Positions 1 to 64,000 of a DNA stretch of 64,000 nt are shown piece by piece; the first letter of the stretch is position 1; every line of letters starts with the position of its first letter. Position numbers and translations under genes: made by a program. The DNA is taken from contig OY762654.1 in the NCBI GenBank assembly GCA_963666205.1, forward strand, positions 2,752,001-2,816,000. Direction: 5' to 3'. The notes under the pieces are model-generated. The model did not search any database. It was not told the origin of the DNA and saw only the letters and a list, made by a program, of their open reading frames with translations. This stretch comes from Synergistales bacterium. GTDB taxonomy: Bacteria > Synergistota > Synergistia > Synergistales > JAFGMB01.

Positions 1-327
1 CATCCTGACTGGGGTAAAGATATCCCAATATTTTGCTCTTGCAGTGGAAGATTCTTTCAAGGAAATTCATGGGGGCATAGAATGGCAAATTATTCTGAAG
101 AACTTGGTTATCGTATTACCCCTTATCAGTTGAGGCATACTTCAGCAACACTTTTTCTTCGCAATGGTGGCAATGCTATGGCCCTGCAGAAAATGATGGG
201 ACATACCACAATGGAAATGACAGAGAGATATGTTCATCTTGTTGAAGGGGATATCAGAGACCAGCATGCCAAAGCAAGCCCGGTACAACTCTTGGAACCA
301 TCCAGAAATAGGGTCTACAAGATCTAA
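1..327 (+). CDS. Tyrosine integrase, C-terminal part (5' truncated by the window)
   Basis: Frame open from base 1 (HPDWGKD...); PYQLRH and MGHTTMEMTERY motifs; very similar to the C-terminus of the 46233 integrase. Confidence 0.9.
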   Translation, partial: HPDWGKDIPIFCSCSGRFFQGNSWGHRMANYSEELGYRITPYQLRHTSATLFLRNGGNAMALQKMMGHTTMEMTERYVHLVEGDIRDQHAKASPVQLLEPSRNRVYKI

Positions 328-414
328 TGGTATGAAAAAAGGGTTCAGTAGTAGTTATGCTAATTTCGTCACTATTGAACCCTTGTTGTTTGAATATCCA
401 ATATATTTTTCACC

Positions 415-550
415 ACAGATTGCCATGGGGCACAGCGATCTTAACATGACAAAGAGGTACCTTGCGTTGGACAGTTCAGATCTTGCTAGAGAACATGAGA
501 AGGTGGGAATCATAGATAAATTGAAGCAGCATAGGAAAAGGATGAGGTGA
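415..550 (+). pseudogene. Remnant C-terminus of another tyrosine recombinase
   Basis: MGHSDLNMTKRYLAL box II with catalytic Tyr, but no upstream catalytic domain in frame. Confidence 0.6.
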
Positions 551-639
551 ATAGTTCAAATCTCCACTTTTCATGATATTCCATAGTATTTTTAAGCAAA
601 TCATATTCTCACTCGGGTTTTTAAACTAACTACAATGTA

Positions 640-1794
640 TCATGGATTTCTAAGAGCAAGCCTCAGAGTGAATTCCCTTATCGATGTCCACTCAGAACTT
701 TGCAAAGTATTGAGATAACTTTTAAATGCATTTTCCATTTCAGGAATAATATTTCCTGATTCCAGTTCCATAAGGCATTCCACAACAAGTGCGATCTGAT
801 CACAATCTTTGACTAAAGAGGGCACAGAAAAGGGTGCTTTATTCAATTCTTTTAACAGGTTATATTTTTCAACATCAGATTTGAGCTTCTCTGGAACCTC
901 TTTTCTAAAAGTATTTATGAATTCTTCTTCAACTTTCTCCCACAATCCATTATCAAGATCATTTATCTTACTCTTTACTGGGGTTATCACATCACCTGTT
1001 AAGATTTCTGGAACATCATGGAAGAGTGATCGAATAATGCTGACTAGGATAAAGTCTCTAGGTTTTTCGTGGTTATAAATTTTAACAAAGTAATATGAAT
1101 CTTCTATAGTTGAAAATACTATTGAGAGAATCGAAACTATGAAGGTGTGGGCCAAAACAGATGTTTCTGTATTGCGGTTTATTCGATTCCATCTTCTCAA
1201 GTATTTTAGCTTTTTAATAGAAGAAAGATACAATCCGCTCTCTTCCATGCATTGGTTAAATTCTTCTGAATATTTCAGACCATCTATTTTTTCAGCAATA
1301 TCTTTTTCTATCTCTCCATAGTAATCAGAGTAAACCATGCTGTTAGTTTTGCATTCTTCCAGTGCGGCCTTTTTTTGGGAGTAATCAATAATATTATTTA
1401 TCAACTCTGATGTATGTTCCTTTTCTGAAAGGCTTTCTGTTTTCAGATATTTCTCCACGTCGTCTGATATGGAATGTGGGAATAGCCTTAATGTTTCCTT
1501 TGCAGCGTTTGAATATAGTTTTTCATAGTATGATGGATTAATTTGCTTTAGGGTGTCCAACGTCTTTCTGGGTATATCTGAGAGGTAATGTTTTCGTAAT
1601 GACTGCAGAAGAATTCTCTTCAGAATCTTTTCCATTTCTTCATTCTGGACACCCATAAATCTTCCTAATGTGTAGGCTATGTGAGTAACATAAGCAGCAT
1701 TTTCTGCCTCGGTCCATATCTCAACCCGAGGTAAAAAGTTCCATCTCTGCAGATTTACCAGTGTTTCAAGAGTCTGAATTAAATTTGAGGGCAT
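640..1794 (-). CDS. Tandem YfbR-like HD-domain protein (putative 5'-deoxynucleotidase)
   Basis: C-terminal domain has RRWN...SVLAH...LFHDVPEILTGDVITPVK...DCDQ; N-terminal domain is a degenerate copy (QRWN...TEAEN...LSDIP). Confidence 0.75.
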   Translation of the reverse strand: MPSNLIQTLETLVNLQRWNFLPRVEIWTEAENAAYVTHIAYTLGRFMGVQNEEMEKILKRILLQSLRKHYLSDIPRKTLDTLKQINPSYYEKLYSNAAKETLRLFPHSISDDVEKYLKTESLSEKEHTSELINNIIDYSQKKAALEECKTNSMVYSDYYGEIEKDIAEKIDGLKYSEEFNQCMEESGLYLSSIKKLKYLRRWNRINRNTETSVLAHTFIVSILSIVFSTIEDSYYFVKIYNHEKPRDFILVSIIRSLFHDVPEILTGDVITPVKSKINDLDNGLWEKVEEEFINTFRKEVPEKLKSDVEKYNLLKELNKAPFSVPSLVKDCDQIALVVECLMELESGNIIPEMENAFKSYLNTLQSSEWTSIREFTLRLALRNP

Positions 1795-1959
1795 AAAATC
1801 ATTCCTTTCAAGGGTAATGAGATTTTTACCATGGAATAATTCATATTATTATTTTTATCTTAACTCTTAATAATTCAACATACAAGAAATCATAAATCTT
1901 CATAACAGTAATGTATTGATATATGGTTCCCAACTTTTGCCATATTTATGAGTTGGGAT

Positions 1960-1989
1960 AAAAAAGAGCCGGATAAGAAACCCGGCTCT
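1960..1989 (-). terminator. Rho-independent terminator
   Basis: agagccgg...ccggctct hairpin with a T-run on the minus strand. Confidence 0.65.
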
Positions 1990-2088
1990 GAACATGCTAC
2001 TCAAATTGTCTTCTCAGAACTTCTGATCTTCATAATCTGCTAATTATGTAAGGATGGTTCTATTCCTCTATCATTTAATGATTTAAAA

Positions 2089-2376
2089 TCAGTACTCCCT
2101 ACCATCACGTATCTTTTGAAGCTCTGAATAAGTGCGTTCTAACCCTTTGATATTTTCGGCTGCTTCTGTTCCTATGCAGTTGTTCCATTTCAGAAAAATT
2201 ATTGATGTAAAAAGATTCTTTCGTGTCACACGTATTTCATTTCCATATACAATAGAAAGGATCCCATTTTCTGTAATCTTCAATTGGCTTTCCCTTGAAT
2301 TATCTCCACTTGCTATAAATTTCCTTACATTTTCAAAAGTAAATTCATCAGGATTGTTAAGATCTATGGTGAACAT
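2089..2376 (-). CDS. Hypothetical protein (95 aa)
   Basis: ORF with GGAGG RBS and a downstream terminator. Confidence 0.65.
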   Translation of the reverse strand: MFTIDLNNPDEFTFENVRKFIASGDNSRESQLKITENGILSIVYGNEIRVTRKNLFTSIIFLKWNNCIGTEAAENIKGLERTYSELQKIRDGREY

Positions 2377-2438
2377 GTATTTATTCCTCCTTCAATAAAA
2401 TCTGATAAAATGAATTATTATTAAATTACCAACATCTT

Positions 2439-2570
2439 GTACACTTAGTACAGATCGTACACTTGGAATATATATTATAGTTTTTTGCTTTAAAAAAATA
2501 TTTTTAAAATTGTGAATATTAACCACAACCATGAAAACTGCTGGACAAACCGCACGATCTGTCCAGCAGT
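2439..2570. other. Putative replication origin (9-bp-period GTAC iterons flanking an AT-rich core)
   Basis: gtacactta-gtacagatc-gtacacttg, then an AT-rich core containing AAAAATATTTTT, then a degenerate inverted set; lies immediately downstream of the primase-helicase gene. Confidence 0.5.
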
Positions 2571-2579
2571 CTGGATCAC

Positions 2580-5500
2580 CTACATAAGATCTGGGTCGAA
2601 TTCAAACACCACTGGATTCATGTTACTGTATGTATCTTTGGTTCTCTCTGGTATCGTATCCATGACTTCTATTGCTTTAGATTCTTCTTCCTTACTCCCA
2701 ATAATTTTCAGTTCTTCAAGTTTATCCCGCCTGATAAAAACACAAGGGATATCGTTTCCATTGCACCTTACCCTTTTCGTGCATCTGCCTTTACTTGGTG
2801 CTATGAGAAAATTCCTATCCTTCCACTCGCTCAGTATGGTTTTTGGACTGTCATAACCAAGGTCTTCCAGAATACTGTTAATCCTGGACCTTTCCACGCC
2901 AAAGGAGGTCCATCTGTCATCTGATTCCCATATTCCGAAGAAGTCCGTTGCTGCGTGGACTGAACCTATGCCATCCCAGAAGAGATGTCTTCTTGAAGCA
3001 CAATATGTATAGAAGAGTTCCATGGCTTCTATGCATCTGTCGGCAGCTTTGCTCTCTCTTGTAATGTCATCCCAGATCTTGAATATGGGCGAATCGAATT
3101 CCCAGGGTAAATCAAGAGCATCGTGTGCCAGTATTCCCGCAAGATCTATGGCAGCAAAATAATCACTTAGTCTGTTAATAAATGCGTCCCCTTTTGCCTT
3201 TGCTCTGTAATCCTCCTTATGTTCCATGAATATCTCATCCCAGACAGTTGAGTATTCCCTGTGTTTTCTGATGAGGTGCTGAATGTATCTGGAACCTGCA
3301 TGTCCATAGTTTGATCTTATGGTTCGGTTAAGGCCGTTCACGATAGCGGCAGTATCTCCGTCTGCCCCATGGAAAGGAGCAATGTTGACCGTGATAACTC
3401 TTGTGCGTGTTCCACCGCTTTCTGAACTGAACACCAGTGGACTTTCTCCAGAACTCAGAAGAACTGTTCTTATGTTCTCGGTTCTGTCAACACCCCTCTT
3501 GTTACCTCTCCCACGTGTTCTGCCGTTGGTAACGTCATAAATCACTTGCTCTATGACCTTTCCGTTTGTTGCTTGTTTGCTGTCGTTAAGTATCATTGGA
3601 AGACCATTGAGCATGGCGCTTACTCGTTCAAGGTAAACTCTTGTGGAATCCCAGTTAAGAATCACTGTCTGTTGGCTATTTTCATCTGGACATCCGTATA
3701 CAGATGCGGCGAGTCTTTGCAGTGTTGTCTTGCCTGAAGATGTCCTGTATGCAAGATCGATTACGAAGTTGGGTATCTTCATAAGGCCCAGGAGTGGCGG
3801 GACGAATGATGAGTAGAAAATAAGCATTGCAACTGGGAAATCCTTAACCATTGATACTGCTTCAACCCATGTTTCGTAAGACCCTTCTGGATGAAAAGCT
3901 TCAGAGATGGATCCGTACTCGTAAGATTCAGGTGAAAAAAGAACCTTTTCTTCTGATCCTTTGTCACTATCATCGTTGATTATTTCTCCAGAGGTATTAA
4001 TGAACTGGTCCCCCAGGAGAAAACCGGATTTTTCCTCTCCGACCCATCCAAGTTTGTGGGAGACAAGTTGTTTTGGCAGTCTGGTTATGTTCCATTTTTC
4101 AAGATTCTGGAAGAAATCTACCATGTCTCTCGCATTGATCGAATTGACCGGGAAACCGTATTTGGAATATGGAACCAGGTTTTTGGCCTGCATCATATCC
4201 TCCCGTGGAAGATAAACAGGTTTCCATTTCCCATCCCTGAGATATTTAACCTCCAGGACTTCGGAGTCATTTTCGATATCTCTGAGCCGTTGTGTTGTGA
4301 TTATCGGAGAAGCAGAAACCTCCTTGAGTTCGCGTTCACCATCGGCATATCCCCCGGCAGAAAGTGTTTCTTTGAAGATCCCTTCCTCATTTATGATCCA
4401 CCCTGGAGGTACGACTAGAGTATCTGAAGAAGGCATACCTGGACATATTTCAGACAGGGGCACAGGTTCTGGAGCGAAAGAGATGTTTCTCTCTCCTATT
4501 TTCCTGGCTACTTTCTTTACCAGCCTCCGAAACTCCTCGACTTCAGTCTTTTTGACATAACCGGCATCCCTGATGGTATTGATTATGCGTTCGAATATGG
4601 TCGGTTCAATATTGTGGAGAAGCGCAAGAGCATTAATTCTGTTTTCATTCTTCTGGAGTTCTTTGAAAACCAGAGGGCTTTTTTCAGGATTTTCCTCAAT
4701 TTCGCTGACCATGTCACGTATTTCTATAGCCGAATCAACTGTCTCCAACTCCGCAGAGTTGTAACCGAGCGATATGGGGGAAGTGGCAAAATGTCTGTAG
4801 GGGCATTCTGAACAAAAGATACCCCATGATTCCCCGCTGATCTTTCTGCATGTCATTGGTCCGGTATCTTCAAGAGAATGAGCTATTTTTGCATCTGTCT
4901 CCGCAGGATCATACCCAGGATGCGGTTTGCTGTACTCATGAACCAGTTCCCTGCCGTTAATGCACCTGGAGGCAACTGTGATGAATGCATACCATTCCGG
5001 TTCGGTAAGTTTATCAGCATCTTCTACGCTGTGCCTTATAACGGAACATCGTTTTATGACCAGATTAAGATCCGCCTCATTGTACTTACCGAAGTCTTCT
5101 GTGTTCTTGCCTTCCGTTTTGATAATTTCCGGGTAATATATAGGTTCGGTGAAAGTATCAAGATCATGATCTGCATCCTGCTCCTGTATATGAAGTACAG
5201 CGTCTTCAACCATTTCGAAGGGATACCGCTTGTTACTTTGAGATGTTACCAGAACAGGCACTGGATTGCTTTTATGGTTCATTGTTCCAGGGACCCTGAG
5301 AATTCTTGCAAGGTCACTTGTATTGTCAAGAGTCCAGCCTTTCTTTGTGCAATAGCTGCGCAGTATCTTCTGGTAGCTGTTCACTAGATCCTGGATCCTA
5401 TTACGTTCTTTTTCATTCATGATCATAAAGGGCTTGTCAAAGAGGGTATAGACATGATAACCGTGACCCGAATTGACGATAACTGTTGGTTCAAGTGAAA

Positions 5501-5882
5501 ACTGTTCCATAATTCTCTGAACGTCTTCATTGTTTGATGGAAGGTTGCCGGCAGAATGAGCATCTCCTGCAATGTCGATGTCGACCCAGATACCTGGGCA
5601 AAATAAAGCCGAATCTGTAGATCCTCTCTGATAGTCACCGAGAGCCTCCTTCTGAAGACATACCCCGAAGTAGACATCATCTTCTTCAGCCATGGAAATC
5701 GCATAGGTTGATGCTTCTTCGATACCCGTATCAGTGGTTTCAAACCACCTGGACTTCCTGTAATTTTTGGTCCAAATGCAGATATGTCCGTTTTCGGTCC
5801 CGCCATACAAAGTGTGAAAAAAGTCGTCAGGTTTAGTTTCTTTCCGCGCTGATTCATTTGCTGTCATTCTGTACATGTTCAT
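2580..5882 (-). CDS. Primase-helicase replication initiator (AEP/RepB-like primase, PriCT-like region, DUF927/Cch-like helicase)
   Basis: WVDID, SGHGYHVY and RILRVPGT primase motifs; KLGW and TSSGKTT DUF927/Walker A; AGGAGG RBS favours the ATG at 5882. Confidence 0.85.
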   Translation of the reverse strand: MNMYRMTANESARKETKPDDFFHTLYGGTENGHICIWTKNYRKSRWFETTDTGIEEASTYAISMAEEDDVYFGVCLQKEALGDYQRGSTDSALFCPGIWVDIDIAGDAHSAGNLPSNNEDVQRIMEQFSLEPTVIVNSGHGYHVYTLFDKPFMIMNEKERNRIQDLVNSYQKILRSYCTKKGWTLDNTSDLARILRVPGTMNHKSNPVPVLVTSQSNKRYPFEMVEDAVLHIQEQDADHDLDTFTEPIYYPEIIKTEGKNTEDFGKYNEADLNLVIKRCSVIRHSVEDADKLTEPEWYAFITVASRCINGRELVHEYSKPHPGYDPAETDAKIAHSLEDTGPMTCRKISGESWGIFCSECPYRHFATSPISLGYNSAELETVDSAIEIRDMVSEIEENPEKSPLVFKELQKNENRINALALLHNIEPTIFERIINTIRDAGYVKKTEVEEFRRLVKKVARKIGERNISFAPEPVPLSEICPGMPSSDTLVVPPGWIINEEGIFKETLSAGGYADGERELKEVSASPIITTQRLRDIENDSEVLEVKYLRDGKWKPVYLPREDMMQAKNLVPYSKYGFPVNSINARDMVDFFQNLEKWNITRLPKQLVSHKLGWVGEEKSGFLLGDQFINTSGEIINDDSDKGSEEKVLFSPESYEYGSISEAFHPEGSYETWVEAVSMVKDFPVAMLIFYSSFVPPLLGLMKIPNFVIDLAYRTSSGKTTLQRLAASVYGCPDENSQQTVILNWDSTRVYLERVSAMLNGLPMILNDSKQATNGKVIEQVIYDVTNGRTRGRGNKRGVDRTENIRTVLLSSGESPLVFSSESGGTRTRVITVNIAPFHGADGDTAAIVNGLNRTIRSNYGHAGSRYIQHLIRKHREYSTVWDEIFMEHKEDYRAKAKGDAFINRLSDYFAAIDLAGILAHDALDLPWEFDSPIFKIWDDITRESKAADRCIEAMELFYTYCASRRHLFWDGIGSVHAATDFFGIWESDDRWTSFGVERSRINSILEDLGYDSPKTILSEWKDRNFLIAPSKGRCTKRVRCNGNDIPCVFIRRDKLEELKIIGSKEEESKAIEVMDTIPERTKDTYSNMNPVVFEFDPDLM

Positions 5883-6045
5883 TCTTGTACCTCCTATAAG
5901 TATTTTTAGTATGGGAAAAACTTTGTGCCGTTGTCGAGATGTTCCTATCCGGTTGTCAAGTTTCAGCAGAAGATCTTCTTGATGTATATTAGAAAGAATC
6001 ACTGGAGGATGCACTTTGGTGAAAACCGTTTATTCGTTTTAAGGA

Positions 6046-7032
6046 GTGAACAAAATGTTCGAAGATGAGTATTTGGAATTGAGGGAAATCGCTGATTTGG
6101 ATAAGAAAACCAATTTCTTTTCTGATTTCAGGTTATGGGTACCTCAAGAAGTAGAAATAACGCCAGATGGAACGATCATTTATCCTTTATGTGGATACGA
6201 GACACCTGCTGAGATAGATCTATGGCGGGAACAGGCAACTGATCTATTTGAAAAGAGCGGATGGGTTCAGAAAGAGTTGAATGGAGAAAAGCTGATAGAA
6301 GATTTCTACAAACTTGCAAAACTTTCAGGTGAGGCGCTTCGAAAGAGAGTTCAGATGTTTATTTTGAGCTATGGCCCGCTGTGGTTAAAGACTGGTTTGA
6401 GCAATTACGAAATAGAAATTTCGGCAGAATGTTTCTGGACGCCTTTCCTTGCAGAAGATAGAAGACCTATTTGGCATGCAGACATACCTGATCCATATGC
6501 ATGGCGCAATGTGGAGCATATAAACGATTACCGGAAATATTCCAGGGATTTCCGCGATGCTTTGCTTCTTTCATTGCGATTAAAGGTATCTGGATATTAT
6601 CCGTATGAGCCTGAGGATCTTATTTCTGATTTACGTTTGCCCTTTGCTTCTTTTGGTGGCATTACCTACCATAAGCGTGATTCATCGAAAGAGGATTTTG
6701 CAAAACAGGTTCAGGAAGTGATCAATAAATTCCTGAGCATCAATACTACAGATAAATGGTTCATGGAATTCAATGGAGACAACAATGATTGTTGGGAACT
6801 TAAATATACTGATGGGTGGGGCTTTGTCTATCCTGCGTGGTTTCTTCTTGCAAGCATAGCGTCTGGATTGCGCAACATTGCAGTGTGTTCTGCGTGTCAG
6901 AAACTCCATTTTAGAGAAAAAGCACCCAAAAGAGGTCAGAATGCATACTGTTCTTTCTGCAGCAAGGCCGGGATCGTTTCAAGAAAGCAGTATGAGAAAA
7001 AGATGGAGAACGATAAAAGAAAAGAACAATAA
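6046..7032 (+). CDS. Hypothetical protein with C-terminal CxxC...YCxxC zinc finger (CGNR-like), possible regulator
   Basis: CSACQKLHF...AYCSFC; divergent from the replication gene; AAGGAG RBS. Confidence 0.6.
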   Translation: MNKMFEDEYLELREIADLDKKTNFFSDFRLWVPQEVEITPDGTIIYPLCGYETPAEIDLWREQATDLFEKSGWVQKELNGEKLIEDFYKLAKLSGEALRKRVQMFILSYGPLWLKTGLSNYEIEISAECFWTPFLAEDRRPIWHADIPDPYAWRNVEHINDYRKYSRDFRDALLLSLRLKVSGYYPYEPEDLISDLRLPFASFGGITYHKRDSSKEDFAKQVQEVINKFLSINTTDKWFMEFNGDNNDCWELKYTDGWGFVYPAWFLLASIASGLRNIAVCSACQKLHFREKAPKRGQNAYCSFCSKAGIVSRKQYEKKMENDKRKEQ

Positions 7033-7053
7033 ACAGGATCTAAGCAACAGCAA

Positions 7054-7175
7054 GTAAGTAACACAACTCTCTTTTGTTACATACATCAATATGCCATAAG
7101 GCCAGCAATACCATGGTCTTATGGCATTATTTATTTAGCGATATCCTTTCCTTTGATTTCTCATGTAACACAAGA
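7054..7175. promoter_or_regulatory. Candidate recombination/binding site of the adjacent tyrosine recombinase
   Basis: Inverted repeat gtaagtaacacaa-ctctc-ttttgttacatac, a second inverted repeat atgccataag...cttatggcat, and an extra half-site atgtaacacaa. Confidence 0.45.
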
Positions 7176-7221
7176 TGGCCATAAATGTAGCCATAGTACA
7201 TATACCAATGGAGGTGTTTTC

Positions 7222-7788
7222 ATGGAAACAGTTGAACCAATAAGAGATAAAAAGAAGATCGATCTGATAAAAAGGTTGCTTAAGGCACAGAATCCAAGGG
7301 ATTATGTTCTCTTCGTTCTGGGGATTAATTCTGGACTGAGGATTTCTGATCTGTTAAAGCTCAAAGTTAGTGATGTTATTGATGAAAATGGGAAGGTTAA
7401 ATATAGGATAAATATAAGAGAAAGAAAAACAGGAAAATCAAAGGATTTTCCTCTTGGCAAAACTTCCCGCAAGGCGATAGAGGAGTATTGTTCTATATAT
7501 GATTGTGAGCCGGAACTGCCTCTGTTCTTTTCCAAGAAGGGTAAAGGTGCCATTAGCAGAGTACAGGCTTATAGGATTCTGAATGAGGCTGCCAGAAACG
7601 TGGGTATAAAGGACAAAATAGGTACCCATACCTTGAGAAAGACCTTTGGGTATCATGCTTCCAAGGCAGGCTATGATCTGTCGCAGATCCAGAAACTGCT
7701 GAACCATTCTTCTCCAGGTGTTACATTGAGATATGTAGGCATTACCCAGGATCAGCTTGACGAGATATATATGAGGTTGGATCTGTGA
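7222..7788 (+). CDS. Short tyrosine recombinase/resolvase (catalytic domain only)
   Basis: METVEPIRD start; GLRISD, HTLRKTFGYH and LNHSS...TLRYVG motifs; GGAGG RBS. Confidence 0.9.
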   Translation: METVEPIRDKKKIDLIKRLLKAQNPRDYVLFVLGINSGLRISDLLKLKVSDVIDENGKVKYRINIRERKTGKSKDFPLGKTSRKAIEEYCSIYDCEPELPLFFSKKGKGAISRVQAYRILNEAARNVGIKDKIGTHTLRKTFGYHASKAGYDLSQIQKLLNHSSPGVTLRYVGITQDQLDEIYMRLDL

Positions 7789-8150
7789 TAGTGGTGCAGG
7801 AAACTGGTAGCGATGGTTACGTATGGTGAATTAACTTGACGTAATGATTGGTGGTGCAATAATAGAAAATGCTCTTCAGATAGAATATGTTCCCTGGAAG
7901 TGTATAGTGCTTGTTGAGTGTAGGATGGATAAATTAATAATTACGGTCAAGAATAACAGAGTTGAGAATATTTCCTGATAAGAGAAGATTTCTAAGCATA
8001 GGAAACCATACTTCATGTTTGAGCTTGGCCCGGTGTTTAATATTCAAAGTTATCCAAGCCTTTAGTTGTGTCTTTCTAGAGGTTTTTCTGTAGATATTTT
8101 ATATTCAGAGTTTCAGATGGGATTTGCATGTTGTCAGGAGGGGACGAAAA

Positions 8151-11100
8151 ATGGGTGTTTTACAGAGTTGTACTCCAAGGGATGGAATTATTTCAGGTTC
8201 TTTCAATATCGAAGTTTTTACTGCTTCCTTAAGTGAGGTTAACAGGTTTTACAGGGGCGAAGATGCTCAAATCCACGAGATATATACCGACGCAAAACAG
8301 TTCTTCACAGAAGGGACATATCCAACAGATGGTTTAAAAAACGTTCTTTCAGATGTATTCTCACGGATTAAAGGTGATAATTCTGCTCCTGCAATCCATA
8401 GACTCGAAACAGCCTTTGGCGGAGGTAAAACTCATACCCTGATTGCATGTACTCACATAGCGTACAAAGGGAAAGAACTTGAAGGTATTTCAGATGAATT
8501 CATCGATCCCTCGATTTTGCCAGAGCAAGGAGAATTGAAAATAGTAGCAATTGCTGGTGAAGAACTGGATGTTCATAGAACCGTAGGTTCACAGATAGTG
8601 CCCTATACCCTCTGGGGTGAAATAGCATATCAAATAGGAGGAGAGTCTCTTTACGAAGAAGTGAAAGCGGATGCGACTTCTATAAGTGCCCCGGGCAGTG
8701 AATATTTTGAAAAAGTCTTCAGTGGAAACAAAATCCTTATTATGCTTGATGAACTTGCACAGTATTCGGCACGTCTTATAGCTTCAAATCTCAGATTTCA
8801 GGGACAGTTAGAGGCTTTTCTTCTGGCTCTTCATGGTTATGCCAGAAGCCATTCGGGGATTGCAATTATATTGACACTTGCCAGTGCAACTGATGCTTTT
8901 GCAGACCAGACAGAGCGACTTCAAGCATTACTTAGTGAAACAACTGGTGAAGATGTAAGTCTTGAGAATGCTATTGATATTGGTGATCGGGCTATTCGGG
9001 GAGTAGCAAGCGTTGTAGCGCGGGATGCCATGGTAGTTGTACCAGTTCAGGCTACAGAACTATCAGCAGTCCTTGCTAAAAGGCTTTTTTCTTTCATTGA
9101 TCGTGAGATTGCACAGACTGTGGCTGAAGAATATTTTAGTGTATATCAGAAAAACGCATCCCTTTTGCCAGACTATGCAACCCGAATAGATTATCAAGAC
9201 CGCATAATTGCCATGTATCCTCTTCATCCAACGCTAATAGATTTTCTCAATAATAAGCTGGCAACTTCAGAAGGTTTTCAAAAAACCAGAGGTGTTCTAA
9301 GAACCCTTGCTCTTGCTATCAGAGCCCTTTGGAATAAGAAAACGAATCCGTCGATGATTCACATATGTCACCTGGATCTTCGTGATCCTAGAACAGTAAA
9401 CGAAATCCTTGGAAGGACTGGGAGTACAAACCTTTTTCCAGCTCTTAATGCAGATATTGGTTCTCCTGACACTGGAAACATCGAAGGCGGAAAAAGTAAT
9501 GCCCAGCTTGCTGATGAAAGGAATCCGCATCCAGAAAGTTGGCCATTTTATGAATACAGTTGGAAAACAGTATTCCTTAATAGCCTAGTTGGTCAGAATG
9601 AAGGTCTTGGGGGAAATCTTTATGGAGTTACAGAGCAGGATGCCTTGATACAGGTTTCTTTTCCAGGAATTACACCTCCACAAGTAAGAGTTGCATTAGA
9701 GGAAATCAATAACAGTGCCTTTTTCTTGCATTACAAGGAAGGTAGGTATTATGCAAGCAGTGACGTCGGAATAAATGCTGTTATTAACAGAATAAGGAAG
9801 ACCCTTAGAAGAGACGAAGTCGATTCGCTCCTGAATGTTATGGCTAGAAAGGTCGTTTCCTCAGGTAAGGGTGGTTTTGAAGTTGTGACAGATATATCTC
9901 TGCCAGAGCATCTTCCAGATAAAAAAGGGAAACCTGTCCTTGGATTAATCTCTCTCCAGACACCTAGTATTGATATAACCCAGTTTATGACGACTGTGGG
10001 ACCCAATTTACCTAGAATAGAGCAGAACCATGTTATGATGCTAGTTCCTGAAATAACGGAAATGATGAACGGGCGTGATTCAGCGAAATTATTTAGTGAT
10101 ATAGAAGGGAAACGGGATCGCAAGAGAACACAGTTAACAGATCTTGCACGCTATGTTCGAGCAATGCAAAAGTTGAAAGATAATCCACACGCTCATGGGA
10201 TAAAACCAGAGCAGCTTGGAGAAGAAGGTTTTTACCAGCGTCTCAGGGAACGTGAAAAGGCTCTTGAGACCATAGTAACGCAGACTTATCGCTATTTCTT
10301 CTATCCAGTCTCCGGTACCACTTTTGTTTACAAAGAAATCAAGACAGCTGGTGGAGAGGGTGGAGAGGGCGTTGTCGAGCAGATCAATAAAATCTTGATC
10401 CAGGAAGGCAAACTTGTTACTTCCGAACATACTGCTCTAAGTAATATCACATCCTTAAAAGGAATATTCTTTAGTCGGAAAGATGCCATTAAGCTTGGTG
10501 AGCTCATATCTAGCTTCAAATGCAATCGAGGATGGCCAATGTTGCAGAACCCTTCAGTATTTGCCCAGGTCATTCGAGCTGGAGTTGAAAAAAATATATG
10601 GTCTCTTTTTCGCTTTACGAAAAAGGAAAGCACCAGACCTGAAGAATTTTATGATTCTTCTCAACCAATACCCTTTGATCTAGAATTGAAAGAAGATTAT
10701 TCCCTTATTACATCAGAAGGTGCACAGCTCAGGGGATGGGGTTCCAATACTGGTCCAGATATCAATAAGGTCAAAGATATGGTAAGACATGAAATAGCCA
10801 GGACACCTGGGTTGAGGGTTTCTCAGGTCAAAGATAAGTTGCATTCAACTATGGAGGGAATCAAGGATTCTGTGATAAAAGAAGCTTTAGTGGATCTTCT
10901 CAAAAGTCAGAAATGTATTATTTTCAAAGGTTCGCCTGATCAGATCCAAAAACCCGAGCAGCTTGTGAGCGGGACATCCGCATTATTATATTCCCCCCAG
11001 GATGATGAAGTTATAATAACTCCTTCTGTAGCGGCAGAGAAGGGATGGATAACAACAGAAAATACTACATTTATTCTTGAAGGGAATGAGGGTTCTGAAA

Positions 11101-11387
11101 TCCTTTTCCCATTAATAAAGCGAATTGGATCTCTATATAACAGAGGTGCTTCCTCAAATGTGGATTTACTTGAATTTTACGAACTGGTCCTGAACAAAGG
11201 GGGCCGGTTGGGTATTGAGATTACTGGAGCATCACCGGAAAGCATGAAAAGCCTGGGAGAACTATTTGAAGTTCTATCAAATCTTGTTCAACCTGGGAGT
11301 GAAACTGGAGCAAGACTGGAAATATCAGATCCGCAGGAGAATTGTCTGTTCCTAAAAGAGATCAAAGAGAGAAGGCTGGAGAAGTAG
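8151..11387 (+). CDS. DUF499 AAA+ ATPase of a restriction-like defence system
   Basis: FGGGKTH Walker A, IMLDEL Walker B, YPLHP and FQKTRGVLR; first gene of a coupled four-gene operon. Confidence 0.85.
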   Translation: MGVLQSCTPRDGIISGSFNIEVFTASLSEVNRFYRGEDAQIHEIYTDAKQFFTEGTYPTDGLKNVLSDVFSRIKGDNSAPAIHRLETAFGGGKTHTLIACTHIAYKGKELEGISDEFIDPSILPEQGELKIVAIAGEELDVHRTVGSQIVPYTLWGEIAYQIGGESLYEEVKADATSISAPGSEYFEKVFSGNKILIMLDELAQYSARLIASNLRFQGQLEAFLLALHGYARSHSGIAIILTLASATDAFADQTERLQALLSETTGEDVSLENAIDIGDRAIRGVASVVARDAMVVVPVQATELSAVLAKRLFSFIDREIAQTVAEEYFSVYQKNASLLPDYATRIDYQDRIIAMYPLHPTLIDFLNNKLATSEGFQKTRGVLRTLALAIRALWNKKTNPSMIHICHLDLRDPRTVNEILGRTGSTNLFPALNADIGSPDTGNIEGGKSNAQLADERNPHPESWPFYEYSWKTVFLNSLVGQNEGLGGNLYGVTEQDALIQVSFPGITPPQVRVALEEINNSAFFLHYKEGRYYASSDVGINAVINRIRKTLRRDEVDSLLNVMARKVVSSGKGGFEVVTDISLPEHLPDKKGKPVLGLISLQTPSIDITQFMTTVGPNLPRIEQNHVMMLVPEITEMMNGRDSAKLFSDIEGKRDRKRTQLTDLARYVRAMQKLKDNPHAHGIKPEQLGEEGFYQRLREREKALETIVTQTYRYFFYPVSGTTFVYKEIKTAGGEGGEGVVEQINKILIQEGKLVTSEHTALSNITSLKGIFFSRKDAIKLGELISSFKCNRGWPMLQNPSVFAQVIRAGVEKNIWSLFRFTKKESTRPEEFYDSSQPIPFDLELKEDYSLITSEGAQLRGWGSNTGPDINKVKDMVRHEIARTPGLRVSQVKDKLHSTMEGIKDSVIKEALVDLLKSQKCIIFKGSPDQIQKPEQLVSGTSALLYSPQDDEVIITPSVAAEKGWITTENTTFILEGNEGSEILFPLIKRIGSLYNRGASSNVDLLEFYELVLNKGGRLGIEITGASPESMKSLGELFEVLSNLVQPGSETGARLEISDPQENCLFLKEIKERRLEK

Positions 11388-12017
11388 ATGAAACGCAAAG
11401 ATCAATTGTCAAACTGGACCTGGGAAACAAATTACGAAAATCTTGTGCGTAAGGAAATAAAACATGCGCCATGGATACTTCGTATTACAGAGCATAAGGA
11501 TAAACCAATCCCCGTACTAATAATTAAAGAGCACCGACTTTCTTTTGATGATGAGAATAACCATGAAGAGAATAACCATGAAAAGAATCAGAATACAGCA
11601 TTGAAGGATAGAGGGTTACTCTATGGATCGGAACTGATTCGCTGTATTCCAATAATAAGGGCGCTTCTGTCCAGAGTAAAAAATGAAGACGGAATTCCTC
11701 TAGAACTTCACAGAGTTTTCGAAACCCAAAGAATATCTTTTCGGGGGAACCTTCCTTTAGATGATGAAGCAGGATATAAACTTGCTCTGCTCTTCAAGCT
11801 ACAAGAGAGGATCAAAGGGCTGGACAGAGTAGAATTAATGGCCTTGAGAATAAGTAGTTTCAGCAAGGAAGAAGCAGGTTACTGGTATTCAAGGATCACC
11901 GATTTCAGTCCGGCTGCCAATAGATGGGCACAAGCGGGCCTGAAGATTCTGCTTGCTGGCCATCCTCACGATAATCATGTAACGACAATGCTTGAAAAAC
12001 TGCGTTTAAGATCGTAA
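11388..12017 (+). CDS. DUF3780-like small subunit of the restriction-like system
   Basis: Position between DUF499 and DUF1156 genes; EEAGYWYS motif; abuts the upstream stop codon. Confidence 0.55.
   Translation: MKRKDQLSNWTWETNYENLVRKEIKHAPWILRITEHKDKPIPVLIIKEHRLSFDDENNHEENNHEKNQNTALKDRGLLYGSELIRCIPIIRALLSRVKNEDGIPLELHRVFETQRISFRGNLPLDDEAGYKLALLFKLQERIKGLDRVELMALRISSFSKEEAGYWYSRITDFSPAANRWAQAGLKILLAGHPHDNHVTTMLEKLRLRS
11553..11582 (+). repeat. 15-bp tandem repeat x2 (in-frame ENNHE)
   Basis: gagaataaccatgaa occurs twice in tandem. Confidence 0.8.
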
Positions 12018-12027
12018 TTACTGGAGG

Positions 12028-15000
12028 GTGAACATGACCGATAGATCGGATTTACGTTTTATAGAAACTGGATTTCCTTGTCATCAGGTGGGAGCTGAAA
12101 CGCAGAGAGAAAGAGACACAGGTAAAGCCCCGCCTACCCATCGTCTTCATGTCTGGTGGGCACGAAGACCACTGACACCCAGCCGTGCTGCTATCCTTGG
12201 CTCTTTATTACCTGCAGATACAGACCCTGACTGGTTTTTATGTCAGTTGGGTATTAAAAAAAAGGTTGTCGAGATTAACGGCCAGGAGTGGGTTCTGGAG
12301 GGAAATCTTTTAGAAAAGATTGACTTAGATTCTCAGGGTAATGAGATTTTCCCTTTCTACATAAATTTGTTGAATGACATTGAAAAAGAGAACAAGAAAA
12401 GAGTTGAAATTAGAAAGATTATTGACGATTTAGTAAAAAGAGACAAGGATCTTGTTTCAAATCCAGTGGTGATTCAGTTTAAACTGATATCCCGTCCAAT
12501 TGATTATCAAGGTGTGGATATTCATTCTAGTTTTCCTGTCAAAACAATTTCTGGTGATCCATCTTGGTTCAAATCTTTGTTGGATATCGCGCAAGAAAAA
12601 GATATTCGAGTACCAAATCTATATGGATATGAGAGAGCTTTTCATAATCAGCCTGACCAATTATTTCACAAACAAGTAGTATTGGATCCTACTGCTGGAG
12701 GTGGTTCTATCCCCTTTGAATCTTTACGTCTTGGATGTAGAACAATTTCGAATGAATTAAATCCTGTGGCTTCAGTTATTTTACAGGCAACTCTTGACTT
12801 CCCTTTGCGATTTGGAAATTCTCTTATTGAAAATATTGAAAAATATGGAAAAATTCTTCTTACAATGCTAGGTAACAATCTACATGAAGTATTTCCCACT
12901 ATTCAACCGTTACAAGGTGCAGAATTAAAGGAGCTAAAAGAATTTCTAAAAAAATATCCAGAATATGCTGATATTTACTCGAATGAACATACTACAACTT
13001 TCCTTTACTGTCGCCAGGTAATCTGCCCTCACTGTCATGGAGAAGTACCCCTTTTAAACACTTCATGGCTTTCTAAAGAAGCTGGAAAGCAATGGGGCGT
13101 AAGCATCATTACAGATGGCAAGGAAAGAAATGGTAGTGTTCAGTTCAAAATATATAGGGTTTCCAAAGGAAAAGGCCCCAATGGCGAGGATCCTAACTTT
13201 GCTACAGTTAACCAGGGTGTGGGTTACTGCGTTCATTGCAAACAGGCTATAGATGCTAAAGAAATTAAATGTCAAGCCAGGGGTGAATCAGAACACGGCA
13301 AATGGAAGGATAGACTCTATTCTGTGGTAGCAATTCGCTTTCAGCCTAAACTTGACAAGCAAGGTAAGCCTATACGATATAAAAGTGGTGAGAAGGCTGG
13401 GGAAATCAAAACAGAGAAGGTCCGTTTCTTCAGAACACCAAATGAAACAGATTCTGCTGCTCTTAGACTGGCTGAAAAACGTCTTCAAGAGAACTGGGAT
13501 AGATGGGATAAAGCAGGATTGATCCCAACAGAGAGTTTCCCTGAAGGGAACGACATGAGGCCGGTAATTTATGGCATGGATCGTTGGTGTGATCTTTTCA
13601 CACCTCGTCAACTCTTTGGACATTTGACCCTTATTGACGAGCTCAACAAACTCAAACCCCAGATCTTGTCCGAATTAGGTGAAGAGAAGGGAAAAGCTGT
13701 TGTCACTTATTTGCAATTTGCAATTGACAAAGGACTTGATTATAACAGCAAGCAAACTCGGTGGCACTATAGTCGCGGAGTCATGATTAACACGTTTGGA
13801 CGACATGACTTTTCACTAAAATGGACCTTTGGTGAAATGATCTTTTCTGGGCCTAATTCTGGGGCCAACTGGGGATTGTCCCAAATACTAGATGCGTATA
13901 AAGGTATTGCAGAGCTTTGTCTCTCTTCAAACAAAGAAGATCCTTCTGTTCAGGTAATTAATGGCACCGCAGCACATATGCCAGTTATTGCAAACAATTC
14001 TGTAGATCTTATATGTATGGATCCACCTTACTATAACAATGTTCAGTATGCAGAGCTTTCAGATTATTTTTATGTCTGGCAGAAGAGAACCCTGTCAGAT
14101 CTTTATCCAGACTTTTTTACCCGGCGTTTAACGAACAAACAGGATGAAGCTGTTGCCAACCCTGCTCGAGATGGAAGTGTATTGAAGGCTAAAAAAGCCT
14201 ATGAAAAACTCATGGGAGACATTTTCCGCGAATGTCAAAGGGTCCTTAAAGATGATGGAATCATGACACTCATGTTTACCCATAAAACCCAAGAGGCATG
14301 GGAAACACTAACCCAAGCTCTTATCCAAAACGGATGGGTAATAACATCATCTTTCCCAGTAGAATCGGAGACTCAACAGGGAATACACACAAAAGGAAAT
14401 GCTTCTGCTACCAGCTCTATTTTTATTTCCTGCAGAAAAAAATTACACAACAAAATAACGCCCTCTGTCTGGTCAGACTTTGGTGGTTCAGGGGTCCAAA
14501 ACCAGATCGTAGAGGGAGTAAGGGCGGGATTACAGGGATTCCAATCTCTCAAACTAGGTCCTGTTGACGAGATGGTGGCCAGTTATGGAAGGGCTTTGAG
14601 GGTTCTTTCAGAGAATTGGCCCGTTATCGATGGAGATGAAATGGTAGGTCCATCCAAGGCCATGAACGAAGCTTCACGTGTTGTGGCAGAAAATCAAATT
14701 GAAAGGATCACACAGGGAAGGCTTCATGTCGCAGATCTTTCTCCAGAATCTGCCATGTCTCTGACACTTTATGGTATCTATGGATTAGGGGAGATACCCT
14801 ATGACGACGTACTGAACCTTTCTCGTTCTCTGAATATCAGCCTTACTTCCTACACTGGTGGTTATCAGGTGAATGGCAGCAGGTTTATCGGCATTAACAA
14901 CGATAGTATTAGTGGTAGAAGATCCTCTGGTGCTGATGCCAATGAGATGGGTTACTATGCTCCCTTGATCAAAAAGGGTAGCAAGCTAAGGCTTGCCAAA

Positions 15001-15234
15001 CCAAGCGAAAGGAACAGTCGAAGGCTTGCTAATCCTCAAACTGAATGGGACCTGCTCCAGGGAAGCATTATGGCTTACCGGGAGGGAGATATTGTTCTGG
15101 CAACGGACTATCTTCACAGACATGCCAGAGAGAAAATCGATCTGGTTATTGACCTGATATACGTTTGGGCATCAGAAATGTCGGACGAAAACCTTCGCAA
15201 GGAAGCCAGGGCTCTCCTTTTTGGTTTGAAATGA
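12028..15234 (+). CDS. DUF1156 adenine DNA methyltransferase with zinc ribbon
   Basis: LHVWWARRP, DPTAGGGSIPFE (motif I), CPHC/CVHC and DPPY (motif IV). Confidence 0.9.
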   Translation: MNMTDRSDLRFIETGFPCHQVGAETQRERDTGKAPPTHRLHVWWARRPLTPSRAAILGSLLPADTDPDWFLCQLGIKKKVVEINGQEWVLEGNLLEKIDLDSQGNEIFPFYINLLNDIEKENKKRVEIRKIIDDLVKRDKDLVSNPVVIQFKLISRPIDYQGVDIHSSFPVKTISGDPSWFKSLLDIAQEKDIRVPNLYGYERAFHNQPDQLFHKQVVLDPTAGGGSIPFESLRLGCRTISNELNPVASVILQATLDFPLRFGNSLIENIEKYGKILLTMLGNNLHEVFPTIQPLQGAELKELKEFLKKYPEYADIYSNEHTTTFLYCRQVICPHCHGEVPLLNTSWLSKEAGKQWGVSIITDGKERNGSVQFKIYRVSKGKGPNGEDPNFATVNQGVGYCVHCKQAIDAKEIKCQARGESEHGKWKDRLYSVVAIRFQPKLDKQGKPIRYKSGEKAGEIKTEKVRFFRTPNETDSAALRLAEKRLQENWDRWDKAGLIPTESFPEGNDMRPVIYGMDRWCDLFTPRQLFGHLTLIDELNKLKPQILSELGEEKGKAVVTYLQFAIDKGLDYNSKQTRWHYSRGVMINTFGRHDFSLKWTFGEMIFSGPNSGANWGLSQILDAYKGIAELCLSSNKEDPSVQVINGTAAHMPVIANNSVDLICMDPPYYNNVQYAELSDYFYVWQKRTLSDLYPDFFTRRLTNKQDEAVANPARDGSVLKAKKAYEKLMGDIFRECQRVLKDDGIMTLMFTHKTQEAWETLTQALIQNGWVITSSFPVESETQQGIHTKGNASATSSIFISCRKKLHNKITPSVWSDFGGSGVQNQIVEGVRAGLQGFQSLKLGPVDEMVASYGRALRVLSENWPVIDGDEMVGPSKAMNEASRVVAENQIERITQGRLHVADLSPESAMSLTLYGIYGLGEIPYDDVLNLSRSLNISLTSYTGGYQVNGSRFIGINNDSISGRRSSGADANEMGYYAPLIKKGSKLRLAKPSERNSRRLANPQTEWDLLQGSIMAYREGDIVLATDYLHRHAREKIDLVIDLIYVWASEMSDENLRKEARALLFGLK

Positions 15235-15249
15235 TAGGAGGATACAATC

Positions 15250-18200
15250 TTGCCTGAAGATTTCAAGTTGAAGAATTTCAGAGAATTTGATCTGAAGCAT
15301 ACCTATAGGACGTCCTCCTTCAGGGCTAATGGACCTGTAGATATCCTTAAAGAGTTTTATATACCAGTTCTGAGCCGCTCTCTGAAATATGATCGTATGG
15401 CAGGATATTTTACTTCTTCTTCACTTGCAGCAGCTTCTCAGGGTTTTTCAGCGTTCACCTCTCTGGGAGGCAAACTAAGACTAATAGTAGGTTCAGATCT
15501 CCAAATCGAGGATATTCAGGCTGTTCTTGATGGCGATTCTCAGCGTTTGACACATAAACTCGGTAATGAACTTGAAGACATGAATATCTGGCCAGAAGAG
15601 ACTAAACGAGGTGTAGAACTGCTTTCATGGATGGTTGCCCATGAATATTTGGAAATACGAGTTGCCTTTAGAGTAAGCCTGGTTACCGGTAAACCGATTA
15701 CTTATAACTCCACGGAAGATGGATATGTCCATGAAAAGTGGGCAATCTTTTATGATACAGAAGGTAACCGTATTTTGGCTTCTGGTTCTTTGAACGAATC
15801 CGAAAGGGCTCTTCAAAAAAATGCAGAAAATCTTGATATAAACGCCGAATGGTGGAACGATGTAGCCAAGTCCAAGGTGGATGAGGCCGAAGAGGATTTC
15901 GATCTGCTATGGAAGGACAAGGTGCCCCACATAAAAGTATTCACCCTTCCTCAGGCAATAAAAGAAAAACTTGTCCGTATAGGAAAGGCTGTCAGGATTC
16001 CCACTGAAATAGATGGAACACCTGGCATTGAGGAAAATCCTCTCCTTACTTCAAAGGAAATTCTCCAGTTTCTCCTGATAAAAGAGGGGCCAAGATTACC
16101 AGGTGGACAGTATGTTGGTATGAAAACAACTCCCATCAACCCATGGCCACACCAAGACATAGTTGCTCGCCGCTTAGTAGAAACCTGGCCATATAGTTAC
16201 CTGATGTGTGATGAGGTAGGTCTGGGGAAGACTATAGAGGCTGGTCTTGCACTCAGATCCCTCATTTTGTCTGGAAGGGTGAAGCGAACCATGATTGCCG
16301 CGCCTGCCGGGTTGACTCATCAGTGGCATCGAGAACTTGCAACGAAGTTTTATCTTCCCTTTGGTAGAGCATGTTCTGGCTCTTCTCCAAAACACGAATA
16401 CCTTCTTCCTCTAGAGGAAACCAGACACTCTTCGAGTCTATATTCTCCTGATCTATCTATTGTCTCAACAGGTCTTGTAACTCAAAAACACCGTCAATCT
16501 GCTATAAAGAATGCGTCCGATTTTGACATTGTATTAGTTGATGAAGCTCATTATGCAAGACGTAAAGACCCTGCAGCTAAAGATGGTACAAGGATCGATC
16601 CCAAATATGGGAATCTGTACAAAAGGATAGATGGGACCATTCGGGATAAGACAAAATCATTGTGGCTTGCTACTGCAACACCAATGCAATTAAACTGGAT
16701 AGAATCCTACGATTTAATTCGGCTGACAAAAAGAGTTGGAGCCTTTAAAGACGATCCCTATTTGACGGATTTCTATTATCAATTATTGAGCAATTTAGTC
16801 AACAATGGTGATCTTGATGAATGTCAGTGGTCTTTCTTGAGAAAGACAGTCCTTTCCATTCAGAGTCAAGATCCTCTCCTCTACGAATATTTAAAAACAA
16901 ATCTTTTCAATGCAAGTTTCAGAACTTTAATTCGAAGATGGCTTAAAAATGGGTATGCTCCAGTGGGAACAGGTAAACTTCGATCCAAAAAACTTTTGTT
17001 TTCTGTAGCGCCTCTATCGAGGGTAATGGAGCGTCATACCCGCCAGTTGCTGAAGATATACAAGGAAAAGGGACAGTTAAAAGCCAATCTTGCAGAGAGA
17101 ACCATTCTACCCATTCCACCTCTGAAATTTTCTTCTCAGGAAAAACAGGCATATGAAGAGCTTCAAGATTATTGTCAAGAATTAAAAAAACAGATTGAGC
17201 AGAATTGTTCTGATGGTAACAAACGTGCGAGCATCGGTTTTTATCTCAGTTTTCTGCGATTGCGGTTTGCGTCAAGCCTATTTGCTATTAGGCAAACCCT
17301 TCGCAGAAGACTAGTCAAAGTTATTGCCACTTTGGAGAACCAATTAGTCCATGATACCGATTTTGATTGGAGTGACTTTGATCAGGAAATAGATATTCCT
17401 GACGAAAGGTGTCTAGAAGATTTTTTGAAAGATAGGACACCTGCAGATCTCGAATGGGAAAAGAGTAGATTGGAAGAGATGCTAGTTAACCTCGAAGATC
17501 TTACGAAGACTCCTTTCAAGATTCAGCATCTTCTTTCTGTACTGAATAGCCGTAGAATAAGTCACCTCGATAAAAGGATTCAGCAAACAGTTATTTTCAC
17601 CAGATTTACTGACACTCTGAATGATCTGGTATCGAGACTTCGCATTGTGGATCCATCCATGAGAATAGGCATTTACAGCGGCAAATCTTGCTCATATTAT
17701 GATTCCTCCAGCAAAAAAATGAAGGGTTCCAACAGAGAAGAAATAAAACATAGGTTCTTACAGGGAGAAATTGATGTTCTGATCTGTACTGACGCTGCGG
17801 CAGAAGGACTTAACCTTCAAACGGCAGATCTTCTTATCAATTTAGATCTTCCTTGGAATCCCATGAAACTTGAACAGAGGATAGGAAGAATTGACCGTAT
17901 CGGCCAGAAATATAAAGAGATTTACGTCCTTAATCTTTGTTATCTCGGTTCCGCTGAGGAGATAGTATACGGACGGCTAATAAAACGTTTAGGAGAAGCT
18001 ATGAATGTGGTCGGGAACATGCCTTTTCCCCTTCTTCCTGTAACTGAGGAAGATTTTCGAGAACTTTCAGCAGGAGAAATATTACCCAGTGAGTTGGAGA
18101 TTCGAGCATTAGAAAGATTAAAGTTAAGGCAAGAACGGACGTCCAGCATGGAAATACCTCCAGAGGATCTCTATCAGATCTATACAAACCTTAACCAGAA

Positions 18201-19149
18201 CCATCGATCTCCCATAACACTTGAAGATATCTGGGAAGCTTTAACGTCATCAACATTTTTGCACGATCTGGGTTCCTATACTAAGGAAACATCTGAAGGG
18301 AACATTTTTATAATAAAAGGGATCCTCGTAGTTAATGATGGAACTGCCTTGACCATTGATAAAGATCTTTTCGAAAAAGGATGTCCAGATTTTGATGGGC
18401 CCCTTCATTTTGCAACGTACGGTGATCCTGTTTTTGATGCTTTGCTCGATTTCATACTCTCCGAAGACCATATTCCAGGATCTATAAAAACTATTGAGGT
18501 TCACTCAGATAAGCTAAATGCGGATGTATCAGGAATTTCAGTTCTTACATTCGAAGAAGATAACAAGATCAAGCTTATAACTTCATGGTCTGATATTCAG
18601 GACCTTCAAATTGACGATTCAAGTTCGTTTTCTAAAGATGAGATTGTTGTGCTTCAGCAAACACTGCTCCAGTTAGCAGAAGAGAGAGGACCTAGGCTTA
18701 CAGCAGTTATTAATGATAGGATCTTGAAAGAGAACGAACGCTGTGCAAGTGCCCATCAAATATTGAATTTGGTGGTAGCTCATGGACTGATAAGGTCTAT
18801 GCGGACCTTAGGATATTCCGATGAGGATAATTTTTGGCATTGCATCGGAGAAATTGATCAAAAATTGGAAGGGAAAAAAGAACATGTTGTTCCAGAGTTA
18901 CCTAAAGATCCATTAGAACTAATTTCAGAATACTTAATGATAGATTTTAAAATACCGGCAATTGGTAACACGTTATCACCCAACTTGCCCATTCATATTA
19001 TTCATAGTGCAATACACGCAGCCTGTAGGGAAGCAGATGCAATAAGGGAAGCTAAATCCCGACTCCAGATCAACACTGTTCGCGCAAGAATTAAGAGAAA
19101 AATAGCTGTAATTGCTCAAGAATCATTTGGCAAGCAGGTCTATATCTAA
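15250..19149 (+). CDS. PLD-nuclease-SNF2 helicase fusion
   Basis: HEKWAIFYD...GSLNES (HKD), DEVGLGKT, DEAH, TATP, EGLNLQ and QRIGRIDRIGQ. Confidence 0.9.
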   Translation: MPEDFKLKNFREFDLKHTYRTSSFRANGPVDILKEFYIPVLSRSLKYDRMAGYFTSSSLAAASQGFSAFTSLGGKLRLIVGSDLQIEDIQAVLDGDSQRLTHKLGNELEDMNIWPEETKRGVELLSWMVAHEYLEIRVAFRVSLVTGKPITYNSTEDGYVHEKWAIFYDTEGNRILASGSLNESERALQKNAENLDINAEWWNDVAKSKVDEAEEDFDLLWKDKVPHIKVFTLPQAIKEKLVRIGKAVRIPTEIDGTPGIEENPLLTSKEILQFLLIKEGPRLPGGQYVGMKTTPINPWPHQDIVARRLVETWPYSYLMCDEVGLGKTIEAGLALRSLILSGRVKRTMIAAPAGLTHQWHRELATKFYLPFGRACSGSSPKHEYLLPLEETRHSSSLYSPDLSIVSTGLVTQKHRQSAIKNASDFDIVLVDEAHYARRKDPAAKDGTRIDPKYGNLYKRIDGTIRDKTKSLWLATATPMQLNWIESYDLIRLTKRVGAFKDDPYLTDFYYQLLSNLVNNGDLDECQWSFLRKTVLSIQSQDPLLYEYLKTNLFNASFRTLIRRWLKNGYAPVGTGKLRSKKLLFSVAPLSRVMERHTRQLLKIYKEKGQLKANLAERTILPIPPLKFSSQEKQAYEELQDYCQELKKQIEQNCSDGNKRASIGFYLSFLRLRFASSLFAIRQTLRRRLVKVIATLENQLVHDTDFDWSDFDQEIDIPDERCLEDFLKDRTPADLEWEKSRLEEMLVNLEDLTKTPFKIQHLLSVLNSRRISHLDKRIQQTVIFTRFTDTLNDLVSRLRIVDPSMRIGIYSGKSCSYYDSSSKKMKGSNREEIKHRFLQGEIDVLICTDAAAEGLNLQTADLLINLDLPWNPMKLEQRIGRIDRIGQKYKEIYVLNLCYLGSAEEIVYGRLIKRLGEAMNVVGNMPFPLLPVTEEDFRELSAGEILPSELEIRALERLKLRQERTSSMEIPPEDLYQIYTNLNQNHRSPITLEDIWEALTSSTFLHDLGSYTKETSEGNIFIIKGILVVNDGTALTIDKDLFEKGCPDFDGPLHFATYGDPVFDALLDFILSEDHIPGSIKTIEVHSDKLNADVSGISVLTFEEDNKIKLITSWSDIQDLQIDDSSSFSKDEIVVLQQTLLQLAEERGPRLTAVINDRILKENERCASAHQILNLVVAHGLIRSMRTLGYSDEDNFWHCIGEIDQKLEGKKEHVVPELPKDPLELISEYLMIDFKIPAIGNTLSPNLPIHIIHSAIHAACREADAIREAKSRLQINTVRARIKRKIAVIAQESFGKQVYI

Positions 19150-19207
19150 ATATTACTCGTTTGGAGTGAAGCAAGTGATTTCTAAAATTGAATAGACATT
19201 TCCAACC

Positions 19208-19246
19208 AAGACCCTGGGTTTAACTTTCCAGGGTCTTTTTATTTTT
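19208..19246 (+). terminator. Rho-independent terminator
   Basis: aagaccctgg...ccagggtctttttatttt. Confidence 0.7.
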
Positions 19247-19336
19247 ACTTAGAAATCAGCAATCGTATCAACAACTCCAATGCCACAGCCCTTCATAAGC
19301 TGTGGCTATATGTTTATCTGAAGGAGGATCAATTCT

Positions 19337-19654
19337 ATGAAATTGTTAACACAAGAGGTTATTAAACAGCTACCACAATTATATTCAACTGAAAATATTC
19401 CAGATCCAACAGTCCAGGTGAAGTTCTTCACTCCAGATTCAAGCTGGACCTGGTACATCTTAGAAGGTTCAGAGCAAGAGAATGGCGACTGGCTCTTCTT
19501 CGCCTACGTAATTGGTCTTGAAAGTGAATACGGTTATGTTCTTCTGTCTGAACTGGAAAGTATAAGAGGCTCATTGGGGTTAAAAATTGAAAGGGATCTG
19601 TATTTTGAACCTTCACCCATGAGCAAAATAACAAATAAGAAGAGAGCAGCATAG
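19337..19654 (+). CDS. DUF2958 family protein
   Basis: VKFFTPDSSWTWY...EYGYVLLSELESIRG...IERDLYF; AGGAGG RBS. Confidence 0.85.
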   Translation: MKLLTQEVIKQLPQLYSTENIPDPTVQVKFFTPDSSWTWYILEGSEQENGDWLFFAYVIGLESEYGYVLLSELESIRGSLGLKIERDLYFEPSPMSKITNKKRAA

Positions 19655-19655
19655 G

Positions 19656-19814
19656 ATGATTAATTTTAACGATGGGAAATCATTCAATACCAATTGTGAT
19701 CTTAATGTAATTAGACAAACTGATGGTCTTTATGTAATTGGCAATGGTTATCTTATACCAGTGGATTCAGAAGAGGAGGGGATGGAACTTATAAAAAGAT
19801 TACAAAAAAGATAG
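19656..19814 (+). CDS. Small hypothetical protein (52 aa, MINFNDGKSFNTN...; not in the ORF track)
   Basis: ATG 1 nt after the DUF2958 stop; open frame to TAG; followed by a terminator. Confidence 0.55.
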   Translation: MINFNDGKSFNTNCDLNVIRQTDGLYVIGNGYLIPVDSEEEGMELIKRLQKR

Positions 19815-19845
19815 AAACAGATTATCAACTTGAATAAAACTATCC

Positions 19846-19884
19846 ATGGGTATGCCTTTTATTATGGTATACCCATTATTTTTT
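19846..19884 (+). repeat. 39-bp terminator hairpin, direct-repeat copy 1
   Basis: atgggtatgccttttattatggtatacccattatttttt, identical at 23312-23350. Confidence 0.85.
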
Positions 19885-20245
19885 TAAATAGCTTATAAAA
19901 ATAATTGTTTTTACAAGATAAAATTCTCCAATGTTGCAAAATGGGAACCAGACAGACATAAAGAAAAGATTCTTCGAATAGCAAAGGATAATCCATACAA
20001 TGAAGACTTACTTGACTAAAATAATCAAAATGTAATAATAAAAAAGCCTTTCAGAGAGAACGAGTATGAAACTTAATGTTCGCCAGTCAGCAATCGTTCA
20101 GACTTATCAGCCTTTTCAGTGATGAGAAGCAACTTATCCTTTTTTATTTCCATGTTCAATAATTTTGAACGGGATTTTTTGTAATGTCTTATGTCTTCAA
20201 GTTATATGGCATTTTACTTTTTGCTCAAATCTATAATTTATTAAG

Positions 20246-21490
20246 GTGGGGATTATTTTGAAATTGCAAAGAGCCATTTTTTCTTGTGTCAGTATTGTTT
20301 TGCTAATTTTTTGTTTTTCTCTTTTTCCAACAAAAGCTTCATTGGCAATAAGCGGAAGTTTTGATGTTGATTTTACTGCTATTACGACGGCTCTTGGTGA
20401 AGGTGATTTCCAAAGATCTATATTAAGTAAAGAAAGATTGGTTTCTCAACTTACACCAGACTTATTCACTGAAAAGAACTTTGAGAAAATTGCTCAGACT
20501 TTAAACTATATTGGGGACGAATATTTCTGGTATCTATATTCCTTGGAGAGTGGTTTATATGGTGAAAATATGCATTCCCCACAAGTCTTGGAATATTATC
20601 TGAATTATTTAGATAAATACGGGACGCTGAAAATAATCCAAAATAATTCTTTTTTCTATAAATATGGAGTAGAACTCCAAAGATTTTCAAAGGTGATAAA
20701 TGATATTGCTCTAATTGCGGAAGGCAAGAAAACAAGGTTTGGTTTTGATGATGCAATAATTGCTGGAGCAACTGCTCCTGTCGTTATTCCATCAACCATA
20801 GCAGGAACTTCGTTTGTTGCTACTTCTTTTGCTGTAGTTGCTGCTCCTGTAGCTGTAGTTGCTTCTCCTATGATTCTGATGGCTGTTCCGATTAAATTTG
20901 GGTATGACTTCCTTAAGAACAAAGATATTAACAAAAAGATTTCAACCGAAATCAACCAGATTCCGTTTTTCAAAGACGGTTCAGTAAGTGAGACTTGGAG
21001 CACAACACTTATCGGTTACAGGGAACTCCATAAAAAACTTGGTAGATATAATGCTTTTATTTCTAAACTGAAACAAAGTCTCAGGCAGAATGCCCAATTC
21101 GAATGCGAATTTATTAATAAATTTGAAACCTATGTGGCTCGACAAGAAATTGCTATCAAAAGACTTGATGGTCAACTGAGAAGCCAATTGTTTGATGCCC
21201 CAATAAGAGGTTACTGCTTGTTAACAAATATCAAAATTATTTTGGCGAAGGGATTATTGAATGATAATGAAGATCAAATACAAGATGCAGGAATATCTTT
21301 TGCGAAAACTACAGGTTTTATAAAATGTATCAAACAAGATGAAACGGCTAAACTTTGGTTTGATGTCGCTTCGAGAATTAAAGATGAACTTGGTAGAGGT
21401 AAAGGATATGAAGAACTTGTATCTAAAAGTCAACTTTCTCCTGAGTGGAGTGAACTTCCTCAAAACATGGATATTAAATGGCCAGAGTAG
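20246..21490 (+). CDS. Putative exported helical protein with a central hydrophobic hairpin
   Basis: N-terminal signal-like segment; ~45-aa Ala/Val/Pro-rich hydrophobic stretch between helical regions. Confidence 0.6.
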   Translation: MGIILKLQRAIFSCVSIVLLIFCFSLFPTKASLAISGSFDVDFTAITTALGEGDFQRSILSKERLVSQLTPDLFTEKNFEKIAQTLNYIGDEYFWYLYSLESGLYGENMHSPQVLEYYLNYLDKYGTLKIIQNNSFFYKYGVELQRFSKVINDIALIAEGKKTRFGFDDAIIAGATAPVVIPSTIAGTSFVATSFAVVAAPVAVVASPMILMAVPIKFGYDFLKNKDINKKISTEINQIPFFKDGSVSETWSTTLIGYRELHKKLGRYNAFISKLKQSLRQNAQFECEFINKFETYVARQEIAIKRLDGQLRSQLFDAPIRGYCLLTNIKIILAKGLLNDNEDQIQDAGISFAKTTGFIKCIKQDETAKLWFDVASRIKDELGRGKGYEELVSKSQLSPEWSELPQNMDIKWPE

Positions 21491-21514
21491 TCGAAGAGGG
21501 GTGTTAAGTATCTA

Positions 21515-23227
21515 ATGTTTTCCAGAGAGAACATTACGAAAAGTCTTTACTTGTCCATATCATTGTTAATTCTTTTTTCATGTAATGCTGTTTTTGCTGA
21601 GAATGTTGCCCCCTTATTAAATGATCCCTTGTTCAATCATTTCAAAGGGGAATTAGGAGAACAAGTTGTTCGAGATTTCTTTGGATCTGAAGGTTGGTAT
21701 ATTGTCGATTCAAAGAGCGGTCCCCATGGTATAGATCTCATTGCAACAAGACCTGGTTCGAATAAACCATTAGTTATTGAAGTTAAAACAGATGGATCTC
21801 AATTAAATAAATATGCCTCTAAAACGATTGATGCATCTAATCAAAGCTACACTCAACAATCTGAAATTTATGTGAAAAGTAGAGCGGATAGTGTTAATGA
21901 TCCAAAGGTTAAACAGTTGCTTAAATCTGGAATTTACAGGGCACGTGTAGTAAGAGTTGTGATATACCCAGATTATCTGGAAATATTTTATAATCAAGTA
22001 ACCAACTTATCCGAATCAGAGATAGAGCTTAATGACATAACTTCTAAAACTTTTAAGGTACCTTCGACTTTTATTACAAAAAATGGAGGATTAAAAATAC
22101 CAATAATACCCCAAGAAGGAGAACCAGCAGTTGTTACAAAATTTAGAAACAGTTTATTTAAGTCCACCAATAGGTTATTGGAAGATCCTTATTGGAGAGA
22201 ACACCTCATCAAAAAACTCATGTTAAAAAATGGAGCAGCAAGTTCAGATGTGATATATCTAGTTGATCAGTTGTTAAAGGATCTGAAAAGTAATGATCCT
22301 GAAAGAGTTAATTTTGCTTGGAAGCAGTTTGTTGAATTAGTCGATGGTGATTTGACGAAGTTGTATGCTTATTTGAGACAATTAGGAATGTCCCCTAAAG
22401 CAGTTAATGCTGAACTTAAACTGTTGAATCAGTTAAAAGCAAGAGATCCTAAGGCATATGAAAGAAGGCTTAATAATCTCTCCTTTCGAAAGAACTGGAA
22501 GCAAGTCATTGCCAATGGTATTTCGATGTCCATGTTTAAGAACTTGGGGTTAGTTTATAGGACTGTTCAGGGACAAGAAGATTGGGAGCATGCACTGCAA
22601 CAAGTTTGTACAGATGCCTTGGGTTATTCTGCTTCTGTCAAATTAGTAAATGGGGTAATCTTTCAAACCGGTAATAAATGTGGATTTCTTAGTTGGTTGC
22701 CAAAAATGGCATCTCAGAGTGGAGCTGAATTTATTATCGCTATGACTTTATTTGACGATGCTAAAGTTACTTATTCGTATCTGTCAGGTGATCTTTCTAG
22801 GGACCAATTTGTTGATATGGTTGAAAATACAACAATCCAAGGTCTAAGAACTGGTACGTCCTATACTTTGGCCCATATATTTGTATCTAAAGCGATAATT
22901 GCTCTTGGTGTAACTTCAGGAGTAGGAACGCCTGCTGTAGTCGGTATTACAATATTGTCAGAAATTGGAGGAGCATGTGTTATTGATGCAACGCTTTCTC
23001 AACTCCTTTCAGTTTGTAAAGGGAAGTTAACAAAAGAAATTTTGACTCTTGAAGATCTAGAAAAACTATTCGGCCCTGAAATTACAAGAAAATGTACTCC
23101 ATGGAATTATACAACAGAGAAAATAACTCCTTGGGCGTTATTATCAAAATCTCAATCGTGGATAATCCCTGATAATACAAAAGAAACACCATGGTCTGTA
23201 GAAGGTAAACCTACGCCATGGGAATAG
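21515..23227 (+). CDS. Putative exported protein with PD-(D/E)xK nuclease-like domain, hydrophobic C-terminal helices and TPW repeats
   Basis: Signal peptide ending AVFA; KGELGE...GIDLIA...VIEVKT; C-terminal K-x-TPW repeats. Confidence 0.6.
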   Translation: MFSRENITKSLYLSISLLILFSCNAVFAENVAPLLNDPLFNHFKGELGEQVVRDFFGSEGWYIVDSKSGPHGIDLIATRPGSNKPLVIEVKTDGSQLNKYASKTIDASNQSYTQQSEIYVKSRADSVNDPKVKQLLKSGIYRARVVRVVIYPDYLEIFYNQVTNLSESEIELNDITSKTFKVPSTFITKNGGLKIPIIPQEGEPAVVTKFRNSLFKSTNRLLEDPYWREHLIKKLMLKNGAASSDVIYLVDQLLKDLKSNDPERVNFAWKQFVELVDGDLTKLYAYLRQLGMSPKAVNAELKLLNQLKARDPKAYERRLNNLSFRKNWKQVIANGISMSMFKNLGLVYRTVQGQEDWEHALQQVCTDALGYSASVKLVNGVIFQTGNKCGFLSWLPKMASQSGAEFIIAMTLFDDAKVTYSYLSGDLSRDQFVDMVENTTIQGLRTGTSYTLAHIFVSKAIIALGVTSGVGTPAVVGITILSEIGGACVIDATLSQLLSVCKGKLTKEILTLEDLEKLFGPEITRKCTPWNYTTEKITPWALLSKSQSWIIPDNTKETPWSVEGKPTPWE

Positions 23228-23311
23228 AGGGGAGTATTATTCTGAGGATTAGTTCTGATGAATTCTTGATCTTTTCCAATAACAATTAAGAATATTGAGG
23301 GGTTGGAATGT

Positions 23312-23350
23312 ATGGGTATGCCTTTTATTATGGTATACCCATTATTTTTT
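23312..23350 (+). repeat. 39-bp terminator hairpin, direct-repeat copy 2
   Basis: Identical to 19846-19884. Confidence 0.85.
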
Positions 23351-23385
23351 GAAGTAGCTAGATAAAATATAAATATTCAGATATT

Positions 23386-23524
23386 TATGAACAGTATGTA
23401 CGTTTTGTACGTTTTTAAAATGGTATATCTATTTTCCTATGGGGTTAAAAATATTTTTTATCAAGGGGTGTTATTTTGCCATACCCCTAAAACCGACCGT
23501 ACAAACCGTGCATTTCGTACATGA
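23386..23524. repeat. Inverted 9-bp-period GTAC iteron triplets flanking an AT-rich core
   Basis: Left set on the minus strand gtacaaaac-gtacatact-gttcataaa; right set cgtacaaac-cgtgcattt-cgtacatga; core contains AAAAATATTTTT. Confidence 0.6.
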
Positions 23525-23745
23525 ATTCCATTTCAATAATGATTTCATATCATCGTTATCCATTGGTATCTTAGTATTTATGGACATAATATAAGGGGCA
23601 GGTCAGATTCTGGAGAAAACTTGTTTTACAAAAATATCAGTGTGATAATGGGAGTGAATTTAAATACACAATATTGCACAATCTTTTGAGAGGTGTCTGC
23701 TATTCAAGTTGTGTAGTATTCCAAATTGTGAGGAGGGATTAGGAA

Positions 23746-24234
23746 GTGACTTCAAACAACTCTAATAATGATAATAATTGCAATATAGTTTCAACAGAAA
23801 TTAATGAAATTACCACCACTAAACCTCAAGATTCTATTGTTATACGAACACAATCTGGTATTGAAACAATAAGCTTGGAGGGGTTAACGCCAGAGCAAAA
23901 ACAAGAACTTAAAATGAAATATGCTTCAATGGCTATTGAAACCCAAGATAGAGTAAATCGTTTAGCTTCTGATGTAAATGCACTTGGAGCTTCGCTCAAT
24001 GTAATGGCTAAAAATACGAAAGATGTAGCTGAATCTGGGCAGTCAATCACTATAACTAATACCAAAGAAGATAACCTGGGCCGTACTGAGGTTATTATGG
24101 GAACAAGTGATGCCGCCAAGAGCGGGAAACTTACCCGAAGTGCTAGAGGACTGAAAGACAATACAACCCTATGGTTAGGTGTGGTTGTTCTTGTAATTGC
24201 AATAATAGCTCTTGTAGTAGTTAAAACCCAGTAA
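23746..24234 (+). CDS. Hypothetical protein with C-terminal TM anchor
   Basis: GGAGG RBS; helical core; LWLGVVVLVIAIIALVVV. Confidence 0.75.
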   Translation: MTSNNSNNDNNCNIVSTEINEITTTKPQDSIVIRTQSGIETISLEGLTPEQKQELKMKYASMAIETQDRVNRLASDVNALGASLNVMAKNTKDVAESGQSITITNTKEDNLGRTEVIMGTSDAAKSGKLTRSARGLKDNTTLWLGVVVLVIAIIALVVVKTQ

Positions 24235-24548
24235 TGGTAGTAACTCATATGAAGGATAAAATTATAATTTATGTTCATCCAGAAACAGATATTCAATCTG
24301 AAATTGGGAAACTGAGAGATGTAATTGAGTCCAAAAGAATTCCCAGTATTGAAATGGATCAATTGATATTAGATGTGGGAAAAATCTTGTCTGACTCAGT
24401 TAGCCGAGCCAGAGAATTATCATCATATGAGTGTCAATATGATATGGAACGTGTGGTTGAATCAAACAATTGTAAGGTGACAATTCGTACTGGAACAAAC
24501 AAAGGCAAACAATCATTGCTTGAAAGGTTTAAGAAACTATTTTCGTAA
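24234..24548 (+). CDS. Hypothetical protein with amphipathic C-terminus
   Basis: TAATG overlap with the upstream gene; ends SLLERFKKLFS. Confidence 0.7.
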   Translation: MVVTHMKDKIIIYVHPETDIQSEIGKLRDVIESKRIPSIEMDQLILDVGKILSDSVSRARELSSYECQYDMERVVESNNCKVTIRTGTNKGKQSLLERFKKLFS

Positions 24549-24561
24549 GAAAGGTCCTATC

Positions 24562-25410
24562 ATGAGTTCAAATAAAACATATCGTCGCAACTATTATTCC
24601 AACAACTCTTACAGGAGAAAGAACTATGGTTTAGAGAAAGCCTTACAACATATTAAAGAAGCCGAAGAACTCTCTTTAGAGCTAGGTGGCACAGACAAAG
24701 ACGTTAAAGCGTATTTCTTTTCCTTATCAGGGTATCGTTTAGCAGAAATTCTAGATAGTTATCAAAAGGTATATGGGATTAAAGCTCGTCAATATGCTGA
24801 AGAAACCATTCCACTATGGAGAAGCGGACGCAGGAAAATGAGCGGTATGGTCGCGACAAGGCTGTTTAGACTTTTACCTGACTTTATGCCTTTGGAGAGT
24901 AAGTATGATTTGGTAAAAAACCTATGGCAACATTACTGTCCCAAAACATCAAAGGTAATGATCATTGGTCCTGATGCTTCTGAAGAAGATGTAATGATTG
25001 AGATTCAATCATATTTAGAAATCACTATAGATTCATATATGGTTCCAGAACCTTTGAACAAAAGATTCCAATGGCTGGCAAAGGGTGATGTGACTGTATA
25101 TCAGCAACTCCTGAATCACTTCCTGTTTTCAGATAGAGACTTGGCTATTCGAGATGCGCAATCTCGCTTACCTGTTTTTTTCCAACACATTAGAGAAGGT
25201 GAAAACTATACGAAAAGTTTAAGCAGGACAATAGAGTTAGGAAAGCATTCTCTACAGCTATTTTTTGACCCAACAGTTAGCGGGATAACAATTAAGGAAG
25301 AAGTTCACTTTAGGACTGAAGGAATAAAAAGTGCCGACGGTGATTTCGGATGGTTTAAATGGGTGGTTGGCTTTGGCATATTAGTATTATTATATCTACT
25401 CTCTAGTTAA
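24562..25410 (+). CDS. Hypothetical protein with basic N-terminus and C-terminal TM helix
   Basis: ATG 13 nt after the previous stop; WFKWVVGFGILVLLYLLSS. Confidence 0.75.
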   Translation: MSSNKTYRRNYYSNNSYRRKNYGLEKALQHIKEAEELSLELGGTDKDVKAYFFSLSGYRLAEILDSYQKVYGIKARQYAEETIPLWRSGRRKMSGMVATRLFRLLPDFMPLESKYDLVKNLWQHYCPKTSKVMIIGPDASEEDVMIEIQSYLEITIDSYMVPEPLNKRFQWLAKGDVTVYQQLLNHFLFSDRDLAIRDAQSRLPVFFQHIREGENYTKSLSRTIELGKHSLQLFFDPTVSGITIKEEVHFRTEGIKSADGDFGWFKWVVGFGILVLLYLLSS

Positions 25411-25523
25411 TCTATGTAGGTAGAATCAGTAATAAAATGTGGATTTAAGCCAATCTTGGTTCTGGTGGCAAAAAAAACAGCTAGATGATTAGCGTTAAAA
25501 ACTATTATATGTGAACAAAGAAG

Positions 25524-25955
25524 GTGTATCTAATTATTCTCATTTTCTTATTGATAATCTTTGTTGGTTTTTATTTCCTCAAAGATCCTATTTCTGGATT
25601 TTCCCCTGGAAAGCGATTTCAGGATTCAAGACGAGGAATTACACCTAGCCAGAAAGAAAAGGCAATAAACATAGATAGGCTCAATAAGAATAAGACAGTA
25701 ATAATTGAAGAATTGGATATGCTTAATGCAAGATTACAAGAAATCCAAAGTCATTTTGACCGATCCAATGACAATGCAGAAGTAGTTGAAACAGAAGATA
25801 TTTATGTCATTTATTCTCTAAAAAACAAGATAAAACACCTTGAAGCAATTTTATTGGATGAGTCAAGGTTATTGCATTATGGAGAAAAAATGGACATGTC
25901 TAAATGTAGATATGCTTCAAATGATAGCGATGCAGAGTGGTGGAGATATGATTAA
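25524..25955 (+). CDS. Hypothetical membrane-anchored protein
   Basis: N-terminal TM helix followed by a coiled-coil-like segment. Confidence 0.55.
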   Translation: MYLIILIFLLIIFVGFYFLKDPISGFSPGKRFQDSRRGITPSQKEKAINIDRLNKNKTVIIEELDMLNARLQEIQSHFDRSNDNAEVVETEDIYVIYSLKNKIKHLEAILLDESRLLHYGEKMDMSKCRYASNDSDAEWWRYD

Positions 25956-26107
25956 TTTGTTTTAGAGATATTACTCCTGAAATACGAGGAAGTATATCTC
26001 CACGATTTTCTCATCGTTTCAGAGACACTTATGGAATGTATTCTATGTGCCTATCAGGATATTACAAGAGGGTTTGACTGCCCAGTCAAGTAGGTCTTTT
26101 ACCTTTG

Positions 26108-26404
26108 CTATTGCTGAATAAAATCGAAATTTGTATTAATGAGTTTAATCCCTTCTCGAGATACAAAGGATAAAAGGATATGATCGAACATATTTCTAGA
26201 ATATCTAAATATCTCGTTAATGTTTCCTCCAAGCAAAGATACAATATCGTCTTCAAATTTAATAAAATAATTTCCTCCGATGATTTCGCAGGAATATGAG
26301 ATATTAATATTATTTTGCCTGACTTCAGCCTTGGAAATTTCAGAAAAAATGGAAGGTTCTTTCCCATTCGACGTCTTTATCAATCCTGACACTATAGTAC
26401 TCAT
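26108..26404 (-). CDS. Hypothetical protein, possibly truncated
   Basis: ORF starting 27 nt after the nuclease stop. Confidence 0.4.
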   Translation of the reverse strand: MSTIVSGLIKTSNGKEPSIFSEISKAEVRQNNINISYSCEIIGGNYFIKFEDDIVSLLGGNINEIFRYSRNMFDHILLSFVSREGIKLINTNFDFIQQ

Positions 26405-26431
26405 TCAAATCGACCAGCCTTTAGAAAAACA

Positions 26432-27421
26432 TTACTCAGGAGGATGGCATCTTTTACAGGGTGTATATCCAGCTTTCTTAGCCTCTTTTAATGTTATGGG
26501 AATTCTACTTTTGCTTAAGCAGGAACAGCTTGAGCAATGATACTTTTTACCAGATTTTGTAATATATACAATTATTTCCCCATTTTCAGAAGAATTCATA
26601 TTTTCGACTTGAGCTGAGTTTGAGCCAGGAATCTTGGAAATAATAGGTAACTGGTAAATAACTCTTTCGACTTTTGTTTCAGTGCTGTCAGGTAATTCAT
26701 GGAAAAAGTTGAGCCCGCAATGACTTTCCACTTCATCAATGGAGATCTGAAATTTATGCCAATCAGCTTTTCTTGGTGTTTCTTGCTCCATGAGAAAAGC
26801 GAAATATTTCCATTCTTGGTGATCTTCAAAGGCTAAAATTTTCCAATATCCACTAGGCACAGAATGGATATTATGGCAGGCAGGTAGACAAGGCATTTCA
26901 TGTTCATAAAGAGGACCAGTTATCACATATACCTTATAGCCCATCCTTGCTAGATCTCTTGTATATTCTTCAAGGCATTTCCAGGGACCCTGATTTAGTT
27001 CAGATTTCTGTGGAGTAATGTTGGATAGGTAGTTAGTTTCAGCCCAATAGGGCGTTCCTTTGAAACTTGCGAGTGGGGCTTGATGACCTCGGTCAGTATG
27101 TAAGGTTTTATGTGCTCCAGTGTAATCTTTTGGAGAAAGTGTTTCTGCTGATGAAAGCATGGGATCCTTTTTCCAATTGCGACTTGTTTTGCTATTTCCC
27201 AAGGTTAAAGGTGAAACGATATAAGCTACCCAGTCAGCAAATTTAGTCTGGGGATTATTTGAGAGAGTATAAATGTTGTGGAGAACCAGAGTGTTATTTG
27301 GCTTGCCGAGAGGTTCTCCGTAAATGGTATGAGGCGAACCACATACTGGTGATATAGGGAGAGAGAATATTAGAAGTGTTAATAATAAGGTACTTAATCC
27401 TTTAATCTTATTTTTCAACAT
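26432..27421 (-). CDS. Secreted DNA/RNA non-specific endonuclease (NucA/Serratia type) with C-terminal Ada-like Zn domain
   Basis: Signal peptide; DRGHQAP, NITPQ and LNQGPW; YITKSGKKYH...C...CKRC; GAGGAG RBS before 27421. Confidence 0.85.
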   Translation of the reverse strand: MLKNKIKGLSTLLLTLLIFSLPISPVCGSPHTIYGEPLGKPNNTLVLHNIYTLSNNPQTKFADWVAYIVSPLTLGNSKTSRNWKKDPMLSSAETLSPKDYTGAHKTLHTDRGHQAPLASFKGTPYWAETNYLSNITPQKSELNQGPWKCLEEYTRDLARMGYKVYVITGPLYEHEMPCLPACHNIHSVPSGYWKILAFEDHQEWKYFAFLMEQETPRKADWHKFQISIDEVESHCGLNFFHELPDSTETKVERVIYQLPIISKIPGSNSAQVENMNSSENGEIIVYITKSGKKYHCSSCSCLSKSRIPITLKEAKKAGYTPCKRCHPPE

Positions 27422-28223
27422 AAACACTCCTCTCATTAGAGTATTTGAGAGAGTGTAATACACTGCAAATGTCACTGACTTCTGATGGTGATAGAGATTC
27501 GAAATCCTCCAATTTTGTAATGATCCCAGAGATGCACTCTTCCTGATAGGATAGCGCTTTGCAATGACGGTCTTGTAAGAAGTAAGTTGCTATTGTTCCT
27601 GTTAACATTCCGAGAAAGCCTATTCCCACAAGCATGAGTATTACAGCTACAAGTCTGCCTCCAGTCGAAGCGGGTGAAATATCGCCGTACCCAACGGTAG
27701 TTGTTGTAACAAAGGACCACCAAATAGCATCGGAAAGAGACATATTTTCCAGATATGATATAGCGATTGCTCCCATCATAATGGTGGTGAAGGTTAGCCA
27801 TAATACCTGATGGAAATTGTTTGTCTCTACAAACATGGATATCTTCTTCTTGAGTCTATTTAGATAAGAGAAAACCCGAAACAACCTAAAGAGTCTAATT
27901 AACTTAGTTGTTTTCACCAGGCGGATAATTCTTATCGCCCTTAGACCTTTAAATAGAGCGTTGAATGGAAGTATCGCAATTAATTCAATAACGTTGTTTT
28001 TGACGTATTGTATTTTATTCTTGGCTGCAAAGAATCTTGTAAAATAGTCAATTACAAATATTACCCATATGGAAAGATCGATAATATAAATCAGTTTTAC
28101 TTGTTGGGCATTTAAATCACAGCGGTTTTCAATAAAAAGAATGCCTACAACTAACAATGCCAAACATGACATAGTTAAATCGTAGGCAATAGACTTATTT
28201 TCTTTCAGTTGAAAAGATAACAT
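27408..28223 (-). CDS. Voltage-gated potassium channel family protein
   Basis: TTVGYGD selectivity filter; Arg-rich S4-like helix LRAIRIIRL...RLFRLFR. Confidence 0.9.
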   Translation of the reverse strand: MLSFQLKENKSIAYDLTMSCLALLVVGILFIENRCDLNAQQVKLIYIIDLSIWVIFVIDYFTRFFAAKNKIQYVKNNVIELIAILPFNALFKGLRAIRIIRLVKTTKLIRLFRLFRVFSYLNRLKKKISMFVETNNFHQVLWLTFTTIMMGAIAISYLENMSLSDAIWWSFVTTTTVGYGDISPASTGGRLVAVILMLVGIGFLGMLTGTIATYFLQDRHCKALSYQEECISGIITKLEDFESLSPSEVSDICSVLHSLKYSNERSVYVEK

Positions 28224-28765
28224 GTTGCCTCCTTAGAATAACGCAGTTATTAATATCCAATCTGATATTAATAATATGGTTATGAGCTTGTCTTCGATTT
28301 GGCAAAACTAATTTTCAAAACTCTCTTGCATAAAATCAAGAATCACTCAAATTGTACTGTTTTTCATTGAAATATTACATCAATCTAAGATTGTGTTCAA
28401 GAAACAGGATAGTTGCTCAGGTAACATAACGTAGACATGTTTCTGCCTATAACTATTTAGGATTATGCCATCAAACTATGCATGAGCAAGAATTGGCTTT
28501 ATCATGCTATCAAAAAGCTCTACAGATTGACCCCAAATATAAATATGCTCTTCAAAACAAAGAAATGCTAATAAGTTCAAGAAAAGACAAGATGGAGAAA
28601 GGATTTTTCAAAAGATTATTTAGAAAGTAATGTAATCTTGGCATGAGATAGAAAATAACTGTATTTTATTCCATATAAGTAAAATTAAATATGAAATAAG
28701 AGCAGCATTTGAAAAAATATATTTTCAGTAACCTAATATCTTCCAGGTCGTTCATATTTTTGACT

Positions 28766-28792
28766 GTACATAACGTACAAACCGTACATCAA
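28766..28792 (+). repeat. GTAC 9-bp-period triplet
   Basis: tgtacataa-cgtacaaac-cgtacatca. Confidence 0.55.
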
Positions 28793-29651
28793 CCCAAACT
28801 CCATTGAATGACTATGATATTTTCCATCTTTGACTCATATCATAAAATTCCAGCTACAATCTTGATCCCATTACTAACCATCCCATCAAATTACAGTTAT
28901 TACCAAATCATGTACTAACTTAGTATTTACTATAAGAATATTATTGTAATCTATATTTACATACAGTATGTGTTATGATATTTTATTGCCTGTGAATTGC
29001 CATGGTATATTTCACATTTATGCCCTGCCTCTTTAACATTGGCATCATGATAAGTAGATGCATTGGATTATTATCCTTACAAGGCCCAGATGGACATTTA
29101 TGGGGTGGGGCTTTGATTTTACCTGCTGAAGTTGCATAACTATCCCTTTAGTGCATATAATGAATTAAACAATCACTTCAATGTACCCATCAGAGAATAG
29201 AGAATCCAGAGAGTAGTGCCTTTCAGAAAGAACCCCAAAGAGAGTAAAAGTATTTTCAATCATATCTTATGACCGTAATACCAGGTTAAGAGTAGAGAAA
29301 TGCTGTAATTACATCAATTCAAAGAATTAGGGGTTGGGGTTTTGACCAACAATAGCGGAAAAGTCTTTGCTGTATTTCCAGATAGATCTCTTGAGGATTT
29401 TGCAAAAGAGGAGCCAGAAGCATTTTCTAGTTTCGCTATGTCGCTTGTTGACTTACTTCTGTCTTTTATAGAAAAGGGGGATGATGTTGAGGGTTAAATG
29501 GAAATCAATTTGGGCTGCTAGTAATTCAGTCTTGTCTTATTGAAGTGGGATATCAATGGAGAAGATCTAACTATAGGCTAGAGGTCTTGAGAAAGATTGT
29601 GTCTGAAAATTATCAATGAGGATATAGGTTTCTTGCCATTAACCATATTGT

Positions 29652-32300
29652 ATGAATGGGGGATATATCTTGGGGAATTTGCTAGATCTGTTTAAAGGAT
29701 GGAGCTGTATTGATCAGATAAATCTTGAAGGCCGACCGGCGAAATATGAATCATGGGAGAATTTACCAATTTCACAAGGTTCCAGAAAAGTATTGTCCCA
29801 AATCAATCCTGAGGGGTTATATTTGCACCAATATCATGCACTTAAAAATGTTCTTAAAAAAAAGAATGTTTGCATGACCACGAGTACAGCTTCGGGAAAG
29901 AGCCTAGTATTTTATATCTCTGCGATAGAGATATTAAAACAAGACCCAACAGCTAAAATCCTAGCAATGTATCCTCTCAAAGCTTTGGGAAGAGAACAAG
30001 AAGACCGCTGGAAAACCACGTTAGCTCAAGCTGGACTAGATGCTCGAGTTGGAAGAATTGATGGTTCAATCTATTCAACTTTACGATCCCAGATTATCCA
30101 AGATTCAAATATATTGATAATGACTCCAGATGTTGTTCACGCGTGGCTTTTATCAAACCTCTCGAACAATAAAATATTAACATTCCTCCAGTCTCTTCGT
30201 ATGGTGATAATAGATGAGGTTCATACTTATAATGGTGTTTTTGGATCAAATGCAGCCTTTCTCATTAGAAGACTGCAATCTACAACGAAACTATTAGACA
30301 TCCAACTCCAGTTCATATGTGCTTCTGCTACCATCGCAAAATCGGAAGAGCACCTCGAGAAACTTGTTGGGGAACCATTTACTCATATTGGAGCAGATCT
30401 TGATACTTCTCCTAAGTATCCTGTAGAGATTTTCCTTCTGAATCCACCCGGAAATTCAGATATCCTCTCTGAAATTGCTACCCTACTTAACAATCTAGTA
30501 ACGCTGGATCATTTTCGGTTCATTTGTTTCGTAGATAGCCGGAAACAAACAGAACATATTGCTTCCATTCTAGCAAGGCAAGATCACCAAGAGGATGATA
30601 GTCAAGATATTAAAGACAAATTTGATCATTTACAGAATCTTGATGTTCTTCCTTACAGGGCTGGTTATGAAGAAGCTGATCGGAGAACAATCCAGCAAAG
30701 ACTCAGCAATGGCTCTCTTAAGGGGGTAGTTAGCACGAGTGCCTTGGAATTAGGTCTTGATATTCCAGATCTTAATGCAGCGGTACTGGTAGGCGTACCG
30801 AGATCTTCCACAAGTCTTCATCAGAGAATTGGTCGAATTGGGAGGCATGGTCCAGGCACTGTTTTTATTATTAATACTGGAGATGTTTTTGATGAAACTG
30901 TTTTTCTTAAGCCCAAAGAATTTATGAATCGGCCTATGGCTGAATGTGCCTTGTATCTTGAAAACCAGAGAATTCAATATATACATGTCCTATGCTTGGG
31001 GAGACATAATGGTGAGTTAGAACAGATATGTCAACATGTTAACATCCAAGCTGATGACGATACTCTGAAAGATCTTTTAGAGTGGCCTAAAGGATTTGGT
31101 GAATTAATTCAAAAAGAAAGGATAGGTGAAATTCCTGTAGATCTTCAAGCAATGAAAGAGGAGGCAGGAGAAGATCCAAATCACTATTATCCGCTTAGAG
31201 ATGTTGGCGTTCAATATAAGGTGGAGTTTCATCATATGGGGACAGTAGAATCGTTGGGAACTCTTTCTAACAGTCAGCTTATGCGGGAAGCTTACCCTGG
31301 AGCTGTCTATTATTACACAACCAAGCCATATCGAGTCTATCAGATTTTTCACAATACCAAGGCAATTAGGGTTAGAAAAGAAAATCATTATTCCACAAAG
31401 CCTCTTGCGTTGCCTACATTGGTCTTTCCTAATCTTACAGAAGGTAATGTTTTTCAGTCTTATCGTTTAGATGAATGTTGTGTTCTTGAAAGTAATCTAC
31501 AGATAAGGGAGTCTGTAATCGGTTTTGAAGAAAGGAGAGGTCCCAACAAGTTTGTTCAAAGTTATCCAGTTGACCATTCTGAAACAGGTATTAGATTTGA
31601 TATGCCGAGATTTGCCAGAAATTTCTTTACCACCGGCATAATTCTATTCCATCCTTGTTTAATGAATACAGGAGTAGAAGTTGAAAAGATTGCCTCAATT
31701 ATTTTCGAAGCATTTCTAATGCACATACCATTTGAGAGGCGGGACCTGAATTATTCTTGTGATAAATTTAGAAAAACCAGAGGTTTGGCAGAGAAAGACC
31801 AAAGATTTATTGCTGTATATGATCAAACCTATGGGAGTCTGAGATTATCTAGCAGATTACTTGAAGCGGGAACCCTAAAGAAAGTATTAGAAATAACCTT
31901 GGAAATGATAAAAACAGACGCAGCGCCAGAATTGTCAGAAGCCTCATTGGAAGCTTTAAATTCACTTTATGAATGTTCCCAAATGACTCAGATATCCTTT
32001 GATTGCCATGTGGAAGAAATCTCTGAGGCAGATGGAGACACGAATCTTGTCAAAGTTATTCTCCCTGGCAGTAAGGGATTAGATATTAAAAAGGATAACG
32101 AGGAATTTTCTGTTGAAGAAATATTTTATACACCAAGAGGCTTGCGATACAGAGGAAAGCATCTTTCGGATACTAGAGGTGGAGCTATTATTTCGATTCC
32201 TTGTGATTCGCTGGTTGAAATCCCAGGAGAATCTCTTATGGGATATTACAACCTGGATGCAGGTGAAGTTGTTGAAAACGTAGACGTGATGTCGTTCTAG
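29652..32300 (+). CDS. Hrq1/YprA(MrfA)-like DEAH-box helicase
   Basis: LYLHQ, TASGKS, DEVH, SAT, YRAGY, STSALELGLD, QRIGRIGR and EAYPGAVY. Confidence 0.85.
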   Translation: MNGGYILGNLLDLFKGWSCIDQINLEGRPAKYESWENLPISQGSRKVLSQINPEGLYLHQYHALKNVLKKKNVCMTTSTASGKSLVFYISAIEILKQDPTAKILAMYPLKALGREQEDRWKTTLAQAGLDARVGRIDGSIYSTLRSQIIQDSNILIMTPDVVHAWLLSNLSNNKILTFLQSLRMVIIDEVHTYNGVFGSNAAFLIRRLQSTTKLLDIQLQFICASATIAKSEEHLEKLVGEPFTHIGADLDTSPKYPVEIFLLNPPGNSDILSEIATLLNNLVTLDHFRFICFVDSRKQTEHIASILARQDHQEDDSQDIKDKFDHLQNLDVLPYRAGYEEADRRTIQQRLSNGSLKGVVSTSALELGLDIPDLNAAVLVGVPRSSTSLHQRIGRIGRHGPGTVFIINTGDVFDETVFLKPKEFMNRPMAECALYLENQRIQYIHVLCLGRHNGELEQICQHVNIQADDDTLKDLLEWPKGFGELIQKERIGEIPVDLQAMKEEAGEDPNHYYPLRDVGVQYKVEFHHMGTVESLGTLSNSQLMREAYPGAVYYYTTKPYRVYQIFHNTKAIRVRKENHYSTKPLALPTLVFPNLTEGNVFQSYRLDECCVLESNLQIRESVIGFEERRGPNKFVQSYPVDHSETGIRFDMPRFARNFFTTGIILFHPCLMNTGVEVEKIASIIFEAFLMHIPFERRDLNYSCDKFRKTRGLAEKDQRFIAVYDQTYGSLRLSSRLLEAGTLKKVLEITLEMIKTDAAPELSEASLEALNSLYECSQMTQISFDCHVEEISEADGDTNLVKVILPGSKGLDIKKDNEEFSVEEIFYTPRGLRYRGKHLSDTRGGAIISIPCDSLVEIPGESLMGYYNLDAGEVVENVDVMSF

Positions 32301-32451
32301 CTATTCATCTTAAGAGTGTATTTATATATTGTTTCTCCAATATCCCCATATGTAGCTAATATTGTGTGATTTATAGAGAGATATACATATATATTATTTC
32401 ACTGAACCAGTAAGTTATTGCAATCCCATAACAAAATAATCAGTTTCTATT

Positions 32452-32490
32452 AAGACTCCAGGTTAACCACCTGGGGTCTTTTTCTATTTT
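32452..32490 (+). terminator. Rho-independent terminator
   Basis: aagactccagg...cctggggtctttttct. Confidence 0.65.
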
Positions 32491-32705
32491 AAGGGAGGTG
32501 TTTTTGAAAAAATGTTGGGAACAAGTGGAGAAAATTCCAGTGATCACAAGGTATCAGCAAGAAATGGAAAGCAACATACGAAAGAAATGAGAAGAAATGT
32601 ATGTCCAGATCTCTATTATGACCAGACGGATTACCAGGCAATGGAACTGGACAGAAATTACGGCAGATTAGTGAGCATGCTTGAAAACAGGGGAGGTCTT
32701 TTTAT

Positions 32706-33641
32706 ATGAAAATGCTCGTATCCACAAAGGATATGGACCGAAACGAATGGCTCAAGTGGAGGAAAAAAGGCATCGGCGGCAGCGATGCCTCAGCTGTGGC
32801 AGGAATATCCAGATGGAAGAGTCCTCTCGAAGTATATCTTGAGAAGACTGACCAGATACCATCAAGAGAAGCGGGTGAACCAGCATACTGGGGAACGGTT
32901 CTGGAAGACATAGTGGCAAGGGAGTTCACAAAAAGAACCGGTCTTTCAGTAAGAAAGAAGAATGCCATGTTCCAGCATGATAGTCACCCCTTCATGTTTG
33001 CAAATGTGGACAGGGAGGTCATAGGTTCAAACAAAGGTCTTGAATGCAAGACTGCTTCATCATGGAAGGAAAGCGAATGGAAAAATGATGATGTACCGCC
33101 AGAATATGTGTTGCAGTGCCAGCACTACATGGAGGTGATGGACTGGGATTCAATGTATCTTGCAGTGTTGATAGGCGGTCAGAAGTTTCTATGGAAGGAA
33201 GTGCCAAGGGACCAGGAACTCATAGATCTTCTAATTCATGCAGAAAGGGATTTCTGGAATCGGGTAGAGAGAAAGGATCCTCCACCCATAGAAGGACATC
33301 CAAAGGATAAGGACCTTCTCGATATCCTCTATCCGTCAGCACTAAGATATGACGAATCTGTTGAACTGCCGGAGGAAGCAGAACTGCTGGTAAAGGAATT
33401 CGAAGAAGCCGGCATCGACGAAAAGGATGCCAAGGCAAGAAAAGAATCTGCCGGTAATAAACTTAAAAGCCTGCTTGGAGAGAATCCTCTCGGCAGACTG
33501 GATACCCATATCGTCAAATGGGAGAACGTAATAAGCAGCAGACTGGATACACAGAAACTGAAGAAGGAAAAGCCGGAAGTATATTTCGATTACCTCAAGG
33601 AATCGGCTTACAGGAAATTCTCAATCAGGGAGGTGGCCTGA
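32706..33641 (+). CDS. YqaJ-like viral recombinase exonuclease (lambda-Exo family)
   Basis: WLKWRKKGIGGSD, FANVDR, LECKT and QCQHYM. Confidence 0.9.
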   Translation: MKMLVSTKDMDRNEWLKWRKKGIGGSDASAVAGISRWKSPLEVYLEKTDQIPSREAGEPAYWGTVLEDIVAREFTKRTGLSVRKKNAMFQHDSHPFMFANVDREVIGSNKGLECKTASSWKESEWKNDDVPPEYVLQCQHYMEVMDWDSMYLAVLIGGQKFLWKEVPRDQELIDLLIHAERDFWNRVERKDPPPIEGHPKDKDLLDILYPSALRYDESVELPEEAELLVKEFEEAGIDEKDAKARKESAGNKLKSLLGENPLGRLDTHIVKWENVISSRLDTQKLKKEKPEVYFDYLKESAYRKFSIREVA

Positions 33642-33642
33642 T

Positions 33643-34512
33643 TTGGCAGTATCAAAAGCAAATGAAACGGCAAAGAACCGTTTAAGGAACAGTAACCATT
33701 CTGGTAATGTACAGACTGTACGATCCGTACAGATAGAAAAGGGTGAACTGGCAACAGGCAGCGAAACATCAAAGGAGATTCAGCAGAACAAACCTTCAGG
33801 CACTTTATGGGAATACATCAATTCAAGGAAGGAGACCATATCCAAGGCACTTCCCAAACACATGACACCAGAAAGAATGGGCATGATAGCCTTCACCGAG
33901 ATAAGAAGGAATCCAAAATTATTGCAATGCACACCCCAGTCACTCTTTGGATCCATCATGCAGGCATCCCAGCTTGGTGTCGAGCCAGGTCCGCTGGGTC
34001 AATGCTATCTGGTACCCTTCTGGAACAAGAAAACATCCACCTATGATGTGCAGTTCATCCTTGGCTACAAGGGAATGATCGATCTTGCAAGAAGATCTGG
34101 AAACATAAAGTCCATCTATGCCCACGAAGTTAGAAACAATGACCAGTTCGAATACTCCTATGGTCTGAATCCTACACTTATCCATAAACCCTCTCTTAAG
34201 AACAGAGGAGATGTTACAGGGTTCTACGGTGTGGTTCATTTCAAAGATGGAGGTTACCAGTTTGAATTCATGTCCATCGATGAAGTGGAGCAGAGGAAGG
34301 AAAGGTCCAAGTCATCAGAGAACGGCCCCTGGGTAACAGACTATGAGGAGATGGGGAAGAAGACCATCCTTCGTCACATGTGGAAATACCTTCCAGTAAG
34401 TGTTGAGGTTATGAGACAGACTGCTCTTGACGAAACTGTTACAGACATCGAGAAACCAGATATCCCTCTTTCTGTCTATGATATCGACAGCAAAGAAGAA
34501 GCGGCCGCCTGA
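33643..34512 (+). CDS. recT: RecT single-strand annealing protein
   Basis: ALPKHMTPER, LGQCYLVPF, GYKGMIDLARRSG and PWVTDYEEMGKKT. Confidence 0.9.
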   Translation: MAVSKANETAKNRLRNSNHSGNVQTVRSVQIEKGELATGSETSKEIQQNKPSGTLWEYINSRKETISKALPKHMTPERMGMIAFTEIRRNPKLLQCTPQSLFGSIMQASQLGVEPGPLGQCYLVPFWNKKTSTYDVQFILGYKGMIDLARRSGNIKSIYAHEVRNNDQFEYSYGLNPTLIHKPSLKNRGDVTGFYGVVHFKDGGYQFEFMSIDEVEQRKERSKSSENGPWVTDYEEMGKKTILRHMWKYLPVSVEVMRQTALDETVTDIEKPDIPLSVYDIDSKEEAAA

Positions 34513-34718
34513 TTTTCTAACTGGTATAAAATATATTTATTTCAAGGATAAATATCCATGTTTACCAGTAATTGCAATAACTCATACTGTTTCCATTTCA
34601 CCCAATCATCCTTATTTACCTGTTATTTCCCAATCACATCAAACACATAAGGTAACCTTACTATTCCCCATACTTCTGTTATCTTTCTGTAAATATTTTC
34701 TAAATTATCCATTCCAAA

Positions 34719-34744
34719 GGGGACATCAGCAAAAGGATGTCCCC
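34719..34744. terminator. Hairpin downstream of recT
   Basis: ggggacatc...gatgtcccc. Confidence 0.5.
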
Positions 34745-35020
34745 ATATTATTATTCCCATTCAGCTTTCAAGTAGGATTTCATGAATAAAAATATCCCAG
34801 TGTAAATCTATCCTTTTTGATTTTAGTCATATTCCATATTTTCACATCTCAATTATTGCAAATCTGATGGAAATTCATATGTCTAGATGATAGCTAATCA
34901 TATATTGACACAATTCAACTAGTAATAATACAAATAATCATATTGAAACATTGTATCTATAACCAGTAAGAACAGTGAGATTTATCAGATTACCAGTAGA
35001 TATTTAGGATATTTATTGAA

Positions 35021-35156
35021 TTCAACATAACCATAGTGGAGGATGGAAGCAATGGAGGCAAATACCAATATATATTACAACAATATTATTATTATATTAA
35101 ATAACAGTATGATTTCTCTTCCATCATCCTCCATCTTCCACTGGTATGTAGTTGAA
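35021..35156. repeat. Long imperfect inverted repeat built of TGGARG units around an AT-rich core
   Basis: agtggaggatggaagcaatggagg ... cttccatcatcctccatcttccact. Confidence 0.65.
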
Positions 35157-35321
35157 TATTCATGATTTGCAAGTATGGATATTATCCTTATCTGATTACT
35201 ATTCTGGTTATTCTGCATGGTTATTCTGTCTGGTAAGTATACATAAACATACTAACTATATGGTTATTGAAATAATCCAATAGCTAAATAACTACATAAT
35301 AACTACATGATCACATGGTGA

Positions 35322-35540
35322 ATGAAGGTGATCGTGACTTTTTATCCAGATAGAAATAAATCATGTAGAAGAAAAATATTACTGGTCATGTTAGCAATAA
35401 TTCTGTTGGTCTACATTATGGTTAGATTAGCAATATTGTTAGTGATAGCAATGAATATTGTTGTAATTATGCTGTTCCAGTCTGATCTTGGAAAATACCT
35501 TGGAAAACAGGTAACAAAGAATGGGAGGAGTACCTCATAA
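35322..35540 (+). CDS. Small hydrophobic hypothetical protein
   Basis: ORF with a long hydrophobic stretch. Confidence 0.35.
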   Translation: MKVIVTFYPDRNKSCRRKILLVMLAIILLVYIMVRLAILLVIAMNIVVIMLFQSDLGKYLGKQVTKNGRSTS

Positions 35541-35554
35541 AGATAAAAAGTATA

Positions 35555-36001
35555 GTGATGTCAATGATCTTAGTCATGATGCTGTTGAATGGGACAGCTG
35601 AAGCTAATGTTGGAGTAGTATCTAGTGTAATTTCAGGATCCAGGGTGTCTTCATTAGTTTTTAAACCAGTTGTAGTTATACCATTGGTTGTTTCAAGATT
35701 AGTCAGGAATTGTAAATTATCCAGAGTTATAGCTAATGGAGGTATAGCTCAAAAGATAAGTACCTTTATCAAGGATAATGCCAGGGGAATGTTAGCTGGA
35801 GTAGTTTTATCTGGAATATGGAACAAGCCTGAGAAAACAAAAAGTATAATCCAGATGTTCTACAGCATTATTCCATTTCCATTGAGGGTAATTTTACTGG
35901 TGATTGTTGTTGGGTATCTGTCACCGTTAATTAGGGGTAGTATAAATAAGATGAAAGACTTAATAGGTAAGGAAGGATCTGATACTAGCAAAGAAGCATA
36001 A
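35555..36001 (+). CDS. Hypothetical membrane protein
   Basis: Signal-like N-terminus and TM segments; start uncertain. Confidence 0.45.
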   Translation: MMSMILVMMLLNGTAEANVGVVSSVISGSRVSSLVFKPVVVIPLVVSRLVRNCKLSRVIANGGIAQKISTFIKDNARGMLAGVVLSGIWNKPEKTKSIIQMFYSIIPFPLRVILLVIVVGYLSPLIRGSINKMKDLIGKEGSDTSKEA

Positions 36002-36204
36002 TCCCTAACATTTCCCAAAATTAAGAATATACCTTTTTTACCGGGACCATCGCTCTTAATCCAAAATATTTAGGGTTTCCCATTGAAATTATTTCAAAAT
36101 AGAAGAACCATGTATGAACTTTATTCCCTTGTTTTTAAATTTTACCTTTTGCGGTTCTTCATGAAACACCTCATTTTATAAAATCTTTTCCATTTTTTTA
36201 AGGT

Positions 36205-36281
36205 GCGCCGGTAGCTCAGCTGGATAGAGCGGCGGTCTACGGAACCGCAGGTCACGAGTTCGAATCTTGTCCGGCGCGCCA
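36205..36281 (+). tRNA. tRNA-Arg(ACG), copy 1, at the island A/B junction
   Basis: 77 nt; GCGCCGG/CCGGCGC acceptor stem, GCGGT-CTACGGA-ACCGC anticodon arm, TTCGAAT loop, encoded CCA. Confidence 0.95.
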
Positions 36282-36354
36282 TTTCTTCGAAATATTGGTA
36301 AGACTGGTTAGAATACATTCAGTAAAACATTAGAAGACCAGAGAAATTCCAGTA

Positions 36355-36380
36355 TACAATGGCGAGACCGCAGTCCTTGA
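36355..36380 (+). repeat. Island-end motif, island B left copy
   Basis: tacaatggcgagaccgcagtccttga; 25/26 identical to 45901-45926. Confidence 0.75.
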
Positions 36381-36416
36381 AATATGCCTCTCATCAATAT
36401 GATGGGAGGTTTTTTT

Positions 36417-37349
36417 ATGAATGTAGTACCACTTTCGAGATACGCAAAGCCAACATGGGAAGAAGCCCTTGAAGATTTCCTTAACCTTAAGGGAGCAGAG
36501 GGCAGAGCACCCAGAACCCTCACAGACTACCGCAAGCATGTCACACGATTTTTTACCAGATTCCCCGATGCATATGAGAATGAGAAGGAAGCCCGTAGCG
36601 CCCTCCTGAAGCATCTAGCTCAGGCAAAGACACCTTCTACCCATAACCTGAGACTTGAGTATCTCAGAGGCTTTTCCCGATGGCTCTGGGAGGAAGGGAT
36701 CTTCACTAATGATGTTACCTACAAGCTAAAGAAGCAAAAGAATCCCGGAAAGTTTATTCCTGTGGATAAGGATAGCCTTTTGTCGCTTCTTGGACTTCCA
36801 GATCTAGCTACCTATACAGGTTACAGGGATTACTGCCTGATCCTTTTTACCCTGGATACTGCAACTAGACCGGGTGAGGCTCTTAAGCTTATACCTTCAG
36901 ACTTCAACTTGAGGAGTCTTGAGGTCCACATCCCTTCTCTTGTGGCAAAGACGAGGATCTCAAGAACCATTCCTATATCAGGAGAAACGACTAAGTCTAT
37001 AAGGAAGTTACTGAGCGTTAGACATCCAGAATGGAAAGACAATGTACCCTTGTTTGCATCAAGTGATGGTCTATGTATGCTTGAAACATCATGGGGGAAG
37101 AGGATGAGGGGGTACAGTAAGAAACTTGGGGTAAAAATAACTCCATATATGCTTAGACATAGTTCTGCTACATTGTTTCTCCGTAATGGGGGATCAAGCT
37201 TCGCACTTCAGAGGATGATGGGTCATACCTCAATGGAGATGACCGAAAGGTATGTCCATCTTGTCCAAGACGATGTCAAACAGGAACATAAGAAGCATTC
37301 TGCTTTAAGCGGAATGTTTGAAGAGATTCACAGAAAGAGGAGATTATAA
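36417..37349 (+). CDS. Tyrosine integrase of island B
   Basis: DTATRPGEAL, AKTR, PYMLRH and MGHTSMEMTERY; GGAGG RBS; directly after the tRNA. Confidence 0.92.
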   Translation: MNVVPLSRYAKPTWEEALEDFLNLKGAEGRAPRTLTDYRKHVTRFFTRFPDAYENEKEARSALLKHLAQAKTPSTHNLRLEYLRGFSRWLWEEGIFTNDVTYKLKKQKNPGKFIPVDKDSLLSLLGLPDLATYTGYRDYCLILFTLDTATRPGEALKLIPSDFNLRSLEVHIPSLVAKTRISRTIPISGETTKSIRKLLSVRHPEWKDNVPLFASSDGLCMLETSWGKRMRGYSKKLGVKITPYMLRHSSATLFLRNGGSSFALQRMMGHTSMEMTERYVHLVQDDVKQEHKKHSALSGMFEEIHRKRRL

Positions 37350-37662
37350 GATATATATTTCGTTGGAAGGAAATGTTGTGATAAAAACGAAAAAAGTAAT
37401 ATATTAGTTTTGAATCAGATTTAATATTCTAAAGAGCTATCGATTTGTTCTTGACACAGGCATAAATTAATAGACAATAAGATAGAATTCATTATTTCCC
37501 ATTTATCTCCCATAGACTATCGGTTATCCTCGAATATTTACCCAGTTATCATAACTCTGTGTACCTAGCAAATAGAGTTGTTATGTCTGGTGTTAATAAT
37601 CGTCTTTCTATATGTAATCTTTTTTTTAGTAGGAATAATTTACTTTCATTGGAGGTGTTTTT

Positions 37663-39777
37663 ATGGAAATTAAAGAAAATGATTATCTGAATTGTCGATC
37701 AACTATTGTTAATCGAATTGAAGATACTATTCAATCAATGCCAGAAAAATGCGAAGATGAATTTAAGGCTTTTCCTTTTTTAATGTCCAAATTGTTTTCT
37801 AATGGAGTGTTGGATGAAACACTTTTCGTCCTAGATAAGAAATCAGACCAAGGGATTGATTTTTACGCAAAATATGCTGGTTCTTATGAAATCTTCCAGT
37901 GTAAATTTGCAGATTTAGAAAGGATAATCACATCAGATAAACCTCTTTCTTATGACCAAACAGGAGTAAGAGATCTTGAAAATGCTTATCATTACCTAAT
38001 AGGTGATCAGTCCGTAAAAACTGGAAATAAGGATGTAGAAAAGGTTAGGGCTCAGATAATGGCAGAAGATTGTAAAGAAATATCTTTTAATCTTTGTGTT
38101 TTTGGTAAACTTACAGATGATGCCAGAGAAAAATTCCAATTGCTTCAAAAAGAATATGGAACTGAATATATCGATTTTAACCTCTTTGAATGGCAAGATA
38201 TAGCAAAAGAACTATTTCTGCAATATGCTTCCCCAAAGGAAACATCATTTACATTTCGTGTGAAGGATAACCAAATTCTTCACAAACAAGAGTATTGTTA
38301 TTTTCTATGTAATGTAAAAGACTTTTATGATGTTTTTCAAAAGTTTGGATGGTCCCTTTTTGATCTGAATGTTCGTTCTGAATTAAGCGGTTCTCCAATT
38401 AATAATGAAATTATTAAATCTCTAAAACATGACAAAAGCATGAAATTCTTCCACCATCTCAATAATGGAATCCTTATCTTTTGCAATAACTTCAGTTTTA
38501 CCAAAAGACCTAAGCCTAAGACAAATGGCAATGGAGATGAAATTGAGTCAATTGAAATAAAGAACTTTCAGATCATCAATGGATGTCAAACAGTCTTAGC
38601 AATTAACAGAGCATTTGAAGAAATATGTCATGATAAATTCAAATTTGATCGATTTGACAAAGATTGTTTGGTTCAAGTAAAAGTCATTTCTAAAACACCT
38701 GGTACGAAAGAAATTATTGATGATGTAATTATTTCAACCAATAATCAAAACCCCATGAAAAAAAGGAACCTTAAATCGAATAAACAAGAACAAAGAAAAA
38801 TCAAAGCATATTTTGATAACCTAACTCCTAGATGGTTCTACCAACGCAAAGACGGTGAATTTAATAGTTTTAAAAGTATGCCACATGTGGGTACATTCCA
38901 ATTCAGAATTAGTGACTATAAGGAAGGTAATATTTCGAGGTGTATTGATAATAATGATTTAGCCAAAACTTGGTTATGTTTTATTGGTTTTCCAGATAAG
39001 AGCATGATGACAAGTGATTATTTCATTAAAGATACACTTTATTCAGACATTTTCCAGTCCAAGCCAACTCAATATTTGTGGGATGAGTTTTTAAATCCTG
39101 ATACTGATTTCCAGAGAAAGGATAATTATTTTGATGTTGGGAAATTGCCAATTGTAGAAGAATACTTACTGTCTTATGTAATATGGAATTTCATCAAGTC
39201 TTATTCTCTTTCTCCGAGAGATAATAAAAAAGAGGCTTTGAACAGAGGAGTAAGAAAAGGAGTATTGCACAGAGCAACAACAGAAGATCGGATAATAGAA
39301 TCAGTTGAAGATCAATCTCAATATTTAAAAGATGACGACGAATACGTCTTAAACAATATTATTAACAATAGTAAAGAAGTATTTTTATCCATGTATGCCT
39401 TTGTATTAGTAAGAAAATATGGTTATAACCCTGAAATAGCTAAAAAACTAATCCGAAGCAAGTATTTAGGAGGAATACAAGGATTTGCTCAAGGAAAAAT
39501 ATTTTCACAAGAAATATCAGAACTGGGGAATAATTTATTAGTGAATATCTATGAATTCTTGCGTTTTGTTTTAGGACAGGTATATACCGAAATTAAATCT
39601 GAATACCTTGTTCACCCTAGAAGAAAATACTATTTATCACAACAGAGGTTTATTACAAAATTCAAAAAAAAGATCCTTGAACTCAATAATCAAGAAGGAT
39701 TTAAAATGTATTCTCAAAACTGGAAGACTATGGGCCTGAATTTCTTTGAAAGTATGCCTGATGAGTTAGAATTATGA
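37663..39777 (+). CDS. AIPR family protein with N-terminal restriction-endonuclease-like domain
   Basis: DQGIDF...FQCKF; LFDLNVR, FHHLNNGI, QIINGCQT and STNNQNP. Confidence 0.85.
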   Translation: MEIKENDYLNCRSTIVNRIEDTIQSMPEKCEDEFKAFPFLMSKLFSNGVLDETLFVLDKKSDQGIDFYAKYAGSYEIFQCKFADLERIITSDKPLSYDQTGVRDLENAYHYLIGDQSVKTGNKDVEKVRAQIMAEDCKEISFNLCVFGKLTDDAREKFQLLQKEYGTEYIDFNLFEWQDIAKELFLQYASPKETSFTFRVKDNQILHKQEYCYFLCNVKDFYDVFQKFGWSLFDLNVRSELSGSPINNEIIKSLKHDKSMKFFHHLNNGILIFCNNFSFTKRPKPKTNGNGDEIESIEIKNFQIINGCQTVLAINRAFEEICHDKFKFDRFDKDCLVQVKVISKTPGTKEIIDDVIISTNNQNPMKKRNLKSNKQEQRKIKAYFDNLTPRWFYQRKDGEFNSFKSMPHVGTFQFRISDYKEGNISRCIDNNDLAKTWLCFIGFPDKSMMTSDYFIKDTLYSDIFQSKPTQYLWDEFLNPDTDFQRKDNYFDVGKLPIVEEYLLSYVIWNFIKSYSLSPRDNKKEALNRGVRKGVLHRATTEDRIIESVEDQSQYLKDDDEYVLNNIINNSKEVFLSMYAFVLVRKYGYNPEIAKKLIRSKYLGGIQGFAQGKIFSQEISELGNNLLVNIYEFLRFVLGQVYTEIKSEYLVHPRRKYYLSQQRFITKFKKKILELNNQEGFKMYSQNWKTMGLNFFESMPDELEL

Positions 39778-39814
39778 ATTCAATTAGTGAATTCCACATT
39801 TTTTTATAGCAAGA

Positions 39815-39857
39815 GAAAAAACAGGCCAAGGAAAATGAATCCTTGGCCTGTTTTTTC
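39815..39857 (+). terminator. Bidirectional terminator
   Basis: gaaaaaacaggccaagga...tccttggcctgttttttc. Confidence 0.75.
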
Positions 39858-39973
39858 TTTCATTATTCGAGGCAAGATTGATAAATAAAAAAAGTCGTTA
39901 TATAATATAAATGCAAAATACGCATCCTTTCTGCAAATAATAGACCTAAAATAGCTTATAAGATGTTATAGGG

Positions 39974-41341
39974 GTGATAAATATGTTGATTTCATTTGTA
40001 GTTTCGAATTTTCGATCCATAAAGGATATGCAGGAATTCTCATTGTTGACATCCAAAATTGGCCAAAAAGAGGGCTTCTTAAATAGAAACTTTATGTTTT
40101 GTGATGGAGAAAAGGAGCCTCTTGGCAAATTAAGTGGTTTTTATGGAGCGAATGCCTCCGGAAAAAGTAACTTTATTAAAGCTTTGAATTTTATGAAACA
40201 TCTTGTTTTGACTTCTCATCGAAATCTGAAAAGCAAAGATCTGCCTTATGAGCCATATGTTCTTGATGAAGAACACATGAATACTCCTTCTGAATTTGAA
40301 GTGACATTTCTAAATAATTCAACCAAATATATTTATGGATTTTCTTTAAATAAAGAAAGGGTTATTGAGGAATGGGCTTATTTCTATCCTTCTGGAAGAA
40401 AAAGTCTTCTGTTCTTAAGAGAAATAGGAGAAGATAGCCAGTATAACTATCATTTTGGATCTTTGTTGAAAGGTCAGAAATCTGTAATTGTCCAAACAAC
40501 GAATAAGGAATCATTGTTCTTATCTAAAGCTTCTGACATAGAGGAATGTCCTGACCATTTGAAGTCCATCTTTTCTTGGTTTAGTGATACTCTTCGCATT
40601 TTATCAATGGATATAGACCCTTTTACATATGCTGTTGAAATGTGGAAAACAAAAGAGGATTGTCATAAATTTATTCTTAAATTGCTTTCTCTTGCTGATA
40701 CTGGAGTAAAAGGAGTAGAAATTGAAGAAAGATCAGTTCTAGATCAAATACCAGAATTACCTTTTGCCAAGATCCAAAAACTTTTCCAATTATGCAAAGA
40801 AGAATTTGAACTAGATCCAAATACTGATCTTAATGACAAAGTCACTATAGTAAAAGCTTTCCATGATTTTCGCAAGAACAATGGTTTGATTGAAAGCAAA
40901 GCATTTCAATTTACCGAAGAATCTGCAGGAACTAAACGTTTCTTTGGTTTTTCTGCAATTCTTTTAGATATTATTAGTAATGAAAGAGTTATTTTTATCG
41001 ACGAGATTGAATCGAGCATGCATCCATTATTGGTTGTTCGCTTTTTAGAATCATTTCTTGATTTAAGCCAAGAGAAATTGTGCCAATTGATTTTTACAAC
41101 TCACAACACCCATTTATTAAATTCAGATGTTTTGCTTAGAGACCAGATTTGGTTTGTTGAAAAAGATAAGGAAATGGCTAGCCACATTTATTCATTGCTC
41201 GAATATACGCCTAGAAAAGGTGAATATCTAGAAAAATGGTATTTGTTAGGTAAATATGGAGCTATACCTTTTTTACAAAACTTCGAAGATATAGAAGACC
41301 ATGATTCTTTCTATGGGGAATGCCTTGATGTCGAATCTTAA
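39974..41341 (+). CDS. rloA: RloA-like AAA_21/ABC ATPase
   Basis: NFRSI, YGANASGKSN, ESAGTKR, IDEIESSMHP, QLIFTTH and YLLGKYGAIP. Confidence 0.85.
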   Translation: MINMLISFVVSNFRSIKDMQEFSLLTSKIGQKEGFLNRNFMFCDGEKEPLGKLSGFYGANASGKSNFIKALNFMKHLVLTSHRNLKSKDLPYEPYVLDEEHMNTPSEFEVTFLNNSTKYIYGFSLNKERVIEEWAYFYPSGRKSLLFLREIGEDSQYNYHFGSLLKGQKSVIVQTTNKESLFLSKASDIEECPDHLKSIFSWFSDTLRILSMDIDPFTYAVEMWKTKEDCHKFILKLLSLADTGVKGVEIEERSVLDQIPELPFAKIQKLFQLCKEEFELDPNTDLNDKVTIVKAFHDFRKNNGLIESKAFQFTEESAGTKRFFGFSAILLDIISNERVIFIDEIESSMHPLLVVRFLESFLDLSQEKLCQLIFTTHNTHLLNSDVLLRDQIWFVEKDKEMASHIYSLLEYTPRKGEYLEKWYLLGKYGAIPFLQNFEDIEDHDSFYGECLDVES

Positions 41342-41930
41342 GGACAGAAAAAGGAGAAGTGTAAGGCGTCCCGGAAATTGGAAGGCTAAAAGAACGGTCC
41401 TAATTCTTTGTGGAGGAGAAAAAACAGAAAAGTTTTATTTTGAAAACATTAGAAAGAAAACTGAGGTTGAGAATACCCAAATTGATATTAAACAGTTTGG
41501 TGCTAAATCTCCTTTAGGGATAGTAAATAGGGCAATCAGATGTTTAAAGATGTGGCCTTATGATACGTGTTGGTGTGTTTTTGATAAAGATGATTTTTCA
41601 GATTATGAACAAGCCATATCAAAAGCAAAACGAAACAGAATTTACTGTGCTTTTTCTAAGCCATGTTTTGAAGTCTGGTTTCTATTACATTTTGAAAAGT
41701 GTTGGCTTAAATTAACAACGTGCGAAGATGTAATAACTCGTCTGAAAAGTCATTTACCAGATTATAAAAAAAACAACTTAGCTATGTTTGATAAACTTCG
41801 CAAGAATCTAGATATTGCAAAAGATAACGCTGGGAACCTGCTTAAAGTGAATATGGAAGATCATTTATTAGATTACCCTATTACGAATGTTTTTGAGTTG
41901 TTAGATCATTGGAGTCAATCCTTCAAATGA
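41328..41930 (+). CDS. rloB: RloB family protein
   Basis: LILCGGEKTEKFYF, WCVFDKD and SKPCFEVWFLLHF; overlaps the rloA stop. Confidence 0.85.
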   Translation: MSNLKDRKRRSVRRPGNWKAKRTVLILCGGEKTEKFYFENIRKKTEVENTQIDIKQFGAKSPLGIVNRAIRCLKMWPYDTCWCVFDKDDFSDYEQAISKAKRNRIYCAFSKPCFEVWFLLHFEKCWLKLTTCEDVITRLKSHLPDYKKNNLAMFDKLRKNLDIAKDNAGNLLKVNMEDHLLDYPITNVFELLDHWSQSFK

Positions 41931-42181
41931 TGTGTAATATTTTTTTCTATGTAAATAAGCTAATATTTTTTTCCATGCTTTTGTCGATAGTATCTATCTC
42001 TTTTCCATTCATCCTAGTTGATAGAGCTAATTAACTTTAATACTTCCTTATAAGGTTTCGTTGATCATTGAAATCATTGGATTTCTTTTCTCAGAAATCC
42101 CGTATTTGTTGTTCAGGATAAAAAGTATGTTTATCCCAAGTTCGATATGCTGAACTAATCATAATAATAATTTTTTACGAA

Positions 42182-42496
42182 TCATGCTTTATTCCATAGT
42201 GTGACTTTTTCATGGTACAAGATAAAAAATTCGTTACATGCTTCCCTGAGTGGATATTCACAGTATTTGACCGCAAATTCAGGCACAGTATGGATCTTAG
42301 GCCCTGCTTTCTTTGCAACATTACAGGCCAGTGGGTACAAGTCCGGGTCCTGAAGAACCTTCTCAAACATGTATGTCATTACTATCCTTGAGTCTGCCTT
42401 GTTTTGTCTTCCCCTTTTTGAGTTCGGGTGAATATAAAGAATATTCCACAGGAGGTGAAGCACTTCTGTTATACGATCAGGGCTTGGATCTTCCAT
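42182..42496 (-). CDS. Hypothetical protein
   Basis: Follows the TerS-like gene by 8 nt on the same strand. Confidence 0.5.
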   Translation of the reverse strand: MEDPSPDRITEVLHLLWNILYIHPNSKRGRQNKADSRIVMTYMFEKVLQDPDLYPLACNVAKKAGPKIHTVPEFAVKYCEYPLREACNEFFILYHEKVTLWNKA

Positions 42497-42504
42497 CCGT
42501 TAAC

Positions 42505-42984
42505 TTATCCTTGTGACGACGAAAAGCCGGCAAGAAGATCTTCGACCTGCTGGTTATCAATTCCCTTGCACATATCTTCGGTTACTGTTTCCCTGTTCCT
42601 TATAAGCTGATCCCTTACTATCTCTTCAGGAGTCATGGGACCAGGGTTGGAAGAGGGTATCCGGTCGATTCCCACACTTTTTAGAATCTCAAAAGCTATT
42701 TTTACCCGGAAAGGGTTCTCCGGATCAGACAATGCTTCTTCCAGGCTTTTGATTGAAGATCCGATAAGAGTGGAAAGTCTTTCCTTGTGGGATTGCCATA
42801 TTTCAGAACGTTGTTTATTGAGTTCCGCTATGAAATAAGGATTCTGATTTACCCATATACTCACAGTCTGACGGGCTATATGGATCTTTTCCGCTACTTC
42901 TGTAAGTGTATGCCCTTCCAGGATAAGGGAAACGGCTTCAAGCTGTTTATCTGATAAATGTCGGGTTTCGACCGGATTTGTCAT
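42505..42984 (-). CDS. HTH protein resembling terminase small subunits (phBC6A51-like HTH)
   Basis: LSDKQLEAV...EVAEKIHIARQTVSIW...YFIAEL...RVKIAFEIL; AGGAGG RBS. Confidence 0.6.
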   Translation of the reverse strand: MTNPVETRHLSDKQLEAVSLILEGHTLTEVAEKIHIARQTVSIWVNQNPYFIAELNKQRSEIWQSHKERLSTLIGSSIKSLEEALSDPENPFRVKIAFEILKSVGIDRIPSSNPGPMTPEEIVRDQLIRNRETVTEDMCKGIDNQQVEDLLAGFSSSQG

Positions 42985-43002
42985 TCCTAAACCTCCTATT
43001 TA

Positions 43003-43224
43003 TTAATATCCCAGATAATTATTTACTACTTTCTTAAACTTGCTTTCTGCACTTGCAATATTTTTTAGAGAATCAAAAAGTTTCTGTCTTTCTTCGGGTT
43101 CCAAGATAGAGATATTCATAAGAGACTGAATTTCCTCATTTATCTGAGTAATGTGTGTTTTAATAGCTGATTTATGATCTTGTGCTTTCGCGCATAATTC
43201 TTGGGAAACTTTCATTTTCCACAC
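43003..43224 (-). CDS. Small helical hypothetical protein
   Basis: AAGGAG RBS; in operon with the TerS-like gene. Confidence 0.55.
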   Translation of the reverse strand: MWKMKVSQELCAKAQDHKSAIKTHITQINEEIQSLMNISILEPEERQKLFDSLKNIASAESKFKKVVNNYLGY

Positions 43225-43416
43225 TCCTTTTTGAAAATTCCCTCTAAGGGACCCAATTTTCTTATGCTGTTTGGGGCCCCCGGATAGAGGGTAGACCCGA
43301 TACGGGGTGTTACATGGTGGTGTATCTCTGTGAACAAAGTCATAGACTATTTATTCCATTCTGTAATACGTGATACGTCATATAAATACCATATGTAATT
43401 CGGGGTCCTTAAGAGA

Positions 43417-43442
43417 GTATCTGGTGTATCTGGTGTATCTGG
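43417..43442. repeat. 9-bp tandem iterons (gtatctggt, about 3 copies) at the PrimPol 3' end
   Basis: gtatctggt-gtatctggt-gtatctgg, with a related ggtgtatct near 43319. Confidence 0.7.
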
Positions 43443-43443
43443 C

Positions 43444-45156
43444 TTACCATAGTTCTGTGTCAAGGAGATATTCTTCCTTTAATCTCTGTAGCATCCCAGG
43501 TTTAGACTTGTAGTATCTTCTTTGGTATTTTTTCCCTTGAAATGTTTTTTGAATAACACAGGTTTCAAAACCTTCAAGTCTTAGCCTTTTGATAATCTCA
43601 TCCTTGTCGTATTTCTTTTCGTTACCCACAAAGACCCTCTGAAAGAATTCATTCAAAATAATTGCAATTGAGCCATTGCTTTCCCAATAGAGGGGGAAAG
43701 GGGCGCGGTTTGAATCAAAGATGTTTTCAATGATCCATTTTTCATCCTTCTTGTTATCACGCTTTGAAAAAGGATCTTCCCAATTGATTGGGTCCCTATA
43801 TTTTAGGTATTCGCAAAGTTGGTCCATTATTATGTCTTCCATATTTACTACTTCTACAACAACTTGGGGCTTAAACAGGATCTCAAGTACCCGTCTCCAT
43901 TTAGCGTTTGTGTAATAGGGTATTGAGTGTTGAACCTGGCTTAAGATCTTTGCTTCTATGCTTTTAAAGCTATACAAGCTTTTTGCCGTCCCAAGTCTCA
44001 CATTTCTGCCGTTTTTAAGTTCCATTACATATTCCGAGTCCTGGGTTCTTCCGTATTGAAATACTCTTTTCACAGGGAGTTCTATGCTTTGAGAGAACTT
44101 TTCAAGAGGATCTTCTGAGGCGTACATCTTTTGGAATTCCTCAATGTCCTCTGGGGAGAACTTGCCTGAGCTTTTTATGAACTCAAGTTTCTGTTGGTTC
44201 TGATCTATTGCTCTGTTTTCATATCCTTCTTGCACAGAAGTAAGTGCTTTTTCAACAGTTATCTGTCCGTAGGTCTTTGCTCCGTGCTTTTCGTCCCATT
44301 TTTTACGATAAAGGCCGGATTGTCTGAACAGGTTATCTATTCTGTACTGGTCTCGGCTAGTCCAGAAGGCAAGATAATCACAGAGGGCCATATCTGCCTC
44401 AGATTGAGAAGGATATCCAGTTATATCTCCGTTCCATAGGCTTGTGAAGGCTCTTCCGGTCTTATCGTTGTTCATGGCCTTATCAACAAGTTCTTTATCA
44501 TCAAGGGAGTTGGGCAGGGTAGGAGTAGTGTGTATTTGTTTAATACACTTGGCCTCATCTTCTTTATTTTCGGGAAAAATCTCTTGATACATTGAAGTAA
44601 GTTCATCCTGTCTTGATTCGATGGTGCAAGGATAACCAGGAAGGGTATTTCCTGTAAGAGCAAAGAACCTTGCATGGTCATATATCTCTATCCCTATTTT
44701 GTCATCCTTGCATCTTTTATCTGATGGCTTCTGGGCTTTGACTATTACATGAAGTCCTTTCCCACTTTGGCTAATCTCAGTCCAGGAATTAAACCTTTCA
44801 ATATATTGCCTTGCTGGTTCCTCAATTTCATTTGTTCCAGGATCTCTGTAGCCGTCAAAATCAATTCCACAGAATGGGTCATTCTCTGTGAAGACAAAGC
44901 CGATCCCATCAACTTTCATTTTGATGTCTTTGTAAGTTTCGTTTGTAGGTGAGATCTCCCCTTGAGCAAGAATCCTTGTTACTTCTTCAAAGGAAGACCA
45001 TGTTGAAGGGTTAGTTGTACTTGCGTTTTTACCGTTGGTTCCGACAGGTATTTTAGTGTATTTCTCTTTTTCAGGTTTCCAAACCTTTCTCCACAGGACC
45101 CATTGATTGTACTTCTTCATTTCTTCTGGGAAGTTATTGATAAGATTATTGGTCAT
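43444..45156 (-). CDS. Primase-polymerase (NrS-1-like PrimPol with helical-bundle domain)
   Basis: QWVLW...KIP, TWSSF, GIGFV...GIDFD, EISQSGKGLH, IEIYD..RFFALTG, SEADMALC and LFRQSGL. Confidence 0.85.
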   Translation of the reverse strand: MTNNLINNFPEEMKKYNQWVLWRKVWKPEKEKYTKIPVGTNGKNASTTNPSTWSSFEEVTRILAQGEISPTNETYKDIKMKVDGIGFVFTENDPFCGIDFDGYRDPGTNEIEEPARQYIERFNSWTEISQSGKGLHVIVKAQKPSDKRCKDDKIGIEIYDHARFFALTGNTLPGYPCTIESRQDELTSMYQEIFPENKEDEAKCIKQIHTTPTLPNSLDDKELVDKAMNNDKTGRAFTSLWNGDITGYPSQSEADMALCDYLAFWTSRDQYRIDNLFRQSGLYRKKWDEKHGAKTYGQITVEKALTSVQEGYENRAIDQNQQKLEFIKSSGKFSPEDIEEFQKMYASEDPLEKFSQSIELPVKRVFQYGRTQDSEYVMELKNGRNVRLGTAKSLYSFKSIEAKILSQVQHSIPYYTNAKWRRVLEILFKPQVVVEVVNMEDIIMDQLCEYLKYRDPINWEDPFSKRDNKKDEKWIIENIFDSNRAPFPLYWESNGSIAIILNEFFQRVFVGNEKKYDKDEIIKRLRLEGFETCVIQKTFQGKKYQRRYYKSKPGMLQRLKEEYLLDTELW

Positions 45157-45248
45157 TTTAGTATCTCCTCCAACGTAATGATTTAGGGCTTAAGTGGAGG
45201 AATATGCTATAATTATTTTGGGAGTAAAAATAACATAGTCCACAGTTC

Positions 45249-45283
45249 AAAACCGTCTGTAAGCCCCGAGCAGACGGTTTTTT
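45249..45283. terminator. Bidirectional hairpin in the PrimPol leader
   Basis: aaaaccgtctg...cagacggtttttt. Confidence 0.65.
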
Positions 45284-45501
45284 CATGCACTTCTTTCTGA
45301 TAACCAGGTCTCATATTTTGAAATAAACTCACGTCCTTTCATGATCCCTGCATTTTCAAATGCATAGGCCAGTTTATAGGCTTCCTTTTGTTTCCCGTGA
45401 AAGACTTTCCACAGGTACCCATGACTTACACCTATTCGCTTTGCCAATTTCCTAAAGGATAGATTCTCGCTTTCCATTGCTTCTGTAATAGGGTTTTCCA
45501 T
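45283..45501 (-). CDS. XRE/Cro-like HTH regulator
   Basis: SFRKLAKRIGVSHGYLWKV; GGAGG RBS. Confidence 0.75.
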   Translation of the reverse strand: MENPITEAMESENLSFRKLAKRIGVSHGYLWKVFHGKQKEAYKLAYAFENAGIMKGREFISKYETWLSERSA

Positions 45502-45550
45502 TACATTTCAACCTCCAATGTCCGTAAAAACCTAACATTACACAATAGTT

Positions 45551-45579
45551 ATTATAATTAATAAAGCAGGAGTTGTCAA
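45551..45579 (-). promoter_or_regulatory. Consensus sigma70 promoter for the HTH-PrimPol operon
   Basis: TTGACA-17 nt-TATAAT on the minus strand. Confidence 0.75.
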
Positions 45580-45900
45580 CATAAAAAACAGGTAACCATC
45601 AACACATAACATGCTCTCTAAAATGTAAAAGCGAGGTTGACATATGTAAAGTATTGATTTACAAAACAGATAAATGTCAGGGAAAAAATGGTATCTCAAA
45701 GTTTACAAGGGGGGGTAAATTGTCTATAATAATTACAGGAAGGCTAATGCTTCCGAACAAGTGAGGGATTAAATAACTTCAGTATTTTGCAAGGGCTTAG
45801 CTAAACTTCGTAGAGCATTATCTTTCCAATAACATCAAGTGTGTACAATATCGTTGCAGGTGGTGTTTTGCAAGGGGATCTGTTGGTGAAAAAAACTGGA

Positions 45901-45926
45901 TACATTGGCGAGACCGCAGTCCTTGA
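45901..45926 (+). repeat. Island-end motif, island B right copy
   Basis: tacattggcgagaccgcagtccttga. Confidence 0.75.
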
Positions 45927-46005
45927 CAATCAAATAAGATGAGAATCATATTTTGAGCCATGCGATAAAGCCGGCCATAGCCTCACCCACCGCCATTTTT
46001 AAGGT

Positions 46006-46082
46006 GCGCCGGTAGCTCAGCTGGATAGAGCGGCGGTCTACGGAACCGCAGGTCACGAGTTCGAATCTTGTCCGGCGCGCCA
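46006..46082 (+). tRNA. tRNA-Arg(ACG), copy 2, at the island B/C junction
   Basis: Identical to 36205-36281. Confidence 0.95.
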
Positions 46083-46232
46083 TTTCTTGTAAGTCGTTGC
46101 AAACACCGCTCTATCAGCCATAACTGGTGCAGTTAAGTGAGCTCGGTATCCTTCGGAGACCGTCGCTCTTGAGCACCGGCGACCGTGCTTCAAAAGTTAC
46201 CTCTCATTCACTCAGAATGGGAGGTTTTTTTT

Positions 46233-47186
46233 ATGGGTAAGAGTAACGTGGTTTTCTGTAACTCATGGGGTAACTCTTCTTACCAGTGGGAGGATCTGCT
46301 GGAGGAGTTTCTCATATTCAAGTCAGCTGAGGGGAAGTCAGACAGAACTGTTCTTGACTACCGGAATCATGTGACCAGATTCTTCCGTGCATATCCGGAT
46401 GTGCTGTGCCATCCATCCTCACTCAAAAGGTCTATCCTCGCATACCTCAAGAGTGCCAAGACACCCACTACCTATAATTTGAGACTCCAGAACCTGCGAG
46501 TATTCTTCGACTGGTTGATGGAAGAGGGGATAGCATCGGAAAATCCCTTAAGAAGGTTCAAGAAGAAGAGGAATCCGGGGAAATTTGTCCCAGTGAATGA
46601 GGAGATCCTCCAATCACTGCTGTCCCTTCCGGACAAAAAGACCTTCTCAGGGTTGAGGGATTACTGTCTCATCCTCTTCACCCTCGATACTGCTACTAGA
46701 CCGTGGGAAGCACTACAGCTGTTGCCATCCAACTGCAACCCCAGAAGTCTTGAGGTCACCATCCCTTCCCATATATCGAAGACTAGGGTATCCAGAACAG
46801 TCTATATCTCTGCCAGCACGTCCAAACAGCTGAGGAGACTATTAAGGTTAAGACATCCCCAGTGGAAGGAGGATGTGACCATATTCTGCTCCAGAGACGG
46901 TAAAGTTATGAAAGAGACATCATGGGGTCAGCAGATGAGAAGGTATAGCTTAAAACTGGGTTACAAGGTGACTCCGTACATGTTGCGCCACAGTTCTGCC
47001 ACCCTGTTCCTGCGGAACGGGGGGAACGCGGTGGCATTACAGAGGATGATGGGTCATACCTCCATGGAGATGACGGAAAGATATGTACATCTAGTGGAAG
47101 GGGACATAAGGGATCAGCATGCGAAGTTCTCTGCGTTAAAAAGAGTTGTAGAAGAGACTAACCGTATCCATAAGATAAAGGGATGA
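46233..47186 (+). CDS. Tyrosine integrase of island C
   Basis: DTATRPWEAL, SKTR, PYMLRH and MGHTSMEMTERY; GGAGG RBS. Confidence 0.92.
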   Translation: MGKSNVVFCNSWGNSSYQWEDLLEEFLIFKSAEGKSDRTVLDYRNHVTRFFRAYPDVLCHPSSLKRSILAYLKSAKTPTTYNLRLQNLRVFFDWLMEEGIASENPLRRFKKKRNPGKFVPVNEEILQSLLSLPDKKTFSGLRDYCLILFTLDTATRPWEALQLLPSNCNPRSLEVTIPSHISKTRVSRTVYISASTSKQLRRLLRLRHPQWKEDVTIFCSRDGKVMKETSWGQQMRRYSLKLGYKVTPYMLRHSSATLFLRNGGNAVALQRMMGHTSMEMTERYVHLVEGDIRDQHAKFSALKRVVEETNRIHKIKG

Positions 47187-47237
47187 AGTTTGAAAATTAG
47201 CGGGGTTTACATCCGAATAGGTTCATATATAACTAAT

Positions 47238-47273
47238 GGGGGGTGGGTTTTATACCCTCCCCCCCTCTTTTTT
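47238..47273 (+). terminator. G/C-tract terminator after the integrase
   Basis: gggggggtggg...ccctccccccc followed by a T-run. Confidence 0.6.
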
Positions 47274-47539
47274 CTGAAACTTAAATTTTAAGAATCTGTC
47301 AAGACATTAGATTTGTTGTGATATTAAGTCATCGGGATGTTTCTGCAACTATATAACATAGTAAGGGTTTCATATTTACGCGTATTTTTAAATTCGTCAG
47401 TAAAAGTATAGATTTTCGAAAAGACTATGTAATATGAAATTTGCTATTTCCATTTTGAAAAGAAAGGGTTAAAGTGGTTGCCCGAAATATTTATTTCTAA
47501 ATTACAGAGAACTAATTTAGTGTATAATATTTCTGGAGG

Positions 47540-48079
47540 TTGATAATGATGTTAGAGGGAAAATTGATTTGTAAAATCATTTTGGACTTCTTAGGTGAAG
47601 ATGGTATTACGGAATATGACGAAAGATATGACATCCGTCTTATGGTTCAGAAGCTTATTTACATGTTCCAAGAGATTGGTCAAATCCCAGGGTATTCTTT
47701 TAGTTGGTATTTGGCTGGACCATATTCTAACCAATTGACAAAAACTATGTTCAATGATGTCGTTCCTCAAGTAGAATCTTTTATCAAATCTGCCGATGAA
47801 CTTAGTCTTACTGACGAAGGTACTGATCTTTTTCGTAAACTCCATAGTTTTTTTGACCATGTTGATGATGAAACATTACGTTCTAAAAAATTGAGAAAAT
47901 TTCAGTGGTACGAATTACTTGCTTCAAGTCACTATATTTATAAGACAACTCACAATATCGAGAGAGATATGTTAATTAAGCGTTTAGGAATCTCTAAAAA
48001 AGCGTATACGCGCTCTCAGATTGAGTTTGTGGTTGATCAATATTTCTCGATAAGAAGTTCTGGGGATATTGTTAATTAA
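47540..48079 (+). CDS. YwgA/DUF4065 (Panacea)-like protein
   Basis: RLMVQKLIY...YSFSWYLAGPYSNQL...ELLASSHY. Confidence 0.65.
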   Translation: MIMMLEGKLICKIILDFLGEDGITEYDERYDIRLMVQKLIYMFQEIGQIPGYSFSWYLAGPYSNQLTKTMFNDVVPQVESFIKSADELSLTDEGTDLFRKLHSFFDHVDDETLRSKKLRKFQWYELLASSHYIYKTTHNIERDMLIKRLGISKKAYTRSQIEFVVDQYFSIRSSGDIVN

Positions 48080-48087
48080 TCCTTCGC

Positions 48088-49707
48088 ATGTCCAATTCCG
48101 CTAAGAGAAATATTAATGTTTATGACAATATTTATGGATACATTCACCTCGAGAAATCTCGTTATCAAAAGATTCTTGAACACCCTCTATTTCTTCGACT
48201 GCATAATATAAAACAAATGGGTTATTGCAACTTTGTGTTTCCCGATGCGATTCACACAAGATATTCTCATTCCCTAGGAGTCTATTACTTAGTTAAAAAA
48301 ATGATAGAAGCGCAAGAAAGAAAATTTATAAATCTTAGCTGTAGGTTTTATGCAGACTTTCCTAATGAAAAAGATGATTTATTGTTAAGTGCTTTATTGC
48401 ATGATATTGGTCATTTACCTCTTTCTCATACAGTCGAAGCAGCATTAGAGAGATATGAGAAGTTTTCGTACGAGAAAATAAAAGATGAAATGGAAGATGA
48501 AACTCAAAAAAAACAGATCGCGGAAGGTTTAGCAAATAATTTTTATTCTAAACCAGAATTTAAGCGTAATGGTACGAAGTTGCACGAACAACTAGGAGAA
48601 GATGTGCTACTTAATACATCTTTACATGATCTTCTTGTTGACGAACTTGAAGTAGAACCTTTGGAAATCTCTAACCGATTTAAAGGGGTTCTCGGTGATG
48701 ATTTAGATTCTTCCCCTAAAAATGGTAAGGAAGAAGATAAAGGTATGATAGGGTTAAGGCATAGTAGAAATTTCCTTCATTCCCAACTGGATGCAGACCG
48801 CATCGAATATCTACTTAGAGATTCCACCTTTACCGGAGTTAAGTCAGGAGCATTTGATTTTGAAAAACTTCTTGCTGAGATTAGATATACTGAAACTGCT
48901 AAATATGGTGTCCATATTGATGCATTAAGAGTATTAGAGCAATTCTTCATGGCAAGATTTGCAGCATATGCGCAAATCGTATTTCATAAACGTGTTGAAG
49001 GTTATGATTTGTTGGCACAAGATTTTTATTTTTCCTTGTTAAGGGATAGGGATAATCCAGAGATTAACCATGATGGAAAAGGCTACCCTAAGGTATTTAG
49101 TTATCCAGAAATTAAAGATCAATTAATGAAAGATGAAAAATGGTTTTACAGTTTTACCGATAGCTATTTCGAGCAACTGATTTATGAAGTTTTAGATACA
49201 AAGGTAAAGTTGGGTCAAAAAATTTTTTCCTATGCAAAAATGTTGCAAGAAAGAAAACCATTTAAGTGTGTTTATGAAGAGCAAAAAATGTGTACTCCTG
49301 ATCAATGGGAAAACTGGTCAATGGAAGATTCTCTTATTACATGTGTTGCTGAAAATGTTGAAGAATTTATGAAAATAGCTAGAGTTTCTAAAGATTCGTT
49401 CCTCCTAAAATTGATTCCTAATGATAGATATTCTTCTGACATGCAGTATTATTGGGATCTTTTTTATTTTGGTAAAGCTCTTTCGATATTTGATAGGGAT
49501 TCGAAGTATGATCAACTATACGCTTTTAAAACAGGGAAACCACCAGAACATTTAAAGAATTGTGAAAGCACTTTTTTAAAGTTAGATCTAGAAAAACTTT
49601 ACGTTCAAAGGATATTCGCTACTGATTTGGATATGGCAAAAAGATTAGAGGATGGACTTAAGAGGTTTGCTGACACAAAAAACAAAAAATACGATAATCA
49701 TTGTTAG
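48088..49707 (+). CDS. SAMHD1/YwfO-like HD phosphohydrolase (putative dNTP triphosphohydrolase)
   Basis: RLHNIKQMG, HTRYSHSLG, LLHDIGH.PLSH, HEQ, LDADRIEYLLRD and VFHK. Confidence 0.85.
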   Translation: MSNSAKRNINVYDNIYGYIHLEKSRYQKILEHPLFLRLHNIKQMGYCNFVFPDAIHTRYSHSLGVYYLVKKMIEAQERKFINLSCRFYADFPNEKDDLLLSALLHDIGHLPLSHTVEAALERYEKFSYEKIKDEMEDETQKKQIAEGLANNFYSKPEFKRNGTKLHEQLGEDVLLNTSLHDLLVDELEVEPLEISNRFKGVLGDDLDSSPKNGKEEDKGMIGLRHSRNFLHSQLDADRIEYLLRDSTFTGVKSGAFDFEKLLAEIRYTETAKYGVHIDALRVLEQFFMARFAAYAQIVFHKRVEGYDLLAQDFYFSLLRDRDNPEINHDGKGYPKVFSYPEIKDQLMKDEKWFYSFTDSYFEQLIYEVLDTKVKLGQKIFSYAKMLQERKPFKCVYEEQKMCTPDQWENWSMEDSLITCVAENVEEFMKIARVSKDSFLLKLIPNDRYSSDMQYYWDLFYFGKALSIFDRDSKYDQLYAFKTGKPPEHLKNCESTFLKLDLEKLYVQRIFATDLDMAKRLEDGLKRFADTKNKKYDNHC

Positions 49708-49742
49708 AAATTAATTCTGATTTTGCTTACACGCATAGAAAC

Positions 49743-50297
49743 TTAACCAATGACCCTATATAAGGTCGACCGACTTATCCCCAACATCTCTGCGATCTCA
49801 TTGGGGTTATTATTCCTATCTGCCATCAATTTCTTCGCCATGGCAACCTGCTCTGCAGATAACTTAGGTTTCCTACCACCTTTCCTACCTCTAGCACGTG
49901 CTGACTTTAATCCTGCCATGGTTCTTTCCCTTATCAGGTTACGCTCAAACTCTGCAAGGGAACCGAATATATGGAATATAAGCTTTCCACCGTTAGTAGT
50001 GGTGTCAAACCCCTCTTGTATGCTCTTAAAGCCTATACCATGTTCCTCAAGGGTATTAACCACATCTATGAGGTGTCTGAGGGATCTGCCCAGTCTATCT
50101 AGTCTCCAGACAACAAAAGTATCCCCTTCACGCAGATGTTCCATTGCTTCCTTCAGTTGAACCCTTTCTGTACGTGCTCCGCTTGCTGTCTCATGGAATA
50201 CCTTCTCACATCCTGCTTGCTTCAATGCATCGATCTGCAGATCCAGTGACTGTTCCTCTGTAGATACCCTTGCGTAACCTATTAACATGTTCTGCAC
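49743..50297 (-). CDS. Serine recombinase (resolvase/invertase)
   Basis: IGYARVST, VWRLDRLGRS, AEFER, GGRKPK and C-terminal HTH. Confidence 0.92.
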   Translation of the reverse strand: MQNMLIGYARVSTEEQSLDLQIDALKQAGCEKVFHETASGARTERVQLKEAMEHLREGDTFVVWRLDRLGRSLRHLIDVVNTLEEHGIGFKSIQEGFDTTTNGGKLIFHIFGSLAEFERNLIRERTMAGLKSARARGRKGGRKPKLSAEQVAMAKKLMADRNNNPNEIAEMLGISRSTLYRVIG

Positions 50298-50304
50298 CTC
50301 CCCA

Positions 50305-50456
50305 GTTGTGTTATCCGAACTGTATCATAAAGGATATATAGATGGCAAATCAGGACTATGATAATAACACAGTGTTATGGGATAGTATCTACTGAAGGAA
50401 ACGGATGTCTATGAAGGAGTAGAGAAGTGTCCCACAAACGACCGTTAGTGATACGG
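50305..50456. promoter_or_regulatory. Putative res site upstream of the resolvase
   Basis: Imperfect palindromes such as tgtcccacaaacgaccgttagtgatac, plus tgtatcataaa and ttatgggata. Confidence 0.45.
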
Positions 50457-50671
50457 AACTCTATAAATATCAGGAGGTAAAATCAGAGTTCAATAAATCT
50501 CTTATCCATCAATGAAATTAGACGATTCTGTGGATGAAAAATCTACCTTATCTATATCCAGATCTGGAAATATTTCCCAAAAGTATAATTCTGCATGTAA
50601 TGTTAACTAATTTTCGTAGAGTAAGTTGTATTTACTGTCCATCTCTCCAAAACATTTCTAAAAATAATTCC

Positions 50672-50726
50672 TTGACAAATAGAGAGTGAAACCGTTATGC
50701 TACCGTTATAACGGTAGCATAACGGT
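50672..50726 (+). promoter_or_regulatory. GntR promoter with a perfect 36-bp palindromic operator
   Basis: TTGACA at 50672; accgttatgctaccgtta|taacggtagcataacggt at 50691-50726 overlapping the -10. Confidence 0.7.
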
Positions 50727-50772
50727 GGAATAACGTTAAGAGATAACAAAATAAAGATGGGAGAGTTGTTTT

Positions 50773-51402
50773 ATGGAAACTAAATCTGATCTTGCCTATA
50801 AGAAGATTCGAGAAATGATTATGACGGGTCAGTTAAATAAGGATACGAGAATTTCTCTGCAAGGTGTTGCTAACCAATTAAATATTAGCAAATCACCAGT
50901 GCGTGATGCCTTTCAGAGGCTGCAAAACGATGGGTTGGTCAAGGTATTTCCAAATCAGGGAATATTTATCCAGGAACTATCATTGAATGAGGCAGTTGAG
51001 ATTTATGAGTTAAGAATAGCTTTGGAATCTTATGTACTTGAACAAGTCTTTCCTTTAATTCGAGAACAGGATTTGTTCAACTTACGTCAGATATTAGACA
51101 GGCAAAAAGAAGCTTTGGAAAATAATGATCCCTACACATTTATGCAATATGACACAGAACAGCATACATATTTTCTTGAGCTGTATTCCAACCAGGTTTT
51201 TTTAGAAACCATGAGTTCCTTGAGGACTAGGGTCTTTCACGCGGGTGTTCGAGCATTAATGTCTGGAGCCATGCAGCCTACGTATCAAGATCATGTTTCA
51301 ATTATCAATTCCTTGGAAAAAGGTGACTTTGAAGAGACCATGCTGCATCTAAAAAGACATCTTAAGAGAGGACTTAACGTTACTTCTGGAGCAAGATCTT
51401 AA
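50773..51402 (+). CDS. GntR/FCD transcriptional regulator
   Basis: ISKSPVRDAFQRL..DGLV HTH; EIYELRIALE FCD domain. Confidence 0.9.
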   Translation: METKSDLAYKKIREMIMTGQLNKDTRISLQGVANQLNISKSPVRDAFQRLQNDGLVKVFPNQGIFIQELSLNEAVEIYELRIALESYVLEQVFPLIREQDLFNLRQILDRQKEALENNDPYTFMQYDTEQHTYFLELYSNQVFLETMSSLRTRVFHAGVRALMSGAMQPTYQDHVSIINSLEKGDFEETMLHLKRHLKRGLNVTSGARS

Positions 51403-51540
51403 GAGGGAGGGATGTATATCTTTTCATTAGGGTTCCTCATTTAAAGAGGTTTACATTAAAAAAAACAAAGTAAGAAGTCCACAATGTGAAGGTACTATTC
51501 CACAAACAATATCGACAAATATTCAAAGGGGGAGGATGTT

Positions 51541-52605
51541 ATGAAAAGAGCAGTGGTAATTCTGTCAGTGGTTGCTTCATTATTCTGTTTTGTTTTTGTT
51601 ACAGTGGGACCGGTATTTGCTTCATCAGATATGGTACGTATGCAAGTACAGAGTGTATGTCCGACGAGGTTAAGAGCACTTGGTACAACGATTACTTGGG
51701 TGGCAGAGAAACTTGACCAGATGAGTGATGGGGAAATCAAGATGAAAGTATATGATCCGGGTAAAATGGTTCCCCCCCATGAAATCCTTGATGCTGTATC
51801 AAAAGGCAAGCTTGCAGGTGGATATACTAATGCTGCCGACTGGGCAGGAAAGTTGCCATCTTCATCTTTGTTCGGTGCGGTTCCCTTTGGGCCTGACCCA
51901 ATGGTTTATCTGGCATGGTTCTACTATGGCGATGGTATGAAGCTCTATCAGGAAATGTACGATAGGGGTGGTTATAACGTACATGTCTTGCTTTGTGGAG
52001 TGTTGAGTCCAGAAACAGCTGGTTGGGCGAATGAACTTATTACAAAACCAGAACAACTTAAGGGGTTGAAGGTAAGATTCCTTGGACTTGGAGGAGAAGT
52101 TCTTCAGAAGTGTGGTGCCTCTGTCCAACTTCTGCCTATGGCGGAGACTTTTCCTGCATTGGAGAAAGGTGCTTTGGATATGGCAGAAATATGTATACCT
52201 ACAGTGGATCATGAGATTGGACTGCATAAAATTGCAAAATACAACTATTTCCCTGGATGGCATCAACCTGCTACTACAATGGAACTCCTGATTAATAAAG
52301 ATGTCTGGAATAAACTGTCCGAATCTCAGAAAACAAATTTTGAGATCGCGTGTAAGGCTGCGACACTTGATATGCTGAGTTATTCAGAAGCAATTCAGGG
52401 GAAAACCATTGTGGAAAACGTAGATTATGGAATAACCAATGTAACTTGGTCAGATGAGATGCTTGTGCTATTTAAAACAAAATGGGTAGAAGTGGTTGAT
52501 GAACTTTGTTCAGAGGATGAATTTTTCAAAAAGGTATGGGATAACCTGAGTAACTTCCGTGCTGAATATGAAAATTGGGGAGAATTAGGTTATCTAAAAA
52601 ATTAA
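51541..52605 (+). CDS. dctP: TRAP substrate-binding protein (TakP/keto-acid type)
   Basis: Signal peptide; LKGLKVRFLGLGG, ALEKGALD and YFPGWHQP. Confidence 0.88.
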   Translation: MKRAVVILSVVASLFCFVFVTVGPVFASSDMVRMQVQSVCPTRLRALGTTITWVAEKLDQMSDGEIKMKVYDPGKMVPPHEILDAVSKGKLAGGYTNAADWAGKLPSSSLFGAVPFGPDPMVYLAWFYYGDGMKLYQEMYDRGGYNVHVLLCGVLSPETAGWANELITKPEQLKGLKVRFLGLGGEVLQKCGASVQLLPMAETFPALEKGALDMAEICIPTVDHEIGLHKIAKYNYFPGWHQPATTMELLINKDVWNKLSESQKTNFEIACKAATLDMLSYSEAIQGKTIVENVDYGITNVTWSDEMLVLFKTKWVEVVDELCSEDEFFKKVWDNLSNFRAEYENWGELGYLKN

Positions 52606-52740
52606 TAACCCTTTTAAGGGCGGAAACTTTGATGATTAGGCCAAAGTTTCCACCCTTTCCTTTTTTCAATTTACATATGATTTTGTTATGAAATTATCTT
52701 CAAGTTATGTCCAAAATGTCTAAGAAGTGGGGAGATTACT

Positions 52741-53295
52741 ATGATTCTCAATAATTGCACTCCTCTCAAGATTTGTAATGTTATTGATAACTTGATCTTG
52801 AAAGCAAGTAAGATCTTTTGTTACTTGAATTTCTTTATTCTGATAACCATCCTTCTTCAAATTGCTTTGAGGTATGTATTTGGCAGGGGATATGTGTTTC
52901 TTGATGAATTGGAATGGCATTTTTATGCAATTGCCTTTTTATTTGGGCTCAGTTATGCCGAAGTTAATGATAAACATATTCGGCTTGATGTATTAAGTCA
53001 TAGATTCTCCACCAGAACCAGAGAAATTATTGAAATACTGGGGAACTTATTTCTATTGCTTCCTTATATTGTAATCCTTTTCTTGCATGGCCTTGATTTT
53101 GCCCATGAAGCATGGGTTATAGGTGAAACATCTGGCTCTCCCATGGGTTTACCATATCGCTGGTTTATAAAATCATTCATTCCTGTTGGTATGTTTTTTT
53201 TAGGAATGTCTGTGATATCGCGGACAATAAAAAGCTTAGTGTTTCTAGTTCAAAAGTCAAACATATGCACAGAAGATATGGAGCGAAAAGCATAA
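52741..53295 (+). CDS. dctQ: TRAP small permease
   Basis: ELEWH, HIRLD and four TM helices. Confidence 0.88.
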   Translation: MILNNCTPLKICNVIDNLILKASKIFCYLNFFILITILLQIALRYVFGRGYVFLDELEWHFYAIAFLFGLSYAEVNDKHIRLDVLSHRFSTRTREIIEILGNLFLLLPYIVILFLHGLDFAHEAWVIGETSGSPMGLPYRWFIKSFIPVGMFFLGMSVISRTIKSLVFLVQKSNICTEDMERKA

Positions 53296-54686
53296 TGGAT
53301 ATTAATACAATTCTAGTCCTATCAATGTTTGTAGTGTTCCTGAGTTTGTTATTAACTGGCTATCCCATAGCTTTTGTCCTTACAGGCGTTGCAATGCTGT
53401 TTTCCGTAATCGGGTATCTGAGTGACCTCTATTTAGGTACCATGACAGGAATCAATTTTATGTCAATCGGAATGCTAGTCAATCGTATGTATGCCATCAT
53501 GACCAATTGGACTTTAGTTGCAATCCCAATGTTTGTTTTCATGGGCATTATGCTTGAGAAATCAGGAATGGCTGAAAAGATGATGACCTCTGTTGAAAAA
53601 CTGTTTGGGAATGTCCATGGAGGTCTTGCTATTACAGTTACTATCATTGGAATCTTATTGGCAGCCTCTACGGGAATAATTGGAGCCTCTGTTGTCCTGC
53701 TAGGTCTTATGACCATTCCTACTATGTTGAAGCAAGGATATGACAAGTCATTGGCGGTAGGAACGGTTTGTGCATCTGGAACTCTTGGTATATTGATTCC
53801 TCCCAGCATAATGCTGGTAGTTATGGCAGATCAATTAGCTATATCAGTCGGCGATCTATTTATGGGAGCTTTTATTCCGGGAACGATTCTTGGAGTCCTT
53901 TACATACTATATCTATTAATTTATTGCCAACTCAAGCCCGAAGTTGCTCCTTTACCTCTAAATAGACAACCACTCAGTTTTTCACTTGTTTTCGAAGCTT
54001 TTAAATCCATTCTTCCTTCTATGGGATTAATTGTGTTGGTATTAGGTTCAATATTTGCTGGCATATGTACTGCAACCGAGGCAAGTGGCTTGGGAGCTTT
54101 AGGAGCTTTGATATTGGCGTGGAAAAACCACAAATTGAGTTTTTCAATTTTCAAAAATGCGGTTCTCGAAACTTTTGGAGTAATGGGTTATGTATTTGCG
54201 ATCTTTTTATGTGCAAATTCTTTTGCTCTAGTCTTAAGAATGTTGGGTGGGGATGAAGTTATTGGAGGGTTTCTGCTTGGCCTTCCTTTTGGTCCCTATG
54301 GGATATTGGCAGTTGTTATGTTTTTGGTCTTCATTTTGGGTTTTTTTCTGGATTGGATGGAAATCACTTTTATTATTTTGCCAATCTTGGGAAACGTTGT
54401 TGCCAATCTGAGTTTTACAGTCAATGGATATGGAGTGGTGGATCAACCAGCCCTTATCTGGTTTACAGTCCTGGTGGCGATTTGTCTGCAGACATCTTTT
54501 CTTACTCCTCCAGTGGGATTTGCGATTTTTTATCTTAAGGGTGTTTGTCCAGAGTCAGTAAAATTACGGGATATTTACAAAGGAGTTATCCCATTTATTT
54601 TACTTCAGTTAACAGGTTTAGCGATTGTAGTAATTTGGCCAAGTCTTGTTACGTGGCTTCCAGCGATGGCATATGCGGCGAAATAA
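53295..54686 (+). CDS. dctM: TRAP large permease
   Basis: AIPMF, GTLGILIPPS, TATEA and TSFLTPPVG. Confidence 0.92.
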   Translation: MDINTILVLSMFVVFLSLLLTGYPIAFVLTGVAMLFSVIGYLSDLYLGTMTGINFMSIGMLVNRMYAIMTNWTLVAIPMFVFMGIMLEKSGMAEKMMTSVEKLFGNVHGGLAITVTIIGILLAASTGIIGASVVLLGLMTIPTMLKQGYDKSLAVGTVCASGTLGILIPPSIMLVVMADQLAISVGDLFMGAFIPGTILGVLYILYLLIYCQLKPEVAPLPLNRQPLSFSLVFEAFKSILPSMGLIVLVLGSIFAGICTATEASGLGALGALILAWKNHKLSFSIFKNAVLETFGVMGYVFAIFLCANSFALVLRMLGGDEVIGGFLLGLPFGPYGILAVVMFLVFILGFFLDWMEITFIILPILGNVVANLSFTVNGYGVVDQPALIWFTVLVAICLQTSFLTPPVGFAIFYLKGVCPESVKLRDIYKGVIPFILLQLTGLAIVVIWPSLVTWLPAMAYAAK

Positions 54687-54729
54687 GGATATCTGTTTCC
54701 CATACATAAATAGATATTTCTAATCTTTG

Positions 54730-55212
54730 AATGGAGGTGTTTTTTGAATGCAAGAAGCAAGAAGTCTAGGTTTGAAGGAAGCGGAAATGATTTGTGATGC
54801 TTGTATAAATGAAACCATTGCAAGCAAAGACAACAAGGAAGTTGTTGGTGCCGGATATCCAATAGGAGTATGTGTAATAGACAGGCATGGTACGGTTCTT
54901 TGCCACAAGGTTATGGACGGATCTTTTTCATTGGCAGCGAGATTGTCAAGGACAAAAGCGCAGAGTGCCCTGGAACTTTTGAGAGACACAAAGATTCAGC
55001 GTGACATATGCCAGTCCAGGGGAATTGGACTGATGCCTTATGAATTTTCCAGTATAGAACATACAGAAATTCCTGGTGGATGTGTGGTCAGGACATCTGA
55101 TGGGAAAGTGGTGGGAGCTGTAGGTATTAGTGGTCGTTCTCCCCAGGGAGACGAGGAGATGGCACAGATAGGCGTAAAGGCCTTTGAAAACTCTGAAGAG
55201 TTTAATGTCTAA
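54730..55212 (+). repeat. 483-bp direct repeat, copy 1 (RBS plus GlcG-like gene)
   Basis: Matches 57156-57638; one synonymous difference seen (54792 T vs 57218 C). Confidence 0.9.
54748..55212 (+). CDS. GlcG/HbpS family heme-binding protein, copy 1
   Basis: VCVIDRHG, KAQSA, IPGG and VVGAVGISG...DEEMA. Confidence 0.85.
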   Translation: MQEARSLGLKEAEMICDACINETIASKDNKEVVGAGYPIGVCVIDRHGTVLCHKVMDGSFSLAARLSRTKAQSALELLRDTKIQRDICQSRGIGLMPYEFSSIEHTEIPGGCVVRTSDGKVVGAVGISGRSPQGDEEMAQIGVKAFENSEEFNV

Positions 55213-55233
55213 TTCTTGTTTGGCGGTGAGAAC

Positions 55234-56187
55234 ATGAAGAGAAACTTAATTACCGGAGGACTTGGCTATGTCGGGGTTAATCTTGCCCGTGAATTGATCA
55301 AAAGAGGAGAGGAGGTAATATTGTTTGATCTTTTACCCGATTCTCCAATGATTTCAGATATTCGTAATGAGGTGAAATTGATCCAAGGACAATTGGGAAA
55401 TTGGGCTGAGGTTTTAGAAGCGGTACATTCCTCCCATGTTGATACTATTTTCCACTTGGGAGCAATGATAACTATGCCGGCAGAGGCTAATCCTTGGGCA
55501 GCATACGAGACAAATGCAAATGGTTTGTACCACATTCTTGAGGCTGTCCGTCATTTTGAAGTTACAAATGTAATTTGGCCCAGTGGAATAGCGGTATATG
55601 CCCCTGGTGTTGCGGAAATTGTGAATGAAGATACGTATGAAGCAAATCCTTCCCAAATTTATGCTGCAACAAAGATTTTTGGAGAAAGGCTCGGAGAATA
55701 TTATCATCAGAAATTCAATATCAATTTTCGTTCGCCAAGTCTTCCAGCCATTTGTGGTCCTGGTAGAAGGGCTGGTTTGGCTGCATATGCGAGTTTGATG
55801 GTTCATGACCCTGTCCGGGGTCTTCCTGCGGAGCTCCCAATCAGTGAAGAAACACAGATGCCATTTATTTACATTAAGGACGTTATTAGATGCTTGATGA
55901 TGCTAAGGGATGCGAATGAAGAAAACCTGAAACGAAGGATTTATAGTATTCAAGGTTTTTCTGTCCCAGCAGGTGAAATGGCTAAAACAGTCTTAAGACA
56001 TTTACCTGATGCTGTAATTCATTTTAATTCAGATCGAAAGATGGTCAAACTAGCTGCTGCGGCACCCAAAATGATCGATGATTCAAGAGCTCGGGCTGAT
56101 TGGGGATGGGAACCGGAATATTCATGGAATGAAGTGGTGCAGGACTTTATTTCAGTGGTGAATGAATACCCCAAACTTTATAAGTAG
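55234..56187 (+). CDS. Extended SDR NAD-dependent epimerase/dehydrogenase (L-threonine dehydrogenase-like)
   Basis: ITGGLGYVG, YAATK and ARADWGW. Confidence 0.8.
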   Translation: MKRNLITGGLGYVGVNLARELIKRGEEVILFDLLPDSPMISDIRNEVKLIQGQLGNWAEVLEAVHSSHVDTIFHLGAMITMPAEANPWAAYETNANGLYHILEAVRHFEVTNVIWPSGIAVYAPGVAEIVNEDTYEANPSQIYAATKIFGERLGEYYHQKFNINFRSPSLPAICGPGRRAGLAAYASLMVHDPVRGLPAELPISEETQMPFIYIKDVIRCLMMLRDANEENLKRRIYSIQGFSVPAGEMAKTVLRHLPDAVIHFNSDRKMVKLAAAAPKMIDDSRARADWGWEPEYSWNEVVQDFISVVNEYPKLYK

Positions 56188-56242
56188 TGAATAAAAGATC
56201 TTGAATCTTAATTCTGATAAAGATGGAGGTGAAATTTCATCT

Positions 56243-57046
56243 ATGAAAATAGGTGTCGTACAGTTAGCAAGCGAAAGCAACAAGGATTCTAACCTTGATA
56301 GTACTGTAAAGCATATTGATGAGTTAGGAAATCTGGGGTGTGAGCTCATCGTCTTGCCAGAATATTTTAACTATCTTGGACCATCAGAACTTGAGCGAGA
56401 AAATGCAGAATCCATCGACGGGTTTACTGTCGAAAGGATATCACAAAAAGCTAAACAGCATAACATATATATACATCTGGGAAGCTTTCTGGAAAAAGAC
56501 AACAATAAAGTGTTCAACACCTCATTAGTGCTCAATCCAAATGGTGAAATTGTTTCACAGTATCGCAAACTCCATCTTTTTGATGTGAATGTCCCTGGTG
56601 AAATTGTTCATATTGAGTCTGAATTTATTACTGCGGGTGATAATGTTTCAACTTTTACGATCAACGATGTTGTCTTTGGAATGGCCACCTGTTATGACCT
56701 CCGGTTTCCAGAATTATTCCGCCGATTGTCGTACCTTGGAGCGTCGGTTTTTATTATCCCGGCGGCTTTTCACCTTAACACCGGAAAGGATCATTGGCAG
56801 GTTCTTCTCAGAGCGAGGGCAATAGAAAACCAGTCATTTGTAATTGCCCCAGCCCAGTGGAAAGGGATAGCAACTCATATTTGTTATGGGAGAAGTATGG
56901 TTGTGGATCCATGGGGAATACTGCTTGCACAAGCTCCTGATCGAGAATGTCATTTTGTGGTGGATATAGATTTAAACTATCTTAGAAAAATTAGGCAAAA
57001 ATTACCTGCTTTGGAACACAGAAGGACAGATATTTTTTCACCGTGA
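56243..57046 (+). CDS. Carbon-nitrogen hydrolase (Nit1/Nit2-like amidase)
   Basis: E-K-C triad: LPEYF, YRKLHLFD, CYDLRFPE; RARAIEN. Confidence 0.9.
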   Translation: MKIGVVQLASESNKDSNLDSTVKHIDELGNLGCELIVLPEYFNYLGPSELERENAESIDGFTVERISQKAKQHNIYIHLGSFLEKDNNKVFNTSLVLNPNGEIVSQYRKLHLFDVNVPGEIVHIESEFITAGDNVSTFTINDVVFGMATCYDLRFPELFRRLSYLGASVFIIPAAFHLNTGKDHWQVLLRARAIENQSFVIAPAQWKGIATHICYGRSMVVDPWGILLAQAPDRECHFVVDIDLNYLRKIRQKLPALEHRRTDIFSP

Positions 57047-57173
57047 CTTGAGTTATTCCAATATTTGTATGGGAAAATCTGATTTCCTGGGATTTTTACT
57101 CTTAATATCAGTTGGTTTCACATAATATCCCATTTCGGAATACAGCAATTCAATAAATGGAGGTGTTTTTTGA

Positions 57174-57638
57174 ATGCAAGAAGCAAGAAGTCTAGGTTTG
57201 AAGGAAGCGGAAATGATCTGTGATGCTTGTATAAATGAAACCATTGCAAGCAAAGACAACAAGGAAGTTGTTGGTGCCGGATATCCAATAGGAGTATGTG
57301 TAATAGACAGGCATGGTACGGTTCTTTGCCACAAGGTTATGGACGGATCTTTTTCATTGGCAGCGAGATTGTCAAGGACAAAAGCGCAGAGTGCCCTGGA
57401 ACTTTTGAGAGACACAAAGATTCAGCGTGACATATGCCAGTCCAGGGGAATTGGACTGATGCCTTATGAATTTTCCAGTATAGAACATACAGAAATTCCT
57501 GGTGGATGTGTGGTCAGGACATCTGATGGGAAAGTGGTGGGAGCTGTAGGTATTAGTGGTCGTTCTCCCCAGGGAGACGAGGAGATGGCACAGATAGGCG
57601 TAAAGGCCTTTGAAAACTCTGAAGAGTTTAATGTCTAA
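57174..57638 (+). CDS. GlcG/HbpS family protein, copy 2 (identical protein)
   Basis: Same translation as 54748-55212. Confidence 0.85.
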   Translation: MQEARSLGLKEAEMICDACINETIASKDNKEVVGAGYPIGVCVIDRHGTVLCHKVMDGSFSLAARLSRTKAQSALELLRDTKIQRDICQSRGIGLMPYEFSSIEHTEIPGGCVVRTSDGKVVGAVGISGRSPQGDEEMAQIGVKAFENSEEFNV

Positions 57639-57722
57639 GAAATCTATCTTTAGGTTGATTTTCTTGGTTCTTTATTGCTCTGACTCGGGAAAGTACTGTT
57701 TTAAAGGGAAGGTGGGATAAAC

Positions 57723-64000: not shown

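Follow-up and report, generated by a model that had tools for sequence, protein, structure and literature searches.

The locus considered here raises the question of why the junctions between neighbouring integrative islands carry complete tRNA-Arg(ACG) genes together with upstream flank, and not the tRNA fragment that bounds a classical tRNA island. It lies in a window (the whole stretch of 64,000 nucleotides that was analysed) from the genome of an Acetomicrobium-like bacterium (Synergistota), and its main features are:

1..36190 in the window, + strand: island Z, ~37 kb, beginning at G000:C1:2751138 directly after tRNA-Arg copy 0
36191..36204, + strand: host-like upstream flank (CCA of tRNA-Ser and spacer, with T7 and not T5), right end of Z
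36205..36281, + strand: tRNA-Arg(ACG) copy 1, complete, junction of Z and A
36288..45980, + strand: island A, ~9.7-9.8 kb
45981..45995, + strand: last 15 nt of tRNA-Ser(GCT), right end of A
45996..46005, + strand: Ser-Arg spacer TTTTTAAGGT, same as at the native locus by sequence comparison
46006..46082, + strand: tRNA-Arg(ACG) copy 2, complete, junction of A and B
46089..61302, + strand: island B, 15.2 kb
61303..61345, + strand: decayed 3' part of tRNA-Arg, positions 31-73, 86% identity (family D4)
61368..61393, + strand: GC-rich hairpin with T-run, read by eye

The two complete tRNA-Arg genes in the window (36205-36281 and 46006-46082; ARAGORN) are each 77 nt long and lie within an exact direct repeat of 93 nt (36195-36287 = 45996-46088, family D3), for a 32-nt piece of which the chance expectation is 0.00. 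The upstream flank reads cca + T7 + aaggt at copy 1 and cca + T5 + aaggt at copy 2, and tttctt follows both copies; whole genes and flanks had been read in this way at both internal junctions in the original prediction. Upstream of the window, a tRNA-Ser(GCT) ending in CCTCACCCACCGCCA is situated at a distance of 956 bases, followed by TTTTTAAGGT and then by a third identical tRNA-Arg (copy 0, G000:C1:2751055-2751131). The last 15 nt of this native tRNA-Ser are exactly cctcacccaccgcca, i.e., the sequence of 45981-45995 (four of the five nt of the T-stem 3' strand, the acceptor 3' strand, the discriminator G, and CCA), and pass into tttttaaggt. Both the tRNA 3' end with a G discriminator at 45981-45995 and a host tRNA-Ser(GCT) with that end before tRNA-Arg, now found beyond the window edge, had thus been correctly foreseen. 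The block common to the junction of A and B and to the native Ser-Arg locus amounts to 108 nt (15 + 10 + 77 + 6 nt). The T7 run remains with the right end of Z, whereas the native Ser-Arg junction has T5.

The order of the locus is Ser-Arg, Z, Arg, A, the 15 nt of the Ser 3' end with Arg, B, the decayed Arg 3' part, and the native terminator. At their right ends, Z and A are joined to a complete tRNA-Arg, in front of which stand 13 nt (Z) or 25 nt (A) from the host operon. At the far end of B, the partial copy noticed earlier at 61303 is 86% identical to tRNA positions 31-73, with poorer identity past the T-loop; it is a classical displaced fragment, which closes the array together with the hairpin at 61368..61393, by its sequence probably the native terminator of the Ser-Arg operon. 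Host flank conserved with a genome of the same genus begins at 61473. The predicted rise in tRNA dosage holds as gene number, the locus raising tRNA-Arg(ACG) to 3 genes in a genome in which 41 of the 45 anticodon species are single-copy. Each of these three full-length identical genes has an intact integrase of one clade ~100-260 nt downstream.

One integrase is situated at the start of each island, that of Z at 1848-2783 (L002) and the others, with a hairpin in front, as follows:

36384..37349, + strand: integrase A, tyrosine recombinase (PF00589)
36386..36410, + strand: hairpin with T-run pairing the GGGAGG ribosome-binding site, directly upstream of the likely integrase A start codon
46185..47186, + strand: integrase B, tyrosine recombinase (PF00589)

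A hairpin at 46199-46225, before integrase B, also pairs the ribosome-binding site. The three proteins are related tyrosine integrases, 54-58% identical to each other, with PF00589 E-values of 2.4e-25 (A), 1.1e-24 (B) and 9.9e-24 (Z), such that in Z, A and B alike a tyrosine integrase adjoins the target tRNA, as in tRNA-integrating islands. Concerning the cargo, Z contains a DUF927 primase-like protein, Hma-type defence genes, a second integrase fragment, and a YqaJ/RecT pair; A encodes, besides its integrase, an AbiU-like AIPR protein, an AbiL pair, an HTH protein, and an NrS-1-type primase-polymerase, the gene of which matches PF22763; and B encodes its integrase, an HD protein, a resolvase, a GntR regulator, two TRAP transporter sets, a nitrilase, and an epimerase.

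With four tRNA-derived repeats and three integrases in series, the locus is a tandem array as defined in the accessible part of the Islander description. Direct repeats of the tRNA in the same orientation are present at both ends of each island, exact over 93 nt in Z and A and at 86% over 43 nt in B. The far end of B is a displaced fragment in the sense of Islander (61303-61345), whereas those of Z and A are full 77-nt tRNA genes according to ARAGORN and hence no such fragments. On balance, we regard it as probable that Z, A and B are three related integrative islands lined up in tandem at the tRNA-Arg(ACG) gene that follows Ser(GCT) in the host operon, with a proposed whole-tRNA attP. The earlier proposal of a whole tRNA in the attP of A and B would accordingly apply to A, and also to Z, and fails for B, which has the classical half site at 61303; no residual 5' tRNA half was found at this site (p = 0.63 and 0.79).

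The assembly was checked against Logan contigs from two runs of one sample, which may be the source of the genome. Record 3 (36004-36224, 5 differences) joins the end of Z to the tRNA 5' end, record 4 (36264-36439) the tRNA 3' end to island A, and record 7 (46063-46346) the tRNA 3' end to island B, while in record 6 (36629-46010) the end of A runs through the Ser fragment and the spacer. Each half-junction is thereby supported, whereas linkage across the tRNA repeat was not found in these public contigs, every one of which stops inside the repeat, such that the island order depends on the single-contig assembly. Islands from different strains of a mixed sample might have been chained via the tRNA repeat: the runs holding the stretch have low depth (~3-6) with contigs breaking in the repeat, loose ends reveal that further arm variants adjoin this tRNA in the sample, and record 3 departs at its 5 positions at the end of Z. 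However, the assembly consists of one contig of 2.95 Mb with a completeness score of 100%, each island has its own arms, each joined to tRNA sequence in contigs, the unusual feature, namely an A arm that continues into the Ser fragment, the spacer and the start of the tRNA, is present in record 6 whatever the island order, and the same kind of junction occurs independently in the same-genus genome (G001). An assembly artefact is therefore considered extremely improbable.

For such an array to arise by a site-specific route, the island to the left of each internal junction must have the whole block in its attP. Where within the block the crossover lies can be narrowed down by the relatives. The integrase is present in 42 of 261 genomes of the order; 40 loci were fetched, and a tRNA repeat was found beside the integrase in 21. 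Among these 21 tRNA-flanked islands, 14 are of the 5'-fragment, four of the 3'-fragment and three of the whole-tRNA type (L054, L078, L081). The 3'-fragment blocks begin at tRNA position 3, 7, 10 or 22, and the whole-tRNA repeats, which are found in other genera, have boundaries at -1, -2 and -5 of the tRNA. Positions ~31-36 are contained in every block of the 21 surveyed islands and of B, and are the only positions common to all; to judge from this overlap, the probable place of the crossover is the tRNA-Arg anticodon loop, and not tRNA-Ser. Within the Acetomicrobium clade itself the blocks set only a left limit, position 31, which comes from B. Williams is said to have distinguished sublocation classes of tRNA attachment sites in 2002.

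A crossover in an upstream Ser-like tRNA had been offered as an alternative in the original prediction. Island A and the island of G001 would cross over in the 3' part of tRNA-Ser and carry the spacer and the whole tRNA-Arg to restore the operon, an element that cuts Ser having to re-supply the promoter-distal Arg gene. The block at the right end of A does begin inside tRNA-Ser (45981) and that of G001 at Ser position 14, and the Ser-Arg tandem is conserved among the loci listed for the 40 relatives. The block of Z, however, has a different start and contains of Ser the CCA only, with the T7 variant retained at its right end, and the block of B starts in the Arg anticodon stem; the left boundaries (Ser 14, Ser 81, CCA) have no Ser position in common except the CCA. 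Furthermore, it is improbable that integrases with 51-58% identity and with arm motifs in common would differ in the tRNA that they target, the overlap across the family falls in the anticodon loop of the tRNA adjoining the integrase, and in another family L056, which likewise targets Ser-Arg, has a block of Arg positions 10-77 without Ser sequence. A crossover in tRNA-Ser thus appears very unlikely.

The arm motifs to which this argument refers are located in the window as follows:

36043..36055, + strand: weak copy with 2 mismatches, near the right end of Z, 135 nt before the block
36364..36376, + strand: GAGACCGCAGTCC, integrase side of A, 76 nt after the block (D11)
45910..45922, + strand: GAGACCGCAGTCC, right end of A, 58 nt before the block (D11)
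46156..46168, + strand: GAGACCGTCGCTC, integrase side of B, 67 nt after the block
61224..61236, + strand: GAGACCGTCGTTC, right end of B, 66 nt before the remnant

At one mismatch or fewer the motif has 6 hits against 0.22 expected, all in att regions, of which four are circular as evidence because the motif was defined from those sites, and the other two are the D/anticodon stem of the tRNA itself on the opposite strand; the copy at 36364..36376 is similar to the tRNA's own anticodon-stem half site. The spacing between motif and block is 58 (A), 66 (B) and 64 nt (G001 island) on the P side and 67, 76, 67 and 68 nt on the P' side. The P-side spacing is thus constant (58-66 nt) wherever the block begins in host sequence. 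The weak motif of Z departs from this pattern, lying 135 nt from the block instead of ~60.

If the integrases of the array cross over in the tRNA-Arg anticodon loop like the rest of the family, excised Z and A would have an attP with the whole tRNA-Arg and upstream flank, and integration of either would leave a complete tRNA at both ends. For A, Z and the same-genus island, we infer attachment sites consisting of the whole tRNA-Arg and 13 to 92 nt of host-like upstream sequence. From the constant arm spacing, it looks as if host DNA had been added where the island arm meets the core: the extra 5' half and flank would have been added at the arm/core joint of a B-like classical attP, either by aberrant excision or by templated repair of a break in the right-end site from the left copy, B keeping the classical half site. 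The array would gain several complete sites, usable by integrases or by homologous recombination. A self-extending landing pad had been proposed as a trait of the whole tRNA; this does not hold as such, since classical tandem arrays, in the part of the Islander account available, regenerate a usable site too. According to the accessible parts of the Islander and tycheposon (Prochlorococcus) papers, incoming elements push older ones further in.

In G001, the Ser-Arg-integrase island is ~20 kb long; its right end comprises Ser positions 14-95, the spacer, and Arg positions 1-57, identity being lost in the T-loop at position 57. It carries 92 nt of host-like upstream sequence, i.e., most of tRNA-Ser. 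The extra flank is 100% host-like, and in G001 it has the G001 state at all four Ser variants that separate G001 from the genome studied here (G000), which is compatible both with formation in place and with delivery by an incoming attP. The whole-tRNA junctions might accordingly not have been brought in by the islands but owe their origin or persistence to events in place, whether homologous recombination, gene conversion or the repair of breaks between tRNA copies, with host RecA or the YqaJ and RecT encoded by Z as agents, the array changing its size by homology and not by integrase. The copies are 100% identical over 93-108 nt while the integrases are only ~55% identical, and both terminal remnants keep identity on the 5' side and lose it on the 3' side. 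Yet the first joint of an island arm to Ser/spacer sequence cannot arise by homology alone, the T5/T7 difference indicates that the copies are not fully homogenised, each island has kept an intact integrase and paired arm motifs, and other genera again have whole-tRNA repeats, as would be predicted if an attP feature travels between hosts. We therefore hold an origin in place to be unlikely, though less so than a crossover in tRNA-Ser. A free attP circle was not seen, and none of the four other genomes of the family offers a clean empty site; that of G001 is occupied, and G002 and G004 have arm-like remnants after tRNA-Arg.

Long identity between attP and attB over part of a tRNA operon, downstream tRNA genes included, is said to be a feature of phage HP1 of Haemophilus influenzae. 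In HP1, as here, the attP identity is far longer than the core and includes a complete tRNA sequence; in the phage, however, the additional stretch is situated downstream of the crossover, where it serves to restore the operon, whereas here it lies upstream of the putative crossover and is not required for any restoration, which would mean that island-host identity can grow on the side where nothing needs restoring. An operon-restoring attP of the HP1 kind was considered for the array and rejected, the blocks starting differently (Ser 14, Ser 81, CCA, Arg 31). The HP1 target is listed as tRNA-Leu.

In classical tRNA islands with an anticodon-loop site (the 'A' sites of Islander), a tyrosine integrase adjoins the tRNA, the tRNA repeat is present at both ends, and the tRNA is restored on the promoter side. 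All this is found here, and B, with its displaced 3' fragment from position 31, fits fully, whereas in Z and A the far-end repeat is a complete tRNA with 13-25 nt of upstream operon. Serial islands at one tRNA with their own integrase and repeat and with defence or metabolic cargo are likewise described for Islander arrays and tycheposons in the accessible parts of these papers; there the junctions are partial tRNAs, whereas the present array has whole tRNA genes, identical to each other, at two of its three internal or terminal junctions. In Islander, arrays with at least two members number 125 and those with at least three number 4, among 3919 islands, and BLAST hits within full-length tRNA genes are discarded, so that islands such as Z and A are not counted there. 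Tandem island arrays are thus already known, the whole-tRNA repeat being an under-reported variant; with finders of this kind such arrays are under-counted, and the extra tRNA genes are taken for ordinary paralogues.

The whole-tRNA islands constitute a real but modest variation on a well-known chromosomal entry route. They have tripled a normally single-copy gene in a genome of almost only single-copy tRNAs, and through their perfect repeats of 93-108 nt the defence islands Z and A are easily lost or exchanged. Only tentatively can it be suggested, with some doubt but somewhat more readily than an origin in place, that in one Synergistota integrase clade a complete working tRNA gene is the attachment site, forming a bridge between 3'-fragment and 5'-fragment integration. 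If so, each integration would duplicate a normally single-copy tRNA and leave two full sites; with one copy redundant, an island could lose either half, and the family could flip the tRNA relative to the integrase. Island finders based on fragments would systematically miss such islands.

In a tree of 26 integrases, the four Acetomicrobium integrases form one clade (SH-aLRT 96), which is sister (98) to a group with two whole-tRNA Gln islands; in this larger clade, five of the seven islands are of the whole-tRNA type. Islands with a 5' tRNA fragment make up 159 of 3919 in Islander and carry the promoter and the 5' tRNA part, as do 14 of the 21 relatives in the same order; the family thus extends identity 5' of the anticodon loop, whereas the islands of the window extend it to both sides at once. 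The integrase family is mostly of the 5'-fragment type, and polarity differs between close relatives. The tree suggests that switching between 3' and 5' fragments and flipping of the tRNA may have happened repeatedly. Being mostly of this rare fragment type and changing in polarity, the family is a good system for what fixes the direction of tRNA restoration. The tRNA strand is opposite to the integrase in 20 of the 21 surveyed islands, whereas it is the same in the islands of the window.

Two complete tRNA-Arg(ACG) genes of 77 nt each are called by ARAGORN in the window (copy 1, 36205-36281; copy 2, 46006-46082). Both are enclosed by an exact direct repeat of 93 nt (36195-36287 and 45996-46088), which extends upstream as cca-T7/T5-aaggt, with one 2-nt difference in the T-run, and ends downstream with tttctt. 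Directly before copy 2, at 45981-45995, stands the sequence cctcacccaccgcca. A partial tRNA-Arg copy at 61303-61345 exhibits 86% identity to tRNA positions 31-73 and is followed, as read from the sequence, by a GC hairpin and a T-run. What the original prediction had stated about the sequence of these junctions, including the entire tRNA at both, the shared flanks, the stretch before copy 2, and the partial copy at 61303, holds throughout.

The source genome (G000) consists of a single contig (C1) of 2.95 Mb, of which the window represents G000:C1:2752001-2816000. A search of this genome revealed an identical third copy of 94 nt at G000:C1:2751045-2751138, situated 0.9 kb upstream of the window. 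At this native locus, tRNA-Ser(GCT) passes directly into tRNA-Arg(ACG) (ARAGORN), the 3' end of the former (...ggttcgaatccctcacccaccgcca) being followed by tttttaaggt and then by the Arg gene. Since this native 3' sequence matches the 15 nt before copy 2, the latter constitute a true host tRNA-Ser 3' end, and the host Ser tRNA that had been predicted upstream of the window does exist. The native locus and the second junction have a block of 108 nt in common. When 40 relatives were searched, the Ser-Arg tandem gave the best match among their listed loci. Concerning promoters, a TTGACA-17-TAGAAT match lies upstream of the native tRNA-Ser and a TTGACA-18-CATATT match, by consensus only, at 45923-45952 before copy 2; before copy 1, no promoter consensus match was found on the plus strand. 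The genome contains 52 tRNA genes in total. Of its 45 anticodon species, 41 are represented by one gene only; Arg(ACG) occurs three times, every copy lying inside this array. A second tRNA-Glu(TTC) call (G000:C1:2871445-2871534) measures 90 nt, compared with 76 nt for the other copy, and may be a false tRNA derived from a fragment or another island junction.

Downstream of each full tRNA-Arg, an intact tyrosine integrase is encoded in the same orientation, such that three islands, termed Z, A, and B, can be delimited. The order is native Ser-Arg (Arg0), island Z, Arg copy 1, island A, 15 nt of Ser with spacer and Arg copy 2, island B, the decayed Arg 3' part, and the terminator. The islands measure about 37 kb (Z, extending to window position 36190), 9.7 kb (A), and 15.2 kb (B); at 61473 begins the conserved host flank, with 87% identity to a genome of the same genus. 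The three integrases share 54-58% identity with each other.

Integrases and cargo of the three islands
Integrase Z: locus L002, 1848-2783; ORF of 311 aa; PF00589, E 9.9e-24
Integrase A: window 36384-37349; PF00589, E 2.4e-25
Integrase B: window 46185-47186; ORF of 333 aa; PF00589, E 1.1e-24
Cargo of Z: DUF927 primase-like protein, Hma-type defence set, second integrase fragment, YqaJ/RecT pair
Cargo of A: AbiU-like protein, AbiL pair, primase-polymerase-like gene
Cargo of B: TRAP transporters, nitrilase, GntR regulator, resolvase, HD protein

In a site-specific exchange, the left side of each junction derives from the left island and the right side from the right island, so that the unusual parts are the right ends (i.e., the ends far from the integrase) of Z and A. 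Both include the Arg 5' half, which is accompanied by 13 nt in Z and by the spacer together with 15 nt of Ser in A. The right end of B is classical, with identity from tRNA position 31 onwards: in local alignments against shuffled sequences, no 5' half was detected there (61243-61302 vs Arg 1-30, p = 0.79), and the same stretch matched Ser15 plus spacer plus Arg 1-30 no better than shuffles (p = 0.63). An apparent GCGCC..TA..TCA match at this end was dropped, its local alignment scores being at shuffle level. Of the two islands originally proposed to carry a whole tRNA, A and B, this applies to A but not to B; the other carrier is Z.

Of 261 genomes belonging to the order, 42 harbour members of the integrase family (E <= 1e-40), and 40 loci, picked from the hits solely by the room available on the contig, were surveyed for repeats.

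Outcome of the survey of 40 loci
Direct repeat that overlaps a tRNA next to the integrase: 21 loci
Repeat without tRNA: 2 loci (L046, L077)
Cut by contig end: 1 locus (L089)
Degenerate: 1 locus (L086)
A single tRNA-Leu pair at a distance of 57 kb, 3' type: 2 loci (L042/L043)
No repeat within the stretch fetched: 13 loci

Of the 21 islands with a tRNA repeat, 14 repeat the upstream region together with the 5' part of the tRNA, the block extending as far as positions 36-67, and four repeat its 3' part from position 3, 7, 10, or 22 onwards. The remaining three are of the whole-tRNA type (L054, Gln, -5 to +75; L078, Thr, -2 to 76; L081, Gln, -1 to +31). The only tRNA positions common to all 21 blocks and that of B are about 31-36, where the anticodon stem passes into its loop. 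It had originally been considered that the crossover might take place in the upstream tRNA-Ser. Besides this overlap of the family blocks, three observations argue against such a position: Z's block contains nothing of Ser except CCA; in L056, a 3'-type island at the same Ser-Arg operon in another family, the repeat covers Arg 10-77 without any Ser sequence; and T7 stayed on the right end of Z and T5 on the native junction, which places that exchange to the right of the T-run. The limits of the repeats thus make the anticodon loop of tRNA-Arg the likely point of exchange.

The 14 islands of the 5'-fragment type (L044, L045, L049, L050, L053, L055, L058, L072, L073, L074, L080, L084, L085, and L088) include the promoter region in their repeats, such that a fragment of the host tRNA promoter at the far end is directed into the island. 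The repeats of L046 (713-823 and 16841-16951; 111 nt) and L077 (575-765 and 13210-13400; 191 nt) lack a tRNA call, so non-tRNA targets are also used by this integrase family.

In a quick maximum-likelihood tree of 26 integrases (LG+G4; SH-aLRT support only; midpoint root for drawing), the four Acetomicrobium integrases group together (SH-aLRT 96), and their sister group (98) comprises one Ser island of the 3' type and two Gln islands of the whole-tRNA type. The whole-tRNA type accounts for five of the seven islands in Acetomicrobium and this sister clade, compared with one of 19 outside. Closely related islands can differ in polarity: the sisters L055 and L056, which come from one genome, are of the 5' and the 3' type, respectively, and the 3'-type islands L057 and L059 fall into one clade with the 5'-type islands L049 and L080. 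Integrase and tRNA share a strand in the Acetomicrobium islands as well as in L078 and L043; in the 20 others, they are on opposite strands.

The arrangement of Ser, Arg, and integrase recurs in another genome of the same genus (G001), with an island of about 20 kb. At its right end, Ser 14-95 is followed by the spacer and Arg 1-57; beyond Arg 57, identity is lost in the T-loop, which an exchange in the anticodon loop does not fully explain, and the decayed copy is followed by an integrase-less remnant of another island. At all four positions separating the Ser genes of G001 and G000, the right-end copy exhibits the G001 form, and these host-specific variants fit a local origin. Among the family genomes with a readable site, a clean empty Ser-Arg site was not found; in the two others (G002 and G004), arm-like remnants likewise follow tRNA-Arg. 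In a further relative (G164; L052, 13278-13579), Ser(GCT) is followed by two adjoining full Arg(ACG) genes without an island between them. This pair may have been left behind by a whole-tRNA island that was lost later, or may be due to simple duplication.

A short motif, GAGACCGYNGYTC, is found in both arms (i.e., the island sequence beside the block) of A and of B and in the integrase-side arm of Z. At a maximum of one mismatch, it has six matches in the window, all in att regions, where 0.22 are expected; it was derived from four of these, so that only the two matches within the tRNA are independent. These two represent the tRNA's own D-stem/anticodon-stem sequence on the other strand, and the motif therefore looks like an additional copy of the core half-site. 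The integrases possess a SAM-like domain as their only N-terminal domain, which fits a half-site-like motif. On the integrase side, the motif follows the block at a distance of 67 (Z), 76 (A), 67 (B), and 68 nt (G001 island). On the far side, it precedes the block by 58 (A), 66 (B), and 64 nt (G001 island), a spacing that is kept although the block begins at Ser 81 in A, at Arg 31 in B, and at Ser 14 in the G001 island; the far side of Z contains a weak motif copy 135 nt from the block.

Given this kept spacing with shifting block starts, A and the G001 island look like the result of host inserts of 59 and 126 nt at the joint of arm and core. Compared with a B-like site, host DNA would have been captured exactly between arm and core, either by aberrant excision or by repair of a break at the right end through copying of the left copy. 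The array is thus best read as a tandem of three islands, two of which contain, in the region of attachment, a whole tRNA-Arg along with sequence captured from upstream in the operon; the crossover presumably lies in the Arg anticodon loop. When the right arms were compared among Z, A, B, and the G001 island, the short motif alone aligned; a terminal TACTTCA is common to those of B and the G001 island and may be functional or due to chance. Capture by the integrase at a site in tRNA-Ser resembling the core was considered as well, but is speculation, as no convincing core-like sequence or microhomology could be read at the Ser-side block boundaries.

Public data were available as Logan contigs from two runs of one sample, which may be the source of the genome; no contig of a further run (X3) matched. 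They confirm each half-junction between arm and tRNA, including A's arm with the Ser fragment and spacer (record 6). As the contigs end inside the repeat, they neither prove the island order nor show excision. One contig apparently joining 36284 to 46073 was dismissed as a sign of excision, since its short side of 22 letters lies inside the repeat and is uninformative. At loose ends (36211, 36293, 46085, and 46094; runs X1 and X2), contigs continue into other arm-like sequences, one of which resembles the integrase-side arm of Z; at 36211, corresponding to tRNA position 7, unrelated sequence joins. This suggests strain-level turnover at the site, other island variants seemingly occupying this tRNA within the sample, although each is represented by a single contig of low depth.

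Scans by integrase alignment for a free attP or other contexts yielded 11 loci in genome contigs, only the G001 record being close, and eight loci of 26-27% identity in viral contigs; the primase-polymerase had no match in the latter. Metagenome contigs provided 80 loci, mostly short; among these, L102 exhibits the same Ser-Arg-integrase arrangement with the far end absent, and L099 begins inside the tRNA.

According to the Islander survey, 3760 islands have 3' fragments and 159 have 5' fragments, and arrays of two or more islands number 125, those of three or more 4. The tycheposon preprint describes that repeated integration at one tRNA drives older elements inward and that partial tRNAs remain. 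Tandem landing pads are therefore already established, whereas the whole-tRNA junction is the unusual part here. The 5'-fragment type makes up 14 of 21 islands in this integrase family, but only 159 of 3919 in the Islander figures. Whole-tRNA junctions fall into a blind spot of the Islander method, and no paper presenting a whole tRNA within attP as characteristic of a family was found in the open-access literature. The whole-tRNA junctions are real.

Before every integrase of the clade, a hairpin with a T-run is situated, the 3' arm of which is the GGGAGG ribosome-binding site and which ends just before the start codon (window 36386-36410 and 46199-46225; L002 1814-1843; G001 L038 around 10240-10265, minus strand). 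It could at once terminate transcription from the strong tRNA promoter and mask translation of the integrase.

Concerning cargo, the defence set of Z (window 8124-19149) comprises a helicase, a methylase, and an ATPase with HmaC, HmaB, and PbeA/HmaA-like as best PADLOC matches, and a DUF7680 gene lies between its members. An integrase fragment of 211 aa (7153-7788) inside Z suggests that this island is composite. A YqaJ-like exonuclease is encoded together with a RecT annealing protein towards the right end of Z (window 32706-34512); such a pair could promote recombination between the tRNA repeats of 93-108 nt. Island A contains an AbiU-like AIPR protein and an AbiLi/AbiLii pair (AAA_21 plus RloB) at 37663-41930 and, at 43444-45156 on the minus strand, the primase-polymerase-like gene; its Abi-type cargo marks it as a small defence island with a primase-polymerase-like gene of its own. 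Within island B, an exact direct repeat of 300 nt (54730-55029 and 57156-57455) includes the beginnings of two HbpS-like genes (54748-55212 and 57174-57638) with the same Pfam scores; a recent internal duplication beside the two TRAP transporter sets seems likely.

Follow-up and report, generated by a model that had tools for sequence, protein, structure and literature searches.

Two adjoining genes, g1 and g2, behind the integrase of a tRNA-associated unit in a Synergistales bacterium encode a small protein of the YwgA family and an HD enzyme that resembles SAMHD1 in motifs and predicted fold. Structure prediction favours binding between the two proteins, and their families are neighbours in many bacterial and archaeal genomes. 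The reading that we favour, tentatively and at slightly less than even chances, is that g1-g2 constitute a two-protein nucleotide-depleting module, a partner-controlled dNTPase carried as mobile cargo that starves phages or rival elements. The window, that is, the whole stretch of DNA that was analysed, comprises 64,000 nt (GCA_963666205.1 OY762654.1:2752001-2816000).

Results

Layout of the locus

The open reading frames of g1 and g2 are co-directional on the + strand and separated by an 8 nt gap (Table 1). Their GC content is 0.31-0.36, compared with 0.48-0.50 for the integrase, which agrees with the initial annotation of a low-GC two-gene operon directly behind an integrase. Translation of g1 is likely to start at the ATG rather than at the TTG upstream of it, because a GGAGG (47535-47539) lies 6 nt 5' of this ATG and the database protein P0001 also begins there. 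On the 3' side of the integrase stop, a hairpin folds at -21.4 kcal/mol (z -2.45), and only 2 of 200 shuffles fold equally well. This hairpin is terminator-like, so g1-g2 probably have their own promoter, apart from that of the integrase. It was spotted by eye and then folded; a simple terminator scan of 47100-50400 returned 0 sites, and no good terminator was seen 3' of g2. Promoter-like sites in the region numbered 12, with 12.1 expected from shuffles, and the one before g1 is thus in a class that shows no excess over chance. An Rfam scan of 45500-50900 found the tRNA only, besides one sub-threshold palindrome match. The resolvase gene that follows g2 raised the idea of an invertible segment, which was rejected as there were no convincing inverted repeats around g1-g2.

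Table 1. Features of the window in and around the g1-g2 locus
Feature	Position	Strand	Description
tRNA-Arg(ACG), first copy	36205-36281		Identical to second copy
Perfect 93-nt repeat	36195-36287 / 45996-46088		Encloses both tRNA-Arg(ACG) copies
Prim-pol module	42505-45501		Upstream of second tRNA
tRNA-Arg(ACG), second of two identical copies	46006-46082	+	ARAGORN; Rfam tRNA 62.9 bits
Tyrosine recombinase (integrase), 333 aa	46185-47186	+	Pfam Phage_integrase 1.1e-24
G+C-rich hairpin, then U-tract	47238-47273	+	3' of integrase stop; terminator-like
Promoter-like site ATTACA-16-TATAAT	47501-47528	+	10/12 matches; just 5' of g1 ribosome-binding site; consensus match only
g1	47546-48079	+	Small protein of the YwgA family; 177 aa if started at ATG 47546, 179 aa if at TTG 47540
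g2	48088-49707	+	539 aa; homologous to SAMHD1/EF1143-type HD (d)NTP triphosphohydrolases, with intact catalytic motifs
Small serine recombinase (resolvase/invertase type)	49743-50297	-	Pfam Resolvase 9e-47 + HTH_7; convergent with g2

The pair sits in a unit formed by tRNA-Arg(ACG), integrase and cargo. The integrase shares 73% identity over 129 nt with the integrase that comes after the first tRNA copy, and the second tRNA copy is likely to be the attachment site and the left edge of the unit. A search for attR with the tRNA 3' end (up to 3 mismatches) recovered only the two full tRNA copies. The pair had been assigned to an 'island C'. The integrase is indeed directly upstream, but the prim-pol module lies before the second tRNA and therefore may be part of the preceding element. 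In the slots of the sibling integrases, PADLOC called AbiU-like (AIPR) and AbiL (RloA/B) genes, matching the AIPR and RloAB reported for island B, and a Hma-type system in the first island.

The pair is present in a single copy in the source genome. Among 41 related genomes of the same order, three gave any match, the window's own included, and the other two matches were weak (E 6.5e-24 and 4.2e-22, compared with 3.2e-169 for the window's own gene); none of the four same-family genomes had one. Six loci of the closest subfamily had usable flanks. Three of them border on mobile elements (this window; L082, which follows a prophage tail gene; L101, beside an integrase), and three are flanked by metabolic genes (L001, L002 and L083). 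The best reading is that g1-g2 are carried as low-GC mobile cargo and were acquired horizontally.

The HD enzyme

By sequence and predicted fold, g2 is an HD enzyme of the SAMHD1/EF1143 type with intact motifs. All the motifs quoted for both genes in the initial annotation can be read in the translations, those of g2 being IKQMG..HTRYSHS, LLHDIGH, LHEQLGE and QLDADR. The HD domain PF01966 matches residues 58-156 with 34.9 bits (curated Pfam cut-off 22), and H105, D106, H109, H114, H166, E167, D235, D237 and R238 are invariant in 27 relatives, with H61 near-invariant. The catalytic blocks line up with their counterparts in EF1143 and SAMHD1 (HSLGV, HDxGH and DxDR/K), and we take the individual residues to correspond to the catalytic residues in SAMHD1 numbering.

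Sequence matches in the PDB were EF1143 (2o6i, 2e-28), 2hek, 2q14 and SAMHD1 (~1e-12 over residues 11-399). The predicted model of g2 (pLDDT 83, pTM 0.85) matched EF1143 3irh/4lrl in Foldseek with E 1e-16 and TM 0.72-0.74 normalised to the target, and 9mr6, 6pwy and human SAMHD1 with E 1e-14 to 1e-16. These matches bear out the earlier description of g2 as SAMHD1-like. The 'long C-terminal extension' that was part of this description is not clearly extra, as EF1143 and SAMHD1 chains align with the model along its entire length, across about 515-600 columns. The interval from HD to DxDR is about 55-60 residues longer than in EF1143 and 2hek. Pfam detected the HD domain only, with no SAM domain, and without the HD_assoc_2 that more distant relatives carry.

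We found that g2 lies, by profile comparison, outside the known anti-phage dGTPase family. It gave only a partial match to the PADLOC dGTPase profile (E 9.7e-6, 23 bits, residues 26-123), 16 bits with the NCBIfam anti-phage dGTPase model NF003701 (cut-off 383) and 20-25 bits with Dgt models (cut-offs 152-439).

The substrate of g2 is presumably a dNTP. We think it improbable that the enzyme acts on something else (NTPs, signalling or modified nucleotides, or nucleic-acid ends) with g1 as a winged-helix-like nucleic-acid-binding adaptor or the transcription factor of the operon. Such a role would fit the replacement of SAMHD1 DTPQFQRLR (D..Q..R), positions that we take to be its guanine-specific allosteric site, by EHPLFLRLH (E..L..H) in the alignment with g2. 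It would also fit the merely generic PDB names of 2hek and 2q14, which are among the closest solved relatives, and winged-helix-type matches of the C-terminal half of the g1 model, which are weak and have Z values in a range common for helical models (5.4-6.7). However, g2 has the full catalytic set and the whole-length fold of the proven dNTPases EF1143 and SAMHD1, and in the predicted interface the conserved YwgA signature of g1 faces the enzyme rather than DNA.

The YwgA-family partner

No Pfam family covers g1, whose translation contains QKLIYMF and WYLAGPYS. A word-index search returned g1 alone, and a full HMMER search was needed to find relatives, giving 532 representatives at E <= 1e-3; a locus search with a smaller g1-family alignment gave only 8 loci. 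JGI names 22 of the 120 listed relatives 'uncharacterized protein YwgA' and the other named ones 'hypothetical', which supports the earlier view of g1 as YwgA-like and places it, by sequence, in the family that JGI calls YwgA. Members have about 155-180 aa and the signature QKxxY...WY.GPYS...ELLAS, in which Q35, G58, P59 and Y60 are invariant and W54 and Y55 near-invariant. One further candidate, P0173 (2270 aa, 14 matching stretches), was dropped; the family HMM found no YwgA domain in it, and the match is probably one of low complexity.

The predicted model of g1 (pLDDT 96.6) carries the fold of the DarT-binding C-terminal domain of DarG. This domain (7yk3) was the top Foldseek match, with probability 1.00, and 7yk3_D aligned at Z 14.0 and rmsd 2.5 Å over 148 of 177 residues, the next match being at Z 6.7. 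Furthermore, the g1-family profile matched 7yk3 only in the PDB (3e-5), and g1 matched the PADLOC DarG profile (2e-7) at positions 175-319 of 329 only. With the NCBIfam DarG model g1 scored 20 bits (cut-off 250). An N-terminal macrodomain is absent from g1, and the adjoining gene encodes the HD protein, not a DarT. The link of g1 to the toxin-binding domain of DarG is strong, both in the profiles and in the model.

The initial annotation had called g1 Panacea-like. Kinship with antitoxin domains stands, firmly for the C-terminal domain of DarG, but the Panacea link is weak, and the sequences suggest a distant sister family at best. Alignment of g1 to Panacea (PF13274) by hhalign gave 63% and E 6.9e-5 over 90 columns that include QKxxY..GP (0.2% for the control alignment). 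PF13274 itself returned nothing for g1 even at E <= 10, matched 0 of 86 family members and had no match in the source genome. The Atlas pointer to Panacea was likewise weak (score 0.85; PF13274 on 13% of cluster members).

The predicted complex

Prediction of the g1-g2 complex gave ipSAE values, which express model confidence and are not a measurement, of 0.86, 0.86 and 0.80, while the best of 3 controls gave 0.00. The ipSAE mark is reached by 116 of 157 solved complexes and by 2 of 215 mismatched pairs, a comparison that is rough here, custom alignments having been used. At least 61% of contacts were common to the runs, and partner pLDDT was at least 89. Prediction thus favours the complex that the initial annotation had put forward for checking. 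The score is unlikely to come from a memorised structure, because no PDB entry shows a YwgA/DarG-like domain in complex with an HD protein.

In the predicted complex, the surface of g2 contacted by g1 is an element of three helices (about residues 165-199), directly after the catalytic His-Glu dyad, with the loops on either side of it (142-160 and 200-223). On the g1 side, the near-invariant W54 and Y55 touch g2 residues 192-196. We estimate that g1 and g2 probably form a functional complex. The partner may be an inhibitor or an activator, and the chances that g1 is inhibitory to g2 appear even.

Pairing of the two families across genomes

Adjacency of YwgA and HD genes is conserved, whichever of the two families is taken as the starting point. 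Of 80 genome-contig loci with an HD relative, 34 have a YwgA-like open reading frame beside the HD gene, among them 19 of the 21 best-matching loci. Of the metagenome loci with an HD relative, 59 of 80 showed the same, as did 2 of 7 such viral contigs. From the other side, an HD relative lies within 3 kb of 28 of the 34 YwgA-like genes that were sampled independently (17/19 in an archaeal order, 11/15 in a Bacillota class). Bacillota, Planctomycetota, Nitrospirota, Patescibacteria, Asgard and Thermoproteota are among the taxa spanned. Occurrence is patchy; the family was found in 21 of 61 genomes of the archaeal order, where the gene order never varied, and in 15 of 112 genomes of a second set.

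At the 34 paired genome loci, the YwgA gene was upstream in 17, downstream in 13 and convergent in 4, and in some homologous pairs elsewhere the genes overlap. In the Bacillota class the HD gene came first in 11 of 11 paired cases. The opposite order, YwgA first, was found in the window, in its closest relatives and in the archaeal order. In Bacillus subtilis ywfO-ywgA, the HD gene presumably comes first and YwgA second, which is the order of the Bacillota class. The earlier remark that the pair is inverted relative to ywfO-ywgA fits these counts.

A tblastn search with g1 against phages and plasmids found no match, a single-sequence search being weak at such divergence. Relatives of g2 occurred in 11 phage and 42 plasmid records, with no nearby YwgA-like open reading frame in the 3 examined. 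A partner-specific insertion in paired HD proteins was considered and dropped, the HD-to-DxDR spacing having a median of 99 in paired and 110 in unpaired proteins.

Partnerless HD relatives, with room on both sides, made up 38 of the 80 genome loci. So many relatives without a partner indicate that the HD enzyme does not inherently need an antidote. This bears on a classical type II toxin-antitoxin pair, in which the HD enzyme would be the toxin and g1 the labile antitoxin, and which would stabilise the element by addiction. The co-directional operon with its short gap here and overlaps in homologues, the predicted direct binding (ipSAE 0.86 vs 0.00), the place on a mobile element, and the kinship of g1 to DarG and weakly to Panacea, both toxin-binding neutralisers (PMC8832971), would all suit such a pair. 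Nevertheless, we consider it quite unlikely. Gene order is fixed within lineages and core-gene synteny is stable, unlike typical mobile toxin-antitoxin pairs, and the main texts of the Panacea and NetFlax papers (PMC8832971, PMC10440598) name no HD or dNTPase toxin.

A further point against addiction is that the putative toxin is an enzyme of 539 aa whose characterised relatives, EF1143 and SAMHD1, are allosterically regulated.

Neighbourhoods elsewhere and the question of defence

Pfam annotation of 135 neighbours at the 34 paired loci showed mostly metabolic, translation and DNA-repair genes. Synteny was conserved within lineages, with ThiN/GGR/DUF2208 in archaea, CorC and urocanase in Planctomycetota, and a PF0610-like gene and a thioesterase in Asgard. 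DNA-repair genes (Nth, UDG, RecO, DinB and XPD) were neighbours at 5 paired loci. PADLOC profiles matched 12 of the 135 neighbours at E <= 1e-10; about 10 of these were generic cross-hits (e.g. ABC ATPases, ThiF), leaving WYL and PDC-M24B. Enrichment beside known defence genes, which the initial annotation had expected, was not seen in this small sample of 34 loci, taken without formal background. The wider YwgA-HD family is not associated with defence islands; its contexts are largely those of housekeeping genes, an outcome that the initial annotation had listed among those that would speak against its reading.

These neighbourhoods are what a housekeeping sanitiser of dNTP pools or DNA precursors would be expected to have. 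YwgA would then tune or target the dNTPase for the fidelity of replication and repair, and the place in an island would be incidental and without an immune role. We regard this as possible, though clearly below even probability. Besides the core-gene neighbours with lineage-conserved synteny, the repair genes and the few genuine PADLOC matches, it is favoured by the constant gene order in the archaeal genomes that carry the family. Passages in two papers also place YwfO among genes co-evolving with PolC (PMC3814617) and propose it as a non-standard nucleotide hydrolase (PMC4993169). Several observations are harder to reconcile with housekeeping. The spread is patchy (21/61, 15/112 and 3/41 genomes), and some relatives follow prophage tail genes or lie in viral contigs. 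In the window, the pair is low-GC cargo behind a tRNA and an integrase whose sibling slots hold defence systems, and the sole solved structural relative of g1 is an antitoxin domain.

The defence or toxin-antitoxin role first proposed for the pair is upheld only in part. The sibling slots with AbiU/AbiL and Hma, and relatives almost all of which lack the pair, speak for it, but the neighbours elsewhere are mostly housekeeping genes. A role of g1-g2 in defence within this element is plausible at somewhat under even chances; any immune role, like the trigger of release, is putative.

Discussion

In the mechanism that we favour, g2 would hydrolyse dNTPs to deoxynucleosides and triphosphate, and g1 would clamp on the three-helix element beside the His-Glu dyad, most likely holding g2 in check or gating it in the manner of an antitoxin. 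The low-GC cassette would have been acquired horizontally and would travel as cargo after the integrase of a tRNA-Arg integrative element. Once restraint is lifted, incoming phages or rival elements would be starved of dNTPs, which is the most likely use of the pair.

A wider proposal is that YwgA proteins are a dedicated protein brake on prokaryotic SAMHD1-type dNTPases, an ancient sister of the C-terminal domain of DarG and of Panacea domains that extends from Bacillota to Asgard. The brake would rest on the helices beside the catalytic dyad; phage infection or DNA damage would dislodge or destroy it and so set off dNTP depletion, and the window copy would be an immune cassette. We consider this proposal as a whole unlikely.

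SAMHD1-type dNTPases restrict animal viruses, and dGTPases restrict viruses in bacteria. Such enzymes raise the question of how a cell spares its own replication. Clover offers one answer, an inhibitory nucleotide signal, and the YwgA-HD pair points to a second one that is based on a protein, a small partner whose binding near the active site is predicted with high confidence. If confirmed, the pair would give a function to the uncharacterised YwgA family, connect it with the antitoxin domains of DarG and Panacea, and provide a simple two-gene system in which to study the regulation of dNTP depletion. If the brake reading is true, bacteria and archaea would control SAMHD1 homologues through an antitoxin-like subunit.

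Comparison with known systems

Our searches of the literature on YwgA/YwfO returned nothing on function or a complex, and those on DarG, SAMHD1-type and anti-phage dNTPases and HD-type toxin-antitoxin systems described no YwgA-HD pairing. The closest characterised relatives of g2 are EF1143 of Enterococcus faecalis (2o6i, 3irh, 4lrl) and SAMHD1 (human, C. elegans and fungal, 9mr6), which are tetrameric HD dNTP triphosphohydrolases. With them g2 shares the whole-length predicted fold and the H..HD..H..HE..DxD motif set. It differs in the small protein partner encoded beside it; none has been described for EF1143 or SAMHD1 in the literature searched.

The likeness of g1 to the C-terminal domain of DarG (7yk3) extends over its whole length. 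A DarG domain reportedly neutralises its partner toxin by binding, as the title of a 2023 study by Deep et al. has it. Unlike DarG, g1 has no macrodomain, and its partner is an HD hydrolase rather than the ADP-ribosyltransferase DarT, so that g1 is not a DarG. The core QKxxY...GP(Y/V) of Panacea/SocA (PF13274, DUF4065; the PanA antitoxins) is also present in g1. The DarG C-terminal domain binds and inhibits its partner enzyme, and Panacea antitoxins form complexes with many unrelated toxins (PMC8832971).

HD-type dNTPases are known as immune effectors from anti-phage dGTPases and from Clover, and g2 is of the HD type too. A stand-alone dGTPase is said, in a 2022 preprint by Tal et al., to protect against phage by dNTP depletion. 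g2 differs from dGTPase defence in failing the PADLOC and NCBIfam dGTPase models and in belonging to a YwgA-HD family found mostly outside defence contexts. Two further papers describe Vdg as an octameric anti-phage dGTPase (PMC13519002) and Clover, CloA/CloB, as a system in which the second gene restrains the dNTPase until infection (PMC12265719). Clover achieves this restraint through a nucleotide signal that a nucleotidyltransferase produces, whereas g1 is predicted to act as a binding protein.

The g1-g2 locus and its enzyme

The small YwgA-family gene (g1) and the neighbouring HD-domain gene (g2) lie in the setting tabulated below, and all motifs that the initial annotation had cited for them could be read in the translations. 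The start of g1 is most likely the ATG at 47546 (177 aa), because a GGAGG (47535-47539) ends 6 nt before it and the database copy (P0001) likewise begins there. The GC content of the pair is 0.31-0.36, compared with 0.48-0.50 in the integrase just upstream. Past the integrase stop lies a hairpin with a U-tract, and g1-g2 is therefore probably a transcription unit of its own.

Features at and around the g1-g2 pair (window positions)
Feature	Position	Strand	Remarks
tRNA-Arg(ACG)	46006-46082		directly before the integrase and the pair
tyrosine integrase	46185-47186		immediately upstream of the g1-g2 pair
G+C-rich hairpin and U-tract	47238-47273		3' of the integrase stop; -21.4 kcal/mol, z -2.45
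g1	47540-48079	+	ORF; co-directional with g2
g2	48088-49707	+	ORF; 8 nt after g1
small serine recombinase	49743-50297		convergent, downstream of g2

Farther along, a perfect 36-nt palindrome (50691-50726) lies about 45 nt upstream of a GntR/FCD regulator gene (50773-51402) that is followed by a TRAP-type transporter. This regulator probably uses the palindrome as its operator; the palindrome's match to an Rfam RNA was sub-threshold and dismissed as noise.

Pfam found only an HD domain in g2 (34.9 bits). The best PDB sequence matches were EF1143 (2o6i/3irh/4lrl; 2e-28), Aquifex 2hek, Bacteroides 2q14, fungal SAMHD1 9mr6, and human SAMHD1 (about 1e-12 across residues 11-399). Residues H105, D106, H109, H114, H166, E167, D235, D237 and R238 were invariant in 27 aligned relatives and H56, R58 and H61 nearly so: the family's metal-binding and catalytic residues are all retained. 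The AlphaFold model (pLDDT 83, pTM 0.85) was matched over its whole length by EF1143 and SAMHD1 chains (E 1e-16, target-normalised TM 0.72-0.74). Matches, motifs and fold together bear out the earlier description of g2 as SAMHD1-like. There were few close relatives, at 36-46% identity and about 500 aa in length, and most came from Clostridia-type metagenome bins; g2 is a new member of a known enzyme family. EF1143 and SAMHD1 are proven to hydrolyse dNTPs, as papers by Vorontsov reportedly show. Because the activity of both enzymes is proven, g2 would be expected to hydrolyse dNTPs as well, and it is improbable that it acts on some other substrate.

g1 is related to the toxin-binding domain of DarG

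We found no Pfam family for g1, even at E <= 10. A full HMMER search among 1.84 billion representatives returned 532 relatives at E <= 1e-3, and nearly all of the best 150 of these were 140-200 aa long. Among the matches listed, 22 of 120 relatives carried the JGI name 'uncharacterized protein YwgA', the other names all being 'hypothetical'. The C-terminal part of PADLOC's DarG model (positions 175-319 of 329) matched g1 at 2e-7, and the g1 family profile matched PDB 7yk3_B, which is DarG in the M. tuberculosis DarTG complex (3e-5). The g1 model (pLDDT 96.6) gave 7yk3 as the top Foldseek match (probability 1.00), and an all-against-all structural search placed 7yk3_D first (Z 14.0, rmsd 2.5 A, 148/177 residues; runner-up Z 6.7). 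We conclude that g1 is a YwgA-family protein homologous to the DarG toxin-binding domain, and that its family is uncharacterised.

The initial annotation had called g1 Panacea/YwgA-like. The JGI names uphold the YwgA half of this label; the Pfam Panacea model, PF13274, matched 0 of 86 aligned g1 relatives. When the YwgA profile was compared by hhalign with 25 ORFs found by PF13274 in genomes of the same phylum, the probability was 63% (E 6.9e-5; control alignment 0.2%) over 90 columns, the QKxxY...GP core among them, making g1 at most a distant sister of Panacea. Our literature search found no published kinship of YwgA to DarG or Panacea and no published pairing with SAMHD1-type enzymes.

The two genes are conserved partners

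Searching from HD relatives, we found the HD gene immediately flanked by a YwgA-like ORF at 34 of 80 genome-contig loci (17 upstream and 13 downstream on the same strand, 4 convergent); at 38 of the 80 the HD relative had room on both sides and no partner. Pairing was present at 19 of the 21 best-matching genome loci, one of the remaining two being an HD gene that runs off its contig, and also at 59 of 80 metagenome loci and on 2 of 7 viral contigs. Paired taxa include Bacillota, Planctomycetota, Nitrospirota, Desulfobacterota-type bins, Patescibacteria, Asgard archaea and Thermoproteota. A reverse test, independent of HD, covered 3 kb on either side of YwgA hits in an archaeal order (19 of 23 rows) and a Bacillota class (15 of 17), leaving out two seed genomes and short partial hits (three archaeal, of 76-78 profile positions, and one Bacillota-class, of 45). 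An HD relative lay near 17 of the 19 archaeal hits, with YwgA upstream every time, and near 11 of the 15 Bacillota-class hits, with YwgA downstream every time. Genes of the g1 and g2 types are partners far beyond the window, forming a conserved pair in which an intact SAMHD1/EF1143-type enzyme is accompanied by a DarG-C-terminal-like protein. In one Bacillota genome, two proteins of ~372 aa (L244 470-1585, L245 1149-2270) have a weak YwgA-like region (E 1e-9 and 1e-8) and no HD neighbour; these may be a fused or diverged form.

Complex prediction for g1 and g2 gave ipSAE values of 0.86, 0.86 and 0.80, compared with 0.00 for the best of three controls; the runs had at least 61% of contacts in common, with a partner pLDDT of at least 89. 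The calibration mark was reached by 116 of 157 solved complexes and by 2 of 215 mismatched pairs, a guide that is only rough here, where our own alignments were used. Recall of a known complex is unlikely to explain the score, since the one relative of g1 with a solved structure is in complex with an unrelated enzyme. The predicted interface comprises residues 142-223 of g2, with helices 165-176, 178-186 and 191-199 right after the H166/E167 dyad and two loops disordered in the monomer model; on the g1 side, the signature residues W54 and Y55 take part. The prediction supports binding, and the two proteins probably interact physically.

Setting of the pair in its genome

The 2.95-Mb genome has a single copy each of g1 and g2. 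Of the 41 genomes in the same order, only 3 had any match to the HD profile, one of them being the window's own, and in the same family 0 of 4 had one; the other two matches in the order were weak (E 6.5e-24 and 4.2e-22, compared with 3.2e-169 for g2 itself). A perfect 93-nt direct repeat (36195-36287 and 45996-46088) holds an identical tRNA-Arg(ACG) in each copy. About 100 nt beyond each tRNA comes one of two related tyrosine integrases, with cargo behind it; this arrangement suggests integrative elements inserted in tandem at a single tRNA site. The rest of the 64-kb window has no partial tRNA 3' end (attR). The cargo is an AbiU-like AIPR protein with AbiL behind the first tRNA (PADLOC 5.5e-33, 9.6e-89, 7e-25) and g1-g2 behind the second. 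A third integrase (7153-7788) precedes a four-gene Hma-type cargo (8124-19149; PADLOC HmaC 4e-70, HmaB 1.3e-72), which has a DUF7680 gene and a helicase matching PbeA, PLD_Helicase and HmaA; this cargo is not DISARM. The initial annotation had reasoned from the pair's integrase-adjacent place, where a sibling island carries AIPR and RloAB. Inside the window this argument holds, because the sibling integrases are followed by AbiU-like/AbiL and Hma-type systems. In this lineage the pair belongs to the mobile, accessory gene content, and we tentatively read the window's copy as defence-type.

Two further observations come from elsewhere in the window. A second nucleotide-directed HD enzyme (640-1794, minus strand), with a YfbR-like 5'-deoxynucleotidase domain, a ~190 aa N-terminal extension and no PADLOC match, is located on mobile DNA and adjoins a DUF927 primase-helicase gene. 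Direct repeats of 58 nt, 90% identical (19846-19903 and 23312-23369), enclose ORFs 20246-21490 and 21515-23227, neither matching Pfam or PADLOC; they may form a cassette.

Neighbourhoods elsewhere

Three of the six loci of the closest subfamily with usable flanks touch mobile DNA: the window, L082 (immediately behind a prophage tail gene) and L101 (beside an integrase fragment). The others (L001, L002, L083) lie between metabolic genes. At 34 paired loci whose flanks extended for 3 kb or more, we also surveyed the two nearest ORFs on each side (135 proteins). Pfam assigned them mostly core functions, with synteny kept within lineages, such as ThiN, geranylgeranyl reductase and DUF2208 in Thermoproteota, CorC and urocanase in Planctomycetota, and a PF0610-like gene and a thioesterase in Asgard archaea. 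DNA-repair genes (Nth, UDG, RecO, DinB, XPD-like helicase) occurred at five loci, recombinase or transposase genes at four (L009, L046, L135, L146), and defence-flavoured domains (Schlafen/AlbA_2, WYL, DUF1828, LPD38) at a few. At E <= 1e-10 PADLOC matched 12 of the 135, five being ABC-transporter ATPases and others ThiF, Nth, the XPD-like helicase, an ArsR-type HTH and an IS607-type recombinase; WYL and PDC-M24B are left as matches that may be meaningful. In this small sample an enrichment of homologues in defence islands was not borne out, and neighbourhoods outside the window argue against a general defence role. These wider contexts favour a housekeeping role in the dNTP pool or in repair, with g1 as an accessory subunit, which we consider the main rival explanation for the window's copy, a little less likely than the defence-type one. 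The family is patchy, not universal (21 of 61 genomes of the archaeal order, 15 of 112 of the Bacillota class).

On the IMG/VR viral contig L094 (190-8583), a YwgA-like/HD pair lies right after three Mtd_N (major tropism determinant) ORFs and before an HTH_3 gene, the place of a (pro)phage moron. In Klebsiella phage ST11-VIM1phi8.3 (L246 2415-6072), a SAMHD1-like HD gene with no YwgA-like partner sits near the phage's integrase, surrounded by genes that do not look phage-derived (LysR regulator, oxidoreductase, protease). On alphaproteobacterial plasmids (L247 1131-4916, L248 267-3886), such a gene is the fourth of an annotated operon (radical SAM protein, 3'-5' exonuclease, AAA ATPase, HD), with no YwgA-like ORF near it.

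Proposed mechanism and known systems

We rate the pair as a putative dNTPase together with a regulatory protein of antitoxin ancestry. g1 would control g2 by binding beside the catalytic dyad, and by analogy with the DarG C-terminal domain and Panacea antitoxins this control is most likely inhibitory. Deep et al. 2023 reportedly describe this DarG domain as a mimic of ssDNA. DarG 'directly binds to and inhibits' DarT, in the words of one account (PMC8832971). The initial annotation had proposed a small protein restraining a dNTPase until phage infection, in a defence or toxin-antitoxin system; an addiction module seems unlikely to us. On the window's element, release of the brake would let the module deplete dNTPs, as is stated for bacterial dGTPase systems (PMC13519002) and for Clover (PMC12265719). 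Were the reading confirmed, the YwgA family would gain a function.

g2 falls outside the known anti-phage dGTPase family, the PADLOC dGTPase model reaching 23 bits over residues 26-123 only and the NCBIfam model 16 bits against a cut-off of 383. g1 has no PF13274 match of its own and is not a Pfam Panacea member. Nor is it a DarG, as macrodomain and DarT are both absent; its likeness to DarG lies in the toxin-binding C-terminal domain.
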